A stretch of 64,000 bases of DNA from an uncultured Dehalococcoidia bacterium (GCA_958295525.1 OY282355.1:655504-719503); one strand, 5' to 3'; positions 1-64,000 are shown, counted from the first letter of the stretch. The notes: generated by a model not told the origin, from the letters alone. A program made the numbers and translations.

Positions 1-1590
1 GGTGGTGCCGCCGCCGGTCGCCAGCGCGTCGGTGTCGCCGTGGCGCGTTTCGACGGCCTCCGGCGCAACGCCGAGCGCGTCCGCGGCGATCTGCGCGAAC
101 GAGGTCGCCGTGCCCTGTCCGTGCGGCGATACGTCGGTGAACAGGATGACGCGCCCGTCGGGCGTGATTTCGACGCGGGCGGCGCTTTTGCGGACGCCGG
201 CCTTGCCGCCCGACGCTTTGATGACGGTCGCGACGCCGACGCCGGTTCGGACGGGGCCGCGCTCGTGGGCTTGTCGTTCGCGCAACTCGGCGTAGTCCGC
301 CATTTCGAGCGCGCGGTCGAGCGCGGGGGCGAAGTCGCCGGAGTCGTATTTGAGGCCGGTGGCCGTTTCGTAGGGGAAGGCGTCGGGCGGGATGAAGTTG
401 CGCCGCCGGATTTCGGCGGGGTCGACGCCGAGCCTGCGCGCGCCCTCGTCGAGGATGCGCTCGATGGGGACGGCGGCCTCGGGCCCGCCCGCGCCGCGGT
501 AGGGGCCGGTCGGCGGGCGGTTGGTGGTCACGCCGAGGCATTCGACCTCCATCGCGGGGATGGCGTAAGGGCCTGCGACGCGCTGGACGGCGTTGCCGAG
601 CGGCCCGCCGCTGGAGGTGAGGAAGTAGGCGCCCATATCGGCGAGCATTCGGATGCGGACGCCCAGAACGCGCCCGTCGCTGCGGAAGGCGGCCTGCGCG
701 TCCGCCGTGAAGCCGCGCCCGTGCGAGGCGAGCGCGCTTTCGGAGCGCTGCTCCGTCCATTTGACCGGCGCGCCCAGCTGCGTCGCGGCGTAGGCGACGG
801 CGACCTCCTCGGGCCACACCTCGATCTTCCGCCCGAATCCCCCGCCCACGTCCGGCGTGACGACGCGGACGTCCCAGCCGCCGGGCAGCAGCACCGCCAG
901 GTAGGTTTTCACGCGGTGCGGCACCTGCGTCGACGTCCAGACCGTGAGCCGCCGGCGCTCCCTGTCGGGCGCGGCCACGATGCCTCGGCACTCCATCGCC
1001 ATCGCCGCGAGGCGGGGAATCTCGTAGGTCGCCTCGACGATCAGGTCGGCGGCCTCGAACGCCTCCGCGACGCCGCCCGCGCCCGCCGCCGTCCGCATCA
1101 CGACGTTCGTGCCGATATGCGGATGCAGCGGCGCCGCGTCGCTCGCCGACTCGCGCGGATCGAGGAGCGGGGGAAGGGGCTCGTAGCGCGGGGCGATGCG
1201 GTCGCGGGCGTCGTATGCTTGGGCGCGCGTCGCGGCGATCACGACGGCGACGGGCTGGCCGACGTAGCAGACGCGGTCGCGGGCGAGCGCGGGATGCTCC
1301 GGGATAGGCGTTCCGCCCATCCCCTCGCGGCGTATGGCGCCGATGTCGGGGACGACGCCGTCGAGGTCGGCGCCGGTGTAGACGGCGGCGACGCCCGGGC
1401 CGGCGAGCGCGTCCGCGGCGTCCACTCCGCGCAGCAAGGCGTGGGGCTCCGCGCTGCGGAGGACGGCGGCATGCAGCATCCCGTCGAGTTGGATGTCGTC
1501 AACGAACCGGCCGGCGCCGCGCAGCAGCCGGTCGTCCTCTATGCGGGGCATACCTTGCCCGCGATAGGAGGGTCCGCGATAGGACGCCAT
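1..1590 (-). CDS. Xanthine dehydrogenase / aerobic CO dehydrogenase family molybdopterin-binding large subunit (N-terminal ~530 aa; 3' end runs off the left edge)
   Basis: Not in the ORF track (no stop inside the window). Manual minus-strand translation from ATG 1590-1588 stays open to position 1: MASYRGPSYRGQGMPRIEDDRLLRGAGRFVDDIQLDGMLHAAVLRS ... GPYRGAGGPEAAVPIERILDEGARRLGVDPAEIRRRNF. These are the N-terminal and YRGxG hallmarks of the family. The + ORF 40..1767 is its Arg/Ala-rich antisense shadow. Confidence 0.8.
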   Translation of the reverse strand, partial: MASYRGPSYRGQGMPRIEDDRLLRGAGRFVDDIQLDGMLHAAVLRSAEPHALLRGVDAADALAGPGVAAVYTGADLDGVVPDIGAIRREGMGGTPIPEHPALARDRVCYVGQPVAVVIAATRAQAYDARDRIAPRYEPLPPLLDPRESASDAAPLHPHIGTNVVMRTAAGAGGVAEAFEAADLIVEATYEIPRLAAMAMECRGIVAAPDRERRRLTVWTSTQVPHRVKTYLAVLLPGGWDVRVVTPDVGGGFGRKIEVWPEEVAVAYAATQLGAPVKWTEQRSESALASHGRGFTADAQAAFRSDGRVLGVRIRMLADMGAYFLTSSGGPLGNAVQRVAGPYAIPAMEVECLGVTTNRPPTGPYRGAGGPEAAVPIERILDEGARRLGVDPAEIRRRNFIPPDAFPYETATGLKYDSGDFAPALDRALEMADYAELRERQAHERGPVRTGVGVATVIKASGGKAGVRKSAARVEITPDGRVILFTDVSPHGQGTATSFAQIAADALGVAPEAVETRHGDTDALATGGGTT

Positions 1591-1597
1591 TTGCGCG

Positions 1598-2608
1598 CTA
1601 CTCCGCCGGCAAAACGGGCGTATGCACCTGCAGATAGGTGCCGGGGATCTGCTGCCAGCAGAGGAACCGCAGTTCCTCGTGATGGGGGTTCAGCGTCTCG
1701 TGCCTGCTTCCGGCGGGAATGCAGGCGAAGTCGCCCGCGCGGACGCGGACGCGCTGCTCGCCGATGACCTCCACGCCCTCGCCGGCGAGGTAGTAGCGCA
1801 CCGCGTCGCCGGAGGTTTGCGGCGCGCCCGTCTCCGTCTTGCCCGGGACGTTCTCCATAAAGAGTTGGAAGGAGTAGATGTCGAAGCCCAACTCGGGCGA
1901 AATGATGTGATGCCTGCCGGGGCCCCACTCCGTCAGCGGGGCGTCCTCCGCCGGAACATGCAGACGCTTTTCCCCCCGCCTGCGCTGGATCTCCATCGCC
2001 GCGCGTCCGAACGCCATCTGCTCTTCCAAGTAGCGCAGATAGAGCGGCCACGGCTCCAGTTTCGCGAGTTCCTGGTCGGAGAGGTCGCTGACTTCCGGCG
2101 CCTGATGCGGAGCCGTCAGATGCACGAACGGCGTGGGGACTTGTCGGTAGGTGCCGGGGAACTGCTGCGCCGCGAGGAAGACCAGAGGCTCCGGGTTCGG
2201 GTTCTCGGTTCCGTGCCAGACGTTGGCGGGCACGTGGCAGAAGTCGCCGACTTTCACGTCGAACCGGATGTCCTCGATCAGTTCCTGCCCGCCGCCTTTG
2301 ACGTAGTGCTTGAGCGCGTCGCCGTGCGTGTGGTAGCGCTCGGAGCCGCCCGCGCGCCCGGAGGTGAACACGTGCAGGTTGTGGACGTTGAAGCCTTTTT
2401 CCGGCCCGACGATGATGCGCTGGTTCGGCCCCGCGTTCTCCACGTCGGCCTCTTCGGCGGGGACGTGGACGCGCCCTTGCCGCCTGCGTTTGTCGAGCGC
2501 GAGGGCGGCGCGCCCGAAGTTCTCCTGCTTCTCCATGTAGAGCGCGTACAACTCTTCCGGCGTCAGTTCGTCGAGCGCTTCGGGCAGCGCTTGCGCGGTG
2601 GTCGTCAT
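1598..2608 (-). CDS. Bicupin protein, dioxygenase-like
   Basis: ORF 1598..2710. Start moved to ATG 2608 (MTTTAQALPE), which has GGAGG 5 nt upstream. Two internally similar cupin halves ('HTHGDALKHY...WHGTEN' and 'GDAVRYY...RHETLN'). The stop is 8 nt before the Mo-subunit gene start, so co-transcription is likely. Confidence 0.7.
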   Translation of the reverse strand: MTTTAQALPEALDELTPEELYALYMEKQENFGRAALALDKRRRQGRVHVPAEEADVENAGPNQRIIVGPEKGFNVHNLHVFTSGRAGGSERYHTHGDALKHYVKGGGQELIEDIRFDVKVGDFCHVPANVWHGTENPNPEPLVFLAAQQFPGTYRQVPTPFVHLTAPHQAPEVSDLSDQELAKLEPWPLYLRYLEEQMAFGRAAMEIQRRRGEKRLHVPAEDAPLTEWGPGRHHIISPELGFDIYSFQLFMENVPGKTETGAPQTSGDAVRYYLAGEGVEVIGEQRVRVRAGDFACIPAGSRHETLNPHHEELRFLCWQQIPGTYLQVHTPVLPAE

Positions 2609-2773
2609 CGTCGCCTCCGTATCGCGTTCGTTCGCGCCCGTCCCGGACGCGCGCCCGTGAGCGTAGGGCGTAAGCGGCGGCGTGTCAATGGCGGAATTCA
2701 GGCGCCTCATGCTTGCGTTATGCCCGCAATGCTGTCATAATGCTGCTTCTGCGAAGGCAGATAGAAGAAACGC

Positions 2774-2802
2774 TTGCAATACGCTTGCGGCGCTTGTATA
2801 AT
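2774..2802 (+). promoter_or_regulatory. Sigma70-like promoter candidate for the fitA/vapC-like pair
   Basis: TTGCAA (2774-2779), 17-nt spacer, TATAAT (2797-2802), 33 nt upstream of the antitoxin ATG. Three CGCTTG repeats at about 10-nt spacing overlap it (possible operator). Confidence 0.55.
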
Positions 2803-2835
2803 GCCTGCATCAGAGAGTGAGGGAGGGCATCAGCC

Positions 2836-3069
2836 ATGGCGCAATTGACGATCAGGAGCGTTCCGGACGGCGTGCGCGACACGCTCGCGTCCCGTGCGGC
2901 GGCGCGCCGCCAGTCTATGCAGGAGTACGTCTTGAGCGAGTTGGAGCGCATCACGGCGGTTCCTCCCGTAGAGGAGTGGCTGGACGGCGTTCGCCAACGC
3001 AAGGCGCTGTCCGAGACGAGAATCGGCGCGGCGGACATCCTGTGGGCGCGCGACGAAGACCGCAAGTAG
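2836..3069 (+). CDS. Ribbon-helix-helix antitoxin, FitA/VapB-like
   Basis: 77 aa, MAQLTIRSVPDGVRDTLASRAAARRQSMQEYVLSEL. N-terminal RHH of the plasmid-stability antitoxin type. Lies 24 nt upstream of a PIN gene. Confidence 0.75.
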   Translation: MAQLTIRSVPDGVRDTLASRAAARRQSMQEYVLSELERITAVPPVEEWLDGVRQRKALSETRIGAADILWARDEDRK

Positions 3070-3093
3070 CGAGCGGCGGGGCGCGTTCGTAGG

Positions 3094-3522
3094 ATGGCGG
3101 CGGTCGTTGATTCTTCGGTGATTGTTGCGGCGCTCATTGACACGGGACCGGACGGGAGGTGGGCCGAATCGGTTATCGCCGTCGCCCCGCTCTACTGCCC
3201 GGAACATGTGCTCGCTGAGGCCAGCAACGTTCTGCGCCGCTTGGAATTGCAGGGCAAGGTGTCGCAGTTCGAGGCGAACCTCGCGCAGCGGGACCTGCTC
3301 CGCCTCCGGCTGGACCTGTTCCCGTTCCGGCCGTTCGCTCAGCGCGTATGGGCGATGCGCCGGAACGTCACCGCCTACGACGCTTGGTACGCCGCCGTCG
3401 CGGAAGCCGTCGACTGCCCGCTGTTCACGCTAGACCGGAAGCTGAGCTGCGCGAGCGGCCTGACCTGCGCCATCCAAACGCCGCCCCACGCTCCGCCGCC
3501 CGACGAGGCGCCCGATCCGTAG
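3094..3522 (+). CDS. vapC: PIN-domain toxin, VapC family
   Basis: 142 aa. PIN acidic residues in typical contexts: 'VVDSSV', 'LAEASNVL', 'TAYDAWYAA', 'FTLDRKL'. Confidence 0.8.
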   Translation: MAAVVDSSVIVAALIDTGPDGRWAESVIAVAPLYCPEHVLAEASNVLRRLELQGKVSQFEANLAQRDLLRLRLDLFPFRPFAQRVWAMRRNVTAYDAWYAAVAEAVDCPLFTLDRKLSCASGLTCAIQTPPHAPPPDEAPDP

Positions 3523-3550
3523 CCGCGCCACAGGACGGCGCTTCCTGTCC

Positions 3551-3579
3551 GTCGTTCCCGCGAAGGCGGGAACCTCGCC
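3551..3579. repeat. Single REP-like hairpin (TTCCCGC-N4-GCGGGAA core)
   Basis: gtcgttcccgcgaaggcgggaacctcgcc. Same core as the clustered repeats elsewhere in the window. Confidence 0.8.
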
Positions 3580-3643
3580 TTGCTGACCTTGTGCGATAAT
3601 TGTCGAAGCAGGCAGGCGGCATGGCCTGATTGGGAGGCGAGCA

Positions 3644-4489
3644 ATGGCGACGGAGTCCGGCCGGATCAAGGAACTCGTGCAGGAGCGTTACGGCGAGCGA
3701 GCCAAGCGCGTCATCGCGCTCGGCTCCGTAGCGGAGCCTCCGCCCTCCCTCCGCGCCGGCGAGCGGCTCGACGCCGGCGCCGGGCAATCCGGCGCGGATT
3801 GCTGCGCCCCGGCGGACTGCTGCGCGGCGGCGGACGCTGAGTACGCGATGCGCCTGTACGCCGAGGGGCAACTTGCGGGCTTGCCCGCCGGGTCGGTGGC
3901 GGCGTCCGCAGGATGCGGCAATCCGACGGCGCTGGCGGGGCTGCGTCCCGGCGAGCGCGTGCTCGACCTCGGCTCCGGCGGCGGCATTGACTGCTTCCTC
4001 GCCGCGCGGCAGGTTGGGGAGAGCGGGCGCGTCACCGGCTTGGATATGACGCCTGCGATGCTGGAACTCGCGCGCAAGAACTTGGCCGCGCTTGGGTTGA
4101 CGAACGTCGAGTTCGCGCAGGGCGAAATGGAGGCGATGCCGCTGCCCAGCGACGCCTACGACGCGATCATCTCCAACTGCGTCGTCTGCCTCTCTCCCGA
4201 CAAGGACGCGGTGTTCCGCGAGAGTTTCCGCGTGCTCGCCCCCGGCGGACGCATTCATCTCTCGGACGTGCTCGCGCTCACGCCGGACGGCCCCGCAGTC
4301 TCCGGCGAGGCTGATTGGGTCGCTTGCACCGCGGGCGCCGAACACCGCGACGCTTACCTCGGGCGGCTGTCCGCCGCCGGTTTCGTGGACATCGAGATCG
4401 AGGGAGAGGCGCACGAGACCCTGGGCGGGAACGATGAGCCCGGCTCCAACACGGCGAGTTTCCGCGTGACCGCCCGCAAGCCGCAGTAG
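3644..4489 (+). CDS. arsM: Arsenite S-adenosylmethionine methyltransferase
   Basis: 281 aa. 'VQERYGERA' N-terminus, Cys pairs 'DCCAPADCC', SAM motif '[11 protein letters not shown]', conserved Cys contexts 'AGCGNP' and '[11 protein letters not shown]'. Confidence 0.85.
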
Positions 4490-4586
4490 CGGGCCCGACG
4501 GCGGTAGCCCGCTCCTCCCGTCGTCGCGCCCGGCAGATCGTTCGGGACGGCGTCCGGCGCGCGTCGCTGCCTGTCAGTTAGTGGGG

Positions 4587-5000
4587 TTAGCCCAGGAAAG
4601 CGCGGATGCGGTTCATCACGGCGGGGAGGTCGCGGAGTTCGCACTCCCATACGGTCAGGGCGCGCCATCCTTTGGTTTGCAAGGCGACGGTATGCTCTTT
4701 GTCGCGGTCGCGGGTGCGCTTGAGTTTGGGTTCCCAGTACTCCAGGTTGGATTTCGGGAGACCCGCGATGGGGCAGGAAGGGTCGGGGTGCCAGTGCCAG
4801 AAGCAGCCGTTGACGAATATCACGGCCTGACGGCGCGGGAGCGTCAGGTCGGGGGAGCCGGGCAAGTCGCGCCGGTGCAGGCGGAATCTGTAGCCGAGGC
4901 TGTGCACCATAGAGCGCACCGCCATCTCCGGCTTCATGCCCTGCGAACGGATGCGGGACATACACCGCGAACGGTCCTCGGGGCTCAGGTTGTCCGCCAT
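4587..5000 (-). CDS. vsr: Very short patch repair endonuclease
   Basis: 137 aa. 'SRCMSRIRSQGMKPE', 'AVIFVNGCFWHWH' and 'LTVWECEL' match Vsr. Start is 9 nt after the stop of the upstream gene; last gene of the dcm operon. Confidence 0.9.
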   Translation of the reverse strand: MADNLSPEDRSRCMSRIRSQGMKPEMAVRSMVHSLGYRFRLHRRDLPGSPDLTLPRRQAVIFVNGCFWHWHPDPSCPIAGLPKSNLEYWEPKLKRTRDRDKEHTVALQTKGWRALTVWECELRDLPAVMNRIRAFLG

Positions 5001-5009
5001 CCGTTCCCC

Positions 5010-5765
5010 CTACGGGGCGCGCTCCGCGAGAGAGCGGTCTGCCTCCTCCCTAACCAAGTTCGCTAGGGCTTTGTCCGGCAAAGCGTCAAGCAGGATAACG
5101 CCTCCCCGCCGGTCCAGCGCGCGCATCCAACTGCGGAAGACCTCACGCTCGAACAACTCGCCGCCGTTGTCCCAATGCCGCTGCATCTCCTCGTATATCA
5201 CGCGGAGCACGCGCTTGTTCCTAGACACTGATGGCCGTTCTATGAGCGCCGAGCGCACGTCTTGGCGGTGCAGCAGGATGGAGAGGAACTCACCGGGGTT
5301 TTCAGGAGCGACGTCGGATGCTATCTTGCCTAGCCACCACAACCGTGAGACGCCATTGTCTCTTATTAGCGCCCGGTTGTCCACCGCGAAAAAGTGATTC
5401 CTCACCTCGCGGACAGCCGCGTCATCATTGGCAGGGCGGGTTGCGAGCCAGCGCCCCCGCACATATTCCGGGCACTGCTGGTGGCACAAGTACACCCAGA
5501 GCCGCTCGTCCGACGCTTGGTGGGGAGTAAGCCCTGACAGCGCCTCGTAAACGACGAGGGCGTTGACATCGTCGGTGCGGGACGGCTGGGTAGGATTGAT
5601 CACGAGGCCGTTCAGGTCAGGCGACGCCATACGGGACTCGCGCGCGTTCCCGGGGGGAACCGGAAGGCGGCCTCCTTGCGGCGCGTAGTACCAGTCTAGG
5701 CGGCTGGGAATGCCGCGGTGCAATTCCTCAACCGCTTGCGCAGTGTAGTAGCGGAGTTGGGCCAT
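5010..5765 (-). CDS. Unassigned 251-aa protein, fourth gene of the dcm-vsr operon
   Basis: ORF 5010..5876. Start moved to ATG 5765 (MAQLRYYTAQAVEEL), which forms an ATGA overlap with the upstream stop. Coding-like composition; no family recognised by eye. Confidence 0.6.
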   Translation of the reverse strand: MAQLRYYTAQAVEELHRGIPSRLDWYYAPQGGRLPVPPGNARESRMASPDLNGLVINPTQPSRTDDVNALVVYEALSGLTPHQASDERLWVYLCHQQCPEYVRGRWLATRPANDDAAVREVRNHFFAVDNRALIRDNGVSRLWWLGKIASDVAPENPGEFLSILLHRQDVRSALIERPSVSRNKRVLRVIYEEMQRHWDNGGELFEREVFRSWMRALDRRGGVILLDALPDKALANLVREEADRSLAERAP

Positions 5766-6622
5766 CAGGAATCGCCCCCTGCTTCGGCTATCAACGGCAT
5801 CTTGACGAACGGGGATTCCAACACTTTCTGAGCATCGATCGCACGGTCGGCGTGCTTCGATCCAAGCGGTTCGCATCCTAACCTTTCGAGGCGATTATTC
5901 AATGATTCAAACCACCTATAATCCGTGTATTCGCCATCGGCTTTGTCCGCTTCGTTTAGGACATGTATCAGAACAGGCAGATACAGCCCGTTCATTAGGT
6001 ACTGACCTTGTGGCGTATTGTTCGCTTGGTCCCGCGCCGTGGCGAAGCGAGTGGAGTCAGCAGAAGACAAGCAGATTTTTATGCGGTTTCCGCCGAGGTT
6101 GCATTCCCATCGTCCGTTTTGGGAGCCGCTGGGTTCTGTCGCAAATATCGTCCCGATAGGAGATTCATCAGCTGCGTCTATCCAGCATCCTTTTGGCTTG
6201 TCCTCGGCAAGCACGACCCCTGGGGCAAGATCGAAAGCAAGCCCTGTGAAGTCCGAATGCCATCCTTGCGCGACAAAGCCGTACTGGAGTTCGACGCACA
6301 CGAGAAACGGCGAACACTCGATGAGGCCTGACAGTTCGCCTCTGAACGAGCGATTGATGAGGGGAGCGGCGGAGCGGAACTCTTGGCGAAAGTGCGTCTT
6401 AGGCGACTTGACCAGCAAGACGTACTGCGCTGCGCCATCCTGCACTAGCCGAAGGAGGTCAGGGTCGCTTAGGGAGAATTCCGCGGTGATGTCCGCGCCA
6501 ATGCTCCCTGGCGCGAGCTTGCGCGCTATGTCGACTTCGAACTCCGCGTTGGGGTAGTCGTCGCCGTACTCCCGAGGGCGCAGCACAGGGTGCGGCCAAC
6601 CCTTGCCTGGGTCAATTCGCAT
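5765..6622 (-). CDS. Unassigned 285-aa protein, third gene of the dcm-vsr operon
   Basis: MRIDPGKGWPHPVLRPREYGDDYPNAEFEV. Overlaps the GHKL gene end by 11 nt. GC visibly lower than flanks. No nuclease motif recognised by eye. Confidence 0.6.
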   Translation of the reverse strand: MRIDPGKGWPHPVLRPREYGDDYPNAEFEVDIARKLAPGSIGADITAEFSLSDPDLLRLVQDGAAQYVLLVKSPKTHFRQEFRSAAPLINRSFRGELSGLIECSPFLVCVELQYGFVAQGWHSDFTGLAFDLAPGVVLAEDKPKGCWIDAADESPIGTIFATEPSGSQNGRWECNLGGNRIKICLSSADSTRFATARDQANNTPQGQYLMNGLYLPVLIHVLNEADKADGEYTDYRWFESLNNRLERLGCEPLGSKHADRAIDAQKVLESPFVKMPLIAEAGGDS

Positions 6623-8603
6623 TTGTCACCACCTCTACCGCGGCAACGCGAAGCGCACGGTCGTGGATCGGGTTATCAGCGATGATCTCCAAGGACGGAG
6701 TGCGCTTGCCTGCGGTTAAAGCGATTTCCGCAAGCGTACTGCCGTCGGCAGCGCGAACGCCTTCCAAGGGATTCGTGTTCGAATCCCCCGCCTCTTCCAA
6801 TTCAATGCGGGCAGTTCCCGTGCGATGAGCCTTGAAACTGAGTCGGTAGCGGTTGGGTGCCCCAGGGACTGGGAGAACGCGGACAGCGGAAATAGGGAGC
6901 AGTTTCCTGACTGCGCCGCCGGACTGTCCGCCCGCCCCTCCTTCTCGTTCGCCGTCTCCGGACCCACCGGTTCCGCCGTCGCCGCCGTTGGCGCCTCCTA
7001 CGTCCTCGCCACTGCCGCCGACATCGCCGCCGTTGGCGTCTCCTGCGCCCCCGCCACTGCCACCGACATCGCCGCCGTAGCCTTCCGCGTCGTCTTCCTC
7101 GTCCCGAGGCAACGGAGGCGCCACCCGACGGATGGGCTTGAGTTTCACGGTTATTCTGTCCCCGAATCCGCGCTCTTTCGTTCCTTCGCTGCCGTCATTC
7201 GCCGCGTCATCGAACGGTTCGTCGGGGTACAGGTCAGGCAGGTATGCGGCGAGTTCGGAAAGCGCCGTCGTCTGTCCGGTCTCCCGCGGCCCTGCTTGCT
7301 TGCGGATTTCGTCGCGTATCCATTTCGTTATGCGCGCCAACGCGCGACGCCCTCTTTCGCGTTCATCTTCAGGCAGGTGGTCAGGTTCGAATTTATCGTG
7401 CCGGGGATTCTCCATCCGCCGCAGCAATTCGTTCCCTTGCGTATCCTCAAACACGCACATCGCCGCAAAGCCCTGGTGCAGAGGGAACCGCATTAGGTTG
7501 GGCTGTTGGTCGGTCACTAACATTCCTGTACGGCGAACGAGCGCAACCCTGCTAGGCAGCCCTTCTCCGACACGAATGAACAAATTGCAATGTCCAAGTT
7601 CGTGATCCTGTTTCTCTATGGCATCGATGCTCCCGTCGGCCAATTCCCAATACGCCTTAGCGCGCTTGAGCGCGGTGCCGTCTTCCTCATCTTCAACGGA
7701 GGCATTATCCTGGAGTGATTCAAACCATCTGTGAAGCGTGCCGCTTTCGATCTCTATATCAGACAGGTTCTCTGCATTAGAGTCAGGCTCGACCATAACT
7801 TTCAGGTTACCTTTGTCTATGGCGTAGAAGTAGTTTTCAATGACACTGGACGCGATGCGGTTCCTCCAGTTGCGCTCTTCGCTAAACCCTGCCACGAGCA
7901 AAACGGTGCCATGCACGCGGTTCCCATCTATGTCCTGCAGGCGAAACGATCTAGGGATTGAATCCGTCAACGCTTCACAGGCTTCTGTTATCCCGTAGAA
8001 TCCTGTGCCTTGCGTCCGGTTGGCTGCGTCGCCATGCGACATAAGCACGGCCTTGCCCTGGAATTTCTCGACTTCCCGCTGATTCTGGTCGTGATAGCAC
8101 GTCCAGTAGAACACCGTGCGGAGGGCCGAAACAGCGAAAGGCGCGTATTTGCCAATTCCAAAAGACCCGCCTGCGCCTGCGCCTTCTTTCTGGCTCAGCC
8201 CTTGCATTTTGACAAGCGCGTGCCAATTCTTCTCAGGCAGGCCGATAGTGTTGCGATCGGACACCTGCAAGCAAGGGATTTCCTTGCGGCCAAGGATGTC
8301 TTTGGCTTTTGCCAACGCTAGGCTTGCTCCGGTGTCTTGCTGCTCGTTCGCCACCAGGATTGACGCGACGACCTCACGCTGCAACTCTCCCGCGCCTATC
8401 TCATCGGGATTCACCGCAATGAGTTCGAACACGACCTCAACGGGGGAAGCCTCCGACTTTCTCGCGTCGAGCGAATTCTGAATTGTTTCGCGGGCAAGGC
8501 TAGACAGGGGCGCGCCAGTGAAAGTGGCGATTCCCGGGTCGTTCCAGCCGTCTTCCTTCCCGCCGTTGGTAGGGGGGAAGCTCCAACCCACTTCAGGCGC
8601 CAT
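6612..8603 (-). CDS. GHKL (Bergerat-fold, MORC/MutL-like) ATPase, 663 aa
   Basis: Start set at ATG 8603 (MAPEVGW), overlapping the dcm stop (TAATG). Motifs: N-box 'LARETIQNSLDA', 'QVSDRNTIGL', Gly-rich lid 'GGSFGIGKYA'. Followed by a long helical middle, a Gly/Asp-rich linker and a ~100-aa C-terminal domain. Confidence 0.7.
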   Translation of the reverse strand: MAPEVGWSFPPTNGGKEDGWNDPGIATFTGAPLSSLARETIQNSLDARKSEASPVEVVFELIAVNPDEIGAGELQREVVASILVANEQQDTGASLALAKAKDILGRKEIPCLQVSDRNTIGLPEKNWHALVKMQGLSQKEGAGAGGSFGIGKYAPFAVSALRTVFYWTCYHDQNQREVEKFQGKAVLMSHGDAANRTQGTGFYGITEACEALTDSIPRSFRLQDIDGNRVHGTVLLVAGFSEERNWRNRIASSVIENYFYAIDKGNLKVMVEPDSNAENLSDIEIESGTLHRWFESLQDNASVEDEEDGTALKRAKAYWELADGSIDAIEKQDHELGHCNLFIRVGEGLPSRVALVRRTGMLVTDQQPNLMRFPLHQGFAAMCVFEDTQGNELLRRMENPRHDKFEPDHLPEDERERGRRALARITKWIRDEIRKQAGPRETGQTTALSELAAYLPDLYPDEPFDDAANDGSEGTKERGFGDRITVKLKPIRRVAPPLPRDEEDDAEGYGGDVGGSGGGAGDANGGDVGGSGEDVGGANGGDGGTGGSGDGEREGGAGGQSGGAVRKLLPISAVRVLPVPGAPNRYRLSFKAHRTGTARIELEEAGDSNTNPLEGVRAADGSTLAEIALTAGKRTPSLEIIADNPIHDRALRVAAVEVVTNAN

Positions 8604-9628
8604 TAGACCGCCTCCGTCAGAATTCGAGCGCAGGCCGATCCTACCAGAGCGGTTAGGTGAACGCAAGCCGCGTTCCCCACGAGCCTGTACCGTTCGGTTT
8701 CAGGCATATCGTCAGGGAACAGCGGTTCGCAGGTCTTGAACCCTTGCAGGCCGGCCACCTCGTCAACGCTCATCTTGCGAATGCCCCAGTCGTCGCGCAC
8801 GAAAGGAACGTTGTGCCCGCCTATTCCCATATTGGCGGTCAAGGTCGGACAGAGCCCTTGCTTCTTCTCCCGCACATACGACCGTCGCAACTGGTAGACA
8901 TTCTCCGGAGACTCTCCTTCCTCCATCTCCCGACTGATCATTTTGTAGTAGCGGTTCTCCTCGGGGAGGTACGCCTCTTCAGGAGCGCGACGCTCGCGGT
9001 CGATGAACGCGCTGAGCGGACGGGGTTTGCTCTCGGGGCATCGCTCAACGGTGGAAGGGGAGAAGGGGTTGCAAGAGAAATGCGCTTTCGACGCGGCCAC
9101 CATAAACAAGCGCTCGCGGTCTTGCGGCAACTCGGTGTAGTCCTTGACGTTCGCCACCAAGCAGGCGCTGTCCCTGAACCAGTACCCCGCCCGCCTCAGT
9201 GCGCGCTGGACCTCGTCGAACCACTCCCCCCCCTCTCCGTAAAGGAGGTGGGGCACGTTCTCTAGTATGAGGAGACGGGGGCGTTCGGAAGGCTCCATCT
9301 CTCCCAAGATTCGGGGAATCTCGAAGAACAACGCCCCGCGCGGGTCGTTGAACCCTGCGCGGACGCCGGCTTGGGAGAAACTCTGGCAAGGAAAGCCGCC
9401 TGCCAGCACGTCCACCCCGGCCAACCGACCTTCCGCCGCCACCAACTCGCAGACATCTTTCTCTATGAACCGCACGTCAGGGAAGCGGTGGCGGAACGCG
9501 GCGGCGGCGTATTCATCGTTGTCGCTCGCCCAGCGGATTGCAAAGCCCGCTCGCTGAAGGCCGGAGGCGAGACCTCCCATGCCGCTAAACAGGCATCCTG
9601 CGGTCAGTTGACGTTCGTCCGCGCTCAT
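8603..9628 (-). CDS. dcm: DNA (cytosine-5)-methyltransferase
   Basis: Start set at ATG 9628 (MSADERQLTAGCLFSGMGG). Motif I 'FSGMGG', IV 'GFPCQSFS', VI 'LILENV', X 'GNAACV'. The upstream in-frame extension to 9742 is Arg-rich and unlikely to be coding. Confidence 0.9.
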   Translation of the reverse strand: MSADERQLTAGCLFSGMGGLASGLQRAGFAIRWASDNDEYAAAAFRHRFPDVRFIEKDVCELVAAEGRLAGVDVLAGGFPCQSFSQAGVRAGFNDPRGALFFEIPRILGEMEPSERPRLLILENVPHLLYGEGGEWFDEVQRALRRAGYWFRDSACLVANVKDYTELPQDRERLFMVAASKAHFSCNPFSPSTVERCPESKPRPLSAFIDRERRAPEEAYLPEENRYYKMISREMEEGESPENVYQLRRSYVREKKQGLCPTLTANMGIGGHNVPFVRDDWGIRKMSVDEVAGLQGFKTCEPLFPDDMPETERYRLVGNAACVHLTALVGSACARILTEAV

Positions 9629-9663
9629 TCGTAACGGTCTGCGCCCTCCCTGCGGTTCGCGCA

Positions 9664-9692
9664 ACCCTACATTCCGCACCCGTCGTTTGCAA
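9664..9692 (-). promoter_or_regulatory. Promoter candidate for the dcm operon
   Basis: On the minus strand: TTGCAA (9692-9687), 17-nt spacer, TAGGGT (9669-9664), about 35 nt upstream of the dcm ATG. Confidence 0.3.
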
Positions 9693-9942
9693 GGGCTTGG
9701 CGTTGCGGGGAAACGGCGTCTAGCCCCCCCGTGTGGTGGCATTCGCCCCGCTATGACGGACGACGCGCAGTTGCAAGCGTTGCGGGAGCAGGTCGCGCTG
9801 GCGAACCGCTTGCCGCATCACTACGGGCTGGGAGTGTATCAGGGGCACGTTAGCGCGCGGGCGCCGGGCTCCGCGCCTTCCGCAAGCCGCTTGGCCTCGT
9901 CCCGCCCTGCGCGATGCGCGCGTTCGTGCTAACCTTGCGCGC

Positions 9943-11430
9943 ATGACAACGCCAAGCCTCACCGCAGACGTCATTATTATCGGCGCGGGCAACGCCGCCC
10001 TGTGCGCCGCGCTCGCCGCCCGCGAGGCCGGCAAGTCGGTCGCCGTTCTCGAAAAGGCGCCGGAGCCGATGCGCGGCGGCAACACCTACTTCACCGGCGG
10101 CGCCATCCGCTTCGCCTACAACGGCGTCGAGGAGGTCGTCCAACTCGTTCCCGACCTCTCGCAGGCGGAACTCGACGTGATGGAGGTCGGCTCCTACACG
10201 GAGGGGCAGTATTTCGACGATCTGATGCGGGTGACGGAGGGGCTCTCCGATCAGGAGATGGCGGACGCGCTCGTTCGGCAGTCGTTCCCGACGATGCGGT
10301 GGATGCACGCGCAGGGCGTCCGGTTCGTGCCGTCGTGGACGCATCAGGCGTTCAAGGTGGACGGCAAGTTCCGCTTCTGGGGCGGCCTCTGCCTGCAGGC
10401 CGTCGGCGGCGGCAAGGGCCTCTCCGACCAACTCTTCGAGATCGCCATCGAGCGCGGAGTGGACATTCGCTACGAGCACGCCGCGATGCGCCTGGAGCAG
10501 GACGAATCGGGGCGCGTTCGCGGGGTGACCGCGCAGACGCCGGAGGGGCGCCGCATGCTGACGGGCGGGGCGGTCGTGCTCGCCTGCGGAGGCTTCGAGG
10601 CGAACCCGGAGATGCGCGCGCGCTACCTCGGCCCCGGCTGGGAACTCGCCAAAGTGCGGGGCGTCCGCTACAACACGGGAGACGGGCACCGGATGGCGTT
10701 CGAGGTCGGCGCGCAGGCGTTCGGCCACTACAGCGGATGCCACGCCGTCGCGTGGGACCTCAACGCGCCGCCGTTCGGCAACCGCTCGGTGACCGACCTG
10801 TATCAGAAGCACTCCTACCCGTTCGGCCTCATCGTCAACGTCAACGGCGAGCGCTTCGTGGACGAGGGCGCGGACTTCCGCAACTACACCTACGCCAAGT
10901 ACGGCAAGCAGATTCTCTTCCAGCCGGAGCGCGCCGCCTTTCAGATTTTCGATCAGAAGACGCTTCACTTGCTCCGCGACGAGTACCGGATACCGCAGGT
11001 GACGAAGGGCGAGGCGAGCACTCTAGAAGAACTGGCGTGGCAACTGGGGATAAACCCGGAAGGGTTGGCGCGGACGGTCGCGGAGTACAACGCGGGCTGC
11101 CGGCCGGGCGATTACAACCCCACTGAACTGGACGGGGTGCATACGCGAAACGTGCAGCCGCCCAAGACGAACTGGGCGCTTCCGCTGGATACGCCGCCTT
11201 ACGAGGGCTACGCCGTGACGTGCGGCATAACTTTCACGTTCGGCGGCCTCCGCATAGACCGCCGCGCGCAGGTGATGGACACCGCCGACAACCCTATCCC
11301 CGGCCTCTACGCGGCGGGCGAAATCGTCGGCGGGCTCTTCTACCACAACTACGCCGGGGGCGCGGGCCTGATGCAGGGCTCCGTGTTCGGCAAAATCGCC
11401 GGCGCCTCCGCGGCGGAGGACGTTGGGTAG
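9943..11430 (+). CDS. FAD-dependent dehydrogenase, TcuA (tricarballylate dehydrogenase)-like
   Basis: 495 aa. 'DVIIIGAGNAALCAALAARE', 'GGNTYFTGGAIRF', 'GLYAAGEIVGGLFYHNYAGGAGL'. Confidence 0.75.
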   Translation: MTTPSLTADVIIIGAGNAALCAALAAREAGKSVAVLEKAPEPMRGGNTYFTGGAIRFAYNGVEEVVQLVPDLSQAELDVMEVGSYTEGQYFDDLMRVTEGLSDQEMADALVRQSFPTMRWMHAQGVRFVPSWTHQAFKVDGKFRFWGGLCLQAVGGGKGLSDQLFEIAIERGVDIRYEHAAMRLEQDESGRVRGVTAQTPEGRRMLTGGAVVLACGGFEANPEMRARYLGPGWELAKVRGVRYNTGDGHRMAFEVGAQAFGHYSGCHAVAWDLNAPPFGNRSVTDLYQKHSYPFGLIVNVNGERFVDEGADFRNYTYAKYGKQILFQPERAAFQIFDQKTLHLLRDEYRIPQVTKGEASTLEELAWQLGINPEGLARTVAEYNAGCRPGDYNPTELDGVHTRNVQPPKTNWALPLDTPPYEGYAVTCGITFTFGGLRIDRRAQVMDTADNPIPGLYAAGEIVGGLFYHNYAGGAGLMQGSVFGKIAGASAAEDVG

Positions 11431-11437
11431 GAGGGTG

Positions 11438-11970
11438 ATGGCGATGTCCGTCGACTGCTGCCGTCCCGATTGGCTTGACGCGGACCCTAGCGGTCACCGC
11501 CTCTGGCTATGCCGCCGTGTAGGAGAAGGTCCGGATGCGCTGTTGGTGATGTGCAACCCGAGCACGGCCGACGACCGTGATGATGACTGGACCATCAAGA
11601 GCGTCAAGCGCATTTTCGGCCACCACGGGTTTGGCTGCATCACAGTGGTCAACCTGTTCACCAAGCGGGAGACCGACCAGAGAATGTTGGATTGCGGCGA
11701 CCCGGCGTCCAACGATTCGCAGGCGGATAACGTTCTGCGCCGGGCATTCCAAGAGCATGAGACCGTCATATTCGCATGGGGCGCCGGTTCGCAGGTTAAG
11801 CGCCGATGCGCTTACGGGAAACGGCGGATGCTGTCGAAAAGATGGCATCTGAAGCAAAGAGGGAGCCGTTATGCCTGGGCGTGACGAATGAAGGGTTCCC
11901 GCGCCATCCCGCCCGCCTCCCCACAACCACTTGCCTCATCCCATTGCGCGAGGCGCGTGAGAGTAAGTAG
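11438..11970 (+). pseudogene. DUF1643-family gene with an apparent frameshift
   Basis: From ATG 11438 (GGAGG upstream) the frame reads 'LLVMCNPSTADDRDDDWTIKSVKRIF...VVNLFTKRET...VIFAWGAG', then becomes Arg/Lys-rich junk ending at 11884. The family C-terminus 'LRETADAVEKMASEAKREPLCLGVTNEGFPRHP' is in the frame one base back (open 11800..11970). Confidence 0.6.
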
Positions 11971-12053
11971 ATACGTGACGTGGGCGCGCCGCACGGCAGG
12001 AAGCCATCGTCCGCCGTTCCCGCGTCAACTTGGCGTTCAGCGGAGCGAGAGGG

Positions 12054-12395
12054 TTACGCCACGGGAGAAGTTTCCGTCAGCCGGACTGCTTGCACGTGGA
12101 GGCGCACTCCCTCGCGGCGCTGGATCTGATTCAGCGTCTCGAAGAGGTTTTGGGCGCGCGGGTTCCCCTTTGGGCCGAACATACGCATAAGGCTCTTCGG
12201 AGGCTTGCTCATGATCGCGCCCAGTTCTTCGAACCCGATGGCGGCGTTGATGTAGTCGCGCAGCATAATCTTCGCCGCTTCCAACTCGCCGTTGAGCAGG
12301 CATTCGACGCTCTCTTGCAGCAGCCCCTCTCGGAAAGCAGGGTCGCGCCGCGCCCGGGCGCGCACGGTCTCGTTGAAGTCTTTGGTTAGCGGCAT
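12054..12395 (-). CDS. HTH 'addiction module antidote' (HigA/COG3636-like) regulator, orphan
   Basis: 113 aa. 'FNETVRARARRDPAFREGLLQE', 'LEAAKIMLRDYINA' and 'GNPRAQNLFETLNQI' resemble this antitoxin family. No killer-protein gene is adjacent. Confidence 0.6.
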   Translation of the reverse strand: MPLTKDFNETVRARARRDPAFREGLLQESVECLLNGELEAAKIMLRDYINAAIGFEELGAIMSKPPKSLMRMFGPKGNPRAQNLFETLNQIQRREGVRLHVQAVRLTETSPVA

Positions 12396-12463
12396 GGCTC
12401 CCTCGAGGTTGCGCGCTTGTTGGCAGGTTCACACGCGGCGAGGCGCGACAGGCGGGGCGCCGC

Positions 12464-12682
12464 CTACCACGGGGTGAAGACGATGTATTTGACGGCGGCC
12501 ACCAAAACCGTGGCGCCAATCCCGCCTCCGATCCACTTGATCCAATTGATGGACGTTCGCAAGTCCGTGATGTTGTCCCGGATGCTGGGGCTGTCCGTGA
12601 AGATGGCGGAGTAGACCTGCCGCGTCATATCCTCTAGGCTGATGCCCTCCGACGGGTTGCGGGGCGGGCTAGCGGCGGTCAT
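12464..12682 (-). CDS. Small tail-anchored membrane protein (72 aa)
   Basis: ORF 12464..12730. Start moved to ATG 12682 (GGAGG 5 nt upstream). C-terminal TM 'WIGGGIGATVLVAAVKYIVF'. No family assigned. Confidence 0.45.
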   Translation of the reverse strand: MTAASPPRNPSEGISLEDMTRQVYSAIFTDSPSIRDNITDLRTSINWIKWIGGGIGATVLVAAVKYIVFTPW

Positions 12683-12822
12683 AACGCCCTCCTTCGATTT
12701 CATTCTGAACAAGCCGCCAACGCCTGTCAAGCGCGGGCTGTCCCAACTCCCTCATTTGACACATCGGCGGCGCAGGCGTATGTTCGCGGGGGCGCAGACG
12801 AAATAGGGTAGGGAGGGAGACG

Positions 12823-13839
12823 ATGGCCGCGAAAGTGCAACTCAGTTTCATATCCGCGCGCAACGAGCGCGTGGCCAAACTCCTCGACGGCGAGGTCCCG
12901 GTCGAGGGCGTCGAACTCGTGTGGACGAACTCCGACCCGTCCGAGACCTTCTGGCGGCAGTTGAAGTTCGAGGAGTTCGAGGTCTGCGAGATGTCGTTCT
13001 CGTCGCTGCTGATCGCCAAGGCGCGGGGCAGCGATATGGTCGCCATCCCCGTGTTCCCCTCGCGCCGCTTTATGCACGCGCTGCTGTCGGTCAACGTCAA
13101 CTCCGGCGTCGAGAAGGCCGGCGACCTCTACGGGAAGCGCATCGGCGTCGGCGAGTACCAGCAGACCGCGTCGCTGTGGACGCGGGGCGTTTTGCAGCAC
13201 GACTTCGGCGTCGACCAGTTCAGCGTCGAGTGGTGGATGGAGCGCTCGGAGGAGTTGAGCCACGGCGGGGCGACCGGCTTCGAGCCGATGGAGGGCATCA
13301 AGTTCAACCGCATTCCGACGGACAAGAGCCTCGCCACGATGCTCACGCGGGGGGAACTCGACGCCGCGTCCATAGGCCGCGCGTTCTCCTCCGAGAAGAA
13401 CGTCATCGACCGCTCGACCACCATCCGCCCGAAGCCGGAGGAGTTCGCCAACGTCAAGCCGCTCTTCCCGGACTTCATCGGGGAGGGGAAGCGCTTCTTC
13501 GACGCGCACGGCTACATTCCGGCGAACCACTGCTACGCCATTCGCGGGGACGTTCACCGCAAGCATCCGTGGGTCGCGTTCAACCTCTACGCCGCTTTCG
13601 TCCGCGCCAAAGAGGAGTGGTACGCCGAACTTTCGAGCAAGGTGCCGAGCGACCTGATCTTCGGCGGGCAGTACCTCGCCCAGACGCGCGGGATCTTCGG
13701 CCCCGACCCGTTCACCTACGGCGTTCGGGGCAACGAGACGATGATCGAGACGATGATCGGCTTCTCCCACGAGCAAGGCTTCATTCCGCGCAAGCCTGCG
13801 ATGGAGGAACTCTTCGCCGCTCCGCTCCTCGACCTCTAG
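12823..13839 (+). CDS. PhtD-like (4,5-dihydroxyphthalate decarboxylase-like / NMT1 binding-protein fold) protein
   Basis: 338 aa. 'FEVCEMSFSSLLIAKARGSDMVAIPVFPSRRF' and 'GKRIGVGEYQQTASLWTRGVLQHDFGV'. Paralogous to 35251..36168 and 36778..37746. Confidence 0.55.
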   Translation: MAAKVQLSFISARNERVAKLLDGEVPVEGVELVWTNSDPSETFWRQLKFEEFEVCEMSFSSLLIAKARGSDMVAIPVFPSRRFMHALLSVNVNSGVEKAGDLYGKRIGVGEYQQTASLWTRGVLQHDFGVDQFSVEWWMERSEELSHGGATGFEPMEGIKFNRIPTDKSLATMLTRGELDAASIGRAFSSEKNVIDRSTTIRPKPEEFANVKPLFPDFIGEGKRFFDAHGYIPANHCYAIRGDVHRKHPWVAFNLYAAFVRAKEEWYAELSSKVPSDLIFGGQYLAQTRGIFGPDPFTYGVRGNETMIETMIGFSHEQGFIPRKPAMEELFAAPLLDL

Positions 13840-13903
13840 CCCTCCGGGGATAGGGCAGGGGAGCGGGCGAAACGGCCAAACGCAACGCAAAAGGAGGCGC
13901 GCA

Positions 13904-14914
13904 ATGTTCGACGGCAAGAAGGTCATAGACGTCCACGGCCACATGACCACGCCCCCGGCGTTCCGGGGAACCATCGCCAACTGGGTTTCGCAGAACACCG
14001 GCCCCAGCAACCACGGGGCGTTCCCTGAAATCTCGGACGAGGCGATGGCCAACGCCAACAAGCGCCACCTGGATATGCTGGACGACCACAGCATCGACTA
14101 CCAGTTGATCTCGCCGCGCCCCATCGCGATGTGGCACTGGATGCGCCCGCACCTGCAGTACGACTGGGCGCATTTCACCAACGACGTCATCGCCCAGATA
14201 ATGCGCCTCTGGCCGGAGCGCTTCGGCGGCGTCGCCCAACTCCCACAGAACCGCGACCTCGACTCTTCCCATCTCGTCGAGGAGTTGGAGCGCGCCGTCG
14301 GCGAACTGGGCTTTGTCGGCGCGCTCGTCAACCCCGATCCCGCGGGCGACCGGATGACGCCGGGGATGAACGAGAAGTACTGGTATCCCCTCTACGAGAA
14401 GGCGCAAGCCCTCAACGCCGTGCTGATGATCCACCCCTCCGTCAGTTACGACAAACGCTGGGAGATCGTCCCCGCCAACTACCAGATGAACAACGTCATC
14501 GAGGAGTACGTGGCGATGCAACTGCTGGAGCACGGGCGCGTGTTCGACGACTTCCCCGACCTCAAGGTGTTCATCTGCCACGGCGGAGGCGCGCTCCACC
14601 GCTTCATCGAGAACGACTACCACCGCGGCCACCGCGACCTCACGAACAACCTCTGGTTCGACTCCTGCGTCTTGGAGCGCGACCTGCTGGAGGCGATGAT
14701 CAAGCAGAAGACGCCGCGCCGCGTCCTCTTCGGCACCGAGGCTCCGGGCTCCGGCGGCGCCAAACGCCCCGAGTCCGGCTTGCCGAGCGACGACCTTGTT
14801 CCCGTCATTGGCGAGATCGGCTTCCTCTCCGACGAGGACAAATTGGATATCTTCCGCGAAAACGCCTTCCGCGCCATCCCGCTCCTCGACCCCAACCTCC
14901 CCGGCGTCCAATAG
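13904..14914 (+). CDS. Amidohydrolase_2 (ACMSD/LigW-type decarboxylase-hydrolase) family
   Basis: 336 aa. 'VIDVHGHM' metal motif, 'FVGALVNP', 'LMIHPS', 'FICHGGGAL', 'LFGTEAP'. Confidence 0.8.
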   Translation: MFDGKKVIDVHGHMTTPPAFRGTIANWVSQNTGPSNHGAFPEISDEAMANANKRHLDMLDDHSIDYQLISPRPIAMWHWMRPHLQYDWAHFTNDVIAQIMRLWPERFGGVAQLPQNRDLDSSHLVEELERAVGELGFVGALVNPDPAGDRMTPGMNEKYWYPLYEKAQALNAVLMIHPSVSYDKRWEIVPANYQMNNVIEEYVAMQLLEHGRVFDDFPDLKVFICHGGGALHRFIENDYHRGHRDLTNNLWFDSCVLERDLLEAMIKQKTPRRVLFGTEAPGSGGAKRPESGLPSDDLVPVIGEIGFLSDEDKLDIFRENAFRAIPLLDPNLPGVQ

Positions 14915-14943
14915 CGCGAACCCGCCTCGAATCGGAACCGCGG

Positions 14944-14976
14944 CCTAGCCCCTTCCGCCTAGCGGGAGGGGCTAGG
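14944..14976. terminator. Hairpin between convergent genes (weak terminator candidate)
   Basis: 10-bp perfect stem cctagcccct / aggggctagg with a 13-nt loop. No clear U-tract on either strand. Confidence 0.25.
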
Positions 14977-15002
14977 GCAGGCTGCGGGAACTCGGGAATT
15001 CT

Positions 15003-15578
15003 TTATTCCTCCAGCGCTTCCGCGAGCGTCGTCAACTCCGCGCCGTTGATCCGCATCAGATGCAGGGCGCGCTCGCCGTCGCCGGGCTCCACGTTCAGCG
15101 CGCCCACCGCATCCGTCAGCATCCGCGTCTCGTAGCCGTTGGCGAGCGCGTCGATCACGGTGTTCAGCACGCCGTAGTCCGCAGCCAGCCCGCCGACCGC
15201 GACGCGCCGAATCCCGCGCGCCCGCAATTGCGCGTCGAGGTCGGAGTCCACGAATCCGGAGTAGGCGTCCTTGCTCGCGCCTTTGCGGACGATGACCGTT
15301 CCTTCCGGCAACGTCAGCGCGGGGTGGAACTCGGCGCCGCGAGAGCCCTGAACGCAATGCTCCGGCCACTGGCCGCCCTGCGGCGCGAACGACGGATGGC
15401 CGGAGGGATGCCAGTCTTGCGTTGCGAACACGGCGCCTCCGCGCTGCGCGAACGCGGCGGCGGCGGCCGTCATCGCCCGCGCCACCGCCTCGCCCGAGGC
15501 GACGGGCGTCGCGCCGCCCGGGCAGAGGTCGTTTTGCACGTCAACGATGATCAGCGCGTCCCGCTCCGTCACGCCCAT
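15003..15578 (-). CDS. Nicotinamidase/pyrazinamidase-like isochorismatase-family protein lacking the nucleophilic Cys
   Basis: 191 aa. 'LIIVDVQNDLCPGG', metal site 'QDWHPSGHPSF...WPEHCV', 'VRKGA' Lys. The expected 'TDxCV' motif reads 'ADYGV' (Gly136 codon GGC at 15171-15173). Confidence 0.75.
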   Translation of the reverse strand: MGVTERDALIIVDVQNDLCPGGATPVASGEAVARAMTAAAAAFAQRGGAVFATQDWHPSGHPSFAPQGGQWPEHCVQGSRGAEFHPALTLPEGTVIVRKGASKDAYSGFVDSDLDAQLRARGIRRVAVGGLAADYGVLNTVIDALANGYETRMLTDAVGALNVEPGDGERALHLMRINGAELTTLAEALEE

Positions 15579-15680
15579 CGCGCTCCTCCTGCAAGGCGCC
15601 TTCTGTTCGTCTCGCGCCGCGGCTCGTATGCTACGCCGCGCCGGTTGGGGCGTATGCTACAATTCTCAGGGAGTTCGGCA

Positions 15681-16478
15681 ATGGCTACGGCTACGATCAA
15701 CACCATAGAGGACCTGATCCGCGTCCTCGACGAGAATCCCGAATGGCTCGAGGCGATGCGGGCACGGCTTCTCACGCGCGAACTCATCGAATTGCCCCGC
15801 CGCTTCGCGGAGTTCGCCGCCTCCGCGGACCAGCGTTTCGACGAACAGGGGAGAGTCCTCGCGCAGCTCAGCAAGATCCTCGCCGAGCACAGCGAAATCC
15901 TCGCCGAGCACAACAAGACGCTTGCCGAGCACGGCAAGATCCTCGCTGAGCATACCCAGATCCTTGCCGGGCACACCGAAGCCATCGCCCGCCTCGAACG
16001 GCTCTCCGCAGACCACAGCGCGGAATTCGTGGCGATCAGACGCGAACTGCGACTCCTCCGCGACGAAGTCGGCGACCTCAAGGGGCCCCGCCCCGAAGAA
16101 GAGGCCGCCAAAGACATCGCCTTCATCGCCGAGGAATTGGGGCTCGATTTCACTCGCGTCTTGACCAGAGACGATCTCCTAACCCTTCTCCGCGCGCAGC
16201 CGTTGCCCGACCTGTCCGGCAACGTTCGCAACAGTTTCACGAAGGCGGACATCGTCGCGGAGGCCGCCGACCAGTCCGGCGAGACGCGCTATATCGCAGT
16301 GGAAGTCTCCTACACGGTCAACGGGAGGGATACGGAGCGGGCGGTCCGCAACGCCGCAATCCTCGCGCGCCTCACCGGCAAGCCCGCCCGGGCCGTCGTC
16401 GCCGGATATCGCGTTGACGACCGTGTGCGCGCCCTCATCGAATCCGGCGAGGTCTTCTGGCGCGAACTAGAGAGGTAG
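15681..16478 (+). CDS. Coiled-coil protein with heptad 'ILAEHxx' repeats and a C-terminal PD-(D/E)xK-like domain
   Basis: ORF 15060..16478. Start moved to ATG 15681 (MATATINTIEDLIRVL). Five tandem heptads. C-terminus 'KADIVAEA...RYIAVEVSYTV' resembles a restriction-endonuclease-fold core. Confidence 0.6.
   Translation: MATATINTIEDLIRVLDENPEWLEAMRARLLTRELIELPRRFAEFAASADQRFDEQGRVLAQLSKILAEHSEILAEHNKTLAEHGKILAEHTQILAGHTEAIARLERLSADHSAEFVAIRRELRLLRDEVGDLKGPRPEEEAAKDIAFIAEELGLDFTRVLTRDDLLTLLRAQPLPDLSGNVRNSFTKADIVAEAADQSGETRYIAVEVSYTVNGRDTERAVRNAAILARLTGKPARAVVAGYRVDDRVRALIESGEVFWRELER
15876..15980 (+). repeat. 5 x 21-bp in-frame tandem repeat
   Basis: atcctcgccgagcacagcgaa / atcctcgccgagcacaacaag / acgcttgccgagcacggcaag / atcctcgctgagcatacccag / atccttgccgggcacaccgaa. 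Confidence 0.9.
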
Positions 16479-16697
16479 CGGCGCCGGTCTGCGCGGGATA
16501 TTCCGCTTGCATAGAGCGCCGAATCAATGCTGCGGGCTCCTTGCGCGGCGGAATGACGGCGGAATGACGGCGGACTGCGTCCGCCAGGAGTAGCGCCATC
16601 GCCCGTCCGCTATGCGGGGGCAATCCCTCACCATCCCGAGTAGGCGAGGAACCGCAGCGTCTGCGGACTTCCTTGCTTGCCTGCGCGAGGCGTGCGC

Positions 16698-17366
16698 CTA
16701 GCGAGGGAGCGTTCCGCGCCCGCGCATTGCGAATCCGACGGCGGCGAGTAGGCCGCCTGCGGCGAGCGTGAGCGTGAGGGCGAGCGCTTGCGCCTCGCCC
16801 GTTTGGCCTGTTTGGACGGCTTCGTAGATTGCGATGGGCATCGTGCGGGTGCGTCCGGGGATGCTTCCGGCCACCATCAGCGTCGCGCCGAATTCGCCCA
16901 TTGCGCGGGCGAGGGCGAGGCTGACGCCGGTCATTACGGAGCGCCACGCGAGCGGGAGGGTGATGCGCGTGAATACGCTCCACTCGTTTTGCCCCAGCGT
17001 GCGCGCCGCGTCCTCCAACGTGTGGTCAACGGACTCGAAGCCCGTTTGCGCCGAGCGAATGAGAAACGGGACGGAGACGGCGAACGCCGCGAGCATCGCG
17101 CCGCTCCATTCGAAGACGAAGGAGAAGCCGAACGCGGCGTCGAGCGCGGAGCCCAGGGGGGAGTTGCGCCCGACGGCGAGCAGCAGGTAGTAGCCAAGCA
17201 CGGTGGGGGGCAGCGCCATCGGGAGGAGCACGGCGGTCGAGAGGAGGCGCTGCGCCCACCCGCGCATCCGCGAGAGGCCCCACGCGGCGGGCACGCCGAT
17301 CAGCGCGGCGAGCGCCGTGCTCGCAAGGCTCGTCTGAAGGCTCAGGCGCAGCGCATCCCAGTCCAA
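16698..17366 (-). CDS. modB: Molybdate ABC transporter permease
   Basis: 222 aa. 'LLPMALPPTVLGYYLL', EAA loop 'LEDAARTLGQNEWSVF' and 'GEFGATLMVAG' are typical of ModB. Confidence 0.85.
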   Translation of the reverse strand: MDWDALRLSLQTSLASTALAALIGVPAAWGLSRMRGWAQRLLSTAVLLPMALPPTVLGYYLLLAVGRNSPLGSALDAAFGFSFVFEWSGAMLAAFAVSVPFLIRSAQTGFESVDHTLEDAARTLGQNEWSVFTRITLPLAWRSVMTGVSLALARAMGEFGATLMVAGSIPGRTRTMPIAIYEAVQTGQTGEAQALALTLTLAAGGLLAAVGFAMRGRGTLPR

Positions 17367-17625
17367 CGGGTTGCTCCTTCTCGCAGGCGGCGTTGCGCCG
17401 CCGGGATTCCCGCCTATGCGGTCAGGGCGGTAAGTTACGCAATTTTAGGGGACGCCCAATAAAGTCAAGCGCAAGCGTGGGAGAGCTCCTCTACGGAGAC
17501 GTTGCATCGCTTCCAGGCTCCAGTAGATTCCGCTTCGCGGTCAGGACGCGGCTCTGGGTGAGAGTGGAGCGCGGCGTTCGCGCCGCCTGCCGAATTCTTG
17601 CCCACCGCCGTTGCTGGACATCCTC

Positions 17626-18243
17626 TTAGGGCGAGGCTCCGATGCTCACGAGTTCTATCTCGAAGGTGAGGGCTTGGCCGGCGAGAGAGTGGTTCGCGTC
17701 AATGGTGAAGGTCGTGTCGGTGACGGCGATGACGCGGGCTTGCGCGCCGTTGGAGGCCGTGAGCGTCTCGCCTGGTTCGACGCCTTCCGGTGCGCGGTCG
17801 ATGGGCAATTCGAAGATGAGGGCGGGGTCCCGCTCACCGTACGCTTCGGACGGCTCCATTCGGACGGTGACGCTTTCGCCGACGGCGAGGCCGCGCACGG
17901 CGTTGTCGAAGCCGTCTATCACCTGGCCGGATCCGACGGTGAATTGCAGCGGGGCGCGCTCGCGGGACGAGTCGAATACGCTGCCGTCGTCGAGCGTCCC
18001 GTGGTAGTGGACGGACACGAGATCGCCGTCCTTCGCGGTCGAGCCGCCGTTGGGCGCAGGGGCGGGCGTTGGCGCGGAAGTCGGGGCGGCGGTTGGCGCA
18101 GGCTTTTGCGTTGGAGCGGGTTCCTCCGTTGGCGTTGGCGCGGGGTCGCTTCCGCACGCGGCGCCGAACGCGAGGGCGAGCAGAGCGCCGACGATGCAGG
18201 GGGCGGCCCTGCGGAGCGAGTTGGTGGTGGAGCGAATGGGCAC
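17626..18243 (-). CDS. FKBP-type peptidyl-prolyl isomerase lipoprotein (SlyD-like)
   Basis: Signal peptide with lipobox 'LAFGAAC', Pro/Thr/Ala linker, then 'DGDLVSVHYHGTLDDGSVFDSS...FTVGSGQVIDGFDNAVRGLAVGE'. Confidence 0.8.
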   Translation of the reverse strand: MPIRSTTNSLRRAAPCIVGALLALAFGAACGSDPAPTPTEEPAPTQKPAPTAAPTSAPTPAPAPNGGSTAKDGDLVSVHYHGTLDDGSVFDSSRERAPLQFTVGSGQVIDGFDNAVRGLAVGESVTVRMEPSEAYGERDPALIFELPIDRAPEGVEPGETLTASNGAQARVIAVTDTTFTIDANHSLAGQALTFEIELVSIGASP

Positions 18244-18318
18244 GATAGGCGTATGCTATCGGAAACGGCGCGCCGGGGCAACGGCGCTGGGGACGCCCTG
18301 CATAGAAGGAGGAAGGCG

Positions 18319-19164
18319 ATGCTGGTTGACTTGGCGCACACGAAAACGGAAGACGGCGTTACGCTGAGCGGAATCGTGCTGGAGCCGGAGCGTCCGCGCG
18401 CGGACCTGCTGGTGGACGCGATGGTGATGGTGCACGGCTCCGGCGGCAACTTCTACCTGTCGCCGTCGAACCCGCGCGCCGCGAAACTGCGGGATTTGGG
18501 GATTCCGGCGGCGCTCTTCAACACGCGGGGGCACGACGTGATCGGCGGGCGCGCAGGCAAGATCCGCACGGGCAACGCCTACGAGATGCTGTCGGAGACG
18601 CATCACGACCTGCGGGCGATGGTCGGCGTGATGGCGGAGCGGGGCTACCGGCGCGTCGGGATATGGGGCAGCAGCCTGGGCGCGGTGCGCGTCGTGCTGG
18701 CGCAGGCGAAGAATCAGGACACGAACGTCGCGGCGGTGATTTCGCTCGCGCCGCTGCGCTTCTCGCACGCCTACTACGCTTCCTGCGAAATGGCGGAGGA
18801 GCACCTGCGGAACTACGAGACGGCGAAAGCCCTCGCCGCCGCCGGCCGCGGGCACGAGATTATGTTCGTGGACTTCCCGAACCCGGGCGCGTACTTCTCC
18901 GCCGACGTGTACCTCGACCGCCACTGCTCCGAGCATTACGACGTCACGAAGGCGCATACGAACGAGATCGCCTGCCCGCTGCTGATCCTCACGGGGTCGG
19001 AGGAGACGCACCCCCGAATGCGCGACGCCGGCCGCGATATGGCCGCGCTCTGCGAGGGGCGGGACAACGTGACGTGGACGCACTTGGAGGGCGCGGACCA
19101 CGGCTGGCACAACCGCGAGGAGGATCTGTTCCGCGTCGTGCCGGAGTGGCTGGGGATGGGGTAG
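18319..19164 (+). CDS. Alpha/beta hydrolase
   Basis: Start at ATG 18319 (GGAGGAAGG upstream). 'MVHGSGGNF', nucleophile elbow 'IWGSSLGA', 'LILTGSEE', 'GADHG'. Confidence 0.7.
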   Translation: MLVDLAHTKTEDGVTLSGIVLEPERPRADLLVDAMVMVHGSGGNFYLSPSNPRAAKLRDLGIPAALFNTRGHDVIGGRAGKIRTGNAYEMLSETHHDLRAMVGVMAERGYRRVGIWGSSLGAVRVVLAQAKNQDTNVAAVISLAPLRFSHAYYASCEMAEEHLRNYETAKALAAAGRGHEIMFVDFPNPGAYFSADVYLDRHCSEHYDVTKAHTNEIACPLLILTGSEETHPRMRDAGRDMAALCEGRDNVTWTHLEGADHGWHNREEDLFRVVPEWLGMG

Positions 19165-19186
19165 GGGAGGTTCCGCCTACGCGGGG

Positions 19187-19459
19187 TCAGCCCTGCGCGA
19201 GCAACGCCGCCGCCTTCTTTCGCGCCTCCGGATCCGCTTTGGAGTTGGCGATGATGGCGAGAGCGTCTTTGCCGCGTCCGTGCCTGATGATGATACTGCG
19301 TATGCCGCTCGCGCGGATTCTACAAGCCACCGGACTGTATCCTTCGGCGTCTCTGATTCGCTGAGGCAGCGCAGGGTCGTCTGCGTGCTCGTAGTACTTG
19401 ACGAAGCACGCCTTGCCGACCGAGTTGAGCGCTCGGATCAACTGCTGGTCGTTCATCAT
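19187..19459 (-). CDS. Hypothetical 90-aa protein
   Basis: Isolated minus-strand ORF between two plus-strand genes. Balanced composition; no family recognised. Confidence 0.4.
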   Translation of the reverse strand: MMNDQQLIRALNSVGKACFVKYYEHADDPALPQRIRDAEGYSPVACRIRASGIRSIIIRHGRGKDALAIIANSKADPEARKKAAALLAQG

Positions 19460-19505
19460 CGGCGCGTTCCCCTCCGCGCTTGGGCGCGGGCGCTATCCTA
19501 CGCCT

Positions 19506-19994
19506 ATGGCGACCTTCGACGCAAATCTCTACCGGCAGGCGTGGCGGAAGTTTCCGACAGGCGTGAGCATCGTGACGACGCGCTCGGCGGACGGCGGGCC
19601 GTACGCGACGACGGCGAACGCGCTGCTGTCGGCGGCGCTCGATCCGCCGTTGCTACTGCTGAGCGTGGGCACCGGCGGGCAGACCTGCGCGAATCTGGCG
19701 CGGGAAGGGCTGTTCGGCGTCAGTTTCCTGCCGGACGACCAGGCAGAGGTCGCGGACTTCTATGCGCGGGCGTCGGCGGAGGAGCGCGGGACGCTTCCGC
19801 CGTCGCATACGGCGCCGGCGAGCGGAGTGGCGTTGCTGGACGGCGCGCTGGCGGCGATGGCGTGCCGCATCGAGCAGCAGATGGAGGCGGGCGACCATAC
19901 GCTGTTCGTGGCGTCGGTGGAGCACGTGGAGGTTGGGGAGGGGAGCGCGCTGCTGTTCTACGACGGGCGCTACGGGAGCGCGCGTCAGAGTTGA
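19506..19994 (+). CDS. Flavin reductase (HpaC-like NAD(P)H:flavin oxidoreductase)
   Basis: Start at ATG 19506. 'FRKFPTGVSIVTT'-type motif ('WRKFPTGVSIVTTRS'), 'DHTLFVASVEHVEV'. Confidence 0.8.
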   Translation: MATFDANLYRQAWRKFPTGVSIVTTRSADGGPYATTANALLSAALDPPLLLLSVGTGGQTCANLAREGLFGVSFLPDDQAEVADFYARASAEERGTLPPSHTAPASGVALLDGALAAMACRIEQQMEAGDHTLFVASVEHVEVGEGSALLFYDGRYGSARQS

Positions 19995-20026
19995 CGCTTG
20001 GCCTGAAGCCGGACTAGACTTAGCTA
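19990..20026 (+). promoter_or_regulatory. Promoter and palindromic operator candidate of TA cassette 1 (the -10 and palindrome recur in cassettes 2-4)
   Basis: TTGACG (19990-19995), 18-nt spacer, TAGACT (20014-20019), immediately followed by the palindrome TTAGCTAA (20019-20026) and AAGGAG. TAGACT + TTAGCTAA recur at 20331-20343, 21045-21057 and 21409-21421. Confidence 0.45.
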
Positions 20027-20050
20027 AGGCTAAGGCAAGGAGCGCGCGCG

Positions 20051-20584
20051 ATGGTCCAGGTGAATATGCACGAGGCGAAGGCGCAACTCTCGCGGCTGGG
20101 GGAACTGGCCTGCAAAGGGGAGCGCGTAGTGATCGCCAAGAACGGGAAGCCGTACCTCGACTTGGTTCCGCACCAGGAGGAGAAGCGGGAGCCGCGCAAG
20201 CCGGGCGCGCTGAAGGGTCAGATCTGGATGGCGCCGGACTTCGATGAGACTCCTCAAGACGTCATAGACTTGTTCGAGAACAGCAGGCTCTGGCCGCGGC
20301 GGGCGAGTAGGGCGAACGCGGCGGATGGAGTAGACTTAGCTAAGGCTAGGGTAAGGAGCGTGCGCGATGGTGCAAGTGAATATGCACGAGGCGAAGGCGC
20401 AACTCTCGCGGCTAGGGGAACTGGCCTGCAAAGGGGAGCGCGTGGTGATCGCCAAGAACGGGAAGCCGTACCTCGACTTGGTTCCGCATCAGGAGGAGAA
20501 GCGGCGCGAGCCGCGCCAAATGGGCGGTTACGAAGGGCAGATCCGGATCGGCCCGGGCTTCGAGTGGTCAGACGAGGAGATTGA
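20051..20584 (+). CDS. Phd/YefM-like antitoxin, cassette 1 (toxin-less; ORF reads through the junction)
   Basis: The first ~80 aa are antitoxin-like (MVQVNMHEAKAQLSRLGELACKGERVVIAKNGKPYLDLVP...MAPDFDETPQDVIDLFENS). There is no in-frame stop, so the ORF runs out of frame through cassette 2 to 20584. Only about 15 nt of a vapC 3' end remain after it. Confidence 0.55.
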   Translation: MVQVNMHEAKAQLSRLGELACKGERVVIAKNGKPYLDLVPHQEEKREPRKPGALKGQIWMAPDFDETPQDVIDLFENSRLWPRRASRANAADGVDLAKARVRSVRDGASEYARGEGATLAARGTGLQRGARGDRQEREAVPRLGSASGGEAARAAPNGRLRRADPDRPGLRVVRRGD

Positions 20585-20630
20585 CGAGTTCCTGAACCTC
20601 GACGACCCGAACGACCCGCTGAAGTGGTAG
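20367..20630 (+). CDS. Phd/YefM-like antitoxin, cassette 2
   Basis: 87 aa. N-terminal 46 aa identical to cassettes 1 and 4; unique C-terminus 'GQIRIGPGFEWSDEEIDEFLNLDDPNDPLKW'. Confidence 0.8.
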   Translation: MVQVNMHEAKAQLSRLGELACKGERVVIAKNGKPYLDLVPHQEEKRREPRQMGGYEGQIRIGPGFEWSDEEIDEFLNLDDPNDPLKW

Positions 20631-20640
20631 GCGGCGCCTA

Positions 20641-21024
20641 ATGCGGCTGTTGCTTGACTCGCATACGCTCCTTTGGAGCCTGGGCGATGTGCCTCGCCTG
20701 GGCGAGGTTGCGCGAGAGGCTATCCGCAGCCCGGAGAACGAGGTGTTCGTGAGCGCGGTGAGCATGTGGGAACTGGGAGTGAAACGGCGGAAAGGGCAGT
20801 TGGACGCGCCGGACGACCTCGTCTCCATCGTGGAGCAGCGCGGGTTCACTCCGCTCCCGCTGTCGCTCTTTCATGCGGAGCAGGCCACGAACTTGCCGAT
20901 GCATCACCGCGACCCGTTCGACCGGATGCTCGTGGCGCAGGCGCAGGCGGAGGGGCTGACCATCGTGACGACGGACGATGCACTGCGGCGTTACGGCGTG
21001 CGAACGATGGCGGCGGCCGAGTAG
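20641..21024 (+). CDS. vapC: PIN-domain toxin VapC, cassette 2
   Basis: 127 aa. 'LLLDSHTLLW', 'MWELGVK', 'HHRDPFDRMLVAQA', 'IVTTDDAL'. Confidence 0.85.
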   Translation: MRLLLDSHTLLWSLGDVPRLGEVAREAIRSPENEVFVSAVSMWELGVKRRKGQLDAPDDLVSIVEQRGFTPLPLSLFHAEQATNLPMHHRDPFDRMLVAQAQAEGLTIVTTDDALRRYGVRTMAAAE

Positions 21025-21082
21025 GGCGAGCGCGGCGGCTAGAGTAGACTTAGCTAAGGCTAGGCGAAAAGGAGCATGCGCG

Positions 21083-21388
21083 ATGGTGCAAGTGAATATG
21101 CACGACGCGAAGGCGCAACTCTCGCGGCTGGGGGAACTGGCCTGCAAAGGAGAGCGCGTCGTGATCGCCAAGAACGGGAAGCCATACCTCGACTTGGTTC
21201 CGCACCAGGAGGAGAAGCGGCGCGAGCCGCGCAAGATCGGCATCCTGAAGGAACAGGGCTGGCCCGAGCCGGAGTACCAGAAGTTCACGGAGGACGAGTT
21301 GCGGGAGATGTTCGGCGAGGACATCATCGGGCCGCCCAGCCATGACGAGCGGCGTTACGGCGTTCGGACGATGGCGGCGGGCGAGTAG
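21083..21388 (+). CDS. Phd/YefM-like antitoxin, cassette 3, fused in frame to the last 12 codons of vapC
   Basis: Start at ATG 21083. The sequence follows cassette 4's antitoxin up to 'GEDIIGPP', then ends 'RRYGVRTMAAGE', which is the exact C-terminus of the VapC proteins. Confidence 0.75.
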   Translation: MVQVNMHDAKAQLSRLGELACKGERVVIAKNGKPYLDLVPHQEEKRREPRKIGILKEQGWPEPEYQKFTEDELREMFGEDIIGPPSHDERRYGVRTMAAGE

Positions 21389-21444
21389 GGCGAATGCGGC
21401 GAGTCGAGTAGACTTAGCTAAGGCTAGGGTAAGGAGCGTGCGCG

Positions 21445-21723
21445 ATGGTGCAAGTGAATATGCACGAGGCGAAGGCGCAACTCTCGCGGCTGGGGGAACT
21501 GGCCTGCAAAGGGGAGCGCGTGGTGATCGCCAAGAACGGGAAGCCGTATCTCGACTTGGTTCCGCATCAGGAGGAGAAGCGGCGCGAGCCGCGCAAGCCG
21601 GGCATCCTCAAGGAGCAGGGCTGGCCTGAGCCGGAGTACCGGAAGTTCACGGAGGACGAGTTGCGGGAGATGTTCGGCGAGGACATCATCGGGCCGCCCA
21701 ACGGGGACGAGCGGCGGTCGTGA
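21445..21723 (+). CDS. Phd/YefM-like antitoxin, cassette 4
   Basis: 92 aa. C-terminus 'GILKEQGWPEPEYRKFTEDELREMFGEDIIGPP'. Stop is 1 nt before the vapC ATG. Confidence 0.8.
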   Translation: MVQVNMHEAKAQLSRLGELACKGERVVIAKNGKPYLDLVPHQEEKRREPRKPGILKEQGWPEPEYRKFTEDELREMFGEDIIGPPNGDERRS

Positions 21724-21724
21724 G

Positions 21725-22108
21725 ATGAGATTGCTGCTCGACTCGCATACGCTCTTGTGGTGGTTTTGGCACAGCCCCCCGCTCGGAACGCTGGCGGATA
21801 ACGCCATCCGCAGCCCCGATAACGAGGTTCTCGTGAGCGCCGCGAGTATATGGGAACTTGCCATCAAGCAAGCCTCAGGCAAACTTGCGGCGCCGGAGAA
21901 CCTCATTGCCCTCTGTGAAAAGGAAGGCTTCCATCTGCTTCCCATACAGCCGTTTCATGCCGAACGCGCAGGCGGGTTGCCGCCTCACCATCGCGACCCA
22001 TTCGACCGGATGCTCGTGGCGCAGGCGCAGGCGGAGGGGCTGACCATCGTGACGGCGGACGCTGCGCTGCGGCGTTACGGCGTTCGGACGATGGCGGCGG
22101 GCGAGTAG
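21725..22108 (+). CDS. vapC: PIN-domain toxin VapC, cassette 4
   Basis: 127 aa. First 12 and last ~38 aa nearly identical to the cassette 2 VapC; the central part is diverged. Confidence 0.85.
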   Translation: MRLLLDSHTLLWWFWHSPPLGTLADNAIRSPDNEVLVSAASIWELAIKQASGKLAAPENLIALCEKEGFHLLPIQPFHAERAGGLPPHHRDPFDRMLVAQAQAEGLTIVTADAALRRYGVRTMAAGE

Positions 22109-22129
22109 TAGGGCGGACGCGGGGCCCTT

Positions 22130-23755
22130 TTACGAACTCGCGGGGGCGGAGGGCGGCGGCGGGTTGGGGCGGCGCGAAGCGCGGGAGCGCTTGCCGGCGC
22201 GGTTTGCGAAGTAGACGATCACGGCGACGACGATGATGACCGGGATGAAGACGCCAACCCAGATGAGGAGCGTGAGCGCGACGACGCCGATCGCGGAGAG
22301 CGCGCGCACCGCCGCCCTGAGCGTGTCCCCGGCGTCCCATCCGGCGATGAGGAAGCCTTCGGACTCGACGACGTAGACGTTGAAGGAGCCGGATGCGGAG
22401 ACGCGCCCCGCGTCGCTCGTCGCGCTCACGGTGAACTGGACGCGGTAGGCGTCGGGCCGATAGTCGGCGTAGGCGTGCTCAGTCTCGACGCGGGTCGCGC
22501 CGTCCGCGATCTGACCGCTGACGGTGGGCGAGCCGTCGCCGAAATTCCACTGATATTCGTAGTCCGCGAGTTCCGCAGGCGAGGTGAACGATGCGGCGTA
22601 ACGGACGCTTTCGCCCTCCTCGACGGTGCGGCTGTCGCCCGCGAACACCTCGATGGACGGAACTTCCTTGACGTCGGCTATGAGCGTGTCCTCGCCGACT
22701 GCGACGCCGCTCTCGCCTGTTCCGGTGAGCGTGATGGAGACGATGTAGGGGGAGTCCTTGTCGTCGGCGTAGACGTGATTGACGGTGGCGGTTACGCGGC
22801 GGCCTCCCTGAAGAGGAGCGCTGCCGGAGCCGTCGGTTTGCGAGCCGTCGCCGAAGTCCCATACGAAGGTGTAGTCATCGATGCCGTCAGGCGGCGCGAA
22901 GGTGGCGCGGAAGCGGGCGGTTTCGCCGACGCGGAAGGCGGCGTCGGGGCCCGCGTCCACGCTCAGGGCGAGCGGCGCGAGCGTGAGGCGCGCCTCGATG
23001 AGCGAGAAGGCGGAGACCTGCTCGTAATAGTTGATGCGGCCTTGCATCTCCTCGATTTGGAGTTGCACGGCGGTAAGTTGCTCTTGCACGAGAAGCGCTT
23101 CCTCGACGTCGGCGGCGAGGTCGAGGAACTCGCGGAGGCGGGTTTCGGTGGCGCGGAGGCCGGAGAGCCGTGACTGCGCGTCCACGTAGCGGTCGGTCAC
23201 GTCCTCGCTGCTCACGTCGCGCTCGACGACGTCCTGCGCGGCGGTCTCGATCATCTCGAGGGCGGCGTCGAGCGATTGGGCGGGAACGCGCACGGCGATG
23301 GACGCGGCATGGCGCGACTCGCGGTCGGAACTAACGAGCCATCCGCCGAGCCCGAGCGCGACGTCGCGGATGCGGTCCACTCCCTGCGCGACGTCGGCGA
23401 CGATGAGGTTGAGTTTGGCCGTGTGGACGATGACGCGGTTCTGGGGGAGGGGGGAGAGGCGAGGTCCGCCGCCGCTGTTGGCGTCCGCCGCGCCGTCGCC
23501 TGATTCGTCTTGCGCGAACGCGGCCATTGCAGTTGGGGTAGGGAAAGCGGAGACGGCGTCCGCCGCGCTTCCCTCGGTGCCTGCGGGGCCTCGCGCCCCG
23601 GCTGCCCCGGAGCCTGAGAAGACGTCTGCGGCGCTTCCTCGTGAGGAGTCCGGCGCTAGAGTCGGGTCTCCTCCGGCGCAGGCGCCCGCGAGCAGCAGCG
23701 CTGCGGGAAGCAGCGCTGCGACGGCGGCGCGGAGGATCTTGGCGGGTGCGTTCAT
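22130..23755 (-). CDS. DUF4349-like lipoprotein with two inserted PKD domains and a C-terminal TM anchor
   Basis: 541 aa. Lipobox 'LLAGAC'; coiled-coil region 'RYVDAQSRLSGLRATETRLREFL'; PKD signatures 'WDFGDGS' and 'WNFGDGS'; C-terminal TM 'VVALTLLIWVGVFIPVIIVVAVIVYF'. Confidence 0.65.
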   Translation of the reverse strand: MNAPAKILRAAVAALLPAALLLAGACAGGDPTLAPDSSRGSAADVFSGSGAAGARGPAGTEGSAADAVSAFPTPTAMAAFAQDESGDGAADANSGGGPRLSPLPQNRVIVHTAKLNLIVADVAQGVDRIRDVALGLGGWLVSSDRESRHAASIAVRVPAQSLDAALEMIETAAQDVVERDVSSEDVTDRYVDAQSRLSGLRATETRLREFLDLAADVEEALLVQEQLTAVQLQIEEMQGRINYYEQVSAFSLIEARLTLAPLALSVDAGPDAAFRVGETARFRATFAPPDGIDDYTFVWDFGDGSQTDGSGSAPLQGGRRVTATVNHVYADDKDSPYIVSITLTGTGESGVAVGEDTLIADVKEVPSIEVFAGDSRTVEEGESVRYAASFTSPAELADYEYQWNFGDGSPTVSGQIADGATRVETEHAYADYRPDAYRVQFTVSATSDAGRVSASGSFNVYVVESEGFLIAGWDAGDTLRAAVRALSAIGVVALTLLIWVGVFIPVIIVVAVIVYFANRAGKRSRASRRPNPPPPSAPASS

Positions 23756-23831
23756 AGGGCGATGATACAGGAAAGCGCGGGCGCCCGCCGCCCGGACGCG
23801 CGTTGCGCTCCGTCCGGCGCTTGCGCGGCCT

Positions 23832-23915
23832 CTGGATTCCCACCTACGCGGGAACGACGGGAGGGCGCGTGAATAACGATGGGGGCGAGATTCCGCTTAC
23901 GCGGGAATATCGGGG
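23832..23915. repeat. Two degenerate REP-like hairpins
   Basis: ctggattcccacctacgcgggaacgacgg and ggggcgagattccgcttacgcgggaatatcgggg. Confidence 0.7.
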
Positions 23916-24044
23916 CAAGGGGCACGGGAATATCGGGACAGGAGGCGCCCCGGTCCCTCAGTCCCGCGCGCCCTGTCCGCAAATCGGGGAACCTGACGAA
24001 TGGAGTATAATCGCGCCCTCTGACTTGGACTGGAGAAGACGGCA

Positions 24045-26327
24045 TTGGGACATCGCCCCTCTTCCTTGCAAGCATTCGCTACGAGAGCGCTTGCTCCTCA
24101 TTGGGGCGCGCTACTGGCGATCGCGCTCTTTCTCATCGCGGGTCTCACCGTCCTCGACGACTACGGCGTCACGTGGGACGAGCCGCTCCAAAGAAGCCAT
24201 GCAGAGCGGAATCTCGCGCACGTTCGGGGAGAACCTGACGCTCTCCCTGCCGACCATAACAAGTTCTACGGGGTTGCGTTCGAGTTGCCTGCGTTGCTGA
24301 CCGAGCGCGCCTTCGGACTAGAGGACAGCCGGAGCGCCTACCTCTCCCGTCATCTGCTCATCCATCTCTTCTTTCTGACAGGCGGATTTTTTGCCTATCT
24401 CCTCGCCCAGCGATTGTTCGGCAACCGGCTCCTAGCGCTCGCGGCGATGCTGCTCTTTCTGCTGCATCCGCGCCTGTACGCCCATTCGTTCGCCAACAGC
24501 TCGGACATCCCGTTCGTCGCTATGTTTGTCATCGCGCTCTACTTGACGCACCGAGCCTTCAAGCAGGACTCGCTGCGGGCGTTTGTTCTTCTCGGGATAG
24601 GGATTGGCGTGCTCACCAACCTCCGCATAATGGGCGTCCTTCTTTTCGCGGCGGTTCCCGCGATGCGGGCGCTCGACTTCGCGTACGCGCGGGGATGGGC
24701 GGAGCGCAAACGCGCGCTCCTCTCTACGGGGGCGTTCGCGCTAGCAGGCGCGCTCACGACCTACGCCCTGATGCCGTACCTTTGGCCGGATCCAATTGGC
24801 CGTTCGGTCGAGTGGTGGACGACCCTATCCAACCATCCCCACAACCGTTGGGAATTGTTCCGGGGGACGCTTCACCTGAGCGCCGAATTTCCGAACGAAT
24901 ATCTTCCCGTTTGGATTTCCATTACGAGCCCACCGTTCGCTTTGCTGCTGGGGCTGATCGGCGCAGCGTTGATTCTCGCCCGGGGAGTCAAGGCGCCCGG
25001 GGCCGCGCTCCGTGACAAAAATCCCCGGTTCGCGCTTGCGCTCGTTGGCTGCTTCGCTTTGCCCATGCTGTCCGTAATTCTTCTGAACGCCAATGTCTAC
25101 GACGAGTGGCGGCAAATGTTCTTCCTGTGGGCGCCGTTCTCGCTGCTTGCAGCCTACGGGTTGTGGCGGATAACTGCGGCGCTGAGGCGGGCATGGTTGC
25201 GCGCGGCGGTTTACGGAGCCGTCGCCGCCGGTCTCGCGGCGACGGCGCTTTCGATGGCGCTGCTCCATCCGAACCAGCAGGATACGTTCAATTTCTTCGT
25301 CGACAGGGTTACGCCGGAGCGCCTTCGCTCGCAATACGTGATGGGCTACTGGAGCCACCCGGTGCGGCAGGCGCTCGAATGGGCCATCGACCGTCGTTCG
25401 GATTCGCCGGCGGCGGTGAATGTGCGCAGCCACGTTTGGTTCAGGCCTGACAGAACCAGGCTTGTTATGCCCCGAGAGGCAAGGGAGAATTTATCGATCG
25501 AGATGGATGCCGACGCCTTCGTGCTGACGCACGACCCGCCCAGGGACGAGGACGGCGTCCTGTACGCGGTGAAGGTCTACGGCAGCACAGCGTTGTACGT
25601 TCAGCGAAAAGCCGATCTCCAGTTAGCCTATGCATCGGCCACGGCGGGCGAACCTATCTTGAGATCCCATTTCGACGTCTACTATGCGGACGACGCGCTG
25701 ACCTACGTCAAGGAGCCGTGCGGCCCGTCGGATGTAGCAGGCGAATTCCGTCTGCGGATTTTCCCCGAGGACGCGGCGGACCTTCCCGCCAGATCCAACC
25801 CGCAAGGCTACGAGGATATGATCTTCCTCTTTCAGGGATACGGCGCGTCTTTCGACGGCAAGTGCGTAGCGGTGGTTCCCCTCCCGGGCTACCCTGTCGC
25901 CGCCATTCGAGCGAGTCAATGGCGTTGGCCGGAGTCGCTATGGGAGTCCGGCGCCACGTTCGCCCTTGAGTATCGGGCGGCCCACCGCGCCGCCGTGTCT
26001 GGCGAACCGCTTGCGCGGAGCGTGTTCGACTTGTTCCTCGTGGAGGGCGACCTGGTGTACGTGCGGGAGGAGTGCGACCAGGCCGATACGGCTCCTCGCT
26101 TTTTCCTGCATATCCTTCCTCAACGCACGGCGGATTTGCCGGAAGAGCGGAGGCAATACGGGTTCGACAACCTAGATTTCGACTTCTTCCTGAACGGGGC
26201 GTTGTTCGATGGAAAGTGCGTGGCGCGGGCCGCCCTGCCGGAGTATCCGATTGCCCGGTTCCGAACCGGGCAATACGTGGGCGGGCAAGGGGAACTTTGG
26301 GGCATGGAGTTCGTGGCTGGAGGGTAG
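24045..26327 (+). CDS. GT39/ArnT-PMT-like membrane glycosyltransferase with a duplicated C-terminal soluble domain
   Basis: 760 aa, apparent TTG start. Many TM segments, with 'DDYGVTWDEP' in the first loop. The C-terminal ~230 aa contain two ~105-aa repeats. Confidence 0.7.
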   Translation: MGHRPSSLQAFATRALAPHWGALLAIALFLIAGLTVLDDYGVTWDEPLQRSHAERNLAHVRGEPDALPADHNKFYGVAFELPALLTERAFGLEDSRSAYLSRHLLIHLFFLTGGFFAYLLAQRLFGNRLLALAAMLLFLLHPRLYAHSFANSSDIPFVAMFVIALYLTHRAFKQDSLRAFVLLGIGIGVLTNLRIMGVLLFAAVPAMRALDFAYARGWAERKRALLSTGAFALAGALTTYALMPYLWPDPIGRSVEWWTTLSNHPHNRWELFRGTLHLSAEFPNEYLPVWISITSPPFALLLGLIGAALILARGVKAPGAALRDKNPRFALALVGCFALPMLSVILLNANVYDEWRQMFFLWAPFSLLAAYGLWRITAALRRAWLRAAVYGAVAAGLAATALSMALLHPNQQDTFNFFVDRVTPERLRSQYVMGYWSHPVRQALEWAIDRRSDSPAAVNVRSHVWFRPDRTRLVMPREARENLSIEMDADAFVLTHDPPRDEDGVLYAVKVYGSTALYVQRKADLQLAYASATAGEPILRSHFDVYYADDALTYVKEPCGPSDVAGEFRLRIFPEDAADLPARSNPQGYEDMIFLFQGYGASFDGKCVAVVPLPGYPVAAIRASQWRWPESLWESGATFALEYRAAHRAAVSGEPLARSVFDLFLVEGDLVYVREECDQADTAPRFFLHILPQRTADLPEERRQYGFDNLDFDFFLNGALFDGKCVARAALPEYPIARFRTGQYVGGQGELWGMEFVAGG

Positions 26328-26404
26328 GGCGCGTCAGGGGGAGAAACATTGGAGCGCCGCGCTCCATTCAGCGCCGCAGGGGTGGGAGAGCCGATGCGCT
26401 CCGC

Positions 26405-26590
26405 GCCGCGTCATTCCCGCCCACTATCGTCATTCCCCGCCTTCGCGGTTGGCAGGCCGCCCACTATAAGCGCATCCGCGCTTGCGCGGATGCGCTCCAA
26501 TTACTCCCCGGTGCCCCGTCATTCCCGCGTAGGCGGGAATCTCGCCCCCATTGCCCCGCCCTGCCCGCGCAGGCGGGAATCTCGCCTGAC
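26405..26590. repeat. REP-like hairpin cluster
   Basis: cgtcattcccgcgtaggcgggaatctcgcccc, ctgcccgcgcaggcgggaatctcgcc, partial copies, and the hairpin cgcatccgcg-cttg-cgcggatgcg. Confidence 0.8.
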
Positions 26591-26615
26591 GCATTCCGCA
26601 TTTGCGTAGTACAAT
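26586..26615 (+). promoter_or_regulatory. Promoter candidate for the bicupin gene
   Basis: CTGACG, 18-nt spacer, TACAAT (26610-26615), 23 nt upstream of ATG 26639. Confidence 0.4.
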
Positions 26616-26638
26616 GCCGGCAACGGAGGACAAAACCA

Positions 26639-27775
26639 ATGACTACGCAACTCAGCCCCAAGCCTGAAGTCACGTCCGACCAGCCCCGCCTCGCCAAGGT
26701 CAGCGCCTACGAGGCGTTCGTCGAAAGCGAGGGCATTCCCAACGTCACAGGATTCGCCGTAGACGACCTCCGCGCGCTCGAGGTCGAGCCGTGGGCGCGC
26801 CTCGACTGCCTCGGCGCCTACGTCAATCTCGACGGCAACGGGGGCACCAACGACGCCTACGTCGCCGAAATCCCTCCGGGCGGGAAGATGGCGCCGGAGA
26901 AGCACCTCTTCGAGAAGAACATCTACGTTCTGCGTGGGCGGGGCGCGACGCTCGTCGGCGACGACCCCAACAGCCGGACGTCGTTCGAATGGAAAGAGGG
27001 CAGCATCTTCTCCATCCCCATCAACCTTTGGCATCAGCATCTCAACGGCTCCGGCGCGGAGCCCGCGAGGTTCCTCGCCGTCACCACCGCGCCCATCACG
27101 ATGAACCTCTTCCACAACCCGGAATTCATCTTCAGCAACCCGTTCGTCTTCGAAGACCGCATCGGCGACCCGCGCCAGTTCCACGGCGAGGGGCTGATGC
27201 ACACCGGCAACACCGGCCGCGTCAACGTCTGGGAGACGAATTTCATCCCGGACATCGAGACGTTCACGACCTTCTCATGGAAGGAGCGGGGAGCCGGCGG
27301 CTCGAGCGTTATGTTCGAGTTCGCGGACAACACGCAGGCGGCGCACGTCTCCCAGTTCCCGGTCGGCACCTACAAGAAAGCCCACCGGCACGGGCCCGGC
27401 GCCCACGTCATCATTATCTCCGGACACGGCTACAGCCTCCTGTGGCCTCGCGGCGGCAGCGTGCCCGACGACGTCGTCCGCGTGGACTGGAAGCCCGGCG
27501 CGATGGTCGTTCCCCCTACCGACTGGTTCCATCAGCACTTCAACGGCGGCGTGACGCCCGCCCGCTACCTCGCCTTCCGGTGGGGGTCGCAGAAGCACGG
27601 GTTCAGCCTCGGCGTGGCGATGGAGGGCGAGGCCGACGTCTCCGTCAAACTCGGCGGCGCGCAGATCGAATACGAAGACGAGGATCCCTGGATCCACGAC
27701 GCCTTCGTCGAAACCCTCGCGAAAGTCGGCGGCGAATCCAAGATGGCGGATTTCATTCCGCGTCTGCGGGGCTAG
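26639..27775 (+). CDS. Bicupin dioxygenase-like protein (gentisate 1,2-dioxygenase-like fold)
   Basis: Start at ATG 26639 inside ORF 26072..27775 (the upstream part is REP-derived). 'LWHQHLN' and 'DWFHQHFN' cupin motifs in two halves. Paralogue of 46260..47498. Confidence 0.75.
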   Translation: MTTQLSPKPEVTSDQPRLAKVSAYEAFVESEGIPNVTGFAVDDLRALEVEPWARLDCLGAYVNLDGNGGTNDAYVAEIPPGGKMAPEKHLFEKNIYVLRGRGATLVGDDPNSRTSFEWKEGSIFSIPINLWHQHLNGSGAEPARFLAVTTAPITMNLFHNPEFIFSNPFVFEDRIGDPRQFHGEGLMHTGNTGRVNVWETNFIPDIETFTTFSWKERGAGGSSVMFEFADNTQAAHVSQFPVGTYKKAHRHGPGAHVIIISGHGYSLLWPRGGSVPDDVVRVDWKPGAMVVPPTDWFHQHFNGGVTPARYLAFRWGSQKHGFSLGVAMEGEADVSVKLGGAQIEYEDEDPWIHDAFVETLAKVGGESKMADFIPRLRG

Positions 27776-27810
27776 TCCGCGCGGACGGGCGGGGCAGGGC
27801 GGGGCGGTCA

Positions 27811-28611
27811 ATGACGGAACTTGCCGATCGGCTGCAATTGGCCGTCCGCATCGTCCGGGAGGCGGGCGCGCACGCGCTCTCCTATTACCAGGCGCAAGAC
27901 ATCGGCCTGCAATTCAAACCCGACCGCTCGCCGGTGACCCGCGCCGACAAGGAAGCCGAGGAACTCGCCCGCCGCATTCTCGACGCCGAATGCCCCGCCG
28001 ACGCCATCCTCGGCGAGGAGTACGGCGAGCAGGGGGGCTCGTCCGGCTACAGGTGGCTGCTCGACCCGGTGGACGGCACCGAGTCGTTCACGCGGGGCGT
28101 GCCGCTTTTCGGATCGATGGCCGCGCTCGAGCGCGAAGGCGAGCCCGTCGCCGGAGCGATATGCTTCCCCGCGCTCGGCGAGATCGTCTACGCCGCGCAA
28201 GGCGAGGGCGCGTGGTGGGCGACGAACGTCGGCCCGCCGTCCGCGCCGCTCGCGCCGCGCCGCGCCCGCGTCTCCTCCGTCGCGGAACTTGGCGAGGCGC
28301 TCTTCTGCGCCACCGGCTTCGACAATTTCGTCAGGATAGGCAAGGCGGACGCGCTCGAGCGGATGCTCGCCGCCGTCCGGCTCGCGCGCGGCTGGTCGGA
28401 CTGCTACGGCCACTGCCTCGTCGCAACGGGCAGGGCGGACATAATGATCGATCCGCTGATGAACATCTGGGACAACGCCCCGCTGGCGCCCATCGTAGAG
28501 GAGGCGGGCGGACGATTCACCTCCATCGGCGGCGCGCGAACGATCCGCGAGCCCAACGCGCTCTCCACGAACGGACTCCTCCACGACGCCGTCCTCGCGC
28601 TGCTTGCTTAG
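27811..28611 (+). CDS. Inositol monophosphatase family protein (HisN/SuhB-like)
   Basis: Start at ATG 27811. 'ILGEEYG', 'WLLDPVDGTESF', 'IWDNAPLAPIVEEAGG'. Confidence 0.8.
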   Translation: MTELADRLQLAVRIVREAGAHALSYYQAQDIGLQFKPDRSPVTRADKEAEELARRILDAECPADAILGEEYGEQGGSSGYRWLLDPVDGTESFTRGVPLFGSMAALEREGEPVAGAICFPALGEIVYAAQGEGAWWATNVGPPSAPLAPRRARVSSVAELGEALFCATGFDNFVRIGKADALERMLAAVRLARGWSDCYGHCLVATGRADIMIDPLMNIWDNAPLAPIVEEAGGRFTSIGGARTIREPNALSTNGLLHDAVLALLA

Positions 28612-28617
28612 CCCGCC

Positions 28618-29187
28618 TCACAGCAACTTGCCGAGCCAACGGAGCCACCGGAGCCGCAGGATCCACTGCATCCAATCCGCGACGACGTCCACCGCGCGGT
28701 AGCCGTCCAGCCACTGCGCTCCGTGCAGCGCGTACTCCTGGGCCTCCTTCAGAACGGCCAGCGGCGCGAGCCATGCCAGCGACCGCCGCCACGTCAGCGC
28801 GTAGTCCGGCGCGAACAGCCGCGCGCCCGCGACGAACACGAACCAGAACTCGAACACGTTCGGAAACAGCAGCAGCGTCCAGCGGCTTCCCGACGCCTCG
28901 AACGCCGCGACGCCAACCATCCGGTAGGCGAACAGCCCGACCGCGAGCGTTCGCGCCGGGCCGCTCCACCGCAGCGCAACCCAAAGGAACGTCCCCATAT
29001 AGGCGAGGTCGAGCCATTTGTCGAGCGCCTGATAGTTCCGCACGCCGCCCAAGTCGAGCAGATTCATCAGGAACAGGTCGGACAGATCAATCGCAATTGC
29101 GGCGAGCGCTCCCGCGAACGCCCACCGCAGAACCAGCAGCGCGCCGCCGAGGCGAACCGCCGTGATGATCAGTTCCTCCGGCGTCAT
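28618..29187 (-). CDS. Integral membrane protein, unassigned
   Basis: 189 aa with 4-5 hydrophobic, Trp-rich segments. No family recognised. Confidence 0.5.
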   Translation of the reverse strand: MTPEELIITAVRLGGALLVLRWAFAGALAAIAIDLSDLFLMNLLDLGGVRNYQALDKWLDLAYMGTFLWVALRWSGPARTLAVGLFAYRMVGVAAFEASGSRWTLLLFPNVFEFWFVFVAGARLFAPDYALTWRRSLAWLAPLAVLKEAQEYALHGAQWLDGYRAVDVVADWMQWILRLRWLRWLGKLL

Positions 29188-29253
29188 AGCGATGAGGATA
29201 CGCTCTGCGGGGGCGGGGAGCGCTTGCGGCGCCGACTAACCTAAACGCTGCGC

Positions 29254-29661
29254 CTAGCTGACAGGCGGGAGCGTCCGCAAACGCGGAACGAGCGCGCCCG
29301 CGACGGCCAACGCCCGGGCGGCGAGGCTCGCCCAGTCGGAGACGCGGCTCTCCGAGAACACGCGCTGAACGTCGGGATGCGACGAATCCGTGACGTAGTC
29401 GGCGGACTCGCGCATTGTCTTCAACAGCCACAACTCGTTCGCGTCGTTCTCTCCGCCCCCGCGCATGGTGACGGCGTTGATGACTGCCCAGTGCGACGGC
29501 CTTCTGCCGCCGCCTGCGTCAACGCCGTACAGCGCGTCGCGGGCGATGAGATGGCAGGCGTAGTAGGCGCGGCTGACGGCGGATCGGTAATCCGCCTCAT
29601 TCTCCGCTGTCTCCGCCAACCGTTGCGCTTGGCCGAGGAACAGTTCGGGGTCGAGCGGCAT
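29254..29661 (-). CDS. HEPN-like helical protein, copy 1
   Basis: 135 aa. 'FLGQAQRLAETAENEADYRSAVSRAYYACHLIARDAL' and 'MRESADYV' are HEPN-type helices. No canonical Rx4-6H motif. Confidence 0.55.
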   Translation of the reverse strand: MPLDPELFLGQAQRLAETAENEADYRSAVSRAYYACHLIARDALYGVDAGGGRRPSHWAVINAVTMRGGGENDANELWLLKTMRESADYVTDSSHPDVQRVFSESRVSDWASLAARALAVAGALVPRLRTLPPVS

Positions 29662-29667
29662 CGGCGG

Positions 29668-30060
29668 CTAGAGGTCGGCGAGGGAGACCGGGAAGAGCGT
29701 CTGGTCCCAGTTGATGCTCAACATGAGGTTCAGCGCCGCCTCGTGGCTTTCCGCGTCCATCCCGGCGCGCCAGCGTTTGCGGTCGTCGTTGAGGCTCTCG
29801 TGGAAAGCGAACGTCCGCTCGGCAGGGGCGGCGCAAAGCACGGCGATGTACGCCTCGTCAATGCCTTCGACGTCCGTGCGGCCGCGCAGCCACGCCTCCT
29901 CTATCGGCAGCCCTTCCGCTTCCGCCTTTGCGCGGACGATTTCCCACAACTCGCCTGCGAGCCGCCGCGTCAAGGGAGTGAGCGCGGGATGCTCCATGCT
30001 CACGTCGAGCGTCGCCTTGCGCGGCGCCTCCATCGTCGCGGAGCCTTGCGCGTTCGCCAT
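29668..30060 (-). CDS. Unassigned 130-aa partner protein, copy 1
   Basis: Ends 6 nt before the HEPN-like gene start. Balanced acidic composition; no family recognised. Confidence 0.55.
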   Translation of the reverse strand: MANAQGSATMEAPRKATLDVSMEHPALTPLTRRLAGELWEIVRAKAEAEGLPIEEAWLRGRTDVEGIDEAYIAVLCAAPAERTFAFHESLNDDRKRWRAGMDAESHEAALNLMLSINWDQTLFPVSLADL

Positions 30061-30143
30061 CGTCCACCTCCGTTAGGCGTTATTGTAGCAGGGGCATGCA
30101 GCCTTTTGATCTTGCGGGGCGCCGCTGAACTGGACGCCATAAG

Positions 30144-30173
30144 TTGAGGCGCGCTCAGTGCAGCGAGTACAAT
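30144..30173 (+). promoter_or_regulatory. Promoter candidate for hicAB
   Basis: TTGAGG, 18-nt spacer, TACAAT (30168-30173), 18 nt upstream of ATG 30192. Confidence 0.4.
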
Positions 30174-30191
30174 GGAGTTGGAAGCCTCGTT

Positions 30192-30392
30192 ATGACGCGC
30201 AAAGTTCGAGAGGCCATTCGCCTCGTGGAGCGGGACGGCTGGGTTCATGTACGCACGCGCGGGAGCCATCGCCACTTCCGTCATACGGAGAAGCCGGGAA
30301 CGGTTACGATACACGGACGCCCGGGAGACGACGTGAAGCCGTCGACTTGGAAGAGCATCATGAGGCAAGCGCGCCTTGACGAAGGGGGGTAG
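30192..30392 (+). CDS. hicA: HicA mRNA interferase toxin
   Basis: 66 aa from ATG 30192: 'MTRKVREAIRLVERDGWVHVRTRGSHRHFRHTEKPGTVTIHGRPGDDVKPSTWKSIMRQA'. Confidence 0.85.
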   Translation: MTRKVREAIRLVERDGWVHVRTRGSHRHFRHTEKPGTVTIHGRPGDDVKPSTWKSIMRQARLDEGG

Positions 30393-30396
30393 AGGG

Positions 30397-30816
30397 GTGC
30401 AATACCTTATCGTCATAGAGAAATCCGCCCAAAACTGCTGCGCGTTCTCACCGGACGTGCCCGGTTGCATCGCCACCGGAGGGACGCCCGAGGCCGCAAG
30501 GGCGAATATGCGCGAGGCTCTGGAAGGCCACCTCGTGGTTACGCAAGAGCACGGCGAACCTTTGCCGGAGCCAACATCGCGGGTCGTGACCGTGCACGGC
30601 TATGTCGTCCCTATCGTAAAGACAGACGACGGCTACTTCGCAGAACCCCCCGACCTCCCCGGAGTCGCGGCAGACGCCGCTACGCCGGAACTCGTGGAAA
30701 CGGCCATCCGCGAGAAGGTCGCCCGACGCCTGCGCGCCGACATGGAACCGCCTGCTCCTACTGCGGAGGCCATGCGTCTAGAAGTCGAGGTTCCCGCTAT
30801 TGCGGGAGTCCGATAG
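30397..30816 (+). CDS. hicB: HicB antitoxin
   Basis: GTG 30397, 4 nt after the hicA stop. 'YLIVIEKSAQNCCAFSPDVPGCIATGGTPEAARANMREALEGHL' is the HicB N-terminal fold. Confidence 0.75.
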   Translation: MQYLIVIEKSAQNCCAFSPDVPGCIATGGTPEAARANMREALEGHLVVTQEHGEPLPEPTSRVVTVHGYVVPIVKTDDGYFAEPPDLPGVAADAATPELVETAIREKVARRLRADMEPPAPTAEAMRLEVEVPAIAGVR

Positions 30817-30872
30817 CCGCTCCGTTGTGTTTTTACAGGCTACGGAACGCTCATTAGTAAGACGGCGACTGC

Positions 30873-31280
30873 CTAGCCGGCAGGCGGGAGCGTCCGCAAA
30901 CGCGGAACGAGCGCGCCCGCGACGGCCAACGCCCGGGCGGCGAGGCTCGCCCAGTCGGAGACGCGGCTCTCCGAGAACACGCGCTGAACGTCGGGATGCG
31001 ACGAATCCGTGACGTAGTCCGCGACCTCGCGCATCCACTTCAGCCTTCGCAGTTCGTCCGCGTCTTCCTCTTCAATATCGGCTTCGGCGACAGCGTTGAT
31101 GACTGCCCAGTGGGACGGCCTCTTGCCGCCGCCTGCGTCAACGCCGAACAGCGCGTCGCGGGCCACGAGATGGCAGGCGTAGTAGGCGCGGCTGACGGCG
31201 GATCGGTAGTCCGCTTCATTCTCGGCGGCGCGCGCCAGACGCTGCGCCTGGCCGAGGAAGAGTTCGGGATCGAGCGGCAT
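30873..31280 (-). CDS. HEPN-like helical protein, copy 2
   Basis: 135 aa. Identical to copy 1 over the last 50 aa; residues ~64-86 differ ('AEADIEEEDADELRRLKWMREVA'). Confidence 0.55.
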   Translation of the reverse strand: MPLDPELFLGQAQRLARAAENEADYRSAVSRAYYACHLVARDALFGVDAGGGKRPSHWAVINAVAEADIEEEDADELRRLKWMREVADYVTDSSHPDVQRVFSESRVSDWASLAARALAVAGALVPRLRTLPPAG

Positions 31281-31286
31281 TGACGG

Positions 31287-31679
31287 CTAGAGGTCGGCGA
31301 GGGAGACCGGGAAGAGGGTCTGGTCCCAGTTGATGTCCAAGCCGAGGGCCAACGCCGCCTCTCGGCTTTTCGCGTCCATCCCGGCGCGCCAGCGCTTGCG
31401 GGCGTCGTTGAGGCTCCTGCGGAAGGCGAACGTCCGCTCGGCGGGGGCGGCGCAAAGCACCGCGATGTACGCCTCGTCAATGCCTTCGACGTCCGTGCGG
31501 CCGCGCAGCCACGCCTCCTCTATCGGCAGCCCTTCCGCTTCCGCCTTTGCGCGGACGATCTCCCACAACTCGCCTGCGAGCCGCCGCGTCAGGGGAGTGA
31601 GCGCGGGGTGCTCCATGCTCACGTCGAGCGTCGCTTTGCGTGGCGCCTCCATCGTCGCGGAGCCTTGCGCGTTCGCCAT
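31287..31679 (-). CDS. Unassigned 130-aa partner protein, copy 2
   Basis: First 85 aa identical to copy 1; residues 86-115 diverged. Confidence 0.55.
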   Translation of the reverse strand: MANAQGSATMEAPRKATLDVSMEHPALTPLTRRLAGELWEIVRAKAEAEGLPIEEAWLRGRTDVEGIDEAYIAVLCAAPAERTFAFRRSLNDARKRWRAGMDAKSREAALALGLDINWDQTLFPVSLADL

Positions 31680-31760
31680 TGTCCACCTCCGTGGGCGTTA
31701 TTGTAGCAGGCGCCTGCGGACTTGCCCGCCGCACCCGCCTCGTCGTACTCTATGCGGACT

Positions 31761-32513
31761 ATGGAACGCTTCACGGGCAAAACGGCTGTCGTAACGGGCT
31801 TCGGCTCCGGCATCGGACGGGCCGCCGCCGCGCTGCTCGCCGCCGAAGGCGCGAACGTCGTCGGCCTCTCGCGCAGCGTTGAGGCGGGCGAGTCTGCGCT
31901 CGCGGAGATGCGCGGGCAGGGCGGCGAGGCCGCGTTCGTCCCGACCGACGTCCGCTCCGCCTCCGCGGTGGACGCCGCCTTCGCCGAGTCCGTCCGCCGC
32001 TACGGGAGCGTGGATATCGCCGTCAACGCGGCGGGCGTTCGCGCCACCGGCGCCGCGACCGAGACGCCGCCGGAGCGTTGGGACGACGTGCTCGGCGTGA
32101 ATCTCACGGGAACGTTCCTCGTGGCGCGGGCGGCGGCGCTCCGGATGAAAGCGCAGGGCGGGGGAGGCGTCATCGTTAATGTCTCCGCTATATCGGGCTT
32201 TCGCGGCCCCGCCGGACGGGCCGCCTACGGCGCGGCGAAAGCCGGCGTGCACAACCTCACGGAGGCGATGGCGCTCGACCATGCGGCGGATGGCGTCCGC
32301 GTCAACTGCGTCGCGCCGGGCCCGACGGCCACGCCGATGGTCGGCGAAATCACGCAGGAGATGCGCGAGGCGTTCGCGCGCCGCGTGCCGCTGGGCCGCA
32401 TCGGCCAGCCGGAGGACGTCGCGGAGGCCATCGCGTTCCTCGCCTCCGACGCCGCCAAGCACATAACGGGCGCAATCCTCCCCGTTACCGGCGGCGCGCA
32501 CTTGAACGTGTAG
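31761..32513 (+). CDS. Short-chain dehydrogenase/reductase
   Basis: Start at ATG 31761. 'VVTGFGSGIGRA', 'YGAAKAG', 'PGPTATPM'. Confidence 0.85.
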   Translation: MERFTGKTAVVTGFGSGIGRAAAALLAAEGANVVGLSRSVEAGESALAEMRGQGGEAAFVPTDVRSASAVDAAFAESVRRYGSVDIAVNAAGVRATGAATETPPERWDDVLGVNLTGTFLVARAAALRMKAQGGGGVIVNVSAISGFRGPAGRAAYGAAKAGVHNLTEAMALDHAADGVRVNCVAPGPTATPMVGEITQEMREAFARRVPLGRIGQPEDVAEAIAFLASDAAKHITGAILPVTGGAHLNV

Positions 32514-32678
32514 CCCCCACAATCCGCCCCTACGCAAAAGCGCCTTGCGCCCTGCGGTCGGCTGCCCCACGGGAGCGGCTGCTCGTAGTCAGCATATCGT
32601 GAACCTGCCTCCATGCGAGGGTGATGCGCTGCGGGCGTGTATACTCGCGGCGCACGCCGCGAGGGAGGGCTTCCGCAA

Positions 32679-34577
32679 ATGGACATCGTGAACCCCATCG
32701 TTAAGAACGCGCTGCGCGCGGGCTTGGAGGACGCCGACGCTTTCTGGGACGCAGCCGCGCGCAAACTGCCCTGGATGAAGACGTGGGACAAGGTGTACGA
32801 GGCGGACTACCCGTCGTTCCGTTGGTTCCTGGGCGCGCAAACCAACCTTTCGGCAATGTGCGTCGACCATCAGATCGAGACGGGCAGGGGCGGGCACGCG
32901 GCGTTCATCTACGCATCCGAGCGCGGAGGGCGCGAGGTCGTCACCTACGCGCAGTTGCGGCGCAGGGTGGAGGCCGCCGCCGCCGCTTTGCGCGGCATGG
33001 GCGTCGGCAAGGGCGATCGCCTGACGATCTATATGCCCAACGCGCTCGAGACCGTCACGCTGATGCTGGCGGCTGTTCGGATCGGCGCAATTCACTCAGT
33101 GGTGTTCGCGGGCTTCGGCGCGCCGGCGCTCGCCGACCGCATCCGCGCCAGCGGCTCGCGCCTCGTCTTTTCGGCGGACGTCGCCTACCGCCGGGGGACG
33201 GAGGTCAACCTGAAGGCGATCGTGGACGACGCGCTCGCGCTCGGCTGCGAGACGGTCGAGCATCAGGTGGTCGTCCTTCGCAACGAGGGCGTTCCGATGA
33301 CGAGCGGGCGCGACCTCTCGTGGGGCGAGTTCCTCGCGCGCGGCGAGGGGCAAAGCGGCGAGGCCGAGCCGATGGAGGCGAACGACCCCGCCTACATTCT
33401 CGCCACCTCCGGCACTACGGCCACGCCGAAACTCGCCGTTCACACGCATGGGGGCTATCCGGTCGGCGTTCACAGCCAGGGGCGCTGGTGCTTCGGTCTC
33501 GACGCGAGCGACGTTTGGTGGGCGACGTCCGACCTCGGCTGGGCGGTCGGCCACTCCTACATCGTTTACGGGCCGCTTCTCTTCGGCGCGACGTCCATTC
33601 TCTACGAGGGCGCGCTCGACTACCCCGGGCCGGACGTCTTTTGGCGGCTCATCGAGGAGTTCAGCGTCACGGGCGTCTTCACTTCGCCGACCGCCGTCCG
33701 CCTGCTGATGAAGTTCGGGGAGGAGCCCGCCAAAGGGTTCGACCTCTCCGCGCTGAAGCGGATCGTCTGCGCGGGCGAGACGCTCAACCCCCCTGTGTGG
33801 GAATGGCTGCAGAAGCGCGTGCTGGAAGACCGCGTTCCCGTGATAGACAACTGGTGGCAGACGGAGACGGGCGCGCCGGTCGTCGGCAACCCCTACGGGA
33901 TAGCGATGCTGCCGCAGAAGCCCGGCTCGGCGGGCGTGCCCTTGCCCGGAATGGACTTGGCGGTGGTGACGCCGGAGGGCGAGCCGTGCGGCCCCGGCGA
34001 GAAGGGCATTCTCGCGCTGCGCCGCCCGTTCCCCAACCTCACGCCGACGCTTTGGGGCGACCCCGCGCGCTACGGAACTGACTACTGGGAGCGCGTGCAC
34101 GGCGTCTACTTCACGGGCGACCTCGCGGAGATTGACGAGGACGGCTACGTGTGGTTCTCGGGCCGCGCCGACGAAGTGATCAAGATCGCGGCGCACCGGC
34201 TCGGCACGGTGGAGGTCGAGTCGGCCTTCCTGCGGCACGACGACGTCGCCGAGGCCGGCGTCACCGGCCGCCCCGACGAGTTGCGCGGCGAGGTCATATC
34301 GGCGTTCGTCGTGCTCAAGGACGGGCGGACGCCGGGCGAGCGGCTGCGCGCCGAACTCATCGAGACCGTGCGCCGCGAAATCGGCCCGTTCGCCGTCGTC
34401 AGCGACGTCAATTTCGTGCGGCTGCTTCCCAAGACGCGCAGCGGCAAGATTATGCGCCGCGTCCTCAAAGCCGTAACCCTCGACGCCGATCCGGGCGACA
34501 TCACGACGATAGAGGACGAAGGCTCCGTGGAGGAGGCGCGTCAGGCTTGGCAAGAGATGAAGAGTGAGATCGGGTAG
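32679..34577 (+). CDS. AMP-forming acyl-CoA synthetase (acetyl/propionyl-CoA synthetase-like)
   Basis: Start at ATG 32679 (GAGGGAGGG upstream). 'ILATSGTTATPK', 'YFTGDLAEIDEDGYVWFSGRADEVIKIAAHRLGT', 'LPKTRSGKIMRR'. Confidence 0.85.
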   Translation: MDIVNPIVKNALRAGLEDADAFWDAAARKLPWMKTWDKVYEADYPSFRWFLGAQTNLSAMCVDHQIETGRGGHAAFIYASERGGREVVTYAQLRRRVEAAAAALRGMGVGKGDRLTIYMPNALETVTLMLAAVRIGAIHSVVFAGFGAPALADRIRASGSRLVFSADVAYRRGTEVNLKAIVDDALALGCETVEHQVVVLRNEGVPMTSGRDLSWGEFLARGEGQSGEAEPMEANDPAYILATSGTTATPKLAVHTHGGYPVGVHSQGRWCFGLDASDVWWATSDLGWAVGHSYIVYGPLLFGATSILYEGALDYPGPDVFWRLIEEFSVTGVFTSPTAVRLLMKFGEEPAKGFDLSALKRIVCAGETLNPPVWEWLQKRVLEDRVPVIDNWWQTETGAPVVGNPYGIAMLPQKPGSAGVPLPGMDLAVVTPEGEPCGPGEKGILALRRPFPNLTPTLWGDPARYGTDYWERVHGVYFTGDLAEIDEDGYVWFSGRADEVIKIAAHRLGTVEVESAFLRHDDVAEAGVTGRPDELRGEVISAFVVLKDGRTPGERLRAELIETVRREIGPFAVVSDVNFVRLLPKTRSGKIMRRVLKAVTLDADPGDITTIEDEGSVEEARQAWQEMKSEIG

Positions 34578-34594
34578 AAGGGGGGGGTAGGGAG

Positions 34595-35239
34595 GTGGCC
34601 ATCGGCAGGAAGACGGCTGCGGGCTTGGGGCTTCTCCTCGTCCTGATCGTGGGCTGGCTGGGATTCAACACATACCTGTCTCTCGCGTTGGTCGGGCAAA
34701 CCGCGTTGCCGGAGAACACCGTGCTCACAGTGGTGGAACTTGGCTCAGGCTCCGTTGTCGCGCCGGTCGTGCTGACGGACGGCAAACGCTTGTCGGTGAC
34801 GCTGCGCGGCGTTGAGAGAACCAAACTCGACGCTTTCGGCAAAATTGCCCAGAGGCAGATCGCCGACCTCACGAACACCAGAGGCGCGGGCGGCTGGGTG
34901 CGGGTGCCCGTCGGCCTTTCGCAAGCGTCGTTGGAGATATGGGAATGGCGGGGCGGCGACTACGAGCCGCTGCTGATTCCGCTGGAATTCAGCGCTACGG
35001 ACTATCGGGACTACATCCGTCCGGTGGCCGAGAGCATGCAAGAAGAGATAGAGGCGAATTACAAGGACGCGAGAATACACTTCCACCGCTTGCTGGTGGA
35101 CAATGGGAACCGAGCAGGGGAATTCGTGTACTTCGAAACGCACTTCTCTTACAAGGAGCGCCTCGAAATCCTCGACGAAGCCTACTTGGACGACGTTCCC
35201 GAGTGGCGGGTCGGCGCCTACGCCGTCGCGTCGCGCTAG
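34595..35239 (+). CDS. Membrane-anchored hypothetical protein
   Basis: 214 aa, GTG start after GGGAGG. N-terminal TM 'GLGLLLVLIVGWLGF'. No family recognised. Confidence 0.5.
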   Translation: MAIGRKTAAGLGLLLVLIVGWLGFNTYLSLALVGQTALPENTVLTVVELGSGSVVAPVVLTDGKRLSVTLRGVERTKLDAFGKIAQRQIADLTNTRGAGGWVRVPVGLSQASLEIWEWRGGDYEPLLIPLEFSATDYRDYIRPVAESMQEEIEANYKDARIHFHRLLVDNGNRAGEFVYFETHFSYKERLEILDEAYLDDVPEWRVGAYAVASR

Positions 35240-35250
35240 CGCCGCGCCGC

Positions 35251-36168
35251 CTACGCTGCGAACAGTTCCTCGAGCGTCCAGCGTTTGCGGATGATCTCCG
35301 TTTCGTAGAGGTAGTCCACGACGGCTTGCACGGACGCGCCGTGAACGTCGAGCCCTTGCGCTCGAGGGAAGAGGCCGAGCCGCCGCAGGTCGCCGACGCG
35401 CAAGCCCTGATGCACCGCGTCGTCCGGCTCCTCCGCCATATAGATTGCGGTCGCCTCGTCCATCGCGGCGCGGACGGCGTCGGCGAGGCCGGGGCTCTCG
35501 GACGCGGACTCCTCCCGCATCACGAGGAGCGTGTTGATCGGGAAGACGCCCGTTTCGGCGTGATAGCGCTGCAGGAGCGGGTAGGGGTCGTTTACGAGCA
35601 GGCGCGCGCCCTCCGGAGGCGCGGCGTTGCCTCCCGCGACGACGAGCGCGTCCAACTCGCCTGCGGCGAGACGGGCGTCGAGATCGGCCATTCGCTCGCG
35701 GCGGAACCGCGCGGGCTTGGGATAGGGGATGTCGCGCAGCGAGTCGTTTTCGCCTTCGACCCACGTAATGCTGTCGGGGGCGACGCCGTACTGACGGGCG
35801 AGAATGCCGCGCAGCCAGACCGCGGGGTTGGAGGCGAACCCCAGGGGCGCGCCGACGCGCTTGCCCGCGAGGCCGCCCGGCTCCTCGATGCCCGCCGCAT
35901 TGCGCACGGTGACGCCGGTGAGCGGGAAGAAGAGGTTGGGGAAAATCGGCAAACCGGCGAGCCGGACGCCGTTGTCCTTCGCCACGATGAAGTTGCCGAT
36001 GGTGAGTTCGCCGACGTCGTAGGGGCGCGTAGTGACCATCGCCGGAAAGATCGGGGCGGGCGCCGGGCCCGCGTCCACGATGTCCGCGTCCGGCCAGGGG
36101 ACGGCGACGCGCCCGCTCAGCAGGTGGCGGGTGATGAGGCGGTTGCCGACTGCGATGGAGGCGGCCAT
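35251..36168 (-). CDS. PhtD-like / binding-protein-fold protein
   Basis: Start at ATG 36168 (MAASIAVGNRL). 'YDVGELTIGNFIVAKDNGVRLAGLPIFP', 'GKRVGAPLGFASNPAVWLRGILARQYGV'. Confidence 0.55.
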   Translation of the reverse strand: MAASIAVGNRLITRHLLSGRVAVPWPDADIVDAGPAPAPIFPAMVTTRPYDVGELTIGNFIVAKDNGVRLAGLPIFPNLFFPLTGVTVRNAAGIEEPGGLAGKRVGAPLGFASNPAVWLRGILARQYGVAPDSITWVEGENDSLRDIPYPKPARFRRERMADLDARLAAGELDALVVAGGNAAPPEGARLLVNDPYPLLQRYHAETGVFPINTLLVMREESASESPGLADAVRAAMDEATAIYMAEEPDDAVHQGLRVGDLRRLGLFPRAQGLDVHGASVQAVVDYLYETEIIRKRWTLEELFAA

Positions 36169-36169
36169 G

Positions 36170-36760
36170 CTAGGGGTTGACCGTCGTCGCGGAGGAGAAC
36201 ACCGCGCTGCGCCCGCTCTCAACGTCGTAGCGGTGGCGCTGGACGTCGTTCAAGTCCATGCTCGTGATGCGGACGTAGATCGTCTCCTCCTCCGTCGAGC
36301 CTTGCACGCTGTGAATCTCGCCCGGGAGGAAGTAGTCCACGTCGCCGTCCCGCTGCAGGATCTCCTGCGTCTTCTCGAACGAGGGCAGTTCCGAGCGGTC
36401 GCCGCTGTAGCGGTAGGCGTAGCGCGTTTGGGCGTTCGAGCCGCTCTTGACGCCGTAGACGACCCAGCAGACGCCGTGGTCGTGCGGCGCGGGGCGTTTG
36501 ATCTGCTGCGGGGGCTGGCGGTAGGCGAGGACGACGAAGCCGGGGCCGGGGTGCCCGAGCTCAGCGTCGCGGTAGACCTCGAACGTCCCATCGCCGTCGC
36601 CGAACTTGGGGCTGTTCTCCGGCCAACCGCTTGCGAACGCGCGGCGCAGCAATCCGGCGACGGCGTGCGCCTGATGCATGGGGTCGCGGTTCGCCGTGAA
36701 CGCCTCGCGCGCGTCGGCGATGAACTCCTGTTCCGTGTAGGTCGCCGCTTCCGTGGTCAT
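36170..36760 (-). CDS. Cupin, cysteine-dioxygenase type I-like
   Basis: 196 aa from ATG 36760. 'PHDHGVCWVVYGVKSG', 'LPGEIHSV'. Confidence 0.55.
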   Translation of the reverse strand: MTTEAATYTEQEFIADAREAFTANRDPMHQAHAVAGLLRRAFASGWPENSPKFGDGDGTFEVYRDAELGHPGPGFVVLAYRQPPQQIKRPAPHDHGVCWVVYGVKSGSNAQTRYAYRYSGDRSELPSFEKTQEILQRDGDVDYFLPGEIHSVQGSTEEETIYVRITSMDLNDVQRHRYDVESGRSAVFSSATTVNP

Positions 36761-36777
36761 TGACGGTCTCCTTTGGG

Positions 36778-37746
36778 TTACGTGTCCAAGGTTGTTTCGT
36801 AGAAGAGGTCTTCGATGGCGAGGGGCTGCGGGATGAGCCCTTGCTCCGCCTCGTAGCGGATGAACCGCTCGAGGTTGGCGCGGTTCGCGGCGACGCCCGA
36901 CGGCCAGGGGTCGGGGCCAAGCGTTCGCCGCTCCTCTTCCAAGTAGTGGCGTCCCCAGGCGAGCCGGCTCCAATTCGGGTCGTCCATATAGCGTTCCCAC
37001 CGCCGCTTCGCCTGTTCGAATCCGTCCAGCAGGCTCACCGGCGCCCACGGGAGCCGATCGGCCACCTCCGATTTCATCGCCACGACGTGCATTATCGGAT
37101 AGAAGCCGTTGCGTTGATAGTAGCGCGATTCCTCGGCGCGCGGGTCGGCGAAGAGCCGCCCGACCTCCGGCGCGCCTTGCAGGTAGGGTAGGGGCGGGCG
37201 GGGCGCCAGATAGGCGGCGACCTCGCCTGCGGTCAGCGCGTCGCCGAGTTTGCGCTCCGCGCTCATCCGCTCGATTTTGACGCCGGGCGGCGGATCGAAC
37301 GCCACCGGCTCGTCCGCCGTCGTCACCCACGTGACGCCGTCGAGAGGCACGCCGTACTCGCTGGCGAGGTCGCCTTTCGCGAGAACGGAAAGCGTCGTTT
37401 GAAACGAGCGGAGGGCGACGCGCTTGCCGATCAGGTCCTGCGGCTCTCGGACGCCGGATTGCGTGTTGACGTACATCTGCGACTGGCTGAACAGGCGGCG
37501 GGGAAAGACGGGGATGGCCGTGAGAGCCGCGCCGCGGGCTTTCGCCATCACGTAGGAGCCGAGGGAGAGTTCGCAAACGTCGAACTCTTGGTGCAGGAGC
37601 ATACGCTCGTGCCTGCGTCCGCCCACTCCGTCCTGCCCGATGATGAGGACGGTCGGATCGATGCCCTCGGGCCGCACTGCTCCCTCCATCCAGGGCGCGT
37701 GGCGGTCGTAATGCTCCAGCGCGACGCTGAGAGGAATGTTCGCCAT
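36778..37746 (-). CDS. PhtD-like (4,5-dihydroxyphthalate decarboxylase-like) protein
   Basis: Start at ATG 37746 (MANIPLSVALEHYDRH). 'FDVCELSLGSYVMAKARGAALTAIPVFPRRLF', 'GKRVALRSFQTTLSVLAKGDL'. Confidence 0.6.
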   Translation of the reverse strand: MANIPLSVALEHYDRHAPWMEGAVRPEGIDPTVLIIGQDGVGGRRHERMLLHQEFDVCELSLGSYVMAKARGAALTAIPVFPRRLFSQSQMYVNTQSGVREPQDLIGKRVALRSFQTTLSVLAKGDLASEYGVPLDGVTWVTTADEPVAFDPPPGVKIERMSAERKLGDALTAGEVAAYLAPRPPLPYLQGAPEVGRLFADPRAEESRYYQRNGFYPIMHVVAMKSEVADRLPWAPVSLLDGFEQAKRRWERYMDDPNWSRLAWGRHYLEEERRTLGPDPWPSGVAANRANLERFIRYEAEQGLIPQPLAIEDLFYETTLDT

Positions 37747-37748
37747 CG

Positions 37749-38813
37749 TCACAACTCCTCGCGGTGCTCCCTCGCCATAGCCCGGATTTCCTCTTCCTGC
37801 AGTAGGACGGAGCGGCCGTCCCGCCAGAAAGGCTCGCCGTCCAATTCTATCGTCTGATCGGACAGGTAGGCGGACAAGGGCGTCTGCGTTCTTCCAATAT
37901 GGAAATGCATCACGTCTTGATTGCTCTGCTGGCCGGGCCGCTTGGCGGCTTTGGGATGGAACCCGCCGTGGAAGGAGTCCACGGCGTAGGCCAAGTCTCT
38001 CCCGTAGCGCGCCTCGTTCGCGTCCAGCAAGCGTTCGAGTTGCGCGCTCGTCCACACCGTGTTCCCCGTGGGGTCGTCTCGCTGGTTCGGGCGCGCCGCC
38101 TCCTCCCGCCATTCGACGCTGCGGAGCCGGTTGCCGCTCACTTCCAGCATTATCGGATTGTGGAACGGCTCGCGGTCGGCCATCCCGGGATGATCGAAAG
38201 CGATCACGCCGTTCGCGTCCGCTGAGCCGATAGGCGCGTAGACCTCGCCCGGAAAGACGCGCTCGGCGCGGCTCATCTCCGCGTCCTGCGTGAAGAAAGC
38301 GTCCGCCACTTCGCTCGCCGAGGCGACTCGCCCTGTCACGTCGGTCCCTCGGGGGCTCGTCACGCGGTAGGCGGAGGCCCGCCCCGTCCGCTCCTCGATG
38401 CGCCCTGCCAGCGCCATCACGAGCCGCCAGTCGAAGCGCGCGTGCGGAGTCGCCATGCCCTCGGGCGCGCGGATGCGGTTGTTGATGCGGATCATCCCTT
38501 CCGCGCCGTTGGCGCGCAGAAGATCCAGAAGAACGGCGCGGTTGAGGTTGCAGTTCATCAGCAGTTTGTCGGCGCCGAGGACCGCGCCCGCGATGGGCTT
38601 CGGGAGTTCCTCGACCCCTGCCAGGGAGTCCGTCCAGAGCGCGTAGGGGACGCCTCCGGCGTCGCTTACCGCCTGCTCGAGGAGCGCGGACAGTTCGGCG
38701 TCGAGCGCGCCGCGCTCGTTGAGCAGCAGCACGGATTCCCCGCGCTCGATGGCGGCGCAGCGCAGAGCCAAGTTGTTCACGCCCGCCTGAACGGCGGCGG
38801 CGTCAGCCATCAT
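37749..38813 (-). CDS. M29 aminopeptidase-fold protein, possibly NicX (2,5-dihydroxypyridine dioxygenase)-like
   Basis: 354 aa. Weak by-eye resemblance only ('VDSFHGGFHP', 'MHFHIGRT', 'IELDGEPFWRDG'). Confidence 0.35.
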   Translation of the reverse strand: MMADAAAVQAGVNNLALRCAAIERGESVLLLNERGALDAELSALLEQAVSDAGGVPYALWTDSLAGVEELPKPIAGAVLGADKLLMNCNLNRAVLLDLLRANGAEGMIRINNRIRAPEGMATPHARFDWRLVMALAGRIEERTGRASAYRVTSPRGTDVTGRVASASEVADAFFTQDAEMSRAERVFPGEVYAPIGSADANGVIAFDHPGMADREPFHNPIMLEVSGNRLRSVEWREEAARPNQRDDPTGNTVWTSAQLERLLDANEARYGRDLAYAVDSFHGGFHPKAAKRPGQQSNQDVMHFHIGRTQTPLSAYLSDQTIELDGEPFWRDGRSVLLQEEEIRAMAREHREEL

Positions 38814-38816
38814 TCG

Positions 38817-39098
38817 CTAGTCCTCCCACGCCTCGGGGTCTTTGAGGTAGATATGGACGTCGACCCGCTCGATTTCGATCTGCGTCTGGCCTTCGAGCAT
38901 AAGGTCGATTGCTTGTCCGACCCACTTGCCGAGCGGGCCGGCTTCTCCCACCAGGGGCAGAGGCCCCGGCAAGCCAATGATCAACGGCTTGCTTTCGGCG
39001 GAGGCGCGCGCTACGGATTCGGCGGGCGCCGCTCTCGCGAGGACCGCCGTCTTGCCTGTCTGCTCTTCCATTGCCACGGTGCCGAGGTCATCCTCCAT
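38817..39098 (-). CDS. Small hypothetical protein
   Basis: 93 aa, stop 3 nt before the downstream gene start. Start uncertain (alternative Met at 39071). Confidence 0.35.
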   Translation of the reverse strand: MEDDLGTVAMEEQTGKTAVLARAAPAESVARASAESKPLIIGLPGPLPLVGEAGPLGKWVGQAIDLMLEGQTQIEIERVDVHIYLKDPEAWED

Positions 39099-39119
39099 TC
39101 CGCCAATCCCGGACAGCCC

Positions 39120-40211
39120 CTAGTTCAGCCGGTAGAAGCGCTCCGAGTTGGCGTGAAGGATGGCGGCCTTGTCGTCGGCGGTGAGCGACGGGTTGTCCCT
39201 GATCTCGGCGATTTCCTCCTTGCACGTCTCGTGATTCACCTCGTGCGGGAAATCCGACGAGAAGATGAAGGGCTTGGCGCTCGCCACCTTGACCGCGAAC
39301 GGCAGCGTGAGTTCGTCGCCCTCGACGCCGACGTACACGCGGCCTTCGTCGACGTGCCTGAGGATGTAGTCGGTGACGGACTCGCCGTTCCGCAATTGCA
39401 TAAACCGCTCGTTCGGGTCGTACTGGATGTGGCTGTCCCACGAGCGCTGGAAGCGTTCGAGGCAGCCGACGAACCACGCGGAGCCGGCCTCCAGGAAGCC
39501 GAAGCGGGCGTTGGGGTAGCGATCGAGCACGCCGTTGAACACGATGCCCGCGAAGTTGACCATCTGGCCGAACGGATGGCCGAGCGCGTTGACCGGCGCG
39601 TAAGGGCTCATATCGTCCAGCCCCATGTGGTCGTGGACGCCGCCGTGCACGCCGATGGCGCAGCCCAGCCGGTCGGCCTCCTCGTAGATTGGCCAGTACT
39701 TGGGGTCGCCGAGGTGGTTCTGCAGTTGGAGCGCGCCGGTGCCGGGGAGCATCGCGCCCGTGAAGCCCAGTTCCTTGACGATGCGGCGCAGTTCGATGAC
39801 GGCCTCGGCGGGCTCTTGCAACGGGACGAGCCCCATCGCCTGGAAGCGGCTGTCCTTGCTGACGTACTCGTCGTGCACCCAGTTGTTGTAGGCGCGGGCG
39901 AGTTCGATGGCCCAGTCGCGGCTGACCACCCGCCCGAAGGCGAGGCCGTTGGACGTGTAGAGGACGGTCTTGTCCACGCCGACGTCTTGCAGGAAGTCGA
40001 TCCAGCCTTCGCGGCCCACGCGGGCGAACGCGCCTTCCGGCAGGAAGTGGCGGTTGGCGGCGTGCAGGTGGTCGTTGGGCGGGAAGGGGCCGCGCGTGGT
40101 CACAAAACTGCGGTCGCGGTAGACCTCCGGCATCCGCTCCCAGATGGCCGCGTGGTCTTCCACCAGGTGGCCGTCGCCGTCCACGACGCGCTCGATGTTT
40201 TCCGTAGTCAT
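39120..40211 (-). CDS. Amidohydrolase_2 family enzyme
   Basis: Start at ATG 40211 (MTTENIERVVDGDGHLVE). 'GAMLPGTG', 'IGVHGG', 'FLEAGSAW', 'FSSDFPH'. Confidence 0.8.
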   Translation of the reverse strand: MTTENIERVVDGDGHLVEDHAAIWERMPEVYRDRSFVTTRGPFPPNDHLHAANRHFLPEGAFARVGREGWIDFLQDVGVDKTVLYTSNGLAFGRVVSRDWAIELARAYNNWVHDEYVSKDSRFQAMGLVPLQEPAEAVIELRRIVKELGFTGAMLPGTGALQLQNHLGDPKYWPIYEEADRLGCAIGVHGGVHDHMGLDDMSPYAPVNALGHPFGQMVNFAGIVFNGVLDRYPNARFGFLEAGSAWFVGCLERFQRSWDSHIQYDPNERFMQLRNGESVTDYILRHVDEGRVYVGVEGDELTLPFAVKVASAKPFIFSSDFPHEVNHETCKEEIAEIRDNPSLTADDKAAILHANSERFYRLN

Positions 40212-40255
40212 AGCTTCTCTCTCCTTGATCGTGCCGCCGGTTGCGGCGGAGCGGC

Positions 40256-41356
40256 TCAGTTCGCGGCCAGCCGGTAGAATCTGGCGGCGTTGCGGAACAT
40301 AATCGCCTCTTTGTCGCCGGACGACATATCCGCGTTCTCCCGCAGTTCGTCCAACTCCTCCTTGCAAGTGTTGGCGTCCACCTCGTGCGGGTAGTCGGAG
40401 GAGAAGAGGTAAGGCTTGTTGCCCGTGAGGCGGACGGCCTCGGGAAGCGCCAGTTCGTCGCCCTCGACGCCGACGAAGATCCGGTCTTCGTCTATATGCC
40501 GGCAGACGTAGTCGGAGACGCGCTCGCCGTCGCGCAGTTGCAGGAAGCGTCCGCGCGGGTCGTACTGAACGTGCGACGCCCACGAGCCGTTGAAGCGCTC
40601 CATGCAGGTGAGCAGCCAGGCGGCGCCCGCCTCCAGGAAGCCGATGCGGACGCCCGGATACTTGTCGAAGACGCCGTTGAAAACGATGCCCGCGAAGGCG
40701 ACCATTTGCCCCATCGGGTGGCCGAGCGCGTTGATCGGCGCGTAGGGGCTCATATCGTCCATCAGAAAGCCCTCGTGCGCGCCGCCGTGAATGCCGAGCG
40801 CGCAGCCCAGCCGCTCCGCCTCCGCGTAGATCGGCCAGAACTTGCGGTCGCCCAGGTGGGGCTGCTGCGCGCCGGTCGAAGGGAGCATCGCGCCGACGAA
40901 CCCCAAATCCTGAACCATCCGCCGCAACTCCTCGACCGCCGCGTCCGGCTCCTGCAGCGGCAGCAAGCCCATCGCCTGGAAGCGGTCGCCGCGCGAAACG
41001 TAGGTGTCGTAGACCCAGTTGTTGTAGGCGCGGGCGAGCATCACGGCCCAGTCGCGGCTGACGATCTTGCCGAAGCCGAGCCCGCTCGTCGTGTAGAGCA
41101 CGGTGGAGTCCACCCCGACCTCGTCGAGGAACTCCATCCAGCCGTCCGGCCCGACGTTGGCGAACGCGCCCGGAGGCGTGATGTGGCGGTTCGCGGAGTG
41201 CAGGTGGTCTATCGGGGGGAAGGGGTTGCGCTCGCTGCGCGCCTCTCCGAAACTCTTGCCTCTGAACTCGTCCGGCATATAGGAGACGATGCCGGCGATG
41301 TCCTCCATGATGTGGCCGTCGCCGTCTATGATGCGTTCCAGGTTCGCCGTTGCCAT
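40256..41356 (-). CDS. Amidohydrolase_2 family enzyme (tandem paralogue)
   Basis: 366 aa, MATANLERIIDGDGHIMED. Collinear with 39120..40211 over its whole length. Confidence 0.8.
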   Translation of the reverse strand: MATANLERIIDGDGHIMEDIAGIVSYMPDEFRGKSFGEARSERNPFPPIDHLHSANRHITPPGAFANVGPDGWMEFLDEVGVDSTVLYTTSGLGFGKIVSRDWAVMLARAYNNWVYDTYVSRGDRFQAMGLLPLQEPDAAVEELRRMVQDLGFVGAMLPSTGAQQPHLGDRKFWPIYAEAERLGCALGIHGGAHEGFLMDDMSPYAPINALGHPMGQMVAFAGIVFNGVFDKYPGVRIGFLEAGAAWLLTCMERFNGSWASHVQYDPRGRFLQLRDGERVSDYVCRHIDEDRIFVGVEGDELALPEAVRLTGNKPYLFSSDYPHEVDANTCKEELDELRENADMSSGDKEAIMFRNAARFYRLAAN

Positions 41357-41477
41357 TCGCGCCCTCCTGCGTTGCGGTTCTCTATCCGCCGTCGCTGTCC
41401 GTCCGCCGTCGTTCGGGACTCAGGCGGGATTGTACGGCGGGAAACGTCAATCGGCAATCCGCGCCGCGTTTCGCCCT

Positions 41478-41813
41478 CTTGCCGTCATCCCCGCCCCCTT
41501 GCCGTCATTCCCGCGTAGGCGGGAATCTCGCCCCCTGGACGGGGCGCAACGCGCCCCGTCTCCACGTTATCCCCGGGGCCACGTCATTCCCGCGAAAGCG
41601 GGAACCTACTGGAAACGCCCCCCTTGCCGTCATCCCGCCCCCTTGCCGTCATTCCCGCGTAGGCGGGAATCTCGCCCCCTGGACGGGGCGCAACGCGCCC
41701 CGTCTCCACGCGCCCCACGCGCCACGCCCTGCCTGCGAAAGCAGGAACCTACTGGAAACGCCCTTGCCGTCATTCCCGCCCCTTGCCGTCATTCCCGCCT
41801 ACGCGGCAACGAC
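41478..41813. repeat. Composite REP-like cluster (two ~125-bp units of hairpins A-C-B)
   Basis: cttgccgtcattcccgcgtaggcgggaatctcgcccc + ctggacggggcgcaacgcgccccgtctccacg + cacgtcattcccgcgaaagcgggaacctactgg, repeated. It abuts the mcrC stop codon. Confidence 0.9.
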
Positions 41814-41814
41814 G

Positions 41815-43080
41815 TTATGCGGCGGAACGCTCCTGCGGCCGTAGCGCCGCCCGCAGCGCGCGAACCTTATCGGCGACCTCCCCGACGCGCGCCAATACCG
41901 CATTCAGGTCGCCGGACAGGTCGAGTTCAGTGACCTTCAGCGTCTTGCCGGCGTGGCGAACGCGATATTCGCCCCGGGGCGCGTCGGGCGGGGTCTCGTC
42001 GTCTTTCGCGTAGATCAGCAGGCCGCCCGGCAAGTCGAGCGCCGTCGCGTAGGCGAGCATCTGGTAGAGGTCGGCGTTCGGAACGCGCGCGTCGCTCGGA
42101 ATGCGCTTGTACTTGGCGTCGCCCACGAATACGGGGCGCCTGCCTTCCCACCACGAGAGGTCGGGGTAGAGCCGAATGTGGTTCCTTTCGTCAAGGTAGA
42201 CGCGGTGAGGCAATTGTTCGTCCGACGGGAACTCGCTGGCCGACAAACCCAATTGCTCCCGCAGCGCGGCGGTCACGAACTCCTGAAAGACCTTGTTCAT
42301 ATCCATTAGGAACCCGGGCGCGCGGACATCCCCGCGACTCGCCTCGAAGCGGTCGTGCCGCAGAATGAGGCGCGCCAGCGCGACGGCGCGCTCGTAATGG
42401 CGGTTTAGCCGGTCGAACCGCATCTCCGGCACGGCGTTCGGCGGATACGCGCAGAGCGACACGCCGTCGAGCATCGCGTCAATCCGCCCCAATTTGCGGC
42501 GCGTCTCCATCGACCGCAGCCCCGCGCGGCGCATGCGCCGATTCGCCGCCTTCACGAGGCGGTTCGGGAGAATGTCGTCCGTGAACTCGTCGTAGCGAAC
42601 CTCGACGGGCAGCGGCAGGCCGAATCTGCGCCGGATCTGCTCGTCGAACCGGATGCGCCCCCGCACCGTCTGCAGCGACTCCTCGCGCTCGACGTACCCG
42701 TGCAGCAGGCCGCGCGCGAACGCTTTCTCGGCGGCGTCGGCGAACATTCGCGCAAGCATGTCCGGCAGCGCCCATTCCTTTGGGAAGTTGAAATCGCTTC
42801 CTTGAATCCGAACTTTGCTTACCGCGTAGTACGCGAGCGAAATCAGTTGCTCAACCGCGATCTTAGGCCAGATGAGCACGGAGAGGCCGTCGACCTCGAC
42901 CGCGCCGACGATGGAGGATGGCTTGAGTCTGTAACGGTCGGATTCGCCGCGCACGGGCGTGACGCTCAGGCCGTCAACCGCCCCCAGAGCGTCGCGCTGA
43001 GCGACCGTGAGCGCGATGGGTTCGCTCTCTTTGTATTCGCGCAGGTCGATCTCACGCATCGTCGTCCGTTGCGTCGTCAT
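41815..43080 (-). CDS. mcrC: McrC-like nuclease subunit of the McrBC system
   Basis: 421 aa. PD-(D/E)xK core 'PDLSWW...VFVGDAKYK', 'DLYQMLAYA'. Start is 1 nt after the mcrB stop. Confidence 0.85.
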   Translation of the reverse strand: MTTQRTTMREIDLREYKESEPIALTVAQRDALGAVDGLSVTPVRGESDRYRLKPSSIVGAVEVDGLSVLIWPKIAVEQLISLAYYAVSKVRIQGSDFNFPKEWALPDMLARMFADAAEKAFARGLLHGYVEREESLQTVRGRIRFDEQIRRRFGLPLPVEVRYDEFTDDILPNRLVKAANRRMRRAGLRSMETRRKLGRIDAMLDGVSLCAYPPNAVPEMRFDRLNRHYERAVALARLILRHDRFEASRGDVRAPGFLMDMNKVFQEFVTAALREQLGLSASEFPSDEQLPHRVYLDERNHIRLYPDLSWWEGRRPVFVGDAKYKRIPSDARVPNADLYQMLAYATALDLPGGLLIYAKDDETPPDAPRGEYRVRHAGKTLKVTELDLSGDLNAVLARVGEVADKVRALRAALRPQERSAA

Positions 43081-43081
43081 C

Positions 43082-44875
43082 CTAATCGGCAGCGTCAGGC
43101 GCGCCGTTCACACCAGGCTCCGTTGGCGCGGGGGGCGTGTCTCCGCTTAGCCCTGCCCACAGCGCGTCGAACTTATCGAGGCGAGTGCGGCGCGTGGACT
43201 CCCCTTCGTCCTGCAGGCGTTCCTCTAGGTAAGGGCGAATGGCGTGTTTCCAGATGCGTCTGGCCATCGCCTTATCGAGGTTGGGCTTCATAAAGTGGCT
43301 CGGCCCGATGGCGGCCTCGTGGTCGGCCAACTCCTTGTTGGCCTTGTCAACGAATGAGGCGACCCACCCCATACCCGACAGGTCGTTCCGCTCCAAGAAG
43401 CGCGAGAGCAACCCTTTGACCGGCGGCTCGTCCGGGTGGAACTCCACGAAGTAGAACCGGCGGCGCAGCGCCAAGTCCACCAGCGCGATGGAGCGGTCGG
43501 CGGTGTTCATCGTCCCGATGACGTACAGGTTCTCCGGCAGCCAGAACGGGTCATCTTCCTCGCGGGAATACTGCAGGCGCAACTCCTCATCGCGGTACTC
43601 CAGCAGAAAGTAGAGTTCGCCAAACACCTTGGCGAGGTTGCCCCGGTTGATCTCGTCTATGACGAGGAAATGCTTCGCGCCGGACTCGTCCTCGCGCGCC
43701 GCGTTCGCCGCTTGCAGCAACGGTCCGTCCGCCAGCCCGAACCCCGCTTGCTTGCCGTCAAGCGTTGGGCGGTAGCCCTGCACGAAGTCCTCGTAGGCGT
43801 AGGACGGATGGAACTGCACGAGCGTGACGCGATTCTCATCGCCGTCAGCGAGATGCTTGGCCAACTCTTTGGCTACGTAGGTCTTGCCCGTGCCGGGCGG
43901 GCCGTAGAAGATGACTTGCTTCTTCTCCTCGAGGAGAGTCTCGACCTCGCGGAGGAATGAGGCGTCTTGGAAGTACAATTCCGTGGCGAGTGTGTCGTCC
44001 GCCGGAGGTGAGGCATCCCCGCCCTGCCATAACGGGTAAACCTCACGTTCGTAGTAGGTGATGTTGTTTCCGTAGTTCGCTTCTGCGCGAGGGCGAATCC
44101 GCTGCAGGTCGCGGTCAACGTCGTCGGTGCGCTCAAGGCCGAATATCTGACGTCCCCACGCCGCGATCCTTGCCTTGTGCGCTGCGCTGACAATTCCCTC
44201 GAATGTGTCAGGGAAGATCAGATGGAGCAAAGCGGAGCATTGCGGGCGCGCAGCCGCTTGGTGATTGGGCGTTTGCATGAGCGCGCTTCTAGGGATGAAC
44301 GAAGTATTGTACGAAGGCGTTCCCCAGATGCCGCTCTCTATGAATTTCTTGAACCCCCACGGGTCGGACAGCAGGCGGTCACGCTCAATCCGTGGCAGTT
44401 CCTTCCACTGCTCAACGAACTCAATGATGAAGCCCACTTGGAAGGGGCGGAACGTGTTGAAGGCAGTGCCGGGGTGGGCAATGCCGGGCCCAAGCCCGCC
44501 ATCAGTTTCACTGGGGATGGTCACTGGCGACGGCGACATGCGAAGCACACTGTCGATCCGCAACCGCTTCGTTGCCCTCCGCATTGCGCCTTCCCAGATG
44601 ACGAGGAAGTGAACGTACAGCAACTCGCCCATCAACTGGTAGACTTCCGGCGGGCTGTCAGCCAGTTGCCCCTCCATCTTCGCGTAGAAGTTGTCGCTGG
44701 ACTCGTCAGGGTGGTTGAGGAACCGCTCATGGACTTCGCCAAGCCACTCGGGGGTCCAAATTGGCGTGCCCGGAGTGAAGAGCGAGCCATCGCTTCGGAG
44801 AGCGCAGTCCACCCAGAGGTCGGCGGCGGCGTAGACATTCTCTTGGCCTGGCAATTCTGTTCTTCTCGACCCCAT
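43082..44875 (-). CDS. mcrB: McrB-like AAA+ GTPase subunit with an unassigned ~290-aa N-terminal domain
   Basis: 597 aa. 'IFYGPPGTGKTY', 'VQFHPSYAYEDFVQGYRP', 'FLVIDEINRGNLAKVFGEL', 'IGTMNTADRS', 'ALRRRF'. Confidence 0.85.
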   Translation of the reverse strand: MGSRRTELPGQENVYAAADLWVDCALRSDGSLFTPGTPIWTPEWLGEVHERFLNHPDESSDNFYAKMEGQLADSPPEVYQLMGELLYVHFLVIWEGAMRRATKRLRIDSVLRMSPSPVTIPSETDGGLGPGIAHPGTAFNTFRPFQVGFIIEFVEQWKELPRIERDRLLSDPWGFKKFIESGIWGTPSYNTSFIPRSALMQTPNHQAAARPQCSALLHLIFPDTFEGIVSAAHKARIAAWGRQIFGLERTDDVDRDLQRIRPRAEANYGNNITYYEREVYPLWQGGDASPPADDTLATELYFQDASFLREVETLLEEKKQVIFYGPPGTGKTYVAKELAKHLADGDENRVTLVQFHPSYAYEDFVQGYRPTLDGKQAGFGLADGPLLQAANAAREDESGAKHFLVIDEINRGNLAKVFGELYFLLEYRDEELRLQYSREEDDPFWLPENLYVIGTMNTADRSIALVDLALRRRFYFVEFHPDEPPVKGLLSRFLERNDLSGMGWVASFVDKANKELADHEAAIGPSHFMKPNLDKAMARRIWKHAIRPYLEERLQDEGESTRRTRLDKFDALWAGLSGDTPPAPTEPGVNGAPDAAD

Positions 44876-45086
44876 TCCTATACTCCTCCTTCAATCTCCG
44901 TTGCTTGGCCGTTGCAGGCTAGGCTAATTGCGGCAGGCATTCTACCACATCCGCCTCGCGCTTGTCAAGCGCAGGCGGGGTGCCGGCGGGGCGGGAGCGC
45001 CTGACGACTTCCCGATGGGGAAGGATATGGCGTTAGGGTAGGGTAGGGGCGGCGAGCGGCTGGCTTTACGCAAAACAAGCGGCGTT

Positions 45087-45183
45087 CCTACTGGATTCCC
45101 GCCTACGCGGGAATGACGATTCGCTGCGCGCTCCGTCCGGGGGCGAGATTCTCGCCTACGCGGGAATGACGGGGCAAGGGGGC
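45087..45183. repeat. REP-like pair next to the brnA 3' end
   Basis: cctactggattcccgcctacgcgggaatgacg ... gggcgagattctcgcctacgcgggaatgacggggcaaggggg. Reverse complement of the unit found after brnA copy 3. Confidence 0.85.
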
Positions 45184-45197
45184 GGGAACGATGCGCC

Positions 45198-45497
45198 TTA
45201 CGCGCCCAGGACGGCGTGGCGCAGCATATCGTTGGCGCGCGTCTGCCAGCCGGGGCCGCCCGCCCGCAACTGCGAAACGACGTCGGCGTCGAGGCGGATC
45301 GTCACCCGCGTCTTGCCGGCGGCGCGGCGGCGCGCCTCTTCCTGCTCGCGCACGATTCGCCTGATATACGCGAACTCCATCGCCGGAACCAACTCGCCCG
45401 TCACCTCGCGCGTGTCGGTGGCCGTGGCGAGGTCCGCCTCTATCTCGGCCTCTTCCTCGGGGGTTAGGCTGATATGGCCAGGCTTAAGCGGAGGCAT
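45198..45497 (-). CDS. brnA: BrnA antitoxin, copy 1 (no cognate brnT)
   Basis: 99 aa. 'KTRVTIRLDADVVSQLRAGGPGWQTRANDMLRHAVLGA'. The middle segment differs from copies 2 and 3. Confidence 0.8.
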   Translation of the reverse strand: MPPLKPGHISLTPEEEAEIEADLATATDTREVTGELVPAMEFAYIRRIVREQEEARRRAAGKTRVTIRLDADVVSQLRAGGPGWQTRANDMLRHAVLGA

Positions 45498-45530
45498 AGC
45501 GTTTCTCCTCTCTATTGCCGCCCCCGCTCA

Positions 45531-45604
45531 TCGTCATTCCCGCGTAGGCGGGAATCTCGCCCCTGCGGACGAGGCGCGTAGCGCATCGTAGGCGGGAACG
45601 ATGC
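45531..45604. repeat. REP-like elements between brnA copies
   Basis: tcgtcattcccgcgtaggcgggaatctcgcccc plus a degenerate second element. Confidence 0.8.
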
Positions 45605-45607
45605 GCC

Positions 45608-45907
45608 TTACGCCCCGAGGACGGCGTGGCGCAGCATATCGTTGGCGCGCGTCTGCCAGCCGGGGCCGCCCGCCCGCAACTGCGAAACGACGTCGGCGTC
45701 GAGGCGGATCGTCACCCGCGTCTTGCCGGCGGCGCGGCGGCGCGCTTGCTCCGCGAGATACCACGCGACGATTTCAGGCGCGGCCTCCGTCGCCGGAACC
45801 AACTCGCCCGTCGCCTCCCACGTGTCGCAGTGCGCGGCGATGTCCGCCTCTATCTCGGCGTCTTCCTCGGGGGTTGGGCTGATGTGGCCAGGCTTAAGCG
45901 GAGGCAT
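45608..45907 (-). CDS. brnA: BrnA antitoxin, copy 2
   Basis: Start at ATG 45907, overlapping brnT by 14 nt. 99 aa. Confidence 0.85.
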   Translation of the reverse strand: MPPLKPGHISPTPEEDAEIEADIAAHCDTWEATGELVPATEAAPEIVAWYLAEQARRRAAGKTRVTIRLDADVVSQLRAGGPGWQTRANDMLRHAVLGA

Positions 45908-46154
45908 AGCGGTTCTCCTCTCTCGAACTTGCCTTTCGCATGCTGATGATGCGGACGTTCGCTCCGCGCTGCGTGTAGACGACGGCGTGCAGGCGGTCGC
46001 CGATGTAGCCCAGCGCGAGAACACGCTCCTCTCCGTGCCGGACGCTTCGCTCATACCGCGCGGACAGCCAGTCGAAGCGGTGGATGACTTCAAAATCAAT
46101 CCCCCGCTCTGTGATGTTGTCGAGCCGTTTGGCCTCGTCCCACTCGTAAGGCAT
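45894..46154 (-). CDS. brnT: BrnT toxin (DUF497)
   Basis: 86 aa. 'YEWDEAKRLDNITERGIDFE', 'ERVLALGYIGDRLHAVVYTQRGANVRIISMRKAS'. Confidence 0.85.
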   Translation of the reverse strand: MPYEWDEAKRLDNITERGIDFEVIHRFDWLSARYERSVRHGEERVLALGYIGDRLHAVVYTQRGANVRIISMRKASSREENRYASA

Positions 46155-46160
46155 AGCCCT

Positions 46161-46189
46161 ATAGTATGCACGCGGCTAGGAGCCGTCAA
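46161..46189 (-). promoter_or_regulatory. brnTA promoter candidate (near-leaderless)
   Basis: On the minus strand: TTGACG (46189-46184), 17-nt spacer, TACTAT (46166-46161). Only 6 nt separate the -10 from the brnT ATG. Confidence 0.5.
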
Positions 46190-46259
46190 GCCTACTGCGC
46201 GCCGCGCGCTGCGGCGCTATACTGCGCCCCGCATATCACAGCGAGCGGAGGGGCGACTT

Positions 46260-47498
46260 ATGGTCACGAAAACGGCGGAACTGGCGGACTGGCGCGAGCC
46301 CGAGGGGATGAACAAGGCGGGGTTCGGCTTCTGGAAGACGCCGAAGTCGGCCTACGACCTGTTCATCGAGGCGCAGGGGATAGAGATTCACCGCGACATC
46401 GGCGTGCACCGCATTCAGGACTTGCCGCGCAAGCCGTGGAAGCGGCTCGGCGGGAGCGGCGTGGCGATCCAGTTGCTCGGCACGGAGCACCTCTGGGGTA
46501 TGTACGTCGTGGAGATCCCGGGCGCGGGGGCGCTCAACCCCGAAAAGCACCTGTACGAGGAGATCTACTACGTCGCGGAGGGGCGCGGCTCCACCGAGGT
46601 GTGGCAAGACAGCAACCCGAACAAGAAGCAGGTGTTCGAGTGGAGCGCGGGCTCGCTCTTCGGCATTCCGCTGAACGCGACGCACCGCCTCGTGAACGCG
46701 ACCTCCAGCCCCGCGCTGCTGCTCGCCGCGACGACCGCCCCGAACATCGTCAACCTCGTCCGCAACGGCGAGTTCGTGCTCAACAGCCCCTACGAATTCA
46801 CGGGTCTCTTCGACGCGGAGGACGACTACTTCAAGCCCGTCGAGGACGTCTTCGCCGACCCGGTGCGCGGCCTTGCGATGCGCCGCACGAACGTCATACC
46901 GGACATCGTGAATTGCCACTTGCCGCGCGACAACCGCCGCTCGTTCTCGTACCGGCGCGTCGAGCCCCACATGGCGGGCGCCAACTTCTATATGAAGATC
47001 GGCCAATACGAGACGGGGCAGTACTCCAAGGCGCACAAGCACTCGTCCGGCGCGATTCTCGTCTGCATCCGGGGCAAGGGCTACAGCATCACCTGGCCCG
47101 ACCGGCTGGGCGAGCGCCCGTTCGAGGCCGGGCTCGGCGGCGAGGTGAAGCGTCAGGAGTACGAGCCCGTCGGCATGGTCAGCGCCGCGCCGATGACGGG
47201 GGACTGGTTCCATCAGCATTTCGGAACCTCGCCCAACGGCATTCGCTTCCTCATCTTCGACGGCCCGTACGGGCCCGGGATGCGGCGCTCGGCGGCGCCG
47301 GGCTCCGACGCCCGCGACGGCGGAGCGCAGGACACGCGGGAGGGCGGCAACGCCATCGCCTACCCCGACCAGGACCCGGCGATCCGCCAGGAGTTCGAGC
47401 GGATGATCGGCGTGGAGGGGTTGGAGAGCACGATGCCCGAGTGGGCGTACACGGACTACGCGCCGCCCCCCGGCGCCGCCGACGTCGGCGGCTTCTAG
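46260..47498 (+). CDS. Bicupin dioxygenase-like protein
   Basis: Start at ATG 46260 (GGAGGGG upstream). 'KHLYEEIYYVAEGRG' and 'DWFHQHFG'. Paralogue of 26639..27775. Confidence 0.75.
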   Translation: MVTKTAELADWREPEGMNKAGFGFWKTPKSAYDLFIEAQGIEIHRDIGVHRIQDLPRKPWKRLGGSGVAIQLLGTEHLWGMYVVEIPGAGALNPEKHLYEEIYYVAEGRGSTEVWQDSNPNKKQVFEWSAGSLFGIPLNATHRLVNATSSPALLLAATTAPNIVNLVRNGEFVLNSPYEFTGLFDAEDDYFKPVEDVFADPVRGLAMRRTNVIPDIVNCHLPRDNRRSFSYRRVEPHMAGANFYMKIGQYETGQYSKAHKHSSGAILVCIRGKGYSITWPDRLGERPFEAGLGGEVKRQEYEPVGMVSAAPMTGDWFHQHFGTSPNGIRFLIFDGPYGPGMRRSAAPGSDARDGGAQDTREGGNAIAYPDQDPAIRQEFERMIGVEGLESTMPEWAYTDYAPPPGAADVGGF

Positions 47499-47517
47499 GC
47501 GGAGGGAGCGCCGCGCC

Positions 47518-49869
47518 TTGCCGGCGGCGAAGGAAGCCGCCGCCCGCGTCAAGATCGACCGCCTGCTCGCTGAGGCGGGCTGGCGGTTCTTCGCCGACGC
47601 CGACGGCCCGGCGAACGTCGTCCTCGAGCTGAACGTCCCGCTCGCGCCGGCCGACCTCGACGCGCTCGGCGACGATTTCGAGGGAACGAAGCGCGGCTTC
47701 ATCGACTACCTGCTGCTGGACGCGGACGGGAAGCCGCTCATCGTCCTCGAGGCGAAGTCGGAAAAGAAGACCCCGCTCGTCGGCAAGGAGCAGGCGCGCC
47801 GCTACGCCCGCTCGCAGAACTGCCGCTACGTCATCCTCTCCAATGGGCGCGTCCACTACTTCTGGGACTTGGAGTCGGGCGCCCCGAAACCTGTGGATAA
47901 GTTTCCGTCGCCGGAGTCCGCCGGCGACCACCGCGTCAAGGTCGCTCCTGACCCGCGAAGGCTCGCCGACGAGCCGGTGGAGACGGACTACATCGCGCTC
48001 TCGCGGCGGCCAAACTACGCATCCGACGCCGGTTGGCGGAACGAGGCGGAGCGCGCTGATTATGAACGAAGGCATGGGCTGCGGTTCCTGCGCGGCTATC
48101 AACTGAACGCCGTTCGCGCGCTGCAGCGGGCGGTGCGGGAGGGCGCGGACCGCTTCCTCTTCGAGATGGCGACCGGCACGGGCAAGACGCTCACCGCCGC
48201 CGCCGTCATCAAACTCTTCCTGCGGACGCGGAACGCCCGCCGTGTTCTCTTCCTCGTCGACAGGCTGGAGTTGGAGGACCAGGCGCGCCGCGCCTTCAGC
48301 GATTTGCTGTCGGCGGACTACACCACCGTCGTCTACAAGGAGCGCCGCGACGACTGGCGGAGGGCGGAGATCGTCGTCTCCACCGTCCAATCGCTGCTGT
48401 TCGGCGGCAAGTACCGGGAAGAGTTCTCGCCCACCGACTTCGATCTCGTGATTTCCGACGAGGCGCACCGCTCCATCAGCGGCCAAGCGCGGGGCGTGTT
48501 CGAGTTCTTCACGGGCTACAGGCTTGGCCTCACCGCGACGCCGAAAGACTACCTGCGGGGCGCGAGCGGCCTCGACGACCCCCGCGAGCAGGAGCGCCGC
48601 GCGCTGCTCGACACGTACAAGACGTTCGGCTGCGAATCCGGCGAGCCCACGTTCCGCTACTCCCTGAACGACGGCGCGCGCGACGGCGTGCTCGTCAATC
48701 CCACCGTGATGGACGCGCGGACGAGCGTGACGACGCGGATGCTCTCCGACCAAGGCTTCATCGTCTCGTTCACCGACGAAGAGACCGGAACGGAGGTCGA
48801 GCAGGCGTTCGGCCTGCGCGAGTACGAACGGCGCATCTTCTCCGACGCCACCAACCGCGTCTTCTGCCTGACCTTCCTCGATAACGCCCTGCGCGACCCG
48901 ATCAGCGGCGAGGTCGGCAAGTCCATCGTATTCGCCGTCAGCCAAAGCCACGCGGCGCGCCTGACGCAGATCCTCAACGAAATGGCGGACACGGCGTTCC
49001 CGGGGCGCTATCAGTCGGATTTCGCGGTGCAGGTGACCTCGCAGGTTCGGGACGCGCAGGAGTTCACGCGCCGGTTCGCCAACAACAGGCTAATGGGCAG
49101 CGCCAACTTCCTGCCGGACTACAAAACGAGCAAGGCGCGCGTCTGCGTCACGGTGGGCATGATGACCACCGGCTACGACTGCCCGGATCTGCTGAACGTC
49201 GCGCTGATGCGCCCGGTCTTCTCGCCGACGGAGTTCGTTCAGATCAAGGGGCGCGGCACGCGCCCCCACGACTTCGCGCAGGAATACGCGGACACGCCGA
49301 CCGGCGCGGGCGCCCCCGCGAAAAAGACGACGTTCAAGTTGTTCGACTTCTTCGCCGTCTGCGAATACTTCGAGCGCGATTTCAACTACGACCAACGGCT
49401 GGAGTTGCCCGCCCTCCACGAGGCGGATCCTGGCGGCGGCGGCGAGCGGGAGCGCTCCGTCTACCGGCTGACGCACCGCTATCTGGGGCCGGACGCGCTG
49501 AGCGAGATGCAGGAGATTCCGATCGGCGCGAGCGGAATGAGAATCGACCGTGAACTCTTCGACGACGAGTCGTCGCTTGCGCTCAAGAGCGGCATCGCGC
49601 TGGACAAACGGCTGGACGAGGCGTTCGCCGCGTTCATCCGCGCCCACGCGCCGCAAGACGAAGCGGACCTGCCCGCGCTCAAACGCTTCTTCAAAGCCTA
49701 CGCCACGAACGCCGCAACACGGGAGATCATCGACGGCGGAGCGTTCGCGCAACTCGCCTCCAGTTCCGCCTTCTCCCTCGACGACCTCAGCGCCGTCCCC
49801 GACGAGCACCGGCGGCTAATCCCCGACTACGTGAAGGGGAACCTCCCGCTTGACCTCTTCGCGGCGTGA
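47518..49869 (+). CDS. hsdR: Type I restriction enzyme R subunit (EcoEI-like family)
   Basis: 783 aa, TTG start. 'KIDRLLAEAGW', nuclease 'IDYLLLDADGKPLIVLEAK', helicase 'EMATGTGKT', 'VISDEAHR', 'LGLTATP', 'GMMTTGYDCPDL', 'QIKGRGTR'. Confidence 0.85.
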   Translation: MPAAKEAAARVKIDRLLAEAGWRFFADADGPANVVLELNVPLAPADLDALGDDFEGTKRGFIDYLLLDADGKPLIVLEAKSEKKTPLVGKEQARRYARSQNCRYVILSNGRVHYFWDLESGAPKPVDKFPSPESAGDHRVKVAPDPRRLADEPVETDYIALSRRPNYASDAGWRNEAERADYERRHGLRFLRGYQLNAVRALQRAVREGADRFLFEMATGTGKTLTAAAVIKLFLRTRNARRVLFLVDRLELEDQARRAFSDLLSADYTTVVYKERRDDWRRAEIVVSTVQSLLFGGKYREEFSPTDFDLVISDEAHRSISGQARGVFEFFTGYRLGLTATPKDYLRGASGLDDPREQERRALLDTYKTFGCESGEPTFRYSLNDGARDGVLVNPTVMDARTSVTTRMLSDQGFIVSFTDEETGTEVEQAFGLREYERRIFSDATNRVFCLTFLDNALRDPISGEVGKSIVFAVSQSHAARLTQILNEMADTAFPGRYQSDFAVQVTSQVRDAQEFTRRFANNRLMGSANFLPDYKTSKARVCVTVGMMTTGYDCPDLLNVALMRPVFSPTEFVQIKGRGTRPHDFAQEYADTPTGAGAPAKKTTFKLFDFFAVCEYFERDFNYDQRLELPALHEADPGGGGERERSVYRLTHRYLGPDALSEMQEIPIGASGMRIDRELFDDESSLALKSGIALDKRLDEAFAAFIRAHAPQDEADLPALKRFFKAYATNAATREIIDGGAFAQLASSSAFSLDDLSAVPDEHRRLIPDYVKGNLPLDLFAA

Positions 49870-49882
49870 GGGCAGGGCGCCT

Positions 49883-49904
49883 CTGGATTCCCGCCTGCGC
49901 GGCC
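49883..49904. repeat. Single REP-like hairpin
   Basis: ctggattcccgcctgcgcggcc (degenerate). Confidence 0.6.
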
Positions 49905-49946
49905 AGGGCGCGACAGGGAGCGGGAGGGAGGCGCGGCGCCTGAGGC

Positions 49947-49975
49947 TTGACGGCTCCTAGCCTCGTGCATACCAT
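49947..49975 (+). promoter_or_regulatory. Second (inverted) copy of the brnTA promoter
   Basis: TTGACG-gctcctagcctcgtgca-TACCAT. It matches the minus-strand copy at 46161-46189 except for two positions. Confidence 0.4.
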
Positions 49976-50009
49976 GATGTCCTATCAACGGGCGGTGGAT
50001 AGGAATTCG

Positions 50010-50084
50010 GCAGGCGGCGCGAAGCGCCGCTCCACTCCCACCCCAGGGCCACGTCATTCCCGCGAAAGCGGGAACCTACTGGGG
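50010..50084. repeat. Hairpin F + REP-B composite inserted in the brnT remnant
   Basis: ggcggcgcgaagcgccgctccactcc...ccacgtcattcccgcgaaagcgggaacctactgggg. The same composite occurs at 54355-54431. Confidence 0.85.
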
Positions 50085-50182
50085 CATTGGGCTCCATTCT
50101 CACGCAACGCGGAACGAACATCCGCATCATCAGCATGCGAAAGGCGAGTCCGAGGGAGATGAGACGCTATGACGCCCCTTAA
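50084..50182 (+). pseudogene. brnT: brnT 3' remnant
   Basis: Reads '...ALGSILTQRGTNIRIISMRKASPREMRRYDAP*', compared with 'ALGYIGDRLHAVVYTQRGANVRIISMRKASSREENRYASA*' in intact BrnT. It retains the 14-nt overlap with brnA. Confidence 0.7.
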
Positions 50183-50468
50183 GCCCGGAACGATATGGCC
50201 AACCCCCGAGGAAGAGGCCGAGATAGAGGCGGACCTCGCCACAGCCACCGACACGTGGGAGGCGACGGGCGAGTTGATCCCTATGACGGAGGCCGCGCCT
50301 CACATCGTCGCGTGGTATCTCGCGGAGCAAGCGCGCCGCCGCGCCGCCGGCAAGACGCGGGTGACGATCCGCCTCGACGCCGACGTCGTTTCGCAGTTGC
50401 GGGCGGGCGGCCCCGGCTGGCAGACGCGCGCCAACGATATGCTGCGCCACGCCGTCCTCGGCGCGTAA
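50169..50468 (+). CDS. brnA: BrnA antitoxin, copy 3
   Basis: 99 aa. The 3' ~170 nt are near-identical to copies 1 and 2 in inverted orientation. Confidence 0.85.
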   Translation: MTPLKPGTIWPTPEEEAEIEADLATATDTWEATGELIPMTEAAPHIVAWYLAEQARRRAAGKTRVTIRLDADVVSQLRAGGPGWQTRANDMLRHAVLGA

Positions 50469-50985
50469 GTCCCAGTCGTTCCTGCCCCCTTGCCCCGTCA
50501 TTCCCGCGTAGGCGGGAATCCCGCCCCCGGCCGGAGCGCGCAGCGAATCGTCATTCCCGCCTGCGCGGGAACGACCTGGGCGAGGGGCGCGGCGCATCGC
50601 TTGCGGCGACCTCTCTTTTCGCGTAACCTCACGCGCCACGCCGTCCTGGGCGCGTAAGCCCCAGTAGTTCCTGCCCCCTTGCCCCGTCATTCCCGCGTAG
50701 GCGGGAATCTCGCCCCCGGACGGAGCGCGCAGCGAATCGTCATTCTCGCTTTCGCGGGAACGACGGGGGCGGGCGCGGCGCATCGCTTGCGGCGACCTCT
50801 CTTTTCGCGTAACCTCACGCCCAGCGCCGGACGGGGCGCAGCCCCGTCTCCGCGTTATCCCCGGGTCCACGTCATTCCCGCGAAAGCGGGAACCTACTGG
50901 GCTGCGCGTTCCGCCGCAAGGATGCGGGATTCCCGCCTGCGCGGGAATGACGGAGGCGCTCGCGGGAGCGCCGCCGTAGGCGCAG
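50469..50985. repeat. REP-like cluster including a ~188-bp tandem duplication
   Basis: Units 50469-50657 and 50658-50835 each contain REP-A, 'ccgg.cggagcgcgcagcgaatc', a second REP and 'ggcgcatcgcttgcggcgacctctcttttcgcgtaacctcacgc'. They are followed by hairpin C, REP-B and another REP. Confidence 0.85.
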
Positions 50986-51012
50986 ATGGGAACGACGGAG
51001 ATTCGAGGAACG

Positions 51013-53472
51013 ATGCTGGACGCGGATACGAAACGGCGCATAGACAACGCCCGCGACATCCTGGTGGGGAAGGTTCCCGATCCGAAAAGCCAGGTGGAGC
51101 AGATCACCATCGCCCTGATCTATAAGTTCATGGACGATATGGACGCGGAGAATGAGGAGTGGGGCGGGGAGCGCGAGTTCTTCGCGGACGGGTTCGAGCA
51201 GCATCGCTGGGCGAATCTCGTCCGCTCAGGGCTCGGCGGGCACGAGATGCTGAACCGCTACGCCGACGCGCTGGCCAGAATGCCGCAGAATCCGGCCATT
51301 CCGCCCCTCTTCCGCAGCATCTTCAGCAACGCCTACCTTCCGTACCGCGACCCCGAAACGCTGCGCCTCTTCCTCAAGGAGATCGACGGCTTCCGCTACG
51401 AGCAGTCCGACGGCTTCGGCGACGCTTACGAATACCTGCTGCGCGTGCTCGGCGCGCAGGGCGACGCAGGCCAATTCCTCACGCCCCGCCACATCATCGA
51501 GTTCATCGTGCGCGCTGTCGTCCCCCGGAAGGACGAGCGCGTCCTCGACCCCGCCTGCGGCACCGCAGGCTTCCTCATCGCCGCCTACAAGCACATCCTC
51601 GCCGCCAACGCCGGCGGCGACGGCCAGAGTTCCCTTACGCCGGACGAGAGCAAGCGGCTCGCCAACAACTTCACCGGCTACGACATCTCCCCCGATATGG
51701 CGCGCCTCTCCCGCGTCAATATGTATTTGCACGGCTTCGCCGCCCCCAACATTCAGGAGTACGACACGCTCACGAGCGAGGAGTTTTGGACGCAGTACGC
51801 CGACGTCATTCTCGCCAACCCGCCGTTTATGTCGCCCAAAGGCGGCATCCGGCCCCACGACCGCTTCGGCGTCCAGTCCAAGCGCAGCGAGGTGCTGTTC
51901 GTGGACTACATCGCCGAGCACTTAACGGCGTCCGGGCGCGCCGGCGTCATCGTGCCGGAAGGGATCATCTTTCAGGGCCAGACCGCCCATACGCAACTCC
52001 GCAAAATGCTCGTCGAGAAGCGCCTCGCCGCCGTCGTCTCCCTTCCCGCGGGCGTCTTTCAGCCGTACTCCGGCGTCAAAACGTCCATCCTCATCCTCGA
52101 CAACGCCCTCGCCCGCCGAACCGACAGCATCGCCTTCTTCAAAGTCGAAAGCGACGGCTTCGACTTAGGCGCGCAACGCCGCCCCATCGAGCGGAACGAC
52201 CTCCCCGCCGTTCAGGCGGAACTCGCCGAATACCTGCGGCTGGCGCGGGCAGGGGAGCCGTTGGACGGCTTCGCCCCGGCGCGCGGCCTCATCGTCGAGA
52301 AGACGCGCATCGCCGCAGGCGGCGACTACAACCTCAGCATGGAGCGCTACCGGGAGGATAAGGCAAGCGGCACGGAATGGCCGATCACGCCATTAGGTGA
52401 ACTGGTTGAATTGGTGCGTGGAGTCACGTACACCAAGAATGATGAAGTGACTGAGAACGGACACTCAGTGCTGAGGGCTAACAACATAGATGCATACACA
52501 GGATCATTGGATTTATCTGACATTAAGCAGGTGTCCGCGACTTTGGAGTTTGAGGGATCGAAGAAACTTCGCGCTGACGACATATTCATTTGCTTGGCGA
52601 GCGGAAGCAAAACCCACATTGGTAAAGTCGCTTTCATTCAGGAGGGTACGAACTATTATTTCGGGGGGTTCATGGGAGCAGTCAGAGGCGACCAATCCAA
52701 ATGCAACCCGAAATACCTGTTCCAGATGCTGCGTGAATCGAGGTTCAACGACTTTCTGCGTAGGCAGATTATTGGCGCAAACATCAATAACTTGAGCGGC
52801 AAAATACTGTACAGATACGCGATTCCGTTGCCCTCGATGGAGACGCAAGCGGCGATTGTGGAGGAGATCGAGGGCTATCAGCGTGTGCTCGACGGGGCGC
52901 GGGCGGTGGTCGAGGGGTGGCGTCCGCGGATAGTGGTCGATCCGGAATGGCCTGTGGTTCGGGTAGACGAAGTGGCTGCAGTCCGAATGGGAGAAACCTT
53001 AATCAAAGGCGACATGACAGGGTTCGGCAAGCCGGTGTTCAGCGCGGATTCGTCGGATGAGCCGTGGGCATACACTGAGTCCACTCGGTTATCGTTCGGT
53101 AAGAACACAGTTGTCATTGGCGCAAGAGGGACAATCGGGTCAGTAAAACTCCCCAATATCGATGAGTTCACTTGCACTCAAACTACGATTGCGGCTACTG
53201 CGGATGCCGAAAAGATAAACCCTGCGTTTCTCTATCCGTTGCTTATGCAATTTGATTTCAAGACTATTACCGAAGGTGTCGGCATACCAATGATTACCGT
53301 GGCGAATGTCAATAAGATAAGCGTTCCGTTGCCGCCGATGGACGCGCAACGGGCGATCGTGAAAGAGTTGGAGGCGGAGCGTTCGTTGGTGGATGCGAAC
53401 CGCGAGTTGATGGAGCGCATGGCGTCGCGGATTGCGGGGGCGGTGGGGCGCGTGTGGGGCGGGGCGGGGTAG
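51013..53472 (+). CDS. hsdM-hsdS: Type I R-M methyltransferase fused to specificity subunit (HsdM-HsdS)
   Basis: Start at ATG 51013 (MLDADTKRRIDNARDIL). HsdM motifs 'LDPACGTAGFL' and 'ANPPF'. From about residue 455 there are two TRDs separated by the conserved helices 'METQAAIVEEIEGYQRVLDGARAVVEGW' and 'MDAQRAIVKELEAERSLVDANRELMERM'. No stop between the M and S parts. Confidence 0.8.
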   Translation: MLDADTKRRIDNARDILVGKVPDPKSQVEQITIALIYKFMDDMDAENEEWGGEREFFADGFEQHRWANLVRSGLGGHEMLNRYADALARMPQNPAIPPLFRSIFSNAYLPYRDPETLRLFLKEIDGFRYEQSDGFGDAYEYLLRVLGAQGDAGQFLTPRHIIEFIVRAVVPRKDERVLDPACGTAGFLIAAYKHILAANAGGDGQSSLTPDESKRLANNFTGYDISPDMARLSRVNMYLHGFAAPNIQEYDTLTSEEFWTQYADVILANPPFMSPKGGIRPHDRFGVQSKRSEVLFVDYIAEHLTASGRAGVIVPEGIIFQGQTAHTQLRKMLVEKRLAAVVSLPAGVFQPYSGVKTSILILDNALARRTDSIAFFKVESDGFDLGAQRRPIERNDLPAVQAELAEYLRLARAGEPLDGFAPARGLIVEKTRIAAGGDYNLSMERYREDKASGTEWPITPLGELVELVRGVTYTKNDEVTENGHSVLRANNIDAYTGSLDLSDIKQVSATLEFEGSKKLRADDIFICLASGSKTHIGKVAFIQEGTNYYFGGFMGAVRGDQSKCNPKYLFQMLRESRFNDFLRRQIIGANINNLSGKILYRYAIPLPSMETQAAIVEEIEGYQRVLDGARAVVEGWRPRIVVDPEWPVVRVDEVAAVRMGETLIKGDMTGFGKPVFSADSSDEPWAYTESTRLSFGKNTVVIGARGTIGSVKLPNIDEFTCTQTTIAATADAEKINPAFLYPLLMQFDFKTITEGVGIPMITVANVNKISVPLPPMDAQRAIVKELEAERSLVDANRELMERMASRIAGAVGRVWGGAG

Positions 53473-53500
53473 GGGTAGGGGGGCGAGAGGGGGATAGAGT

Positions 53501-54190
53501 TTAACGTGGGATCATTCTTGGCACTACTAATTTGCTCTTAGCGCGCACGATATTAGGCATATGGGACGAGCGATCTTCAAATAACGGGGCCAAAATATCA
53601 GCGATGCTGGTTTCGGCGTAATCTCTGTCTGATTTGACAACTGTAGTGTCGGAAACAGTTGCTTGGACGTCAGCCAACACTCCATTCCTTCCGTCATCGT
53701 CCGATATGAGGCAATCTATCGAGTCAAGGTCAAAACCACGCTCCGTCCACCAATACACTGATTCATTGAGGTTGAACTTGTCTATGTGCGCCAACGCCTC
53801 GAGGAAAGTGCGTGGCCGCATAATTCCGTTGGCGTCCTTTGATTGCGAAGATCCGCGTTGCCGCCAGTCGTTCTCCATGCGCTCTTGCGCTTCAGGAGAA
53901 AGCATTTGGTGAAGAGCGGCAAGAGTATGCACTTTGCGAAAGGCGAAGCCTTCCATCCCGATGAACGCTTTCAGCATCACTTCTGTGGAACGGGACATCA
54001 AGAATACTGCTATCGTCGTTAGCGTGCAGTCGGTATTCGACCCACGCTGCGGCGATTCGGCTGCCGCGCTGTTGATTCGTATCGCCATCCTCATCATATC
54101 GACGATGCCCGCCGCCAACATCGTGCATTGCCCTGCGATCGCCGCTGCTTGGGCTTGGGCGACAGTGACTTGCGCTTGCTTCTTCGCCAT
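53501..54190 (-). CDS. HEPN-like hypothetical protein (229 aa), low GC
   Basis: 'RSTEVMLKAFIGMEGFAFRKVHTLAALHQML' resembles the HEPN core helix pair (xELxLKAxL...HdLxxL). Convergent with hsdM-hsdS. Confidence 0.45.
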   Translation of the reverse strand: MAKKQAQVTVAQAQAAAIAGQCTMLAAGIVDMMRMAIRINSAAAESPQRGSNTDCTLTTIAVFLMSRSTEVMLKAFIGMEGFAFRKVHTLAALHQMLSPEAQERMENDWRQRGSSQSKDANGIMRPRTFLEALAHIDKFNLNESVYWWTERGFDLDSIDCLISDDDGRNGVLADVQATVSDTTVVKSDRDYAETSIADILAPLFEDRSSHMPNIVRAKSKLVVPRMIPR

Positions 54191-54297
54191 GCTGGCCTCC
54201 TCATACGAAGATTAGGGTACGTCTATCACGCTAGGCTTGTCAAGAGTTGTTGGCGCTGGCTGCCAAGTGGGGCGCGCGTGGGGCGGGGCGGGGTAGA

Positions 54298-54431
54298 GGG
54301 CGAGGTTCCCGCCTACGCGGGAACGACGGAGGGGGAACGCGGGAACTTCGGAAGACAGAGCGGCGCGCAAGCGCCGCTCCACTCCTGCCCAAGCGCCACG
54401 TCATTCCCGCGAAAGCGGGAACCTACTGGGG
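54298..54431. repeat. REP-like cluster (REP, hairpin F, REP-B)
   Basis: ggcgaggttcccgcctacgcgggaacgacgg ... gagcggcgcgcaagcgccgctccactcc ... ccacgtcattcccgcgaaagcgggaacctactgggg. Confidence 0.85.
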
Positions 54432-54455
54432 CTTGGGAGAGGCGGTAGCGCGGGC

Positions 54456-54809
54456 TCACACTGATGCTTCGAGGGGCGCGCGCAAGCGGGCGATGGCCTG
54501 CTCGAGGACGTCGCGCAACTCCTCGGCGATTTCGGGGTGGGGGTCTTGGGCGAGGGCTTTCGCGGCGATCTTCTCCGCGTCGCGTGGGCGGCCGCAGTCG
54601 AGGGCGAGGGTTGCGGCGCTGCGGTGGAGGACGGAGCGCCACGGTTCGACGCGCTCGCGCTCTTCGAGCGCTCCTATGCCTGCGACCTCGTTGGCGTAGG
54701 CTTCCTCGAAGAGGCGGCGCGCTTCCTCCTCGTCGCCGCGCATCCGCGCCACGAATGCGAATTGCGCTTGCTCCATTGCCGTCTTGTGGAGGTCGCTTGC
54801 GATGGTCAT
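54456..54809 (-). CDS. Helical (TPR-like) 117-aa protein, second gene of an overlapping pair
   Basis: ATGA overlap with the upstream gene at 54806-54809. All-helical, acidic composition; no family recognised. Confidence 0.5.
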   Translation of the reverse strand: MTIASDLHKTAMEQAQFAFVARMRGDEEEARRLFEEAYANEVAGIGALEERERVEPWRSVLHRSAATLALDCGRPRDAEKIAAKALAQDPHPEIAEELRDVLEQAIARLRAPLEASV

Positions 54810-55339
54810 GGGATCCTTTCTTCGAAGCGCGCAGCGGGCAGGCTGAACTCCACCACTGCGACATAAGCGGGAATCCCCAGGTAGTCGCTTCGCATGGTCT
54901 GACGCACTTTCCTGGGGAAGCGGTCATCCATTGCCGGTTCACCGCCTTGCAGCGCCCCGGACACTTCGAGGCGCGCGCGCTTCTCCAGATCTTCGTCGGT
55001 TTTGTTCCCAAGCCAGTAATCGAACCCTGACCGCGTGTCCTTACGGGACTGCTCTATCACAGTGTAGTCCGTTTCGTGATGCGTCAGCAACGCGGCGACG
55101 CCTGCGGCGCCCCACTCAGCCGCCACGGGGAGGTCGCCCCACCCTCGTCGAGTGTCGGCTGTGCAAGGCGTCCATCGGAGTTCGTGGCTCGTGGCCACGT
55201 AACCGCTGACGCGCAGGTCGATGCCCTGGCGATGGTTGTTGTGCTCTAGGCACACTCCTGCCGCCTCCGCCATAAAATTGCCGATGGCCGGGGTAATGCC
55301 GGGCGCGAAGTTGTTGCCGAGGTCGTTCAAGTCAAGCAA
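54806..55339 (-). CDS. Unassigned 177-aa protein, possibly with a restriction-endonuclease-like fold
   Basis: 'AAEWGAAGVAALL...SGFDYWLG...ARLEVSG' loosely fits an E...D...ExK-type layout with Ser in place of Lys. Speculative. Confidence 0.45.
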   Translation of the reverse strand: MLDLNDLGNNFAPGITPAIGNFMAEAAGVCLEHNNHRQGIDLRVSGYVATSHELRWTPCTADTRRGWGDLPVAAEWGAAGVAALLTHHETDYTVIEQSRKDTRSGFDYWLGNKTDEDLEKRARLEVSGALQGGEPAMDDRFPRKVRQTMRSDYLGIPAYVAVVEFSLPAARFEERIP

Positions 55340-55455
55340 TTCCGGTCATCTCCCTCAGGTCGGCGAGTGCGCCAACCGAGCGCGAACGATACCGCAAGGG
55401 GAGGAGGAAGTAAAGCCGCGCCCCGTCAGGGGACGGGAACGGCGATGAGGGCCGC

Positions 55456-56565
55456 CTAGTCACGGATGTCCTGCAGGAACCACTCGGTGGGGAGTTCGCG
55501 GGCGCGGCCTTCGGCTTTGGCCTTTTCGTAGACGGCGGAGCCCACGGCGGCGAACTGCAAGCCCTGGTTGCCGGTGTTGAGGTAGAGCGTGATCTGATCG
55601 CGGGCGGTTCGGGCGACGGCGCCGCTTGCGAGGTCGTTGAACGTCGGGACGTCGGCGCCGCCTTCCGATGCGGGGCGCGCCTCGCGGAGGCGGGCGGGAA
55701 GGCGCATCTTTTGCTCGTCCGTGCCGCCGATGTAGTCGCCGCGATTGAAGCCCTCGCCCATGCTGCGGGCGTCGCCGTCGGGACGGGAATGGGAGACGCC
55801 TTGCCGGACGATGACGCCTGCGCGCTCGAAGACGGCGGCGTCGAGTTCGCCTCGCACGTCGGTGACGTGCTGGCCGGGAGAGAGCCACTCGCCCTTGAGG
55901 GCGGGCTCCATCGCGTTGGTGCAGGCGGCGACGATGTCGACGTCCTCGACGGCGGCCTCCGGCGTTTCCACGGCGCGGACGTCGACCTCGAGTTTGGCGG
56001 ACATCTCCTCGGCGTAACGCTCGCGGTTGGCCTTCGTGGGGCTGAACACCTTGACGCTGCGAATGTCGCGCACTGCGGCGAACGCCTCGAGGTAGGTTCG
56101 CGCCATTCCTCCGGAGCCGAGCATTCCGACGGTTTGGGAGTCGGGGCGCGAGAGGTATTTCGCGCCGAGTCCCGCGCCGCCGCCGACGCGCATATGCTGA
56201 AGGATGCCGTCGTTGATGATGGCGAGCGGCTCGCCGTCGCGGGTGCTGAAGAGGAAGATCAGGCCGCAGTAGGTGCCGGGCTCGATGCAGTACTTGTCCT
56301 CCTTCCAGAAGCCATGCTCGTCGCGGGGCCAGTGCAGGACGTCGGACTTCATGCGGATGGCGAAGACGCCGAGCGCGTCGCTCGCGCCTTCCATCGTTCC
56401 CCAGCGGTAGTAGCCGTCGGGGCGCTCGGCGGGCATATAGAGGTCAATGCGCGGGCGATGGACGGACTCGCCGGTGGGGAGTCCGCGGAAGGCGCGGTCT
56501 TGCGCCTCGATGCACTCGCTCATCGGCAGCAGCCGCTCGACGGTCGCGTTGTCTATGAACAGCAT
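55456..56565 (-). CDS. Ornithine cyclodeaminase / mu-crystallin family protein
   Basis: 369 aa. Rossmann motif 'VGMLGSGGMARTYLEAF', 'IVAACTNA'. Confidence 0.8.
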   Translation of the reverse strand: MLFIDNATVERLLPMSECIEAQDRAFRGLPTGESVHRPRIDLYMPAERPDGYYRWGTMEGASDALGVFAIRMKSDVLHWPRDEHGFWKEDKYCIEPGTYCGLIFLFSTRDGEPLAIINDGILQHMRVGGGAGLGAKYLSRPDSQTVGMLGSGGMARTYLEAFAAVRDIRSVKVFSPTKANRERYAEEMSAKLEVDVRAVETPEAAVEDVDIVAACTNAMEPALKGEWLSPGQHVTDVRGELDAAVFERAGVIVRQGVSHSRPDGDARSMGEGFNRGDYIGGTDEQKMRLPARLREARPASEGGADVPTFNDLASGAVARTARDQITLYLNTGNQGLQFAAVGSAVYEKAKAEGRARELPTEWFLQDIRD

Positions 56566-56666
56566 TCTTCGCTCCTATGCCTCGCCTTCCTGCGGAAAGG
56601 ATCTGAGGCTCGCCTCGCAGGGGTCATCGTAGCAGAGCGGGGTTATGGGCGGCAAATGGGCCGACC

Positions 56667-58370
56667 TCACAGCGCCAAGCGCGGTTGGTCGGACGGGGCG
56701 TAGTCCTGAATGCCGAGGCGCAGGCGCGGCTGCCCGCCCCAATGGTCAACCTCCAACTCGTACACCGCGTCCACGTACTGAGCGTTCTCCCATTCCTGGC
56801 GGAAGGCGACCGCCTCCCACAACGCTCCGCCCGAGCGGACGCTCATCCGGAAGTGCTTGCCCTCCGATCCCAGCGCCGCCGCCTTGACCACCTCCAAGCC
56901 GCGCGCGAGAAAGAGCGGCGCGGGGTTGCCGACGCCGAACGGCTCCATTTGGCGCAGCGTGGGGAAGACGGCCATCAACTCGCCCGGCTGCGCCTCCGCG
57001 TCCGCGACGCTATCGAGCGCGGGCGACGCGCCGCCCACGCGCTCCGCCGCGATGCTCTCCAAACGCTCGCGCAACGCGGGCAGCGCGTCCAGGCCGCACC
57101 GGAATCCCGCCGCCTGAGCGTGCCCGCCGTGCCGCAGCAGCAGGTCGCCGCACTGATCGAGCGCGTCCGCCCAGTGAAACGAGGGCGCGCTGCGGCAACT
57201 CGCCATCACGAAGCCGCCGTCCACGCCGTAGACGGCGGCTGGCGCGCCGAACTCCTCCGCGAGTTTGCCCGCGACAAGACCGACGACGCCCGGATGAAAA
57301 TCGGGCTCGCCCGCGAGAATCAGCGGCGGAACGCTCGCGGGGACGAGCGCGCGGGCGCGCTCCAGCGTCTCGTCAGTGAGCGTCCGGCGCTCCGCGTTGC
57401 AAACGTCGAGTTCGCGGGCGAGTTCGACGGCGCGGCCGTCGTCGTCCGTCAGCAGCAAGTCGAGCGCGGCGTCCGCGTGGCCGAGCCGTCCGGCGGCGTT
57501 GAGGCGCGGGCCGACGCCGAAGCCGACCATCCTCGCGTTCGCGTGCTCCTGCCTGCTGCGCCCCAGCCCAATGATGGCGCGCAGCCCCGCCGACCGCGCG
57601 CGCCGCAGTTCGCGCAGGCCGTGATGAACGATGTAGCGGTTCTCGCCGATCAGCGGCGCCATATCCGTGATCGTTCCGATGGCGGCCAACTCCATCAGTC
57701 CGTCGCTCCAATCCGCCCCGAACTCCGGCTGCAGAAGCGCCTGCGCGAGTTTCAGCGTCATCCCCGCGCCGGTGAGATGCTCGAAGCCGTACCGCGAATG
57801 CGGAGCGCGAGGGTTGATGACCGCGACCGCCTCGGGGAGGTCGGCGCCCACGAGATGGTGGTCGGTGATAATGACGTCGGCGCCGAGCGATTTGGCGTAA
57901 GCCGCCTCGTCGACGTTCGTGACGCCGCAGTCGACCGTGATGATGAGGGTCGCGCCGCGCTCCCGCAGTTTGCCGACGGCCTCGCGGTTGAGGCCGTGCC
58001 CCTCGCTCACGCGGTGGGGGAGGTAGCGCAGCGCGCGCAGGCCGTAGCGCTCCAGCGCCTTGATGAGCAGCGCCGCGCCCGTCACGCCGTCCGCGTCGAA
58101 ATCGCCGAACACTGCGGCGGTCTCGTTCCGCCTGCGGGCGAGCGCGAGCCGCTCGACGGCGCGGTCGATGTCGGGCAGGCCGCCCGGGTCCTCGAAAAGC
58201 GCGTCCGACGCCTGCAGGAAGTCGCGCGCCTCGCTTGCTGAGCGGACGCCGCGCCGCCAAAGGAGATGGCCGACAATGGGCGGCAGCGCGCCAAGCGGAG
58301 AGGGGTCGGCCAACGGCGCGACCCGCCACCGGCGCCGCTTGCCCGCGAGGGTAGGGGGGGCGCTAAGCAA
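56667..58370 (-). CDS. recJ: Single-stranded-DNA-specific exonuclease RecJ
   Basis: 567 aa. 'VFGDFDADGVTGAALL', 'LIITVDCGV', 'VIITDHH', 'GGHAQAAGF'. Start codon not certain. Confidence 0.85.
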   Translation of the reverse strand: MLSAPPTLAGKRRRWRVAPLADPSPLGALPPIVGHLLWRRGVRSASEARDFLQASDALFEDPGGLPDIDRAVERLALARRRNETAAVFGDFDADGVTGAALLIKALERYGLRALRYLPHRVSEGHGLNREAVGKLRERGATLIITVDCGVTNVDEAAYAKSLGADVIITDHHLVGADLPEAVAVINPRAPHSRYGFEHLTGAGMTLKLAQALLQPEFGADWSDGLMELAAIGTITDMAPLIGENRYIVHHGLRELRRARSAGLRAIIGLGRSRQEHANARMVGFGVGPRLNAAGRLGHADAALDLLLTDDDGRAVELARELDVCNAERRTLTDETLERARALVPASVPPLILAGEPDFHPGVVGLVAGKLAEEFGAPAAVYGVDGGFVMASCRSAPSFHWADALDQCGDLLLRHGGHAQAAGFRCGLDALPALRERLESIAAERVGGASPALDSVADAEAQPGELMAVFPTLRQMEPFGVGNPAPLFLARGLEVVKAAALGSEGKHFRMSVRSGGALWEAVAFRQEWENAQYVDAVYELEVDHWGGQPRLRLGIQDYAPSDQPRLAL

Positions 58371-59607
58371 CGCGCCTGAAGATCAGCGAGGCGTTGTGCC
58401 CGCCGAAGCCGAGGTTGTTGCTCATCGCCGCGTTCACGACGCCCTTCTGCGCGTGGTGCGGCGTGTAGTCCAAATCGCAGTCCGGGTCGGGGTTCTCCAG
58501 GTTGATGGTGGGGGGAATCGCGCGCTCGGAGACCGCGAGGACGGAGACCGCGGCCTCGACGCCGCCCGCCGCGCCCAGCAAGTGGCCGGTCATTGATTTC
58601 GTGGAACTGATTTTGATCTTGCGCGCTTCGCCGCCGAAAACGGCCTTGACCGCCTCCGTCTCCAGCCGGTCGTTCATCGGGGTGCTCGTGCCGTGCGCGT
58701 TGATGTAACTGACGCCGCCCGGCTCCATTCCCGCGTCTTGGAGCGCGAGCGCCATCGCCCTCGCGCCGCCCTCGCCGCCCGGGGACGGCTGCGTCACGTG
58801 GTAGGCGTCGGACGACGCGCCGTAGCCCGCGAGTTCGGCGAGCGGCGCCGCGCCGCGCCGGACGGCGCTCTCTTCGCTCTCGATGACGAGCACGCCTGCG
58901 CCCTCGCCCATCACGAAGCCGTCGCGCTCCGCGTCGAAGGGGCGGCTCGCGCCTTGCGGGTCGTCGTTGCGCTTGGAGAGGGCCATGCAAGCGTTGAATC
59001 CGGCGACGGCGATGGGGCAGACCGGCGCCTCCGTGCCTCCGGCGATGGCGGCGTCCACCTCGCCGCGGCGGATCATCGCCGCCGCGATGCCGATGCTGTC
59101 CGCGCCGCTCGCGCAAGCGGTGACCGCGCAGTAGTTCGGCCCTTTCGCGCCGTAGAGGATGGAGATTTGGCCGGGCGCCATATCCGCGAGCATCATCGGA
59201 ACGAGGAACGGATTGACGCGGTCGGGCCCCTTCTCGCGGAGGACGCTCCACTGCTCGGAAAGCGTGAGAATGCCGCCGATGCCGCTGCCGACGACGCAGC
59301 CGACGCGGTCGGGGTTCACGCTGCCGTCCGTGAGGTCGAGCCCCGCCTGCTCCATCGCCTGCGCCGCCGCGCCGACGGCGAGTTGCGCGAAGCGGTCGAG
59401 GCGCCGCGCCTGCTTGCGGTCCACGTAGGCGGTCGGATCGAAGCCGTGCGCCTCGCCTGCGATGGTCGTGGCGAAGCCTTCCGTGTCGAACGCCTGAATC
59501 GGCGCGATGCCGGACTTGCCTTGCAGCAGGCTCTTCCAAGTGGATTTCGTATCCAGCCCGACGGGGGTGATCAGCCCGACGCCAGTTACGTACACCTTCC
59601 TAGACAA
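58363..59607 (-). CDS. fabF: 3-oxoacyl-ACP synthase II
   Basis: Start set at TTG 59607 (GAAGGAG 6 nt upstream), giving (M)SRKVYVTGVGLITPVG. 'ACASGADSIG', 'INAHGTSTPMND', 'KSMTGHLLGAAGG'. The upstream in-frame extension to 59763 is REP-derived. Confidence 0.9.
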   Translation of the reverse strand: MSRKVYVTGVGLITPVGLDTKSTWKSLLQGKSGIAPIQAFDTEGFATTIAGEAHGFDPTAYVDRKQARRLDRFAQLAVGAAAQAMEQAGLDLTDGSVNPDRVGCVVGSGIGGILTLSEQWSVLREKGPDRVNPFLVPMMLADMAPGQISILYGAKGPNYCAVTACASGADSIGIAAAMIRRGEVDAAIAGGTEAPVCPIAVAGFNACMALSKRNDDPQGASRPFDAERDGFVMGEGAGVLVIESEESAVRRGAAPLAELAGYGASSDAYHVTQPSPGGEGGARAMALALQDAGMEPGGVSYINAHGTSTPMNDRLETEAVKAVFGGEARKIKISSTKSMTGHLLGAAGGVEAAVSVLAVSERAIPPTINLENPDPDCDLDYTPHHAQKGVVNAAMSNNLGFGGHNASLIFRRVA

Positions 59608-59701
59608 CGCGCGCTCCTTCTCTTCCCACGCCGGAGGCTGCAACGCTCCTCCACGCCGGACGCAATCGCATAGTGGGGGATTATATCCCCGCCGACGCCT
59701 A

Positions 59702-59950
59702 CCTTGCCGTGATAGGGGGCAGTAGGTTCCCCGCATGCGCGGGCAGGGGCGCTTCCTCGTCATTCCCGCGAAGGCGGGAATCTCGCCCCCGTCGCGCCCC
59801 GGCGAGGAGCCGCATGCGCGTGGCGGCGCTTCCAGTAGGTTCCCGCTTTCGCGGGAATGACGTGGCCCGCAGGGTGATCTGGAGACGATGCGCGCAGCGC
59901 ATCGTCCGGCGCTTGCGCGCCGCGGGATTCCCGCCCGCGCGGGCAGGGCG
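59702..59950. repeat. REP-like cluster
   Basis: Includes cgtcattcccgcgaaggcgggaatctcgcccc, ccagtaggttcccgctttcgcgggaatgacgtgg, gatgcgcgcagcgcatc and gggattcccgcccgcgcgggca. Confidence 0.85.
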
Positions 59951-59968
59951 TGGTTTTCATCGCGGCGC

Positions 59969-61726
59969 TCATCCGACGAAGAACCTGTTGCGGGCGATTT
60001 CCTCGGCGTAGGCGGCGTCTGCGTTCGCCTCCGCGTCAGGGGATGCGGGATTCCCGCCTTCGCGGGAATGACGATGCGCTGCGCGCTCCGTCACGGAGGC
60101 GAGATTCCCGCCTTCGCGGGAATGACGGGACACAGGGTCGCCGGGCGGGTCGTCGCCGTCATCGTTGTCGTCAGGGGCGGGGGGCGGCGGGAGGGGGACG
60201 CCGGCAGGGGCGCGAGCGCGCAGGAAGGGCTCGTAGCCCGTCCAAATCTGGAGGGACGGCGGGCGCATAAACGCAAGCGCCAAAGCGTCGGCGCGGTCAG
60301 GCGACGGCACGCCTTTCTTGCGCGTTTCACGCTTGCTCTCCAATTTCACCTGCCCGGAACTCGTCACGTCGTAGCGCAAGGACAGGAGTTGCGCGGCGAG
60401 GATTTCGTCTTGCGGCAGCGCGATGAGGTGGTCGTTCATCAGGCGGCGCAACTCCCAGAAGATTTCGGAGCGCAGGTTGGCGAATCTTGTCGGATGGGGC
60501 GCGCGGCGTCCGAATTGCACGCCGTAGACGGGCGCGCCGACCTCCTTGAGGCGGTCGCACACGCCTCCGCCGACGCCGTTCTCGTCAACGAACACCGCCT
60601 CGGCGCCCAGTTCGTTGGCCATCAGCGCCGCCTCGCCCGCGACGCGCATCGTGTCCATCTCGCGGTCGAGCGATTTCGTGGCGATGACGCGCTGGCCGCG
60701 CCTTGCGATCAGCACGGACTTGTCGGCTCCGAACCGGGCGACGTCCACGCCGATATACACGGGCTCGCGCTCGTCCTCTTCTTCTGTGGGGGCGCCCGCG
60801 CCGGACGGAGCAGACTCCGCCATCGCCGTCTCGACGGCCTTGCGTCCGACGAGCGAGTTGTCCTCCGCGTCCGGGAATTCGGCGTAGACGGACGAGCGGA
60901 ACAAGGGATGATCCTCGCCCCAGATGAGCGCTTTGTCGGCGATGTCTTCCGGCGTGATGAGGCCGGGGACGGGCTCGGCGCCGTCTATGAGATTCGGCGT
61001 GTCGAGGGCGGAGATGCGGAGGCGGGCGTAGGCCACTTGCTTCGCGTGGTGCGAATCGTAGAACTCGCCAGGGCGGGAGAGGGCGTTGCCGATCATTAGG
61101 AATTTCGTCGGGTTGAGGCGGATGGCCGCGTCAATGTAGGGTTGCTCGACGCCGTGCGCCTCGTCTACGATGACGAGCAACTGCGGCGAATGGAACCCCT
61201 GCACGCGGTCGGGCTTGTTCGTGGAGAACGCCACGCCGAATCTGTCGGGGGAGATGGTGTAGCGGCTTTTGGTGAGTTTGCCGGAGAGTTGGATGTCGGC
61301 GTTTGCGACGGCGGTGGCGATTTCGGGCCAGAGGATGTACTCGATTTGGCGTTGGGTTGGCGCGAGGACGACGACTTTGGCTGCGGGTCGGGTCTCCAGC
61401 CACCAGAGGATGATGCGGGCGGCGGCCCAGTCTTTGCCTGAGCCGTTGCAGCCGACGATGGAGACGCGGCGGTGGTTGGCGACGAGGTCGAGCATTTCGA
61501 TCTGCTTGGGGTAGGGTTGGCCGGCGTTGGGGAGGACGTGTTGGATGAATCCGGCGGGGTCGTCGCGGAACTGGGCGAGAGCGGGTGCGGCGTCTTTCCC
61601 GCGTTCGCGGGCAGGGCGCGGCGGCTGGGCGCCGCAGGAGGCGCAGCGCGTGGCGGCGCGGCCTCTGCGAGGCTTGGGGGAAGCGTCGCGCTGGTGGCGG
61701 TTGAAGAGTTTGGCGATGAGACTCAT
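59969..61726 (-). CDS. Phage terminase large subunit-like protein (orphan), C-terminus encoded by REP elements
   Basis: 585 aa. Walker A-like 'VGCNGSGKDW', Walker B 'LLVIVDEAHG', RNase-H-like nuclease 'YIGVDVARFGADKS', 'SPDRADALALAF'. The last ~60 aa include 'SRHSREGGNLAS...RHSREGGNPAS'. Confidence 0.75.
   Translation of the reverse strand: MSLIAKLFNRHQRDASPKPRRGRAATRCASCGAQPPRPARERGKDAAPALAQFRDDPAGFIQHVLPNAGQPYPKQIEMLDLVANHRRVSIVGCNGSGKDWAAARIILWWLETRPAAKVVVLAPTQRQIEYILWPEIATAVANADIQLSGKLTKSRYTISPDRFGVAFSTNKPDRVQGFHSPQLLVIVDEAHGVEQPYIDAAIRLNPTKFLMIGNALSRPGEFYDSHHAKQVAYARLRISALDTPNLIDGAEPVPGLITPEDIADKALIWGEDHPLFRSSVYAEFPDAEDNSLVGRKAVETAMAESAPSGAGAPTEEEDEREPVYIGVDVARFGADKSVLIARRGQRVIATKSLDREMDTMRVAGEAALMANELGAEAVFVDENGVGGGVCDRLKEVGAPVYGVQFGRRAPHPTRFANLRSEIFWELRRLMNDHLIALPQDEILAAQLLSLRYDVTSSGQVKLESKRETRKKGVPSPDRADALALAFMRPPSLQIWTGYEPFLRARAPAGVPLPPPPAPDDNDDGDDPPGDPVSRHSREGGNLASVTERAAHRHSREGGNPASPDAEANADAAYAEEIARNRFFVG
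60041..60130. repeat. Two REP-like hairpins inside the terminase reading frame
   Basis: gatgcgggattcccgccttcgcgggaatgacg ... ggcgagattcccgccttcgcgggaatgacggg. Confidence 0.85.
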
Positions 61727-61796
61727 AGTTGACAGTATCGCAACTAATGGCGGAACGCAATAGGGGCAAGTGTCGCATTGTGGGATGGGGGGACAG

Positions 61797-62095
61797 AGGG
61801 GCGAGATTCCCGCCTACGCGGGAATGACGGGGCACCCAGTAGGTTCCCGCTTTCGCGGGAATGACGAGCACAGGGGGCTGCTCCCGCATGCGCGTGGGGA
61901 CGCACCCAGTAGGTTCCCGCGTAGGCGGGAATGACGAATGGATGGCGGGGATGGCGGGGCACAGGGGGCGAGATTCCCGCCTACGCGGGAATGACGGAGG
62001 AGGGGGGAGGGGCGATGCGCTGCGCGGGGAGGGCGGGGCATGGGGGCGAGATTCCCGCCTACGCGGGAATGACGGGGCAAGGGGGCGCTTACGCG
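61797..62095. repeat. REP-like cluster (at least five hairpins)
   Basis: ggggcgagattcccgcctacgcgggaatgacgggg (three times), ccagtaggttcccgctttcgcgggaatgacg, ccagtaggttcccgcgtaggcgggaatgacg. Confidence 0.9.
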
Positions 62096-62110
62096 GGGAG
62101 GGGGAGGCGG

Positions 62111-62239
62111 ATGGCTATACTGCTCATCGGCGGAGTCAAAGCCGACGGGGACAGGTTTTACGAGAGGCGCGTTCCCGTGGCCGACCGGCTCTACGACGAG
62201 CATCTCGAGGAACTCCGAAAGGAAGGGTTGATCTCATGA
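62111..62239 (+). pseudogene. C-terminal half of a RelE/ParE-superfamily toxin (5' half replaced by REPs)
   Basis: 'MAILLIGGVKADGDRFYERRVPVADRLYDEHLEELRKEG' resembles the C-terminal '...ILLVAGDKSG...FY...IP.AD..Y..HL' segment of a RelE-like toxin family. Everything upstream in frame is REP translation ('GEIPAYAGMT'). Confidence 0.45.
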
Positions 62240-62421
62240 GCGGACACCACCCCTTTAGCGACCTCACCAAACGCTTCACGCCCGAGCAGTGGCGTTACAT
62301 CAAAGAGGGCGCCGCGAAGATGAATGCGGAGATCGAAGCCGCCAAGTCCGCCGCCGAGCAGCCGAAACCCAGCCGGGTCAAGCGTCAGCGGAAGGAGGCC
62401 GCGCAGTCGGGCGGAAGGTAG
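62236..62421 (+). CDS. Small antitoxin-like protein downstream of the toxin remnant
   Basis: ATGA overlap with the remnant's stop. 'MSGHHPFSDLTKRFTPEQWRYIKEGAAKMNAEIE', 61 aa. Assignment rests on context only. Confidence 0.4.
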   Translation: MSGHHPFSDLTKRFTPEQWRYIKEGAAKMNAEIEAAKSAAEQPKPSRVKRQRKEAAQSGGR

Positions 62422-62690
62422 GTTTCCGCTTCGCGGGCAGGGGGCGCTGCGCGCCGACTGGGTTCGCGGCTGCGCGGGAATGACGTGGCGTGTGGGGAAT
62501 TGGCGCTACGGGGGCGAGATTCCCGCCTACGCGGGAATGACGGAGGTGGGGGGCGAGGGGGGCGGAGAGGGCGGGGCGAGGGGGCGCTGCGCTACGCGCA
62601 TCGTCTGGCGCTTGCGCGCCGACTGGATTCCCGCCTGCGCGGGAATGACGGTAAGGGGGCGCTTGCGCGGGGAGGGCGGGGCGAGGCCCC
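62419..62690. repeat. REP-like cluster
   Basis: Several copies, including ggggcgagattcccgcctacgcgggaatgacgg and ctggattcccgcctgcgcgggaatgacgg. Confidence 0.85.
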
Positions 62691-62720
62691 GCCGGGGTGA
62701 TAAGGCGTGTTGCGGTCCCC

Positions 62721-63623
62721 CTACTCTGGCCACTCGCCGGAGTAGACCTCCACCGCGTCGCCCTCCATAAATACGGGGCCGCGGCCGGGCCAGGCGACCG
62801 TCAATTCCCCGCCGGGAACCTCCACGCGCACCTCGTCGCCCACGAGGCCGTGCAGGCGCGCCGCGACCACCATCGCGCTCGCGCCGGTGCCGCAGGCGAG
62901 CGTGAGGCCGGAGCCGCGCTCCCACGTGCGCGAGACGAGCCGGTCGCGCGCCGCGGCGTTGACCACGTGAAAGTTGACGCGGCGCGGAAACGCGGGGTGG
63001 CGCTCCACGAGCGGGCCAAGCCGGTCGAGCGGAACGTCCGCGACGGGCTCGCCAACGAACGCCGTGACGTGAGGATTGCCCATCGAGACCGCCGTAAGCG
63101 CGAACGCGGCGCCGTCAATGGCGAGCGGCGCGTCGAACGCGATCTCGCCGGGGCGGACGCCGAGCGTCGAGGCGAGGCCGGCGTCGAGCGCGGCGTAGTC
63201 GCTGGGGCCGAGCGCTGCGGCGTCGACGGGCACGTCGGCGGCGCGGAGAACGGGCTCGCCCATATTCACGCGCGCGCCGGTTACGCGGACGTCTTCCCAG
63301 CGCGGCTCGACGACGAGAACGCCGGCGTTCGTCTCGACGCGGAGCGCGGCGGGGTCGGCCTCGACCAGCCCGCGCTCCAAGACGAACTTGGCGAAGCAGC
63401 GGATGCCGTTGCCGCACATCTCGCCCTCCGAGCCGTCGGCGTTGAACATTCGCATACGGACGTCGGCGGCGGCGGACGGCGCGACGACGATGAGGCCGTC
63501 CGCGCCCGCGCCGAAATGCCGGTCGGACATCCGGCGGGCGAGTTCGGGCCAGTCGCGCCCCTCGCGCAGCCCGTCGACGTAGAGGTAATCGTTGCCCGCG
63601 CCCTGAAGTTTCGTGAACTGCAT
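62721..63623 (-). CDS. dapF: Diaminopimelate epimerase
   Basis: 300 aa. 'LQGAGNDYLYVD', 'MFNADGSEGEMCGNGIRCFAKF', 'TLACGTGASA' (both catalytic Cys contexts). Confidence 0.9.
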   Translation of the reverse strand: MQFTKLQGAGNDYLYVDGLREGRDWPELARRMSDRHFGAGADGLIVVAPSAAADVRMRMFNADGSEGEMCGNGIRCFAKFVLERGLVEADPAALRVETNAGVLVVEPRWEDVRVTGARVNMGEPVLRAADVPVDAAALGPSDYAALDAGLASTLGVRPGEIAFDAPLAIDGAAFALTAVSMGNPHVTAFVGEPVADVPLDRLGPLVERHPAFPRRVNFHVVNAAARDRLVSRTWERGSGLTLACGTGASAMVVAARLHGLVGDEVRVEVPGGELTVAWPGRGPVFMEGDAVEVYSGEWPE

Positions 63624-63908
63624 CGCCTGCTCCTGCCTTCTCCTCCCTGCCTATGCATAGGGGAACGTTGACTCACGCCGAAACGCGGCGCCGGGTGGAT
63701 CCAGCATACCTTACCTGCAGCCCCTCGCTCCCCAGGAGGCGCCGCGAACGCAATCGAACTTCCGCGAATCTCCGCAGCGCCTCGATTTGGCGGATTCTGC
63801 GAATTGACGCGCCGTCGCCGCCTTATTCCGCCGAATCTTTGCGCTATACCGCGCAGGGGCGGCGGGAATCAGGCGCGCGCTGAGCGTTGCGCGGCGGAAA
63901 ACACGCCA

Positions 63909-63938
63909 TTGACAGACGAGGCGGGCGCTCCGTAGAGT
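63909..63938 (+). promoter_or_regulatory. Weak promoter candidate reading out of the window
   Basis: TTGACA, 18-nt spacer, TAGAGT. The downstream target lies beyond the window. Confidence 0.2.
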
Positions 63939-64000
63939 CTCCGCGTTGCGCCGCCCAATCCGCTCTCCCTCCGCGCGTCTCCCCAACGCGCCCTGCAGGG

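Follow-up and report, generated by a model that had tools for sequence, protein, structure and literature searches.

How did a row of toxin-antitoxin (TA) cassettes come to share almost identical antitoxin heads whilst its antitoxin tails and toxin cores differ? The question is raised by a 64,000-nucleotide stretch (the window) of the chromosome of a soil-type Dehalococcoidia bacterium (Chloroflexota). Positions 20012-22125 carry a chromosomal tandem array of four head-to-tail cassettes, based on a VapB antitoxin with a probable Phd/YefM-type head and a PIN-domain (VapC) toxin. A preliminary description of this DNA had announced an array of four TA cassettes; the array was confirmed and four tandem repeats are present, but only two are complete modules and the other two are toxin-less remnants. 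The features, in window coordinates, are listed below.

19398-19994, + strand: flavin reductase gene (Pfam Flavin_Reduct, E=8e-36), marking where the array is inserted and forming its conserved upstream flank
19991-20020, + strand: sigma-70-like promoter, TTGACG-18-TAGACT, the only such site in the region (1 found, 0.3 expected)
20015-20032, unstranded: palindrome copy 1, TAGACTTAGCTAAGGCTA, predicted operator, 16/18 self-complementary
20051-20584, + strand: A1, alpha-type antitoxin with its toxin deleted, 177-aa ORF whose native 82 codons end at 20296
20297-20310, + strand: 3' remnant of the deleted vapC (T1), CGGCGGGCGAGTAG, from alignment with cassette 1 of L035
20331-20348, unstranded: palindrome copy 2
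20367-20630, + strand: A2, beta-type antitoxin, 87 aa; orthologues 92-97% identical and paired with beta-type toxins in L003, L004, L031, L035 and L036
20641-21024, + strand: T2, VapC/PIN toxin, 127 aa, beta type (Pfam PIN, E=1e-14)
20902-21232, + strand: one instance of the homogenised block, spanning T2 codons 88-127, the junction and A3 codons 1-50, from pS, Fisher tests and clustering by species group
21045-21062, unstranded: palindrome copy 3
21083-21388, + strand: A3, gamma-type antitoxin, 101 aa, with the last ~12 codons of a deleted vapC joined to it in frame
21409-21426, unstranded: palindrome copy 4
21445-21723, + strand: A4, gamma-type antitoxin, 92 aa
21725-22108, + strand: T4, VapC/PIN toxin, 127 aa, gamma type (Pfam PIN, E=1e-17)

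The direct repeats start at 20037, 20353, 21069 and 21431 (spacing 316, 716 and 362), and a 21-nt junction repeat occurs four times. Much as first described, the cassettes have in common the junction, the ribosome-binding site (AAGGAG) and some 150 nt of antitoxin 5' sequence. Their order is alpha (toxin deleted), beta (A2 and T2), gamma (toxin deleted, A3 fusion) and gamma (A4 and T4). Toxins are thus retained in cassettes 2 and 4 only, cassettes 1 and 3 being deletion derivatives. In the complete cassettes the antitoxin lies directly upstream of the toxin in the same orientation, with 10 nt between the A2 stop and the T2 ATG and 1 nt between the A4 stop and the T4 ATG. The other neighbours of the array encode a DUF4349/PKD protein and a PMT_2 glycosyltransferase. 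An Rfam scan of the window at the gathering threshold gave no match, no tRNAs were found in it, and no intrinsic terminator-like sites were detected between 19300 and 22600. Long minus-strand ORFs at 20638-21327 and 21424-21945 were set aside as shadow ORFs of high-GC sequence, since family matches back the genes on the plus strand.

The 46-aa antitoxin head is identical in A1, A2 and A4 and differs by a single change, E8D, in A3, exactly as had been noted. It matches positions 1-45 of the 74 in PF02604 at 24.6-26.9 bits, below the gathering score of 29.8. Among family members, 31 of 35 match this model at E<0.01; many homologues carry precomputed PF02604 matches, and NCBI annotates homologues as Phd/YefM antitoxin and VapC toxin. 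In an AF2 model of A4, head residues 1-40 (pLDDT 81-91) adopt an alpha-beta-beta arrangement with a helix at 6-21 and a beta hairpin at 26-38, and the tail is disordered except for a helix at 70-77. The top Foldseek matches of the A4 head were VapB46-N (6JQY, the best), a Phd protein of N. europaea and P1 Phd-N, with target-normalised TM scores of 0.53-0.64; with a domain of only ~40 aa these matches are statistically non-significant (E about 1). A single-sequence phmmer search of the PDB with A4 returned nothing, and the antitoxin profile search gave only a chance-level match.

The three antitoxin tails were quoted correctly in the preliminary description, but they are not unrelated. They can be aligned and share the motif R-x-x-G-x-x-[KE]-[GE]-Q-x-x-x-x-P-x-[FY], after which comes an acidic helix with F at its end; the A1 tail matches DUF2281/VapB models. 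Alpha-gamma, epsilon-gamma, gamma-beta and beta-gamma combinations of tail half-modules were found. The three tails are homologous, as diverged, mosaic versions of one putative VapC-binding motif.

Both toxins are 127-aa PIN proteins, 68% identical to each other, with Pfam PIN matches above the cut-off. The acidic residues D6, E44, D94 and D112 are invariant across the toxin family, and since these catalytic residues are intact, T2 and T4 are presumed to be active RNases. The T4 AF2 model (pLDDT 96) matches Shigella VapC (3TND/5ED0, TM 0.69-0.72) and also Mtb VapC15 in Foldseek, and the toxin family profile matches the tRNA(fMet) endonuclease VapC 3TND at E=0.004. Exact-protein look-ups with T2 and T4 found nothing on record; single-sequence phmmer with T4 found nothing in the PDB, and no close solved structure. 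Between orthologues, core dN/dS was 0.05-0.38 in 13 of 14 pairs and never exceeded 1, the remaining pair, the nearly identical gamma toxins of the window and L036, giving 0.61. Such low values indicate that the toxins are maintained by purifying selection.

The two toxins had been described as identical at both ends and diverged in the centre. The first 12 aa are indeed identical, but at the C-terminal end the identity is incomplete (37 of the last 40 aa). Synonymous and non-synonymous differences (pS and pN, by NG86) were compared by segment, each containing a small number of synonymous sites (32-54). In the T2 and T4 core (codons 13-87), pS was 0.65 and pN 0.34, in line with the reported divergence of the centres. 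By contrast, pS fell to 0.19 and pN to 0.03 over codons 88-127, and the heads of A2 and A4 differed at a pS of only 0.06. In Fisher tests the toxin 3' end and the head were distinct from the toxin core (p=4e-5 and 1e-8, respectively). The idea that the conserved ends serve as recombination handles thus holds in part: the last third of vapC, the junction and the head are homogenised at synonymous sites, but the toxin 5' end is not. Over codons 1-12 pS is saturated at 0.71, so the identity of these residues is the result of purifying selection and not the mark of a handle.

The same division was seen across 18 cassettes from five species groups. Head distances were 0.03-0.04 within a group whatever the cassette type and 0.09-0.10 between groups; those of the toxin 3' end were 0.07-0.09 and 0.14, respectively. 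Toxin core distances behaved in the opposite manner, at 0.05-0.22 within a type and 0.37-0.38 between types, whatever the group. The conserved block (vapC codons 88-127, the junction and antitoxin codons 1-50) thus clusters by genome and not by cassette type, and even the toxin C-terminal endings (...MAAGE, ...MPADE, ...MAADE) follow genome group. When the toxins of the window were compared with their L036 orthologues, the 3' block was more diverged (pS 0.20-0.24) than the core (pS 0.02-0.09), which indicates recent conversion. Gene conversion or unequal crossing-over, that is concerted evolution, very probably accounts for these sequence patterns in the conserved block.

The variable block has a different history. 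Tail type matched toxin-core type in all 20 complete cassettes, and the variable unit comprises at least five types that are themselves mosaics. The tail and toxin residues 13-87 form an old, co-inherited unit, the putative determinant of specificity, which clusters by type across species and is maintained there by purifying selection. The proposed shuffling of the interface is therefore borne out within the tails, which are mosaic, but not between tail and toxin core.

Taken together, our results are best explained by a chromosomal, copy-number-variable, concertedly evolving set of paralogous type II TA cassettes, a reading to which we give a probability of roughly 80%. The ancestral cassette would have encoded two proteins. 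One would be a VapB-like antitoxin, whose short head of the Phd/YefM type serves DNA binding and dimerisation and whose disordered tail binds VapC; the other would be VapC itself, a PIN-domain endoribonuclease translationally coupled to the antitoxin. On this reading, cassette number and order change between genomes through recombination in the conserved block, and clean deletions have repeatedly removed toxins and left orphan antitoxins behind. The concerted evolution need not have been selected, and may be a neutral consequence of the tandem arrangement.

Comparison with related genomes is in line with this reading. Cassette number varies: the site downstream of the flavin reductase gene holds one to five cassettes, and their order differs as well. 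The flavin reductase gene precedes the TA locus in L001, L004 and L032-L040, with a syntenic upstream flank. L036 (a 2.53-Mb contig), ~96% identical to the window, is collinear across the array and has the same four-cassette architecture. L035 (2.52 Mb, also ~96% identical) has five cassettes, including an intact T1. In a metagenome scan only distant (~50% identical), single-cassette relatives were found. A scan of viral contigs gave no relatives and thus no sign of phage origin. PADLOC has no model for these TA proteins.

The orphan antitoxins can be traced to specific deletions. Alignment with L035, where T1 is intact, and with L036, which has another deletion end point, places the A1 deletion junction at 20296/20297. 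Because this deletion removed the TGA, A1 has no in-frame stop, and its ORF, running across the junction and the head of A2 in a frame other than theirs, reaches 177 aa. The A3 fusion point is a GCGGCG microhomology at 21349-21354, and the identical 101-aa fusion is found in L035 and L036. The beta toxin of L001 is likewise deleted. There were thus at least four toxin-deletion events (window alpha, L036 alpha, the shared gamma-3 fusion and L001 beta), and, as its end points differ, the alpha toxin was lost independently in two strains of one species. Frameshifted toxins in L032 were left out of this count, as they may be indel errors of the assembly.

The strongest competing view, put forward in the preliminary description, is that the locus is a dedicated diversification device, its conserved ends being selected handles that shuffle antitoxin tails against toxin cores under one autoregulatory circuit. 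The interface block is indeed hypervariable and lies between homogenised flanks, both tails and toxin cores are mosaic, and cassette content differs between strains that are ~96% identical. These patterns are equally predicted, however, by ordinary homologous recombination in any tandem paralogue cluster (PMC2568036), and nothing favours a dedicated device over unequal crossing-over or gene conversion of this kind. Tail and toxin types were never uncoupled in the 20 complete cassettes, the supposed 5' handle of the toxin is saturated at synonymous sites, the toxin cores are under purifying and not diversifying selection, and the neighbours include no recombinase or other dedicated machinery. 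We thus consider a device of this kind improbable.

Plain recent tandem duplication, with no gene conversion and with the conserved parts (the DNA-binding head and the catalytic C-terminal part of the PIN domain) simply under the strongest purifying selection, fares considerably worse. The head protein is strongly conserved across phyla and toxin residues 88-112 include invariant catalytic residues, as this view would have it. Heads nevertheless differ by 9-10% in nucleotides between species whilst their proteins are 98-100% identical in four of five species groups, and within one genome the heads of paralogues are near-identical even though their synonymous sites can vary freely. Homogenisation extends to the non-coding junction, and the species-specific toxin endings are common to all types. 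In addition, cassette types are common to several species, and thus predate the species splits. Very little credence can be given to duplication alone.

A cassette array built by site-specific recombination, integron-like or otherwise, at the 18-bp palindrome of the junctions is less probable still. Integron arrays have an adjacent tyrosine-recombinase integrase, and attC sites bound their unrelated promoterless cassettes. An imperfect palindrome does stand at every cassette boundary in this species, but no integrase or recombinase gene lies in the neighbourhood, and the cassettes all come from a single gene family, as integron cargo does not. Moreover, in related genomes the palindrome is single-copy, at the promoter -10, and their arrays still vary in number and order. 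In polymorphic toxin loci (CDI/Rhs), orphan CT/immunity pairs come after a large gene for a secreted toxin whose C-terminal toxin domain can be exchanged. An array of that type was ruled out, with no large secreted toxin gene flanking the cassettes. Lastly, a short-read assembler can be misled by repeats that are 300-700 nt long and 90-97% identical, but collapse or expansion of a repeated TA module during assembly, an artefact against which the preliminary description had warned, can be practically discounted, since the array is present in two independent, ~96%-identical contigs of 2.5 Mb, from another sample, at the same site and with orthologous cassette-by-cassette differences, the window's own contig is 2.51 Mb long and the cassettes are individually distinct in their tails and deletions.

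The concertedly evolving array also carries a repeated, putatively regulatory element. The -35 of the sigma-70-like promoter overlaps the flavin reductase stop codon and its -10 is the left half of a palindrome; the TTGACG...TAGACT arrangement is also found in L001. The palindrome is an 18-nt core that occurs four times (0.00 expected from shuffles). L001, L002, L004, L032 and L041 each have one exact copy of it, before their first cassette. Its position at the promoter -10 is consistent with autoregulation by the antitoxin or the TA complex. The internal palindromes have no recognisable -35 and could be operators, roadblocks, weak promoters or hitch-hikers in the conversion tract.

These elements suggest how the array would be controlled. 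It would be transcribed as one operon from the single promoter at 19991-20020, with the shared head binding the 18-bp palindrome that holds the -10. Identical heads would lead every antitoxin to repress the same operator or operators, and mixed dimers could form. With one head and one palindrome in all copies, the single regulatory logic suggested for the array is plausible. A given tail would act mainly against toxins of its own type; A3 would supply extra gamma-type antitoxin for T4, whilst A1 would have no cognate toxin left in this genome. The co-inheritance of tail and toxin types and the purifying selection on toxin cores lend indirect support to toxicity and its neutralisation by cognate antitoxins. 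A stronger version of this scheme holds that head and operator identity is itself selected. Conversion would keep one head and one operator, mixed dimers would let one circuit integrate several VapC states, orphan antitoxins would act as buffers, and new specificities would arise as tail half-modules and toxin patches (residues 13-30 and 51-68) recombine. We regard selection of this kind as unlikely, if somewhat less so than a dedicated device. If true, it would make this a natural combinatorial TA-diversification locus.

The single modules most similar to these cassettes are PHD-PIN pairs such as M. tuberculosis VapBC46, in which a small antitoxin gene likewise lies immediately upstream of, and coupled to, a ~127-aa PIN toxin with four acidic catalytic residues. 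The antitoxins of the array would also resemble theirs in combining a Phd-like head with a disordered tail that contains a short helix. PHD-PIN pairs are common, with 276-285 instances (Makarova et al. 2009, PMC2701414). Here, by contrast, four reiterated cassettes with identical heads take the place of one module, and two have no toxin. TA islands such as the COG2880-PIN clusters of Archaeoglobus fulgidus (Makarova et al. 2009, PMC2701414) likewise hold adjacent related antitoxin/PIN pairs that arose by tandem duplication. In our literature searches we found no account of such an array in which the DNA-binding half evolves in concert, the operator is reiterated or toxins are recurrently deleted.

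The closest evolutionary parallel is the S. aureus lpl cluster, in which the evolutionary unit spans two adjacent genes (Tsuru & Kobayashi 2008, PMC2568036). As in our array, its conserved stretch is the site of homologous recombination, its variable unit joins the 3' part of one ORF to the 5' part of the next and is co-inherited, and strains differ by rearrangements and copy number. The array shows each of these lpl-type properties: a homogenised conserved segment, a co-inherited variable unit spanning ORFs, and rearrangements between strains. It differs in that its variable unit is the protein-protein interface of an addiction module (antitoxin tail and toxin core), and its conserved unit carries the regulatory head, the predicted operator and the ribosome-binding site. 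The locus is thus a clear but not unprecedented example of TA gene-family evolution and no new kind of system. It nevertheless offers a natural experiment in TA paralogues, in which the interface is divergent and co-inherited after duplication whilst the regulatory half is continually homogenised. The YefM-YoeB copies of S. aureus are likewise paralogous modules within one genome, from the Phd/YefM family, but are reported to differ in DNA binding and recognition (PMC8717551); the array keeps its heads and palindromes identical.

Orphan antitoxins are commonly read as what is left of degraded TA systems, or else as genes for anti-addiction (PMC7354431). A1 and A3 likewise have no partner toxin, but their origin by clean deletion is directly visible and they are embedded among intact paralogues. 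Toxins have been lost whilst antitoxins persist, which shows directly that TA decay follows the expected order. In addition, the related tail/toxin types, together with the natural chimeras, form a panel for VapB-VapC specificity and for cross-talk under identical heads. One observation already bears on that specificity: the gamma tail is nearly invariant whilst gamma toxins range down to 73% identity, so the match between tail and toxin may be looser than assumed.

Four repeats lie head-to-tail at window positions 20012-22125, with copies of direct repeat D1 starting at 20037, 20353, 21069 and 21431 and four copies of junction repeat D4. In agreement with the preliminary description, alignment shows that every cassette has the same junction and AAGGAG ribosome-binding site, together with ~150 nt of common coding sequence. 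Four copies of an imperfect 18-nt palindrome, TAGACTTAGCTAAGGCTA, are present, where 0.00 would be expected. The 46-residue antitoxin head was also correctly reported, being identical in A1, A2 and A4 with a single substitution, E8D, in A3. The genes are as follows.

20051-20584, + strand: A1, antitoxin of cassette 1, 177 aa including read-through
20367-20630, + strand: A2, antitoxin of cassette 2, T2 next
20641-21024, + strand: T2, VapC toxin, after A2
21083-21388, + strand: A3, antitoxin of cassette 3, no toxin after
21445-21723, + strand: A4, antitoxin of cassette 4, T4 next
21725-22108, + strand: T4, VapC toxin, after A4

T2 and T4 are 68% identical. Their first 12 residues are the same and their centres diverged, as claimed, but the C-terminal ends match at only 37 of 40 residues. 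The repeats, shared heads and palindromes indicate that the observation is real, and it is confirmed with corrections. Four repeats are present, but cassettes 1 and 3 have lost their toxins and only 2 and 4 are complete.

A3 is an antitoxin of gamma type (types alpha to epsilon being defined by antitoxin tail and toxin core) joined in frame to the last ~12 vapC codons (...DERR running directly into YGVRTMAAGE), and the fusion point spans a GCGGCG microhomology (21349-21354). Comparison with the related genome L035 showed that A1 likewise lacks its toxin. In L035 the alpha-type toxin T1 is still present; it is 126 aa long, and its GTG start codon overlaps the stop codon of A1. The window corresponds to L035 except that it lacks precisely the segment running from this TGA up to the final 14 nt of T1. 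With its stop codon gone, the A1 ORF continues out of frame and reaches 177 aa. In another relative, L036, the T1 deletion has a different end point and the A1 stop is kept, indicating that T1 was lost independently in two strains. In the third (beta) cassette of locus L001 only ATGCGGTTG of vapC is left (L001 7688-7710 versus window 22106-22135), abutting the sequence (AGGGCGG.ACGC…TACGAACTCGCG) that in the window comes after the T4 stop. Here too a whole toxin has been cleanly deleted.

Both toxins matched Pfam PIN above threshold, and D6, E44, D94 and D112 were invariant in toxin alignments of 24 and 40 sequences. The predicted T4 model (pLDDT 96) matched VapC structures, namely Shigella VapC (TM 0.69-0.72), Mtb VapC15 and VapC11, and FitB. 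The antitoxins matched PhdYeFM over its N-terminal half alone and scored just under the gathering threshold. In the A4 model the head was confident (helix 6-21, hairpin 26-38) and the tail disordered with one helix (70-77); its best fold matches, all non-significant, were the Phd-type heads VapB46-N, N. europaea Phd and P1 Phd-N. The A1 tail matched DUF2281 and an NCBIfam VapB model. PHD-PIN pairing is a known, common combination (PMC2701414), and the cassettes are ordinary members of this VapBC kind.

The tails, putatively VapC-binding, had been called unrelated-looking. This does not hold: in a 35-member family alignment the canonical tail is the alpha form (…G.LKGQIW.APDFDETP.EVI..FE), widespread in Proteobacteria, and the beta and gamma tails align with it as derivatives and are thus homologous. 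First halves read GALKGQIWMAPDF (alpha), GGYEGQIRIGPGF (beta), GILKEQGWPEPEY (gamma) and GVWKGRIRIG.DF (epsilon); second halves read TPQDVIDLFENSRLWP (alpha), SDEEIDEFLNLDDPNDPLKW (beta) and TEDELREMFGEDIIGPP… (gamma). They combine as alpha-alpha, beta-beta, gamma-gamma, alpha-gamma, epsilon-gamma, gamma-beta (family protein P0022) and beta-gamma (P0015). Toxin variability is focused on residues 13-30 and 51-68, and relatedness follows a different pattern at residues 69-87. Although the tails are mosaics of halves, tail type and toxin-core type are paired without exception, and the proposed shuffling of one against the other is not supported.

Nei-Gojobori counts revealed two evolutionary regimes. 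Between T2 and T4 the proportions of synonymous (pS) and nonsynonymous (pN) differences were 0.71 and 0.04 at codons 1-12, 0.65 and 0.34 at codons 13-87, and 0.19 and 0.03 at codons 88-127; the A2 and A4 heads (codons 1-50) gave 0.06 and 0. The segments differed significantly in synonymous change (Fisher p=4e-5 and 1e-8). The toxin 3' third, junction and antitoxin head thus make up a single, recently homogenised block. At toxin codons 1-12, by contrast, high pS and low pN show that the identical N-terminus reflects purifying selection on the catalytic motif, not a recombination handle.

Distances among 18 complete cassettes from five species groups matched this division. Heads differed by 0.03-0.04 within a group, whatever the type, and 0.09-0.10 between groups, and toxin 3' ends by 0.07-0.09 and 0.14; toxin cores differed by 0.05-0.22 within a type and 0.37-0.38 between types, at any location. 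Species group thus determines heads and toxin 3' ends, and cassette type determines toxin cores. Toxins of every type end in MAAGE in the window's species and in MAADE in one other group, and those of the remaining three groups end in MPADE. Orthologous toxins of the window and L036 had higher pS in the 3' block (0.20-0.24) than in the core (0.02-0.09), suggesting that conversion has been ongoing since the strains split. Core dN/dS was 0.05-0.38 in 13 of 14 orthologous pairs, indicating maintained genes, and 0.61 in the nearly identical window/L036 gamma pair. The regulatory and junction block thus evolves in concert, with old, conserved specificity blocks between.

The same cassettes were found in Dehalococcoidia MAG chromosomes by genome scan, and on more contigs by protein look-ups. 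The L036 contig (2.53 Mb) is ~96% identical to the window and collinear over the entire array, with the same architecture: alpha (toxin deleted), beta, gamma (toxin deleted), gamma. L035, a 2.52-Mb contig from the sample that gave L036, carries delta, alpha with T1 intact, beta, gamma (toxin deleted) and gamma. As the array is also present on these contigs, an assembly artefact on the window's own 2.51-Mb contig was rejected. The suggested search for differing cassette numbers found one to five in related genomes. Upstream, the flanking genes (FKBP, hydrolase, flavin reductase) are syntenic with those of L001, L004 and L032, and the same flavin reductase gene lies 5' of the TA locus in L033-L040. 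At this site L037-L039 have one cassette each, L040 one plus an extra antitoxin, L004 two (beta-gamma), L001 three (delta-gamma-beta, beta toxin deleted) and other related genomes four or five. Other loci hold gamma-beta (L003), alpha-gamma (L041), epsilon (L002) and at least four cassettes ending epsilon-gamma-beta (L031); distant relatives (Actinomycetota, metagenomes) have single cassettes. A Phd-VapC array of variable copy number is thus well supported, and its preliminary interpretation partly so.

Between 19300 and 22600 a single sigma-70-like site was found, TTGACG-18-TAGACT (19991-20020), and its -10 coincides with the left half of the palindrome; the whole array may form one operon. 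In L001, L002, L004, L032 and L041 one copy of the palindrome, exactly conserved, precedes the first cassette; the palindrome is a putative operator bound by the shared head. Only in the window's species does it precede each cassette (four copies in the window, four in L036, five in L035), internal junctions of other species groups having a different sequence; there it would have been spread to each junction by the conversion tract. Identical heads predict shared repression and possibly mixed dimers.

Tandem TA duplications and orphan antitoxins are already known (PMC2701414; PMC7354431). Integron-like and polymorphic-toxin readings were rejected, as the defining features of each fail. Literature searches found no account of a type II TA array in which head and operator evolve in concert, the interfaces are diverged and inherited together, and toxins are deleted repeatedly.

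Several neighbouring features were also recorded. In L002 (6730-8284, OZ251500.1) the single epsilon cassette lies immediately 5' of a CRISPR array in which the repeat GTTGCGGTTGTCCCCCGATCTCCCATCGGTTACACT occurs at least 23 times. On the same accession, ~90-nt tandem direct repeat pairs (92-94% identical) lie either side of the L003 TA locus (3608-3797 and 8833-9012). In L041 (6001-12252) the alpha-gamma array precedes a 617-aa gene that encodes HNH and RuvC (Cas9-like) domains, with FitA-like/PIN and DUF433/DUF5615 pairs in the vicinity, so the neighbourhood resembles a defence/TA island.

Within the window, a 684-aa ORF (6612-8666, - strand) matched the PADLOC candidate defence protein PDC-M33A (E=3e-107) and no Pfam family; as it sits in a lower-GC stretch (5-9 kb, GC 0.575-0.61 versus ~0.67), it may be an acquired defence gene. 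An 828-aa protein (50986-53472, + strand), in which a type I N6-adenine methyltransferase is fused to two specificity (Methylase_S) domains, adjoins the window's lowest-GC stretch (52-54 kb, GC 0.53-0.58), and next to it is a 229-aa ORF (53501-54190, - strand) with no family match. GC skew spikes sharply at 61000-63000 (0.285 at 61-62 kb, 0.149 at 62-63 kb).
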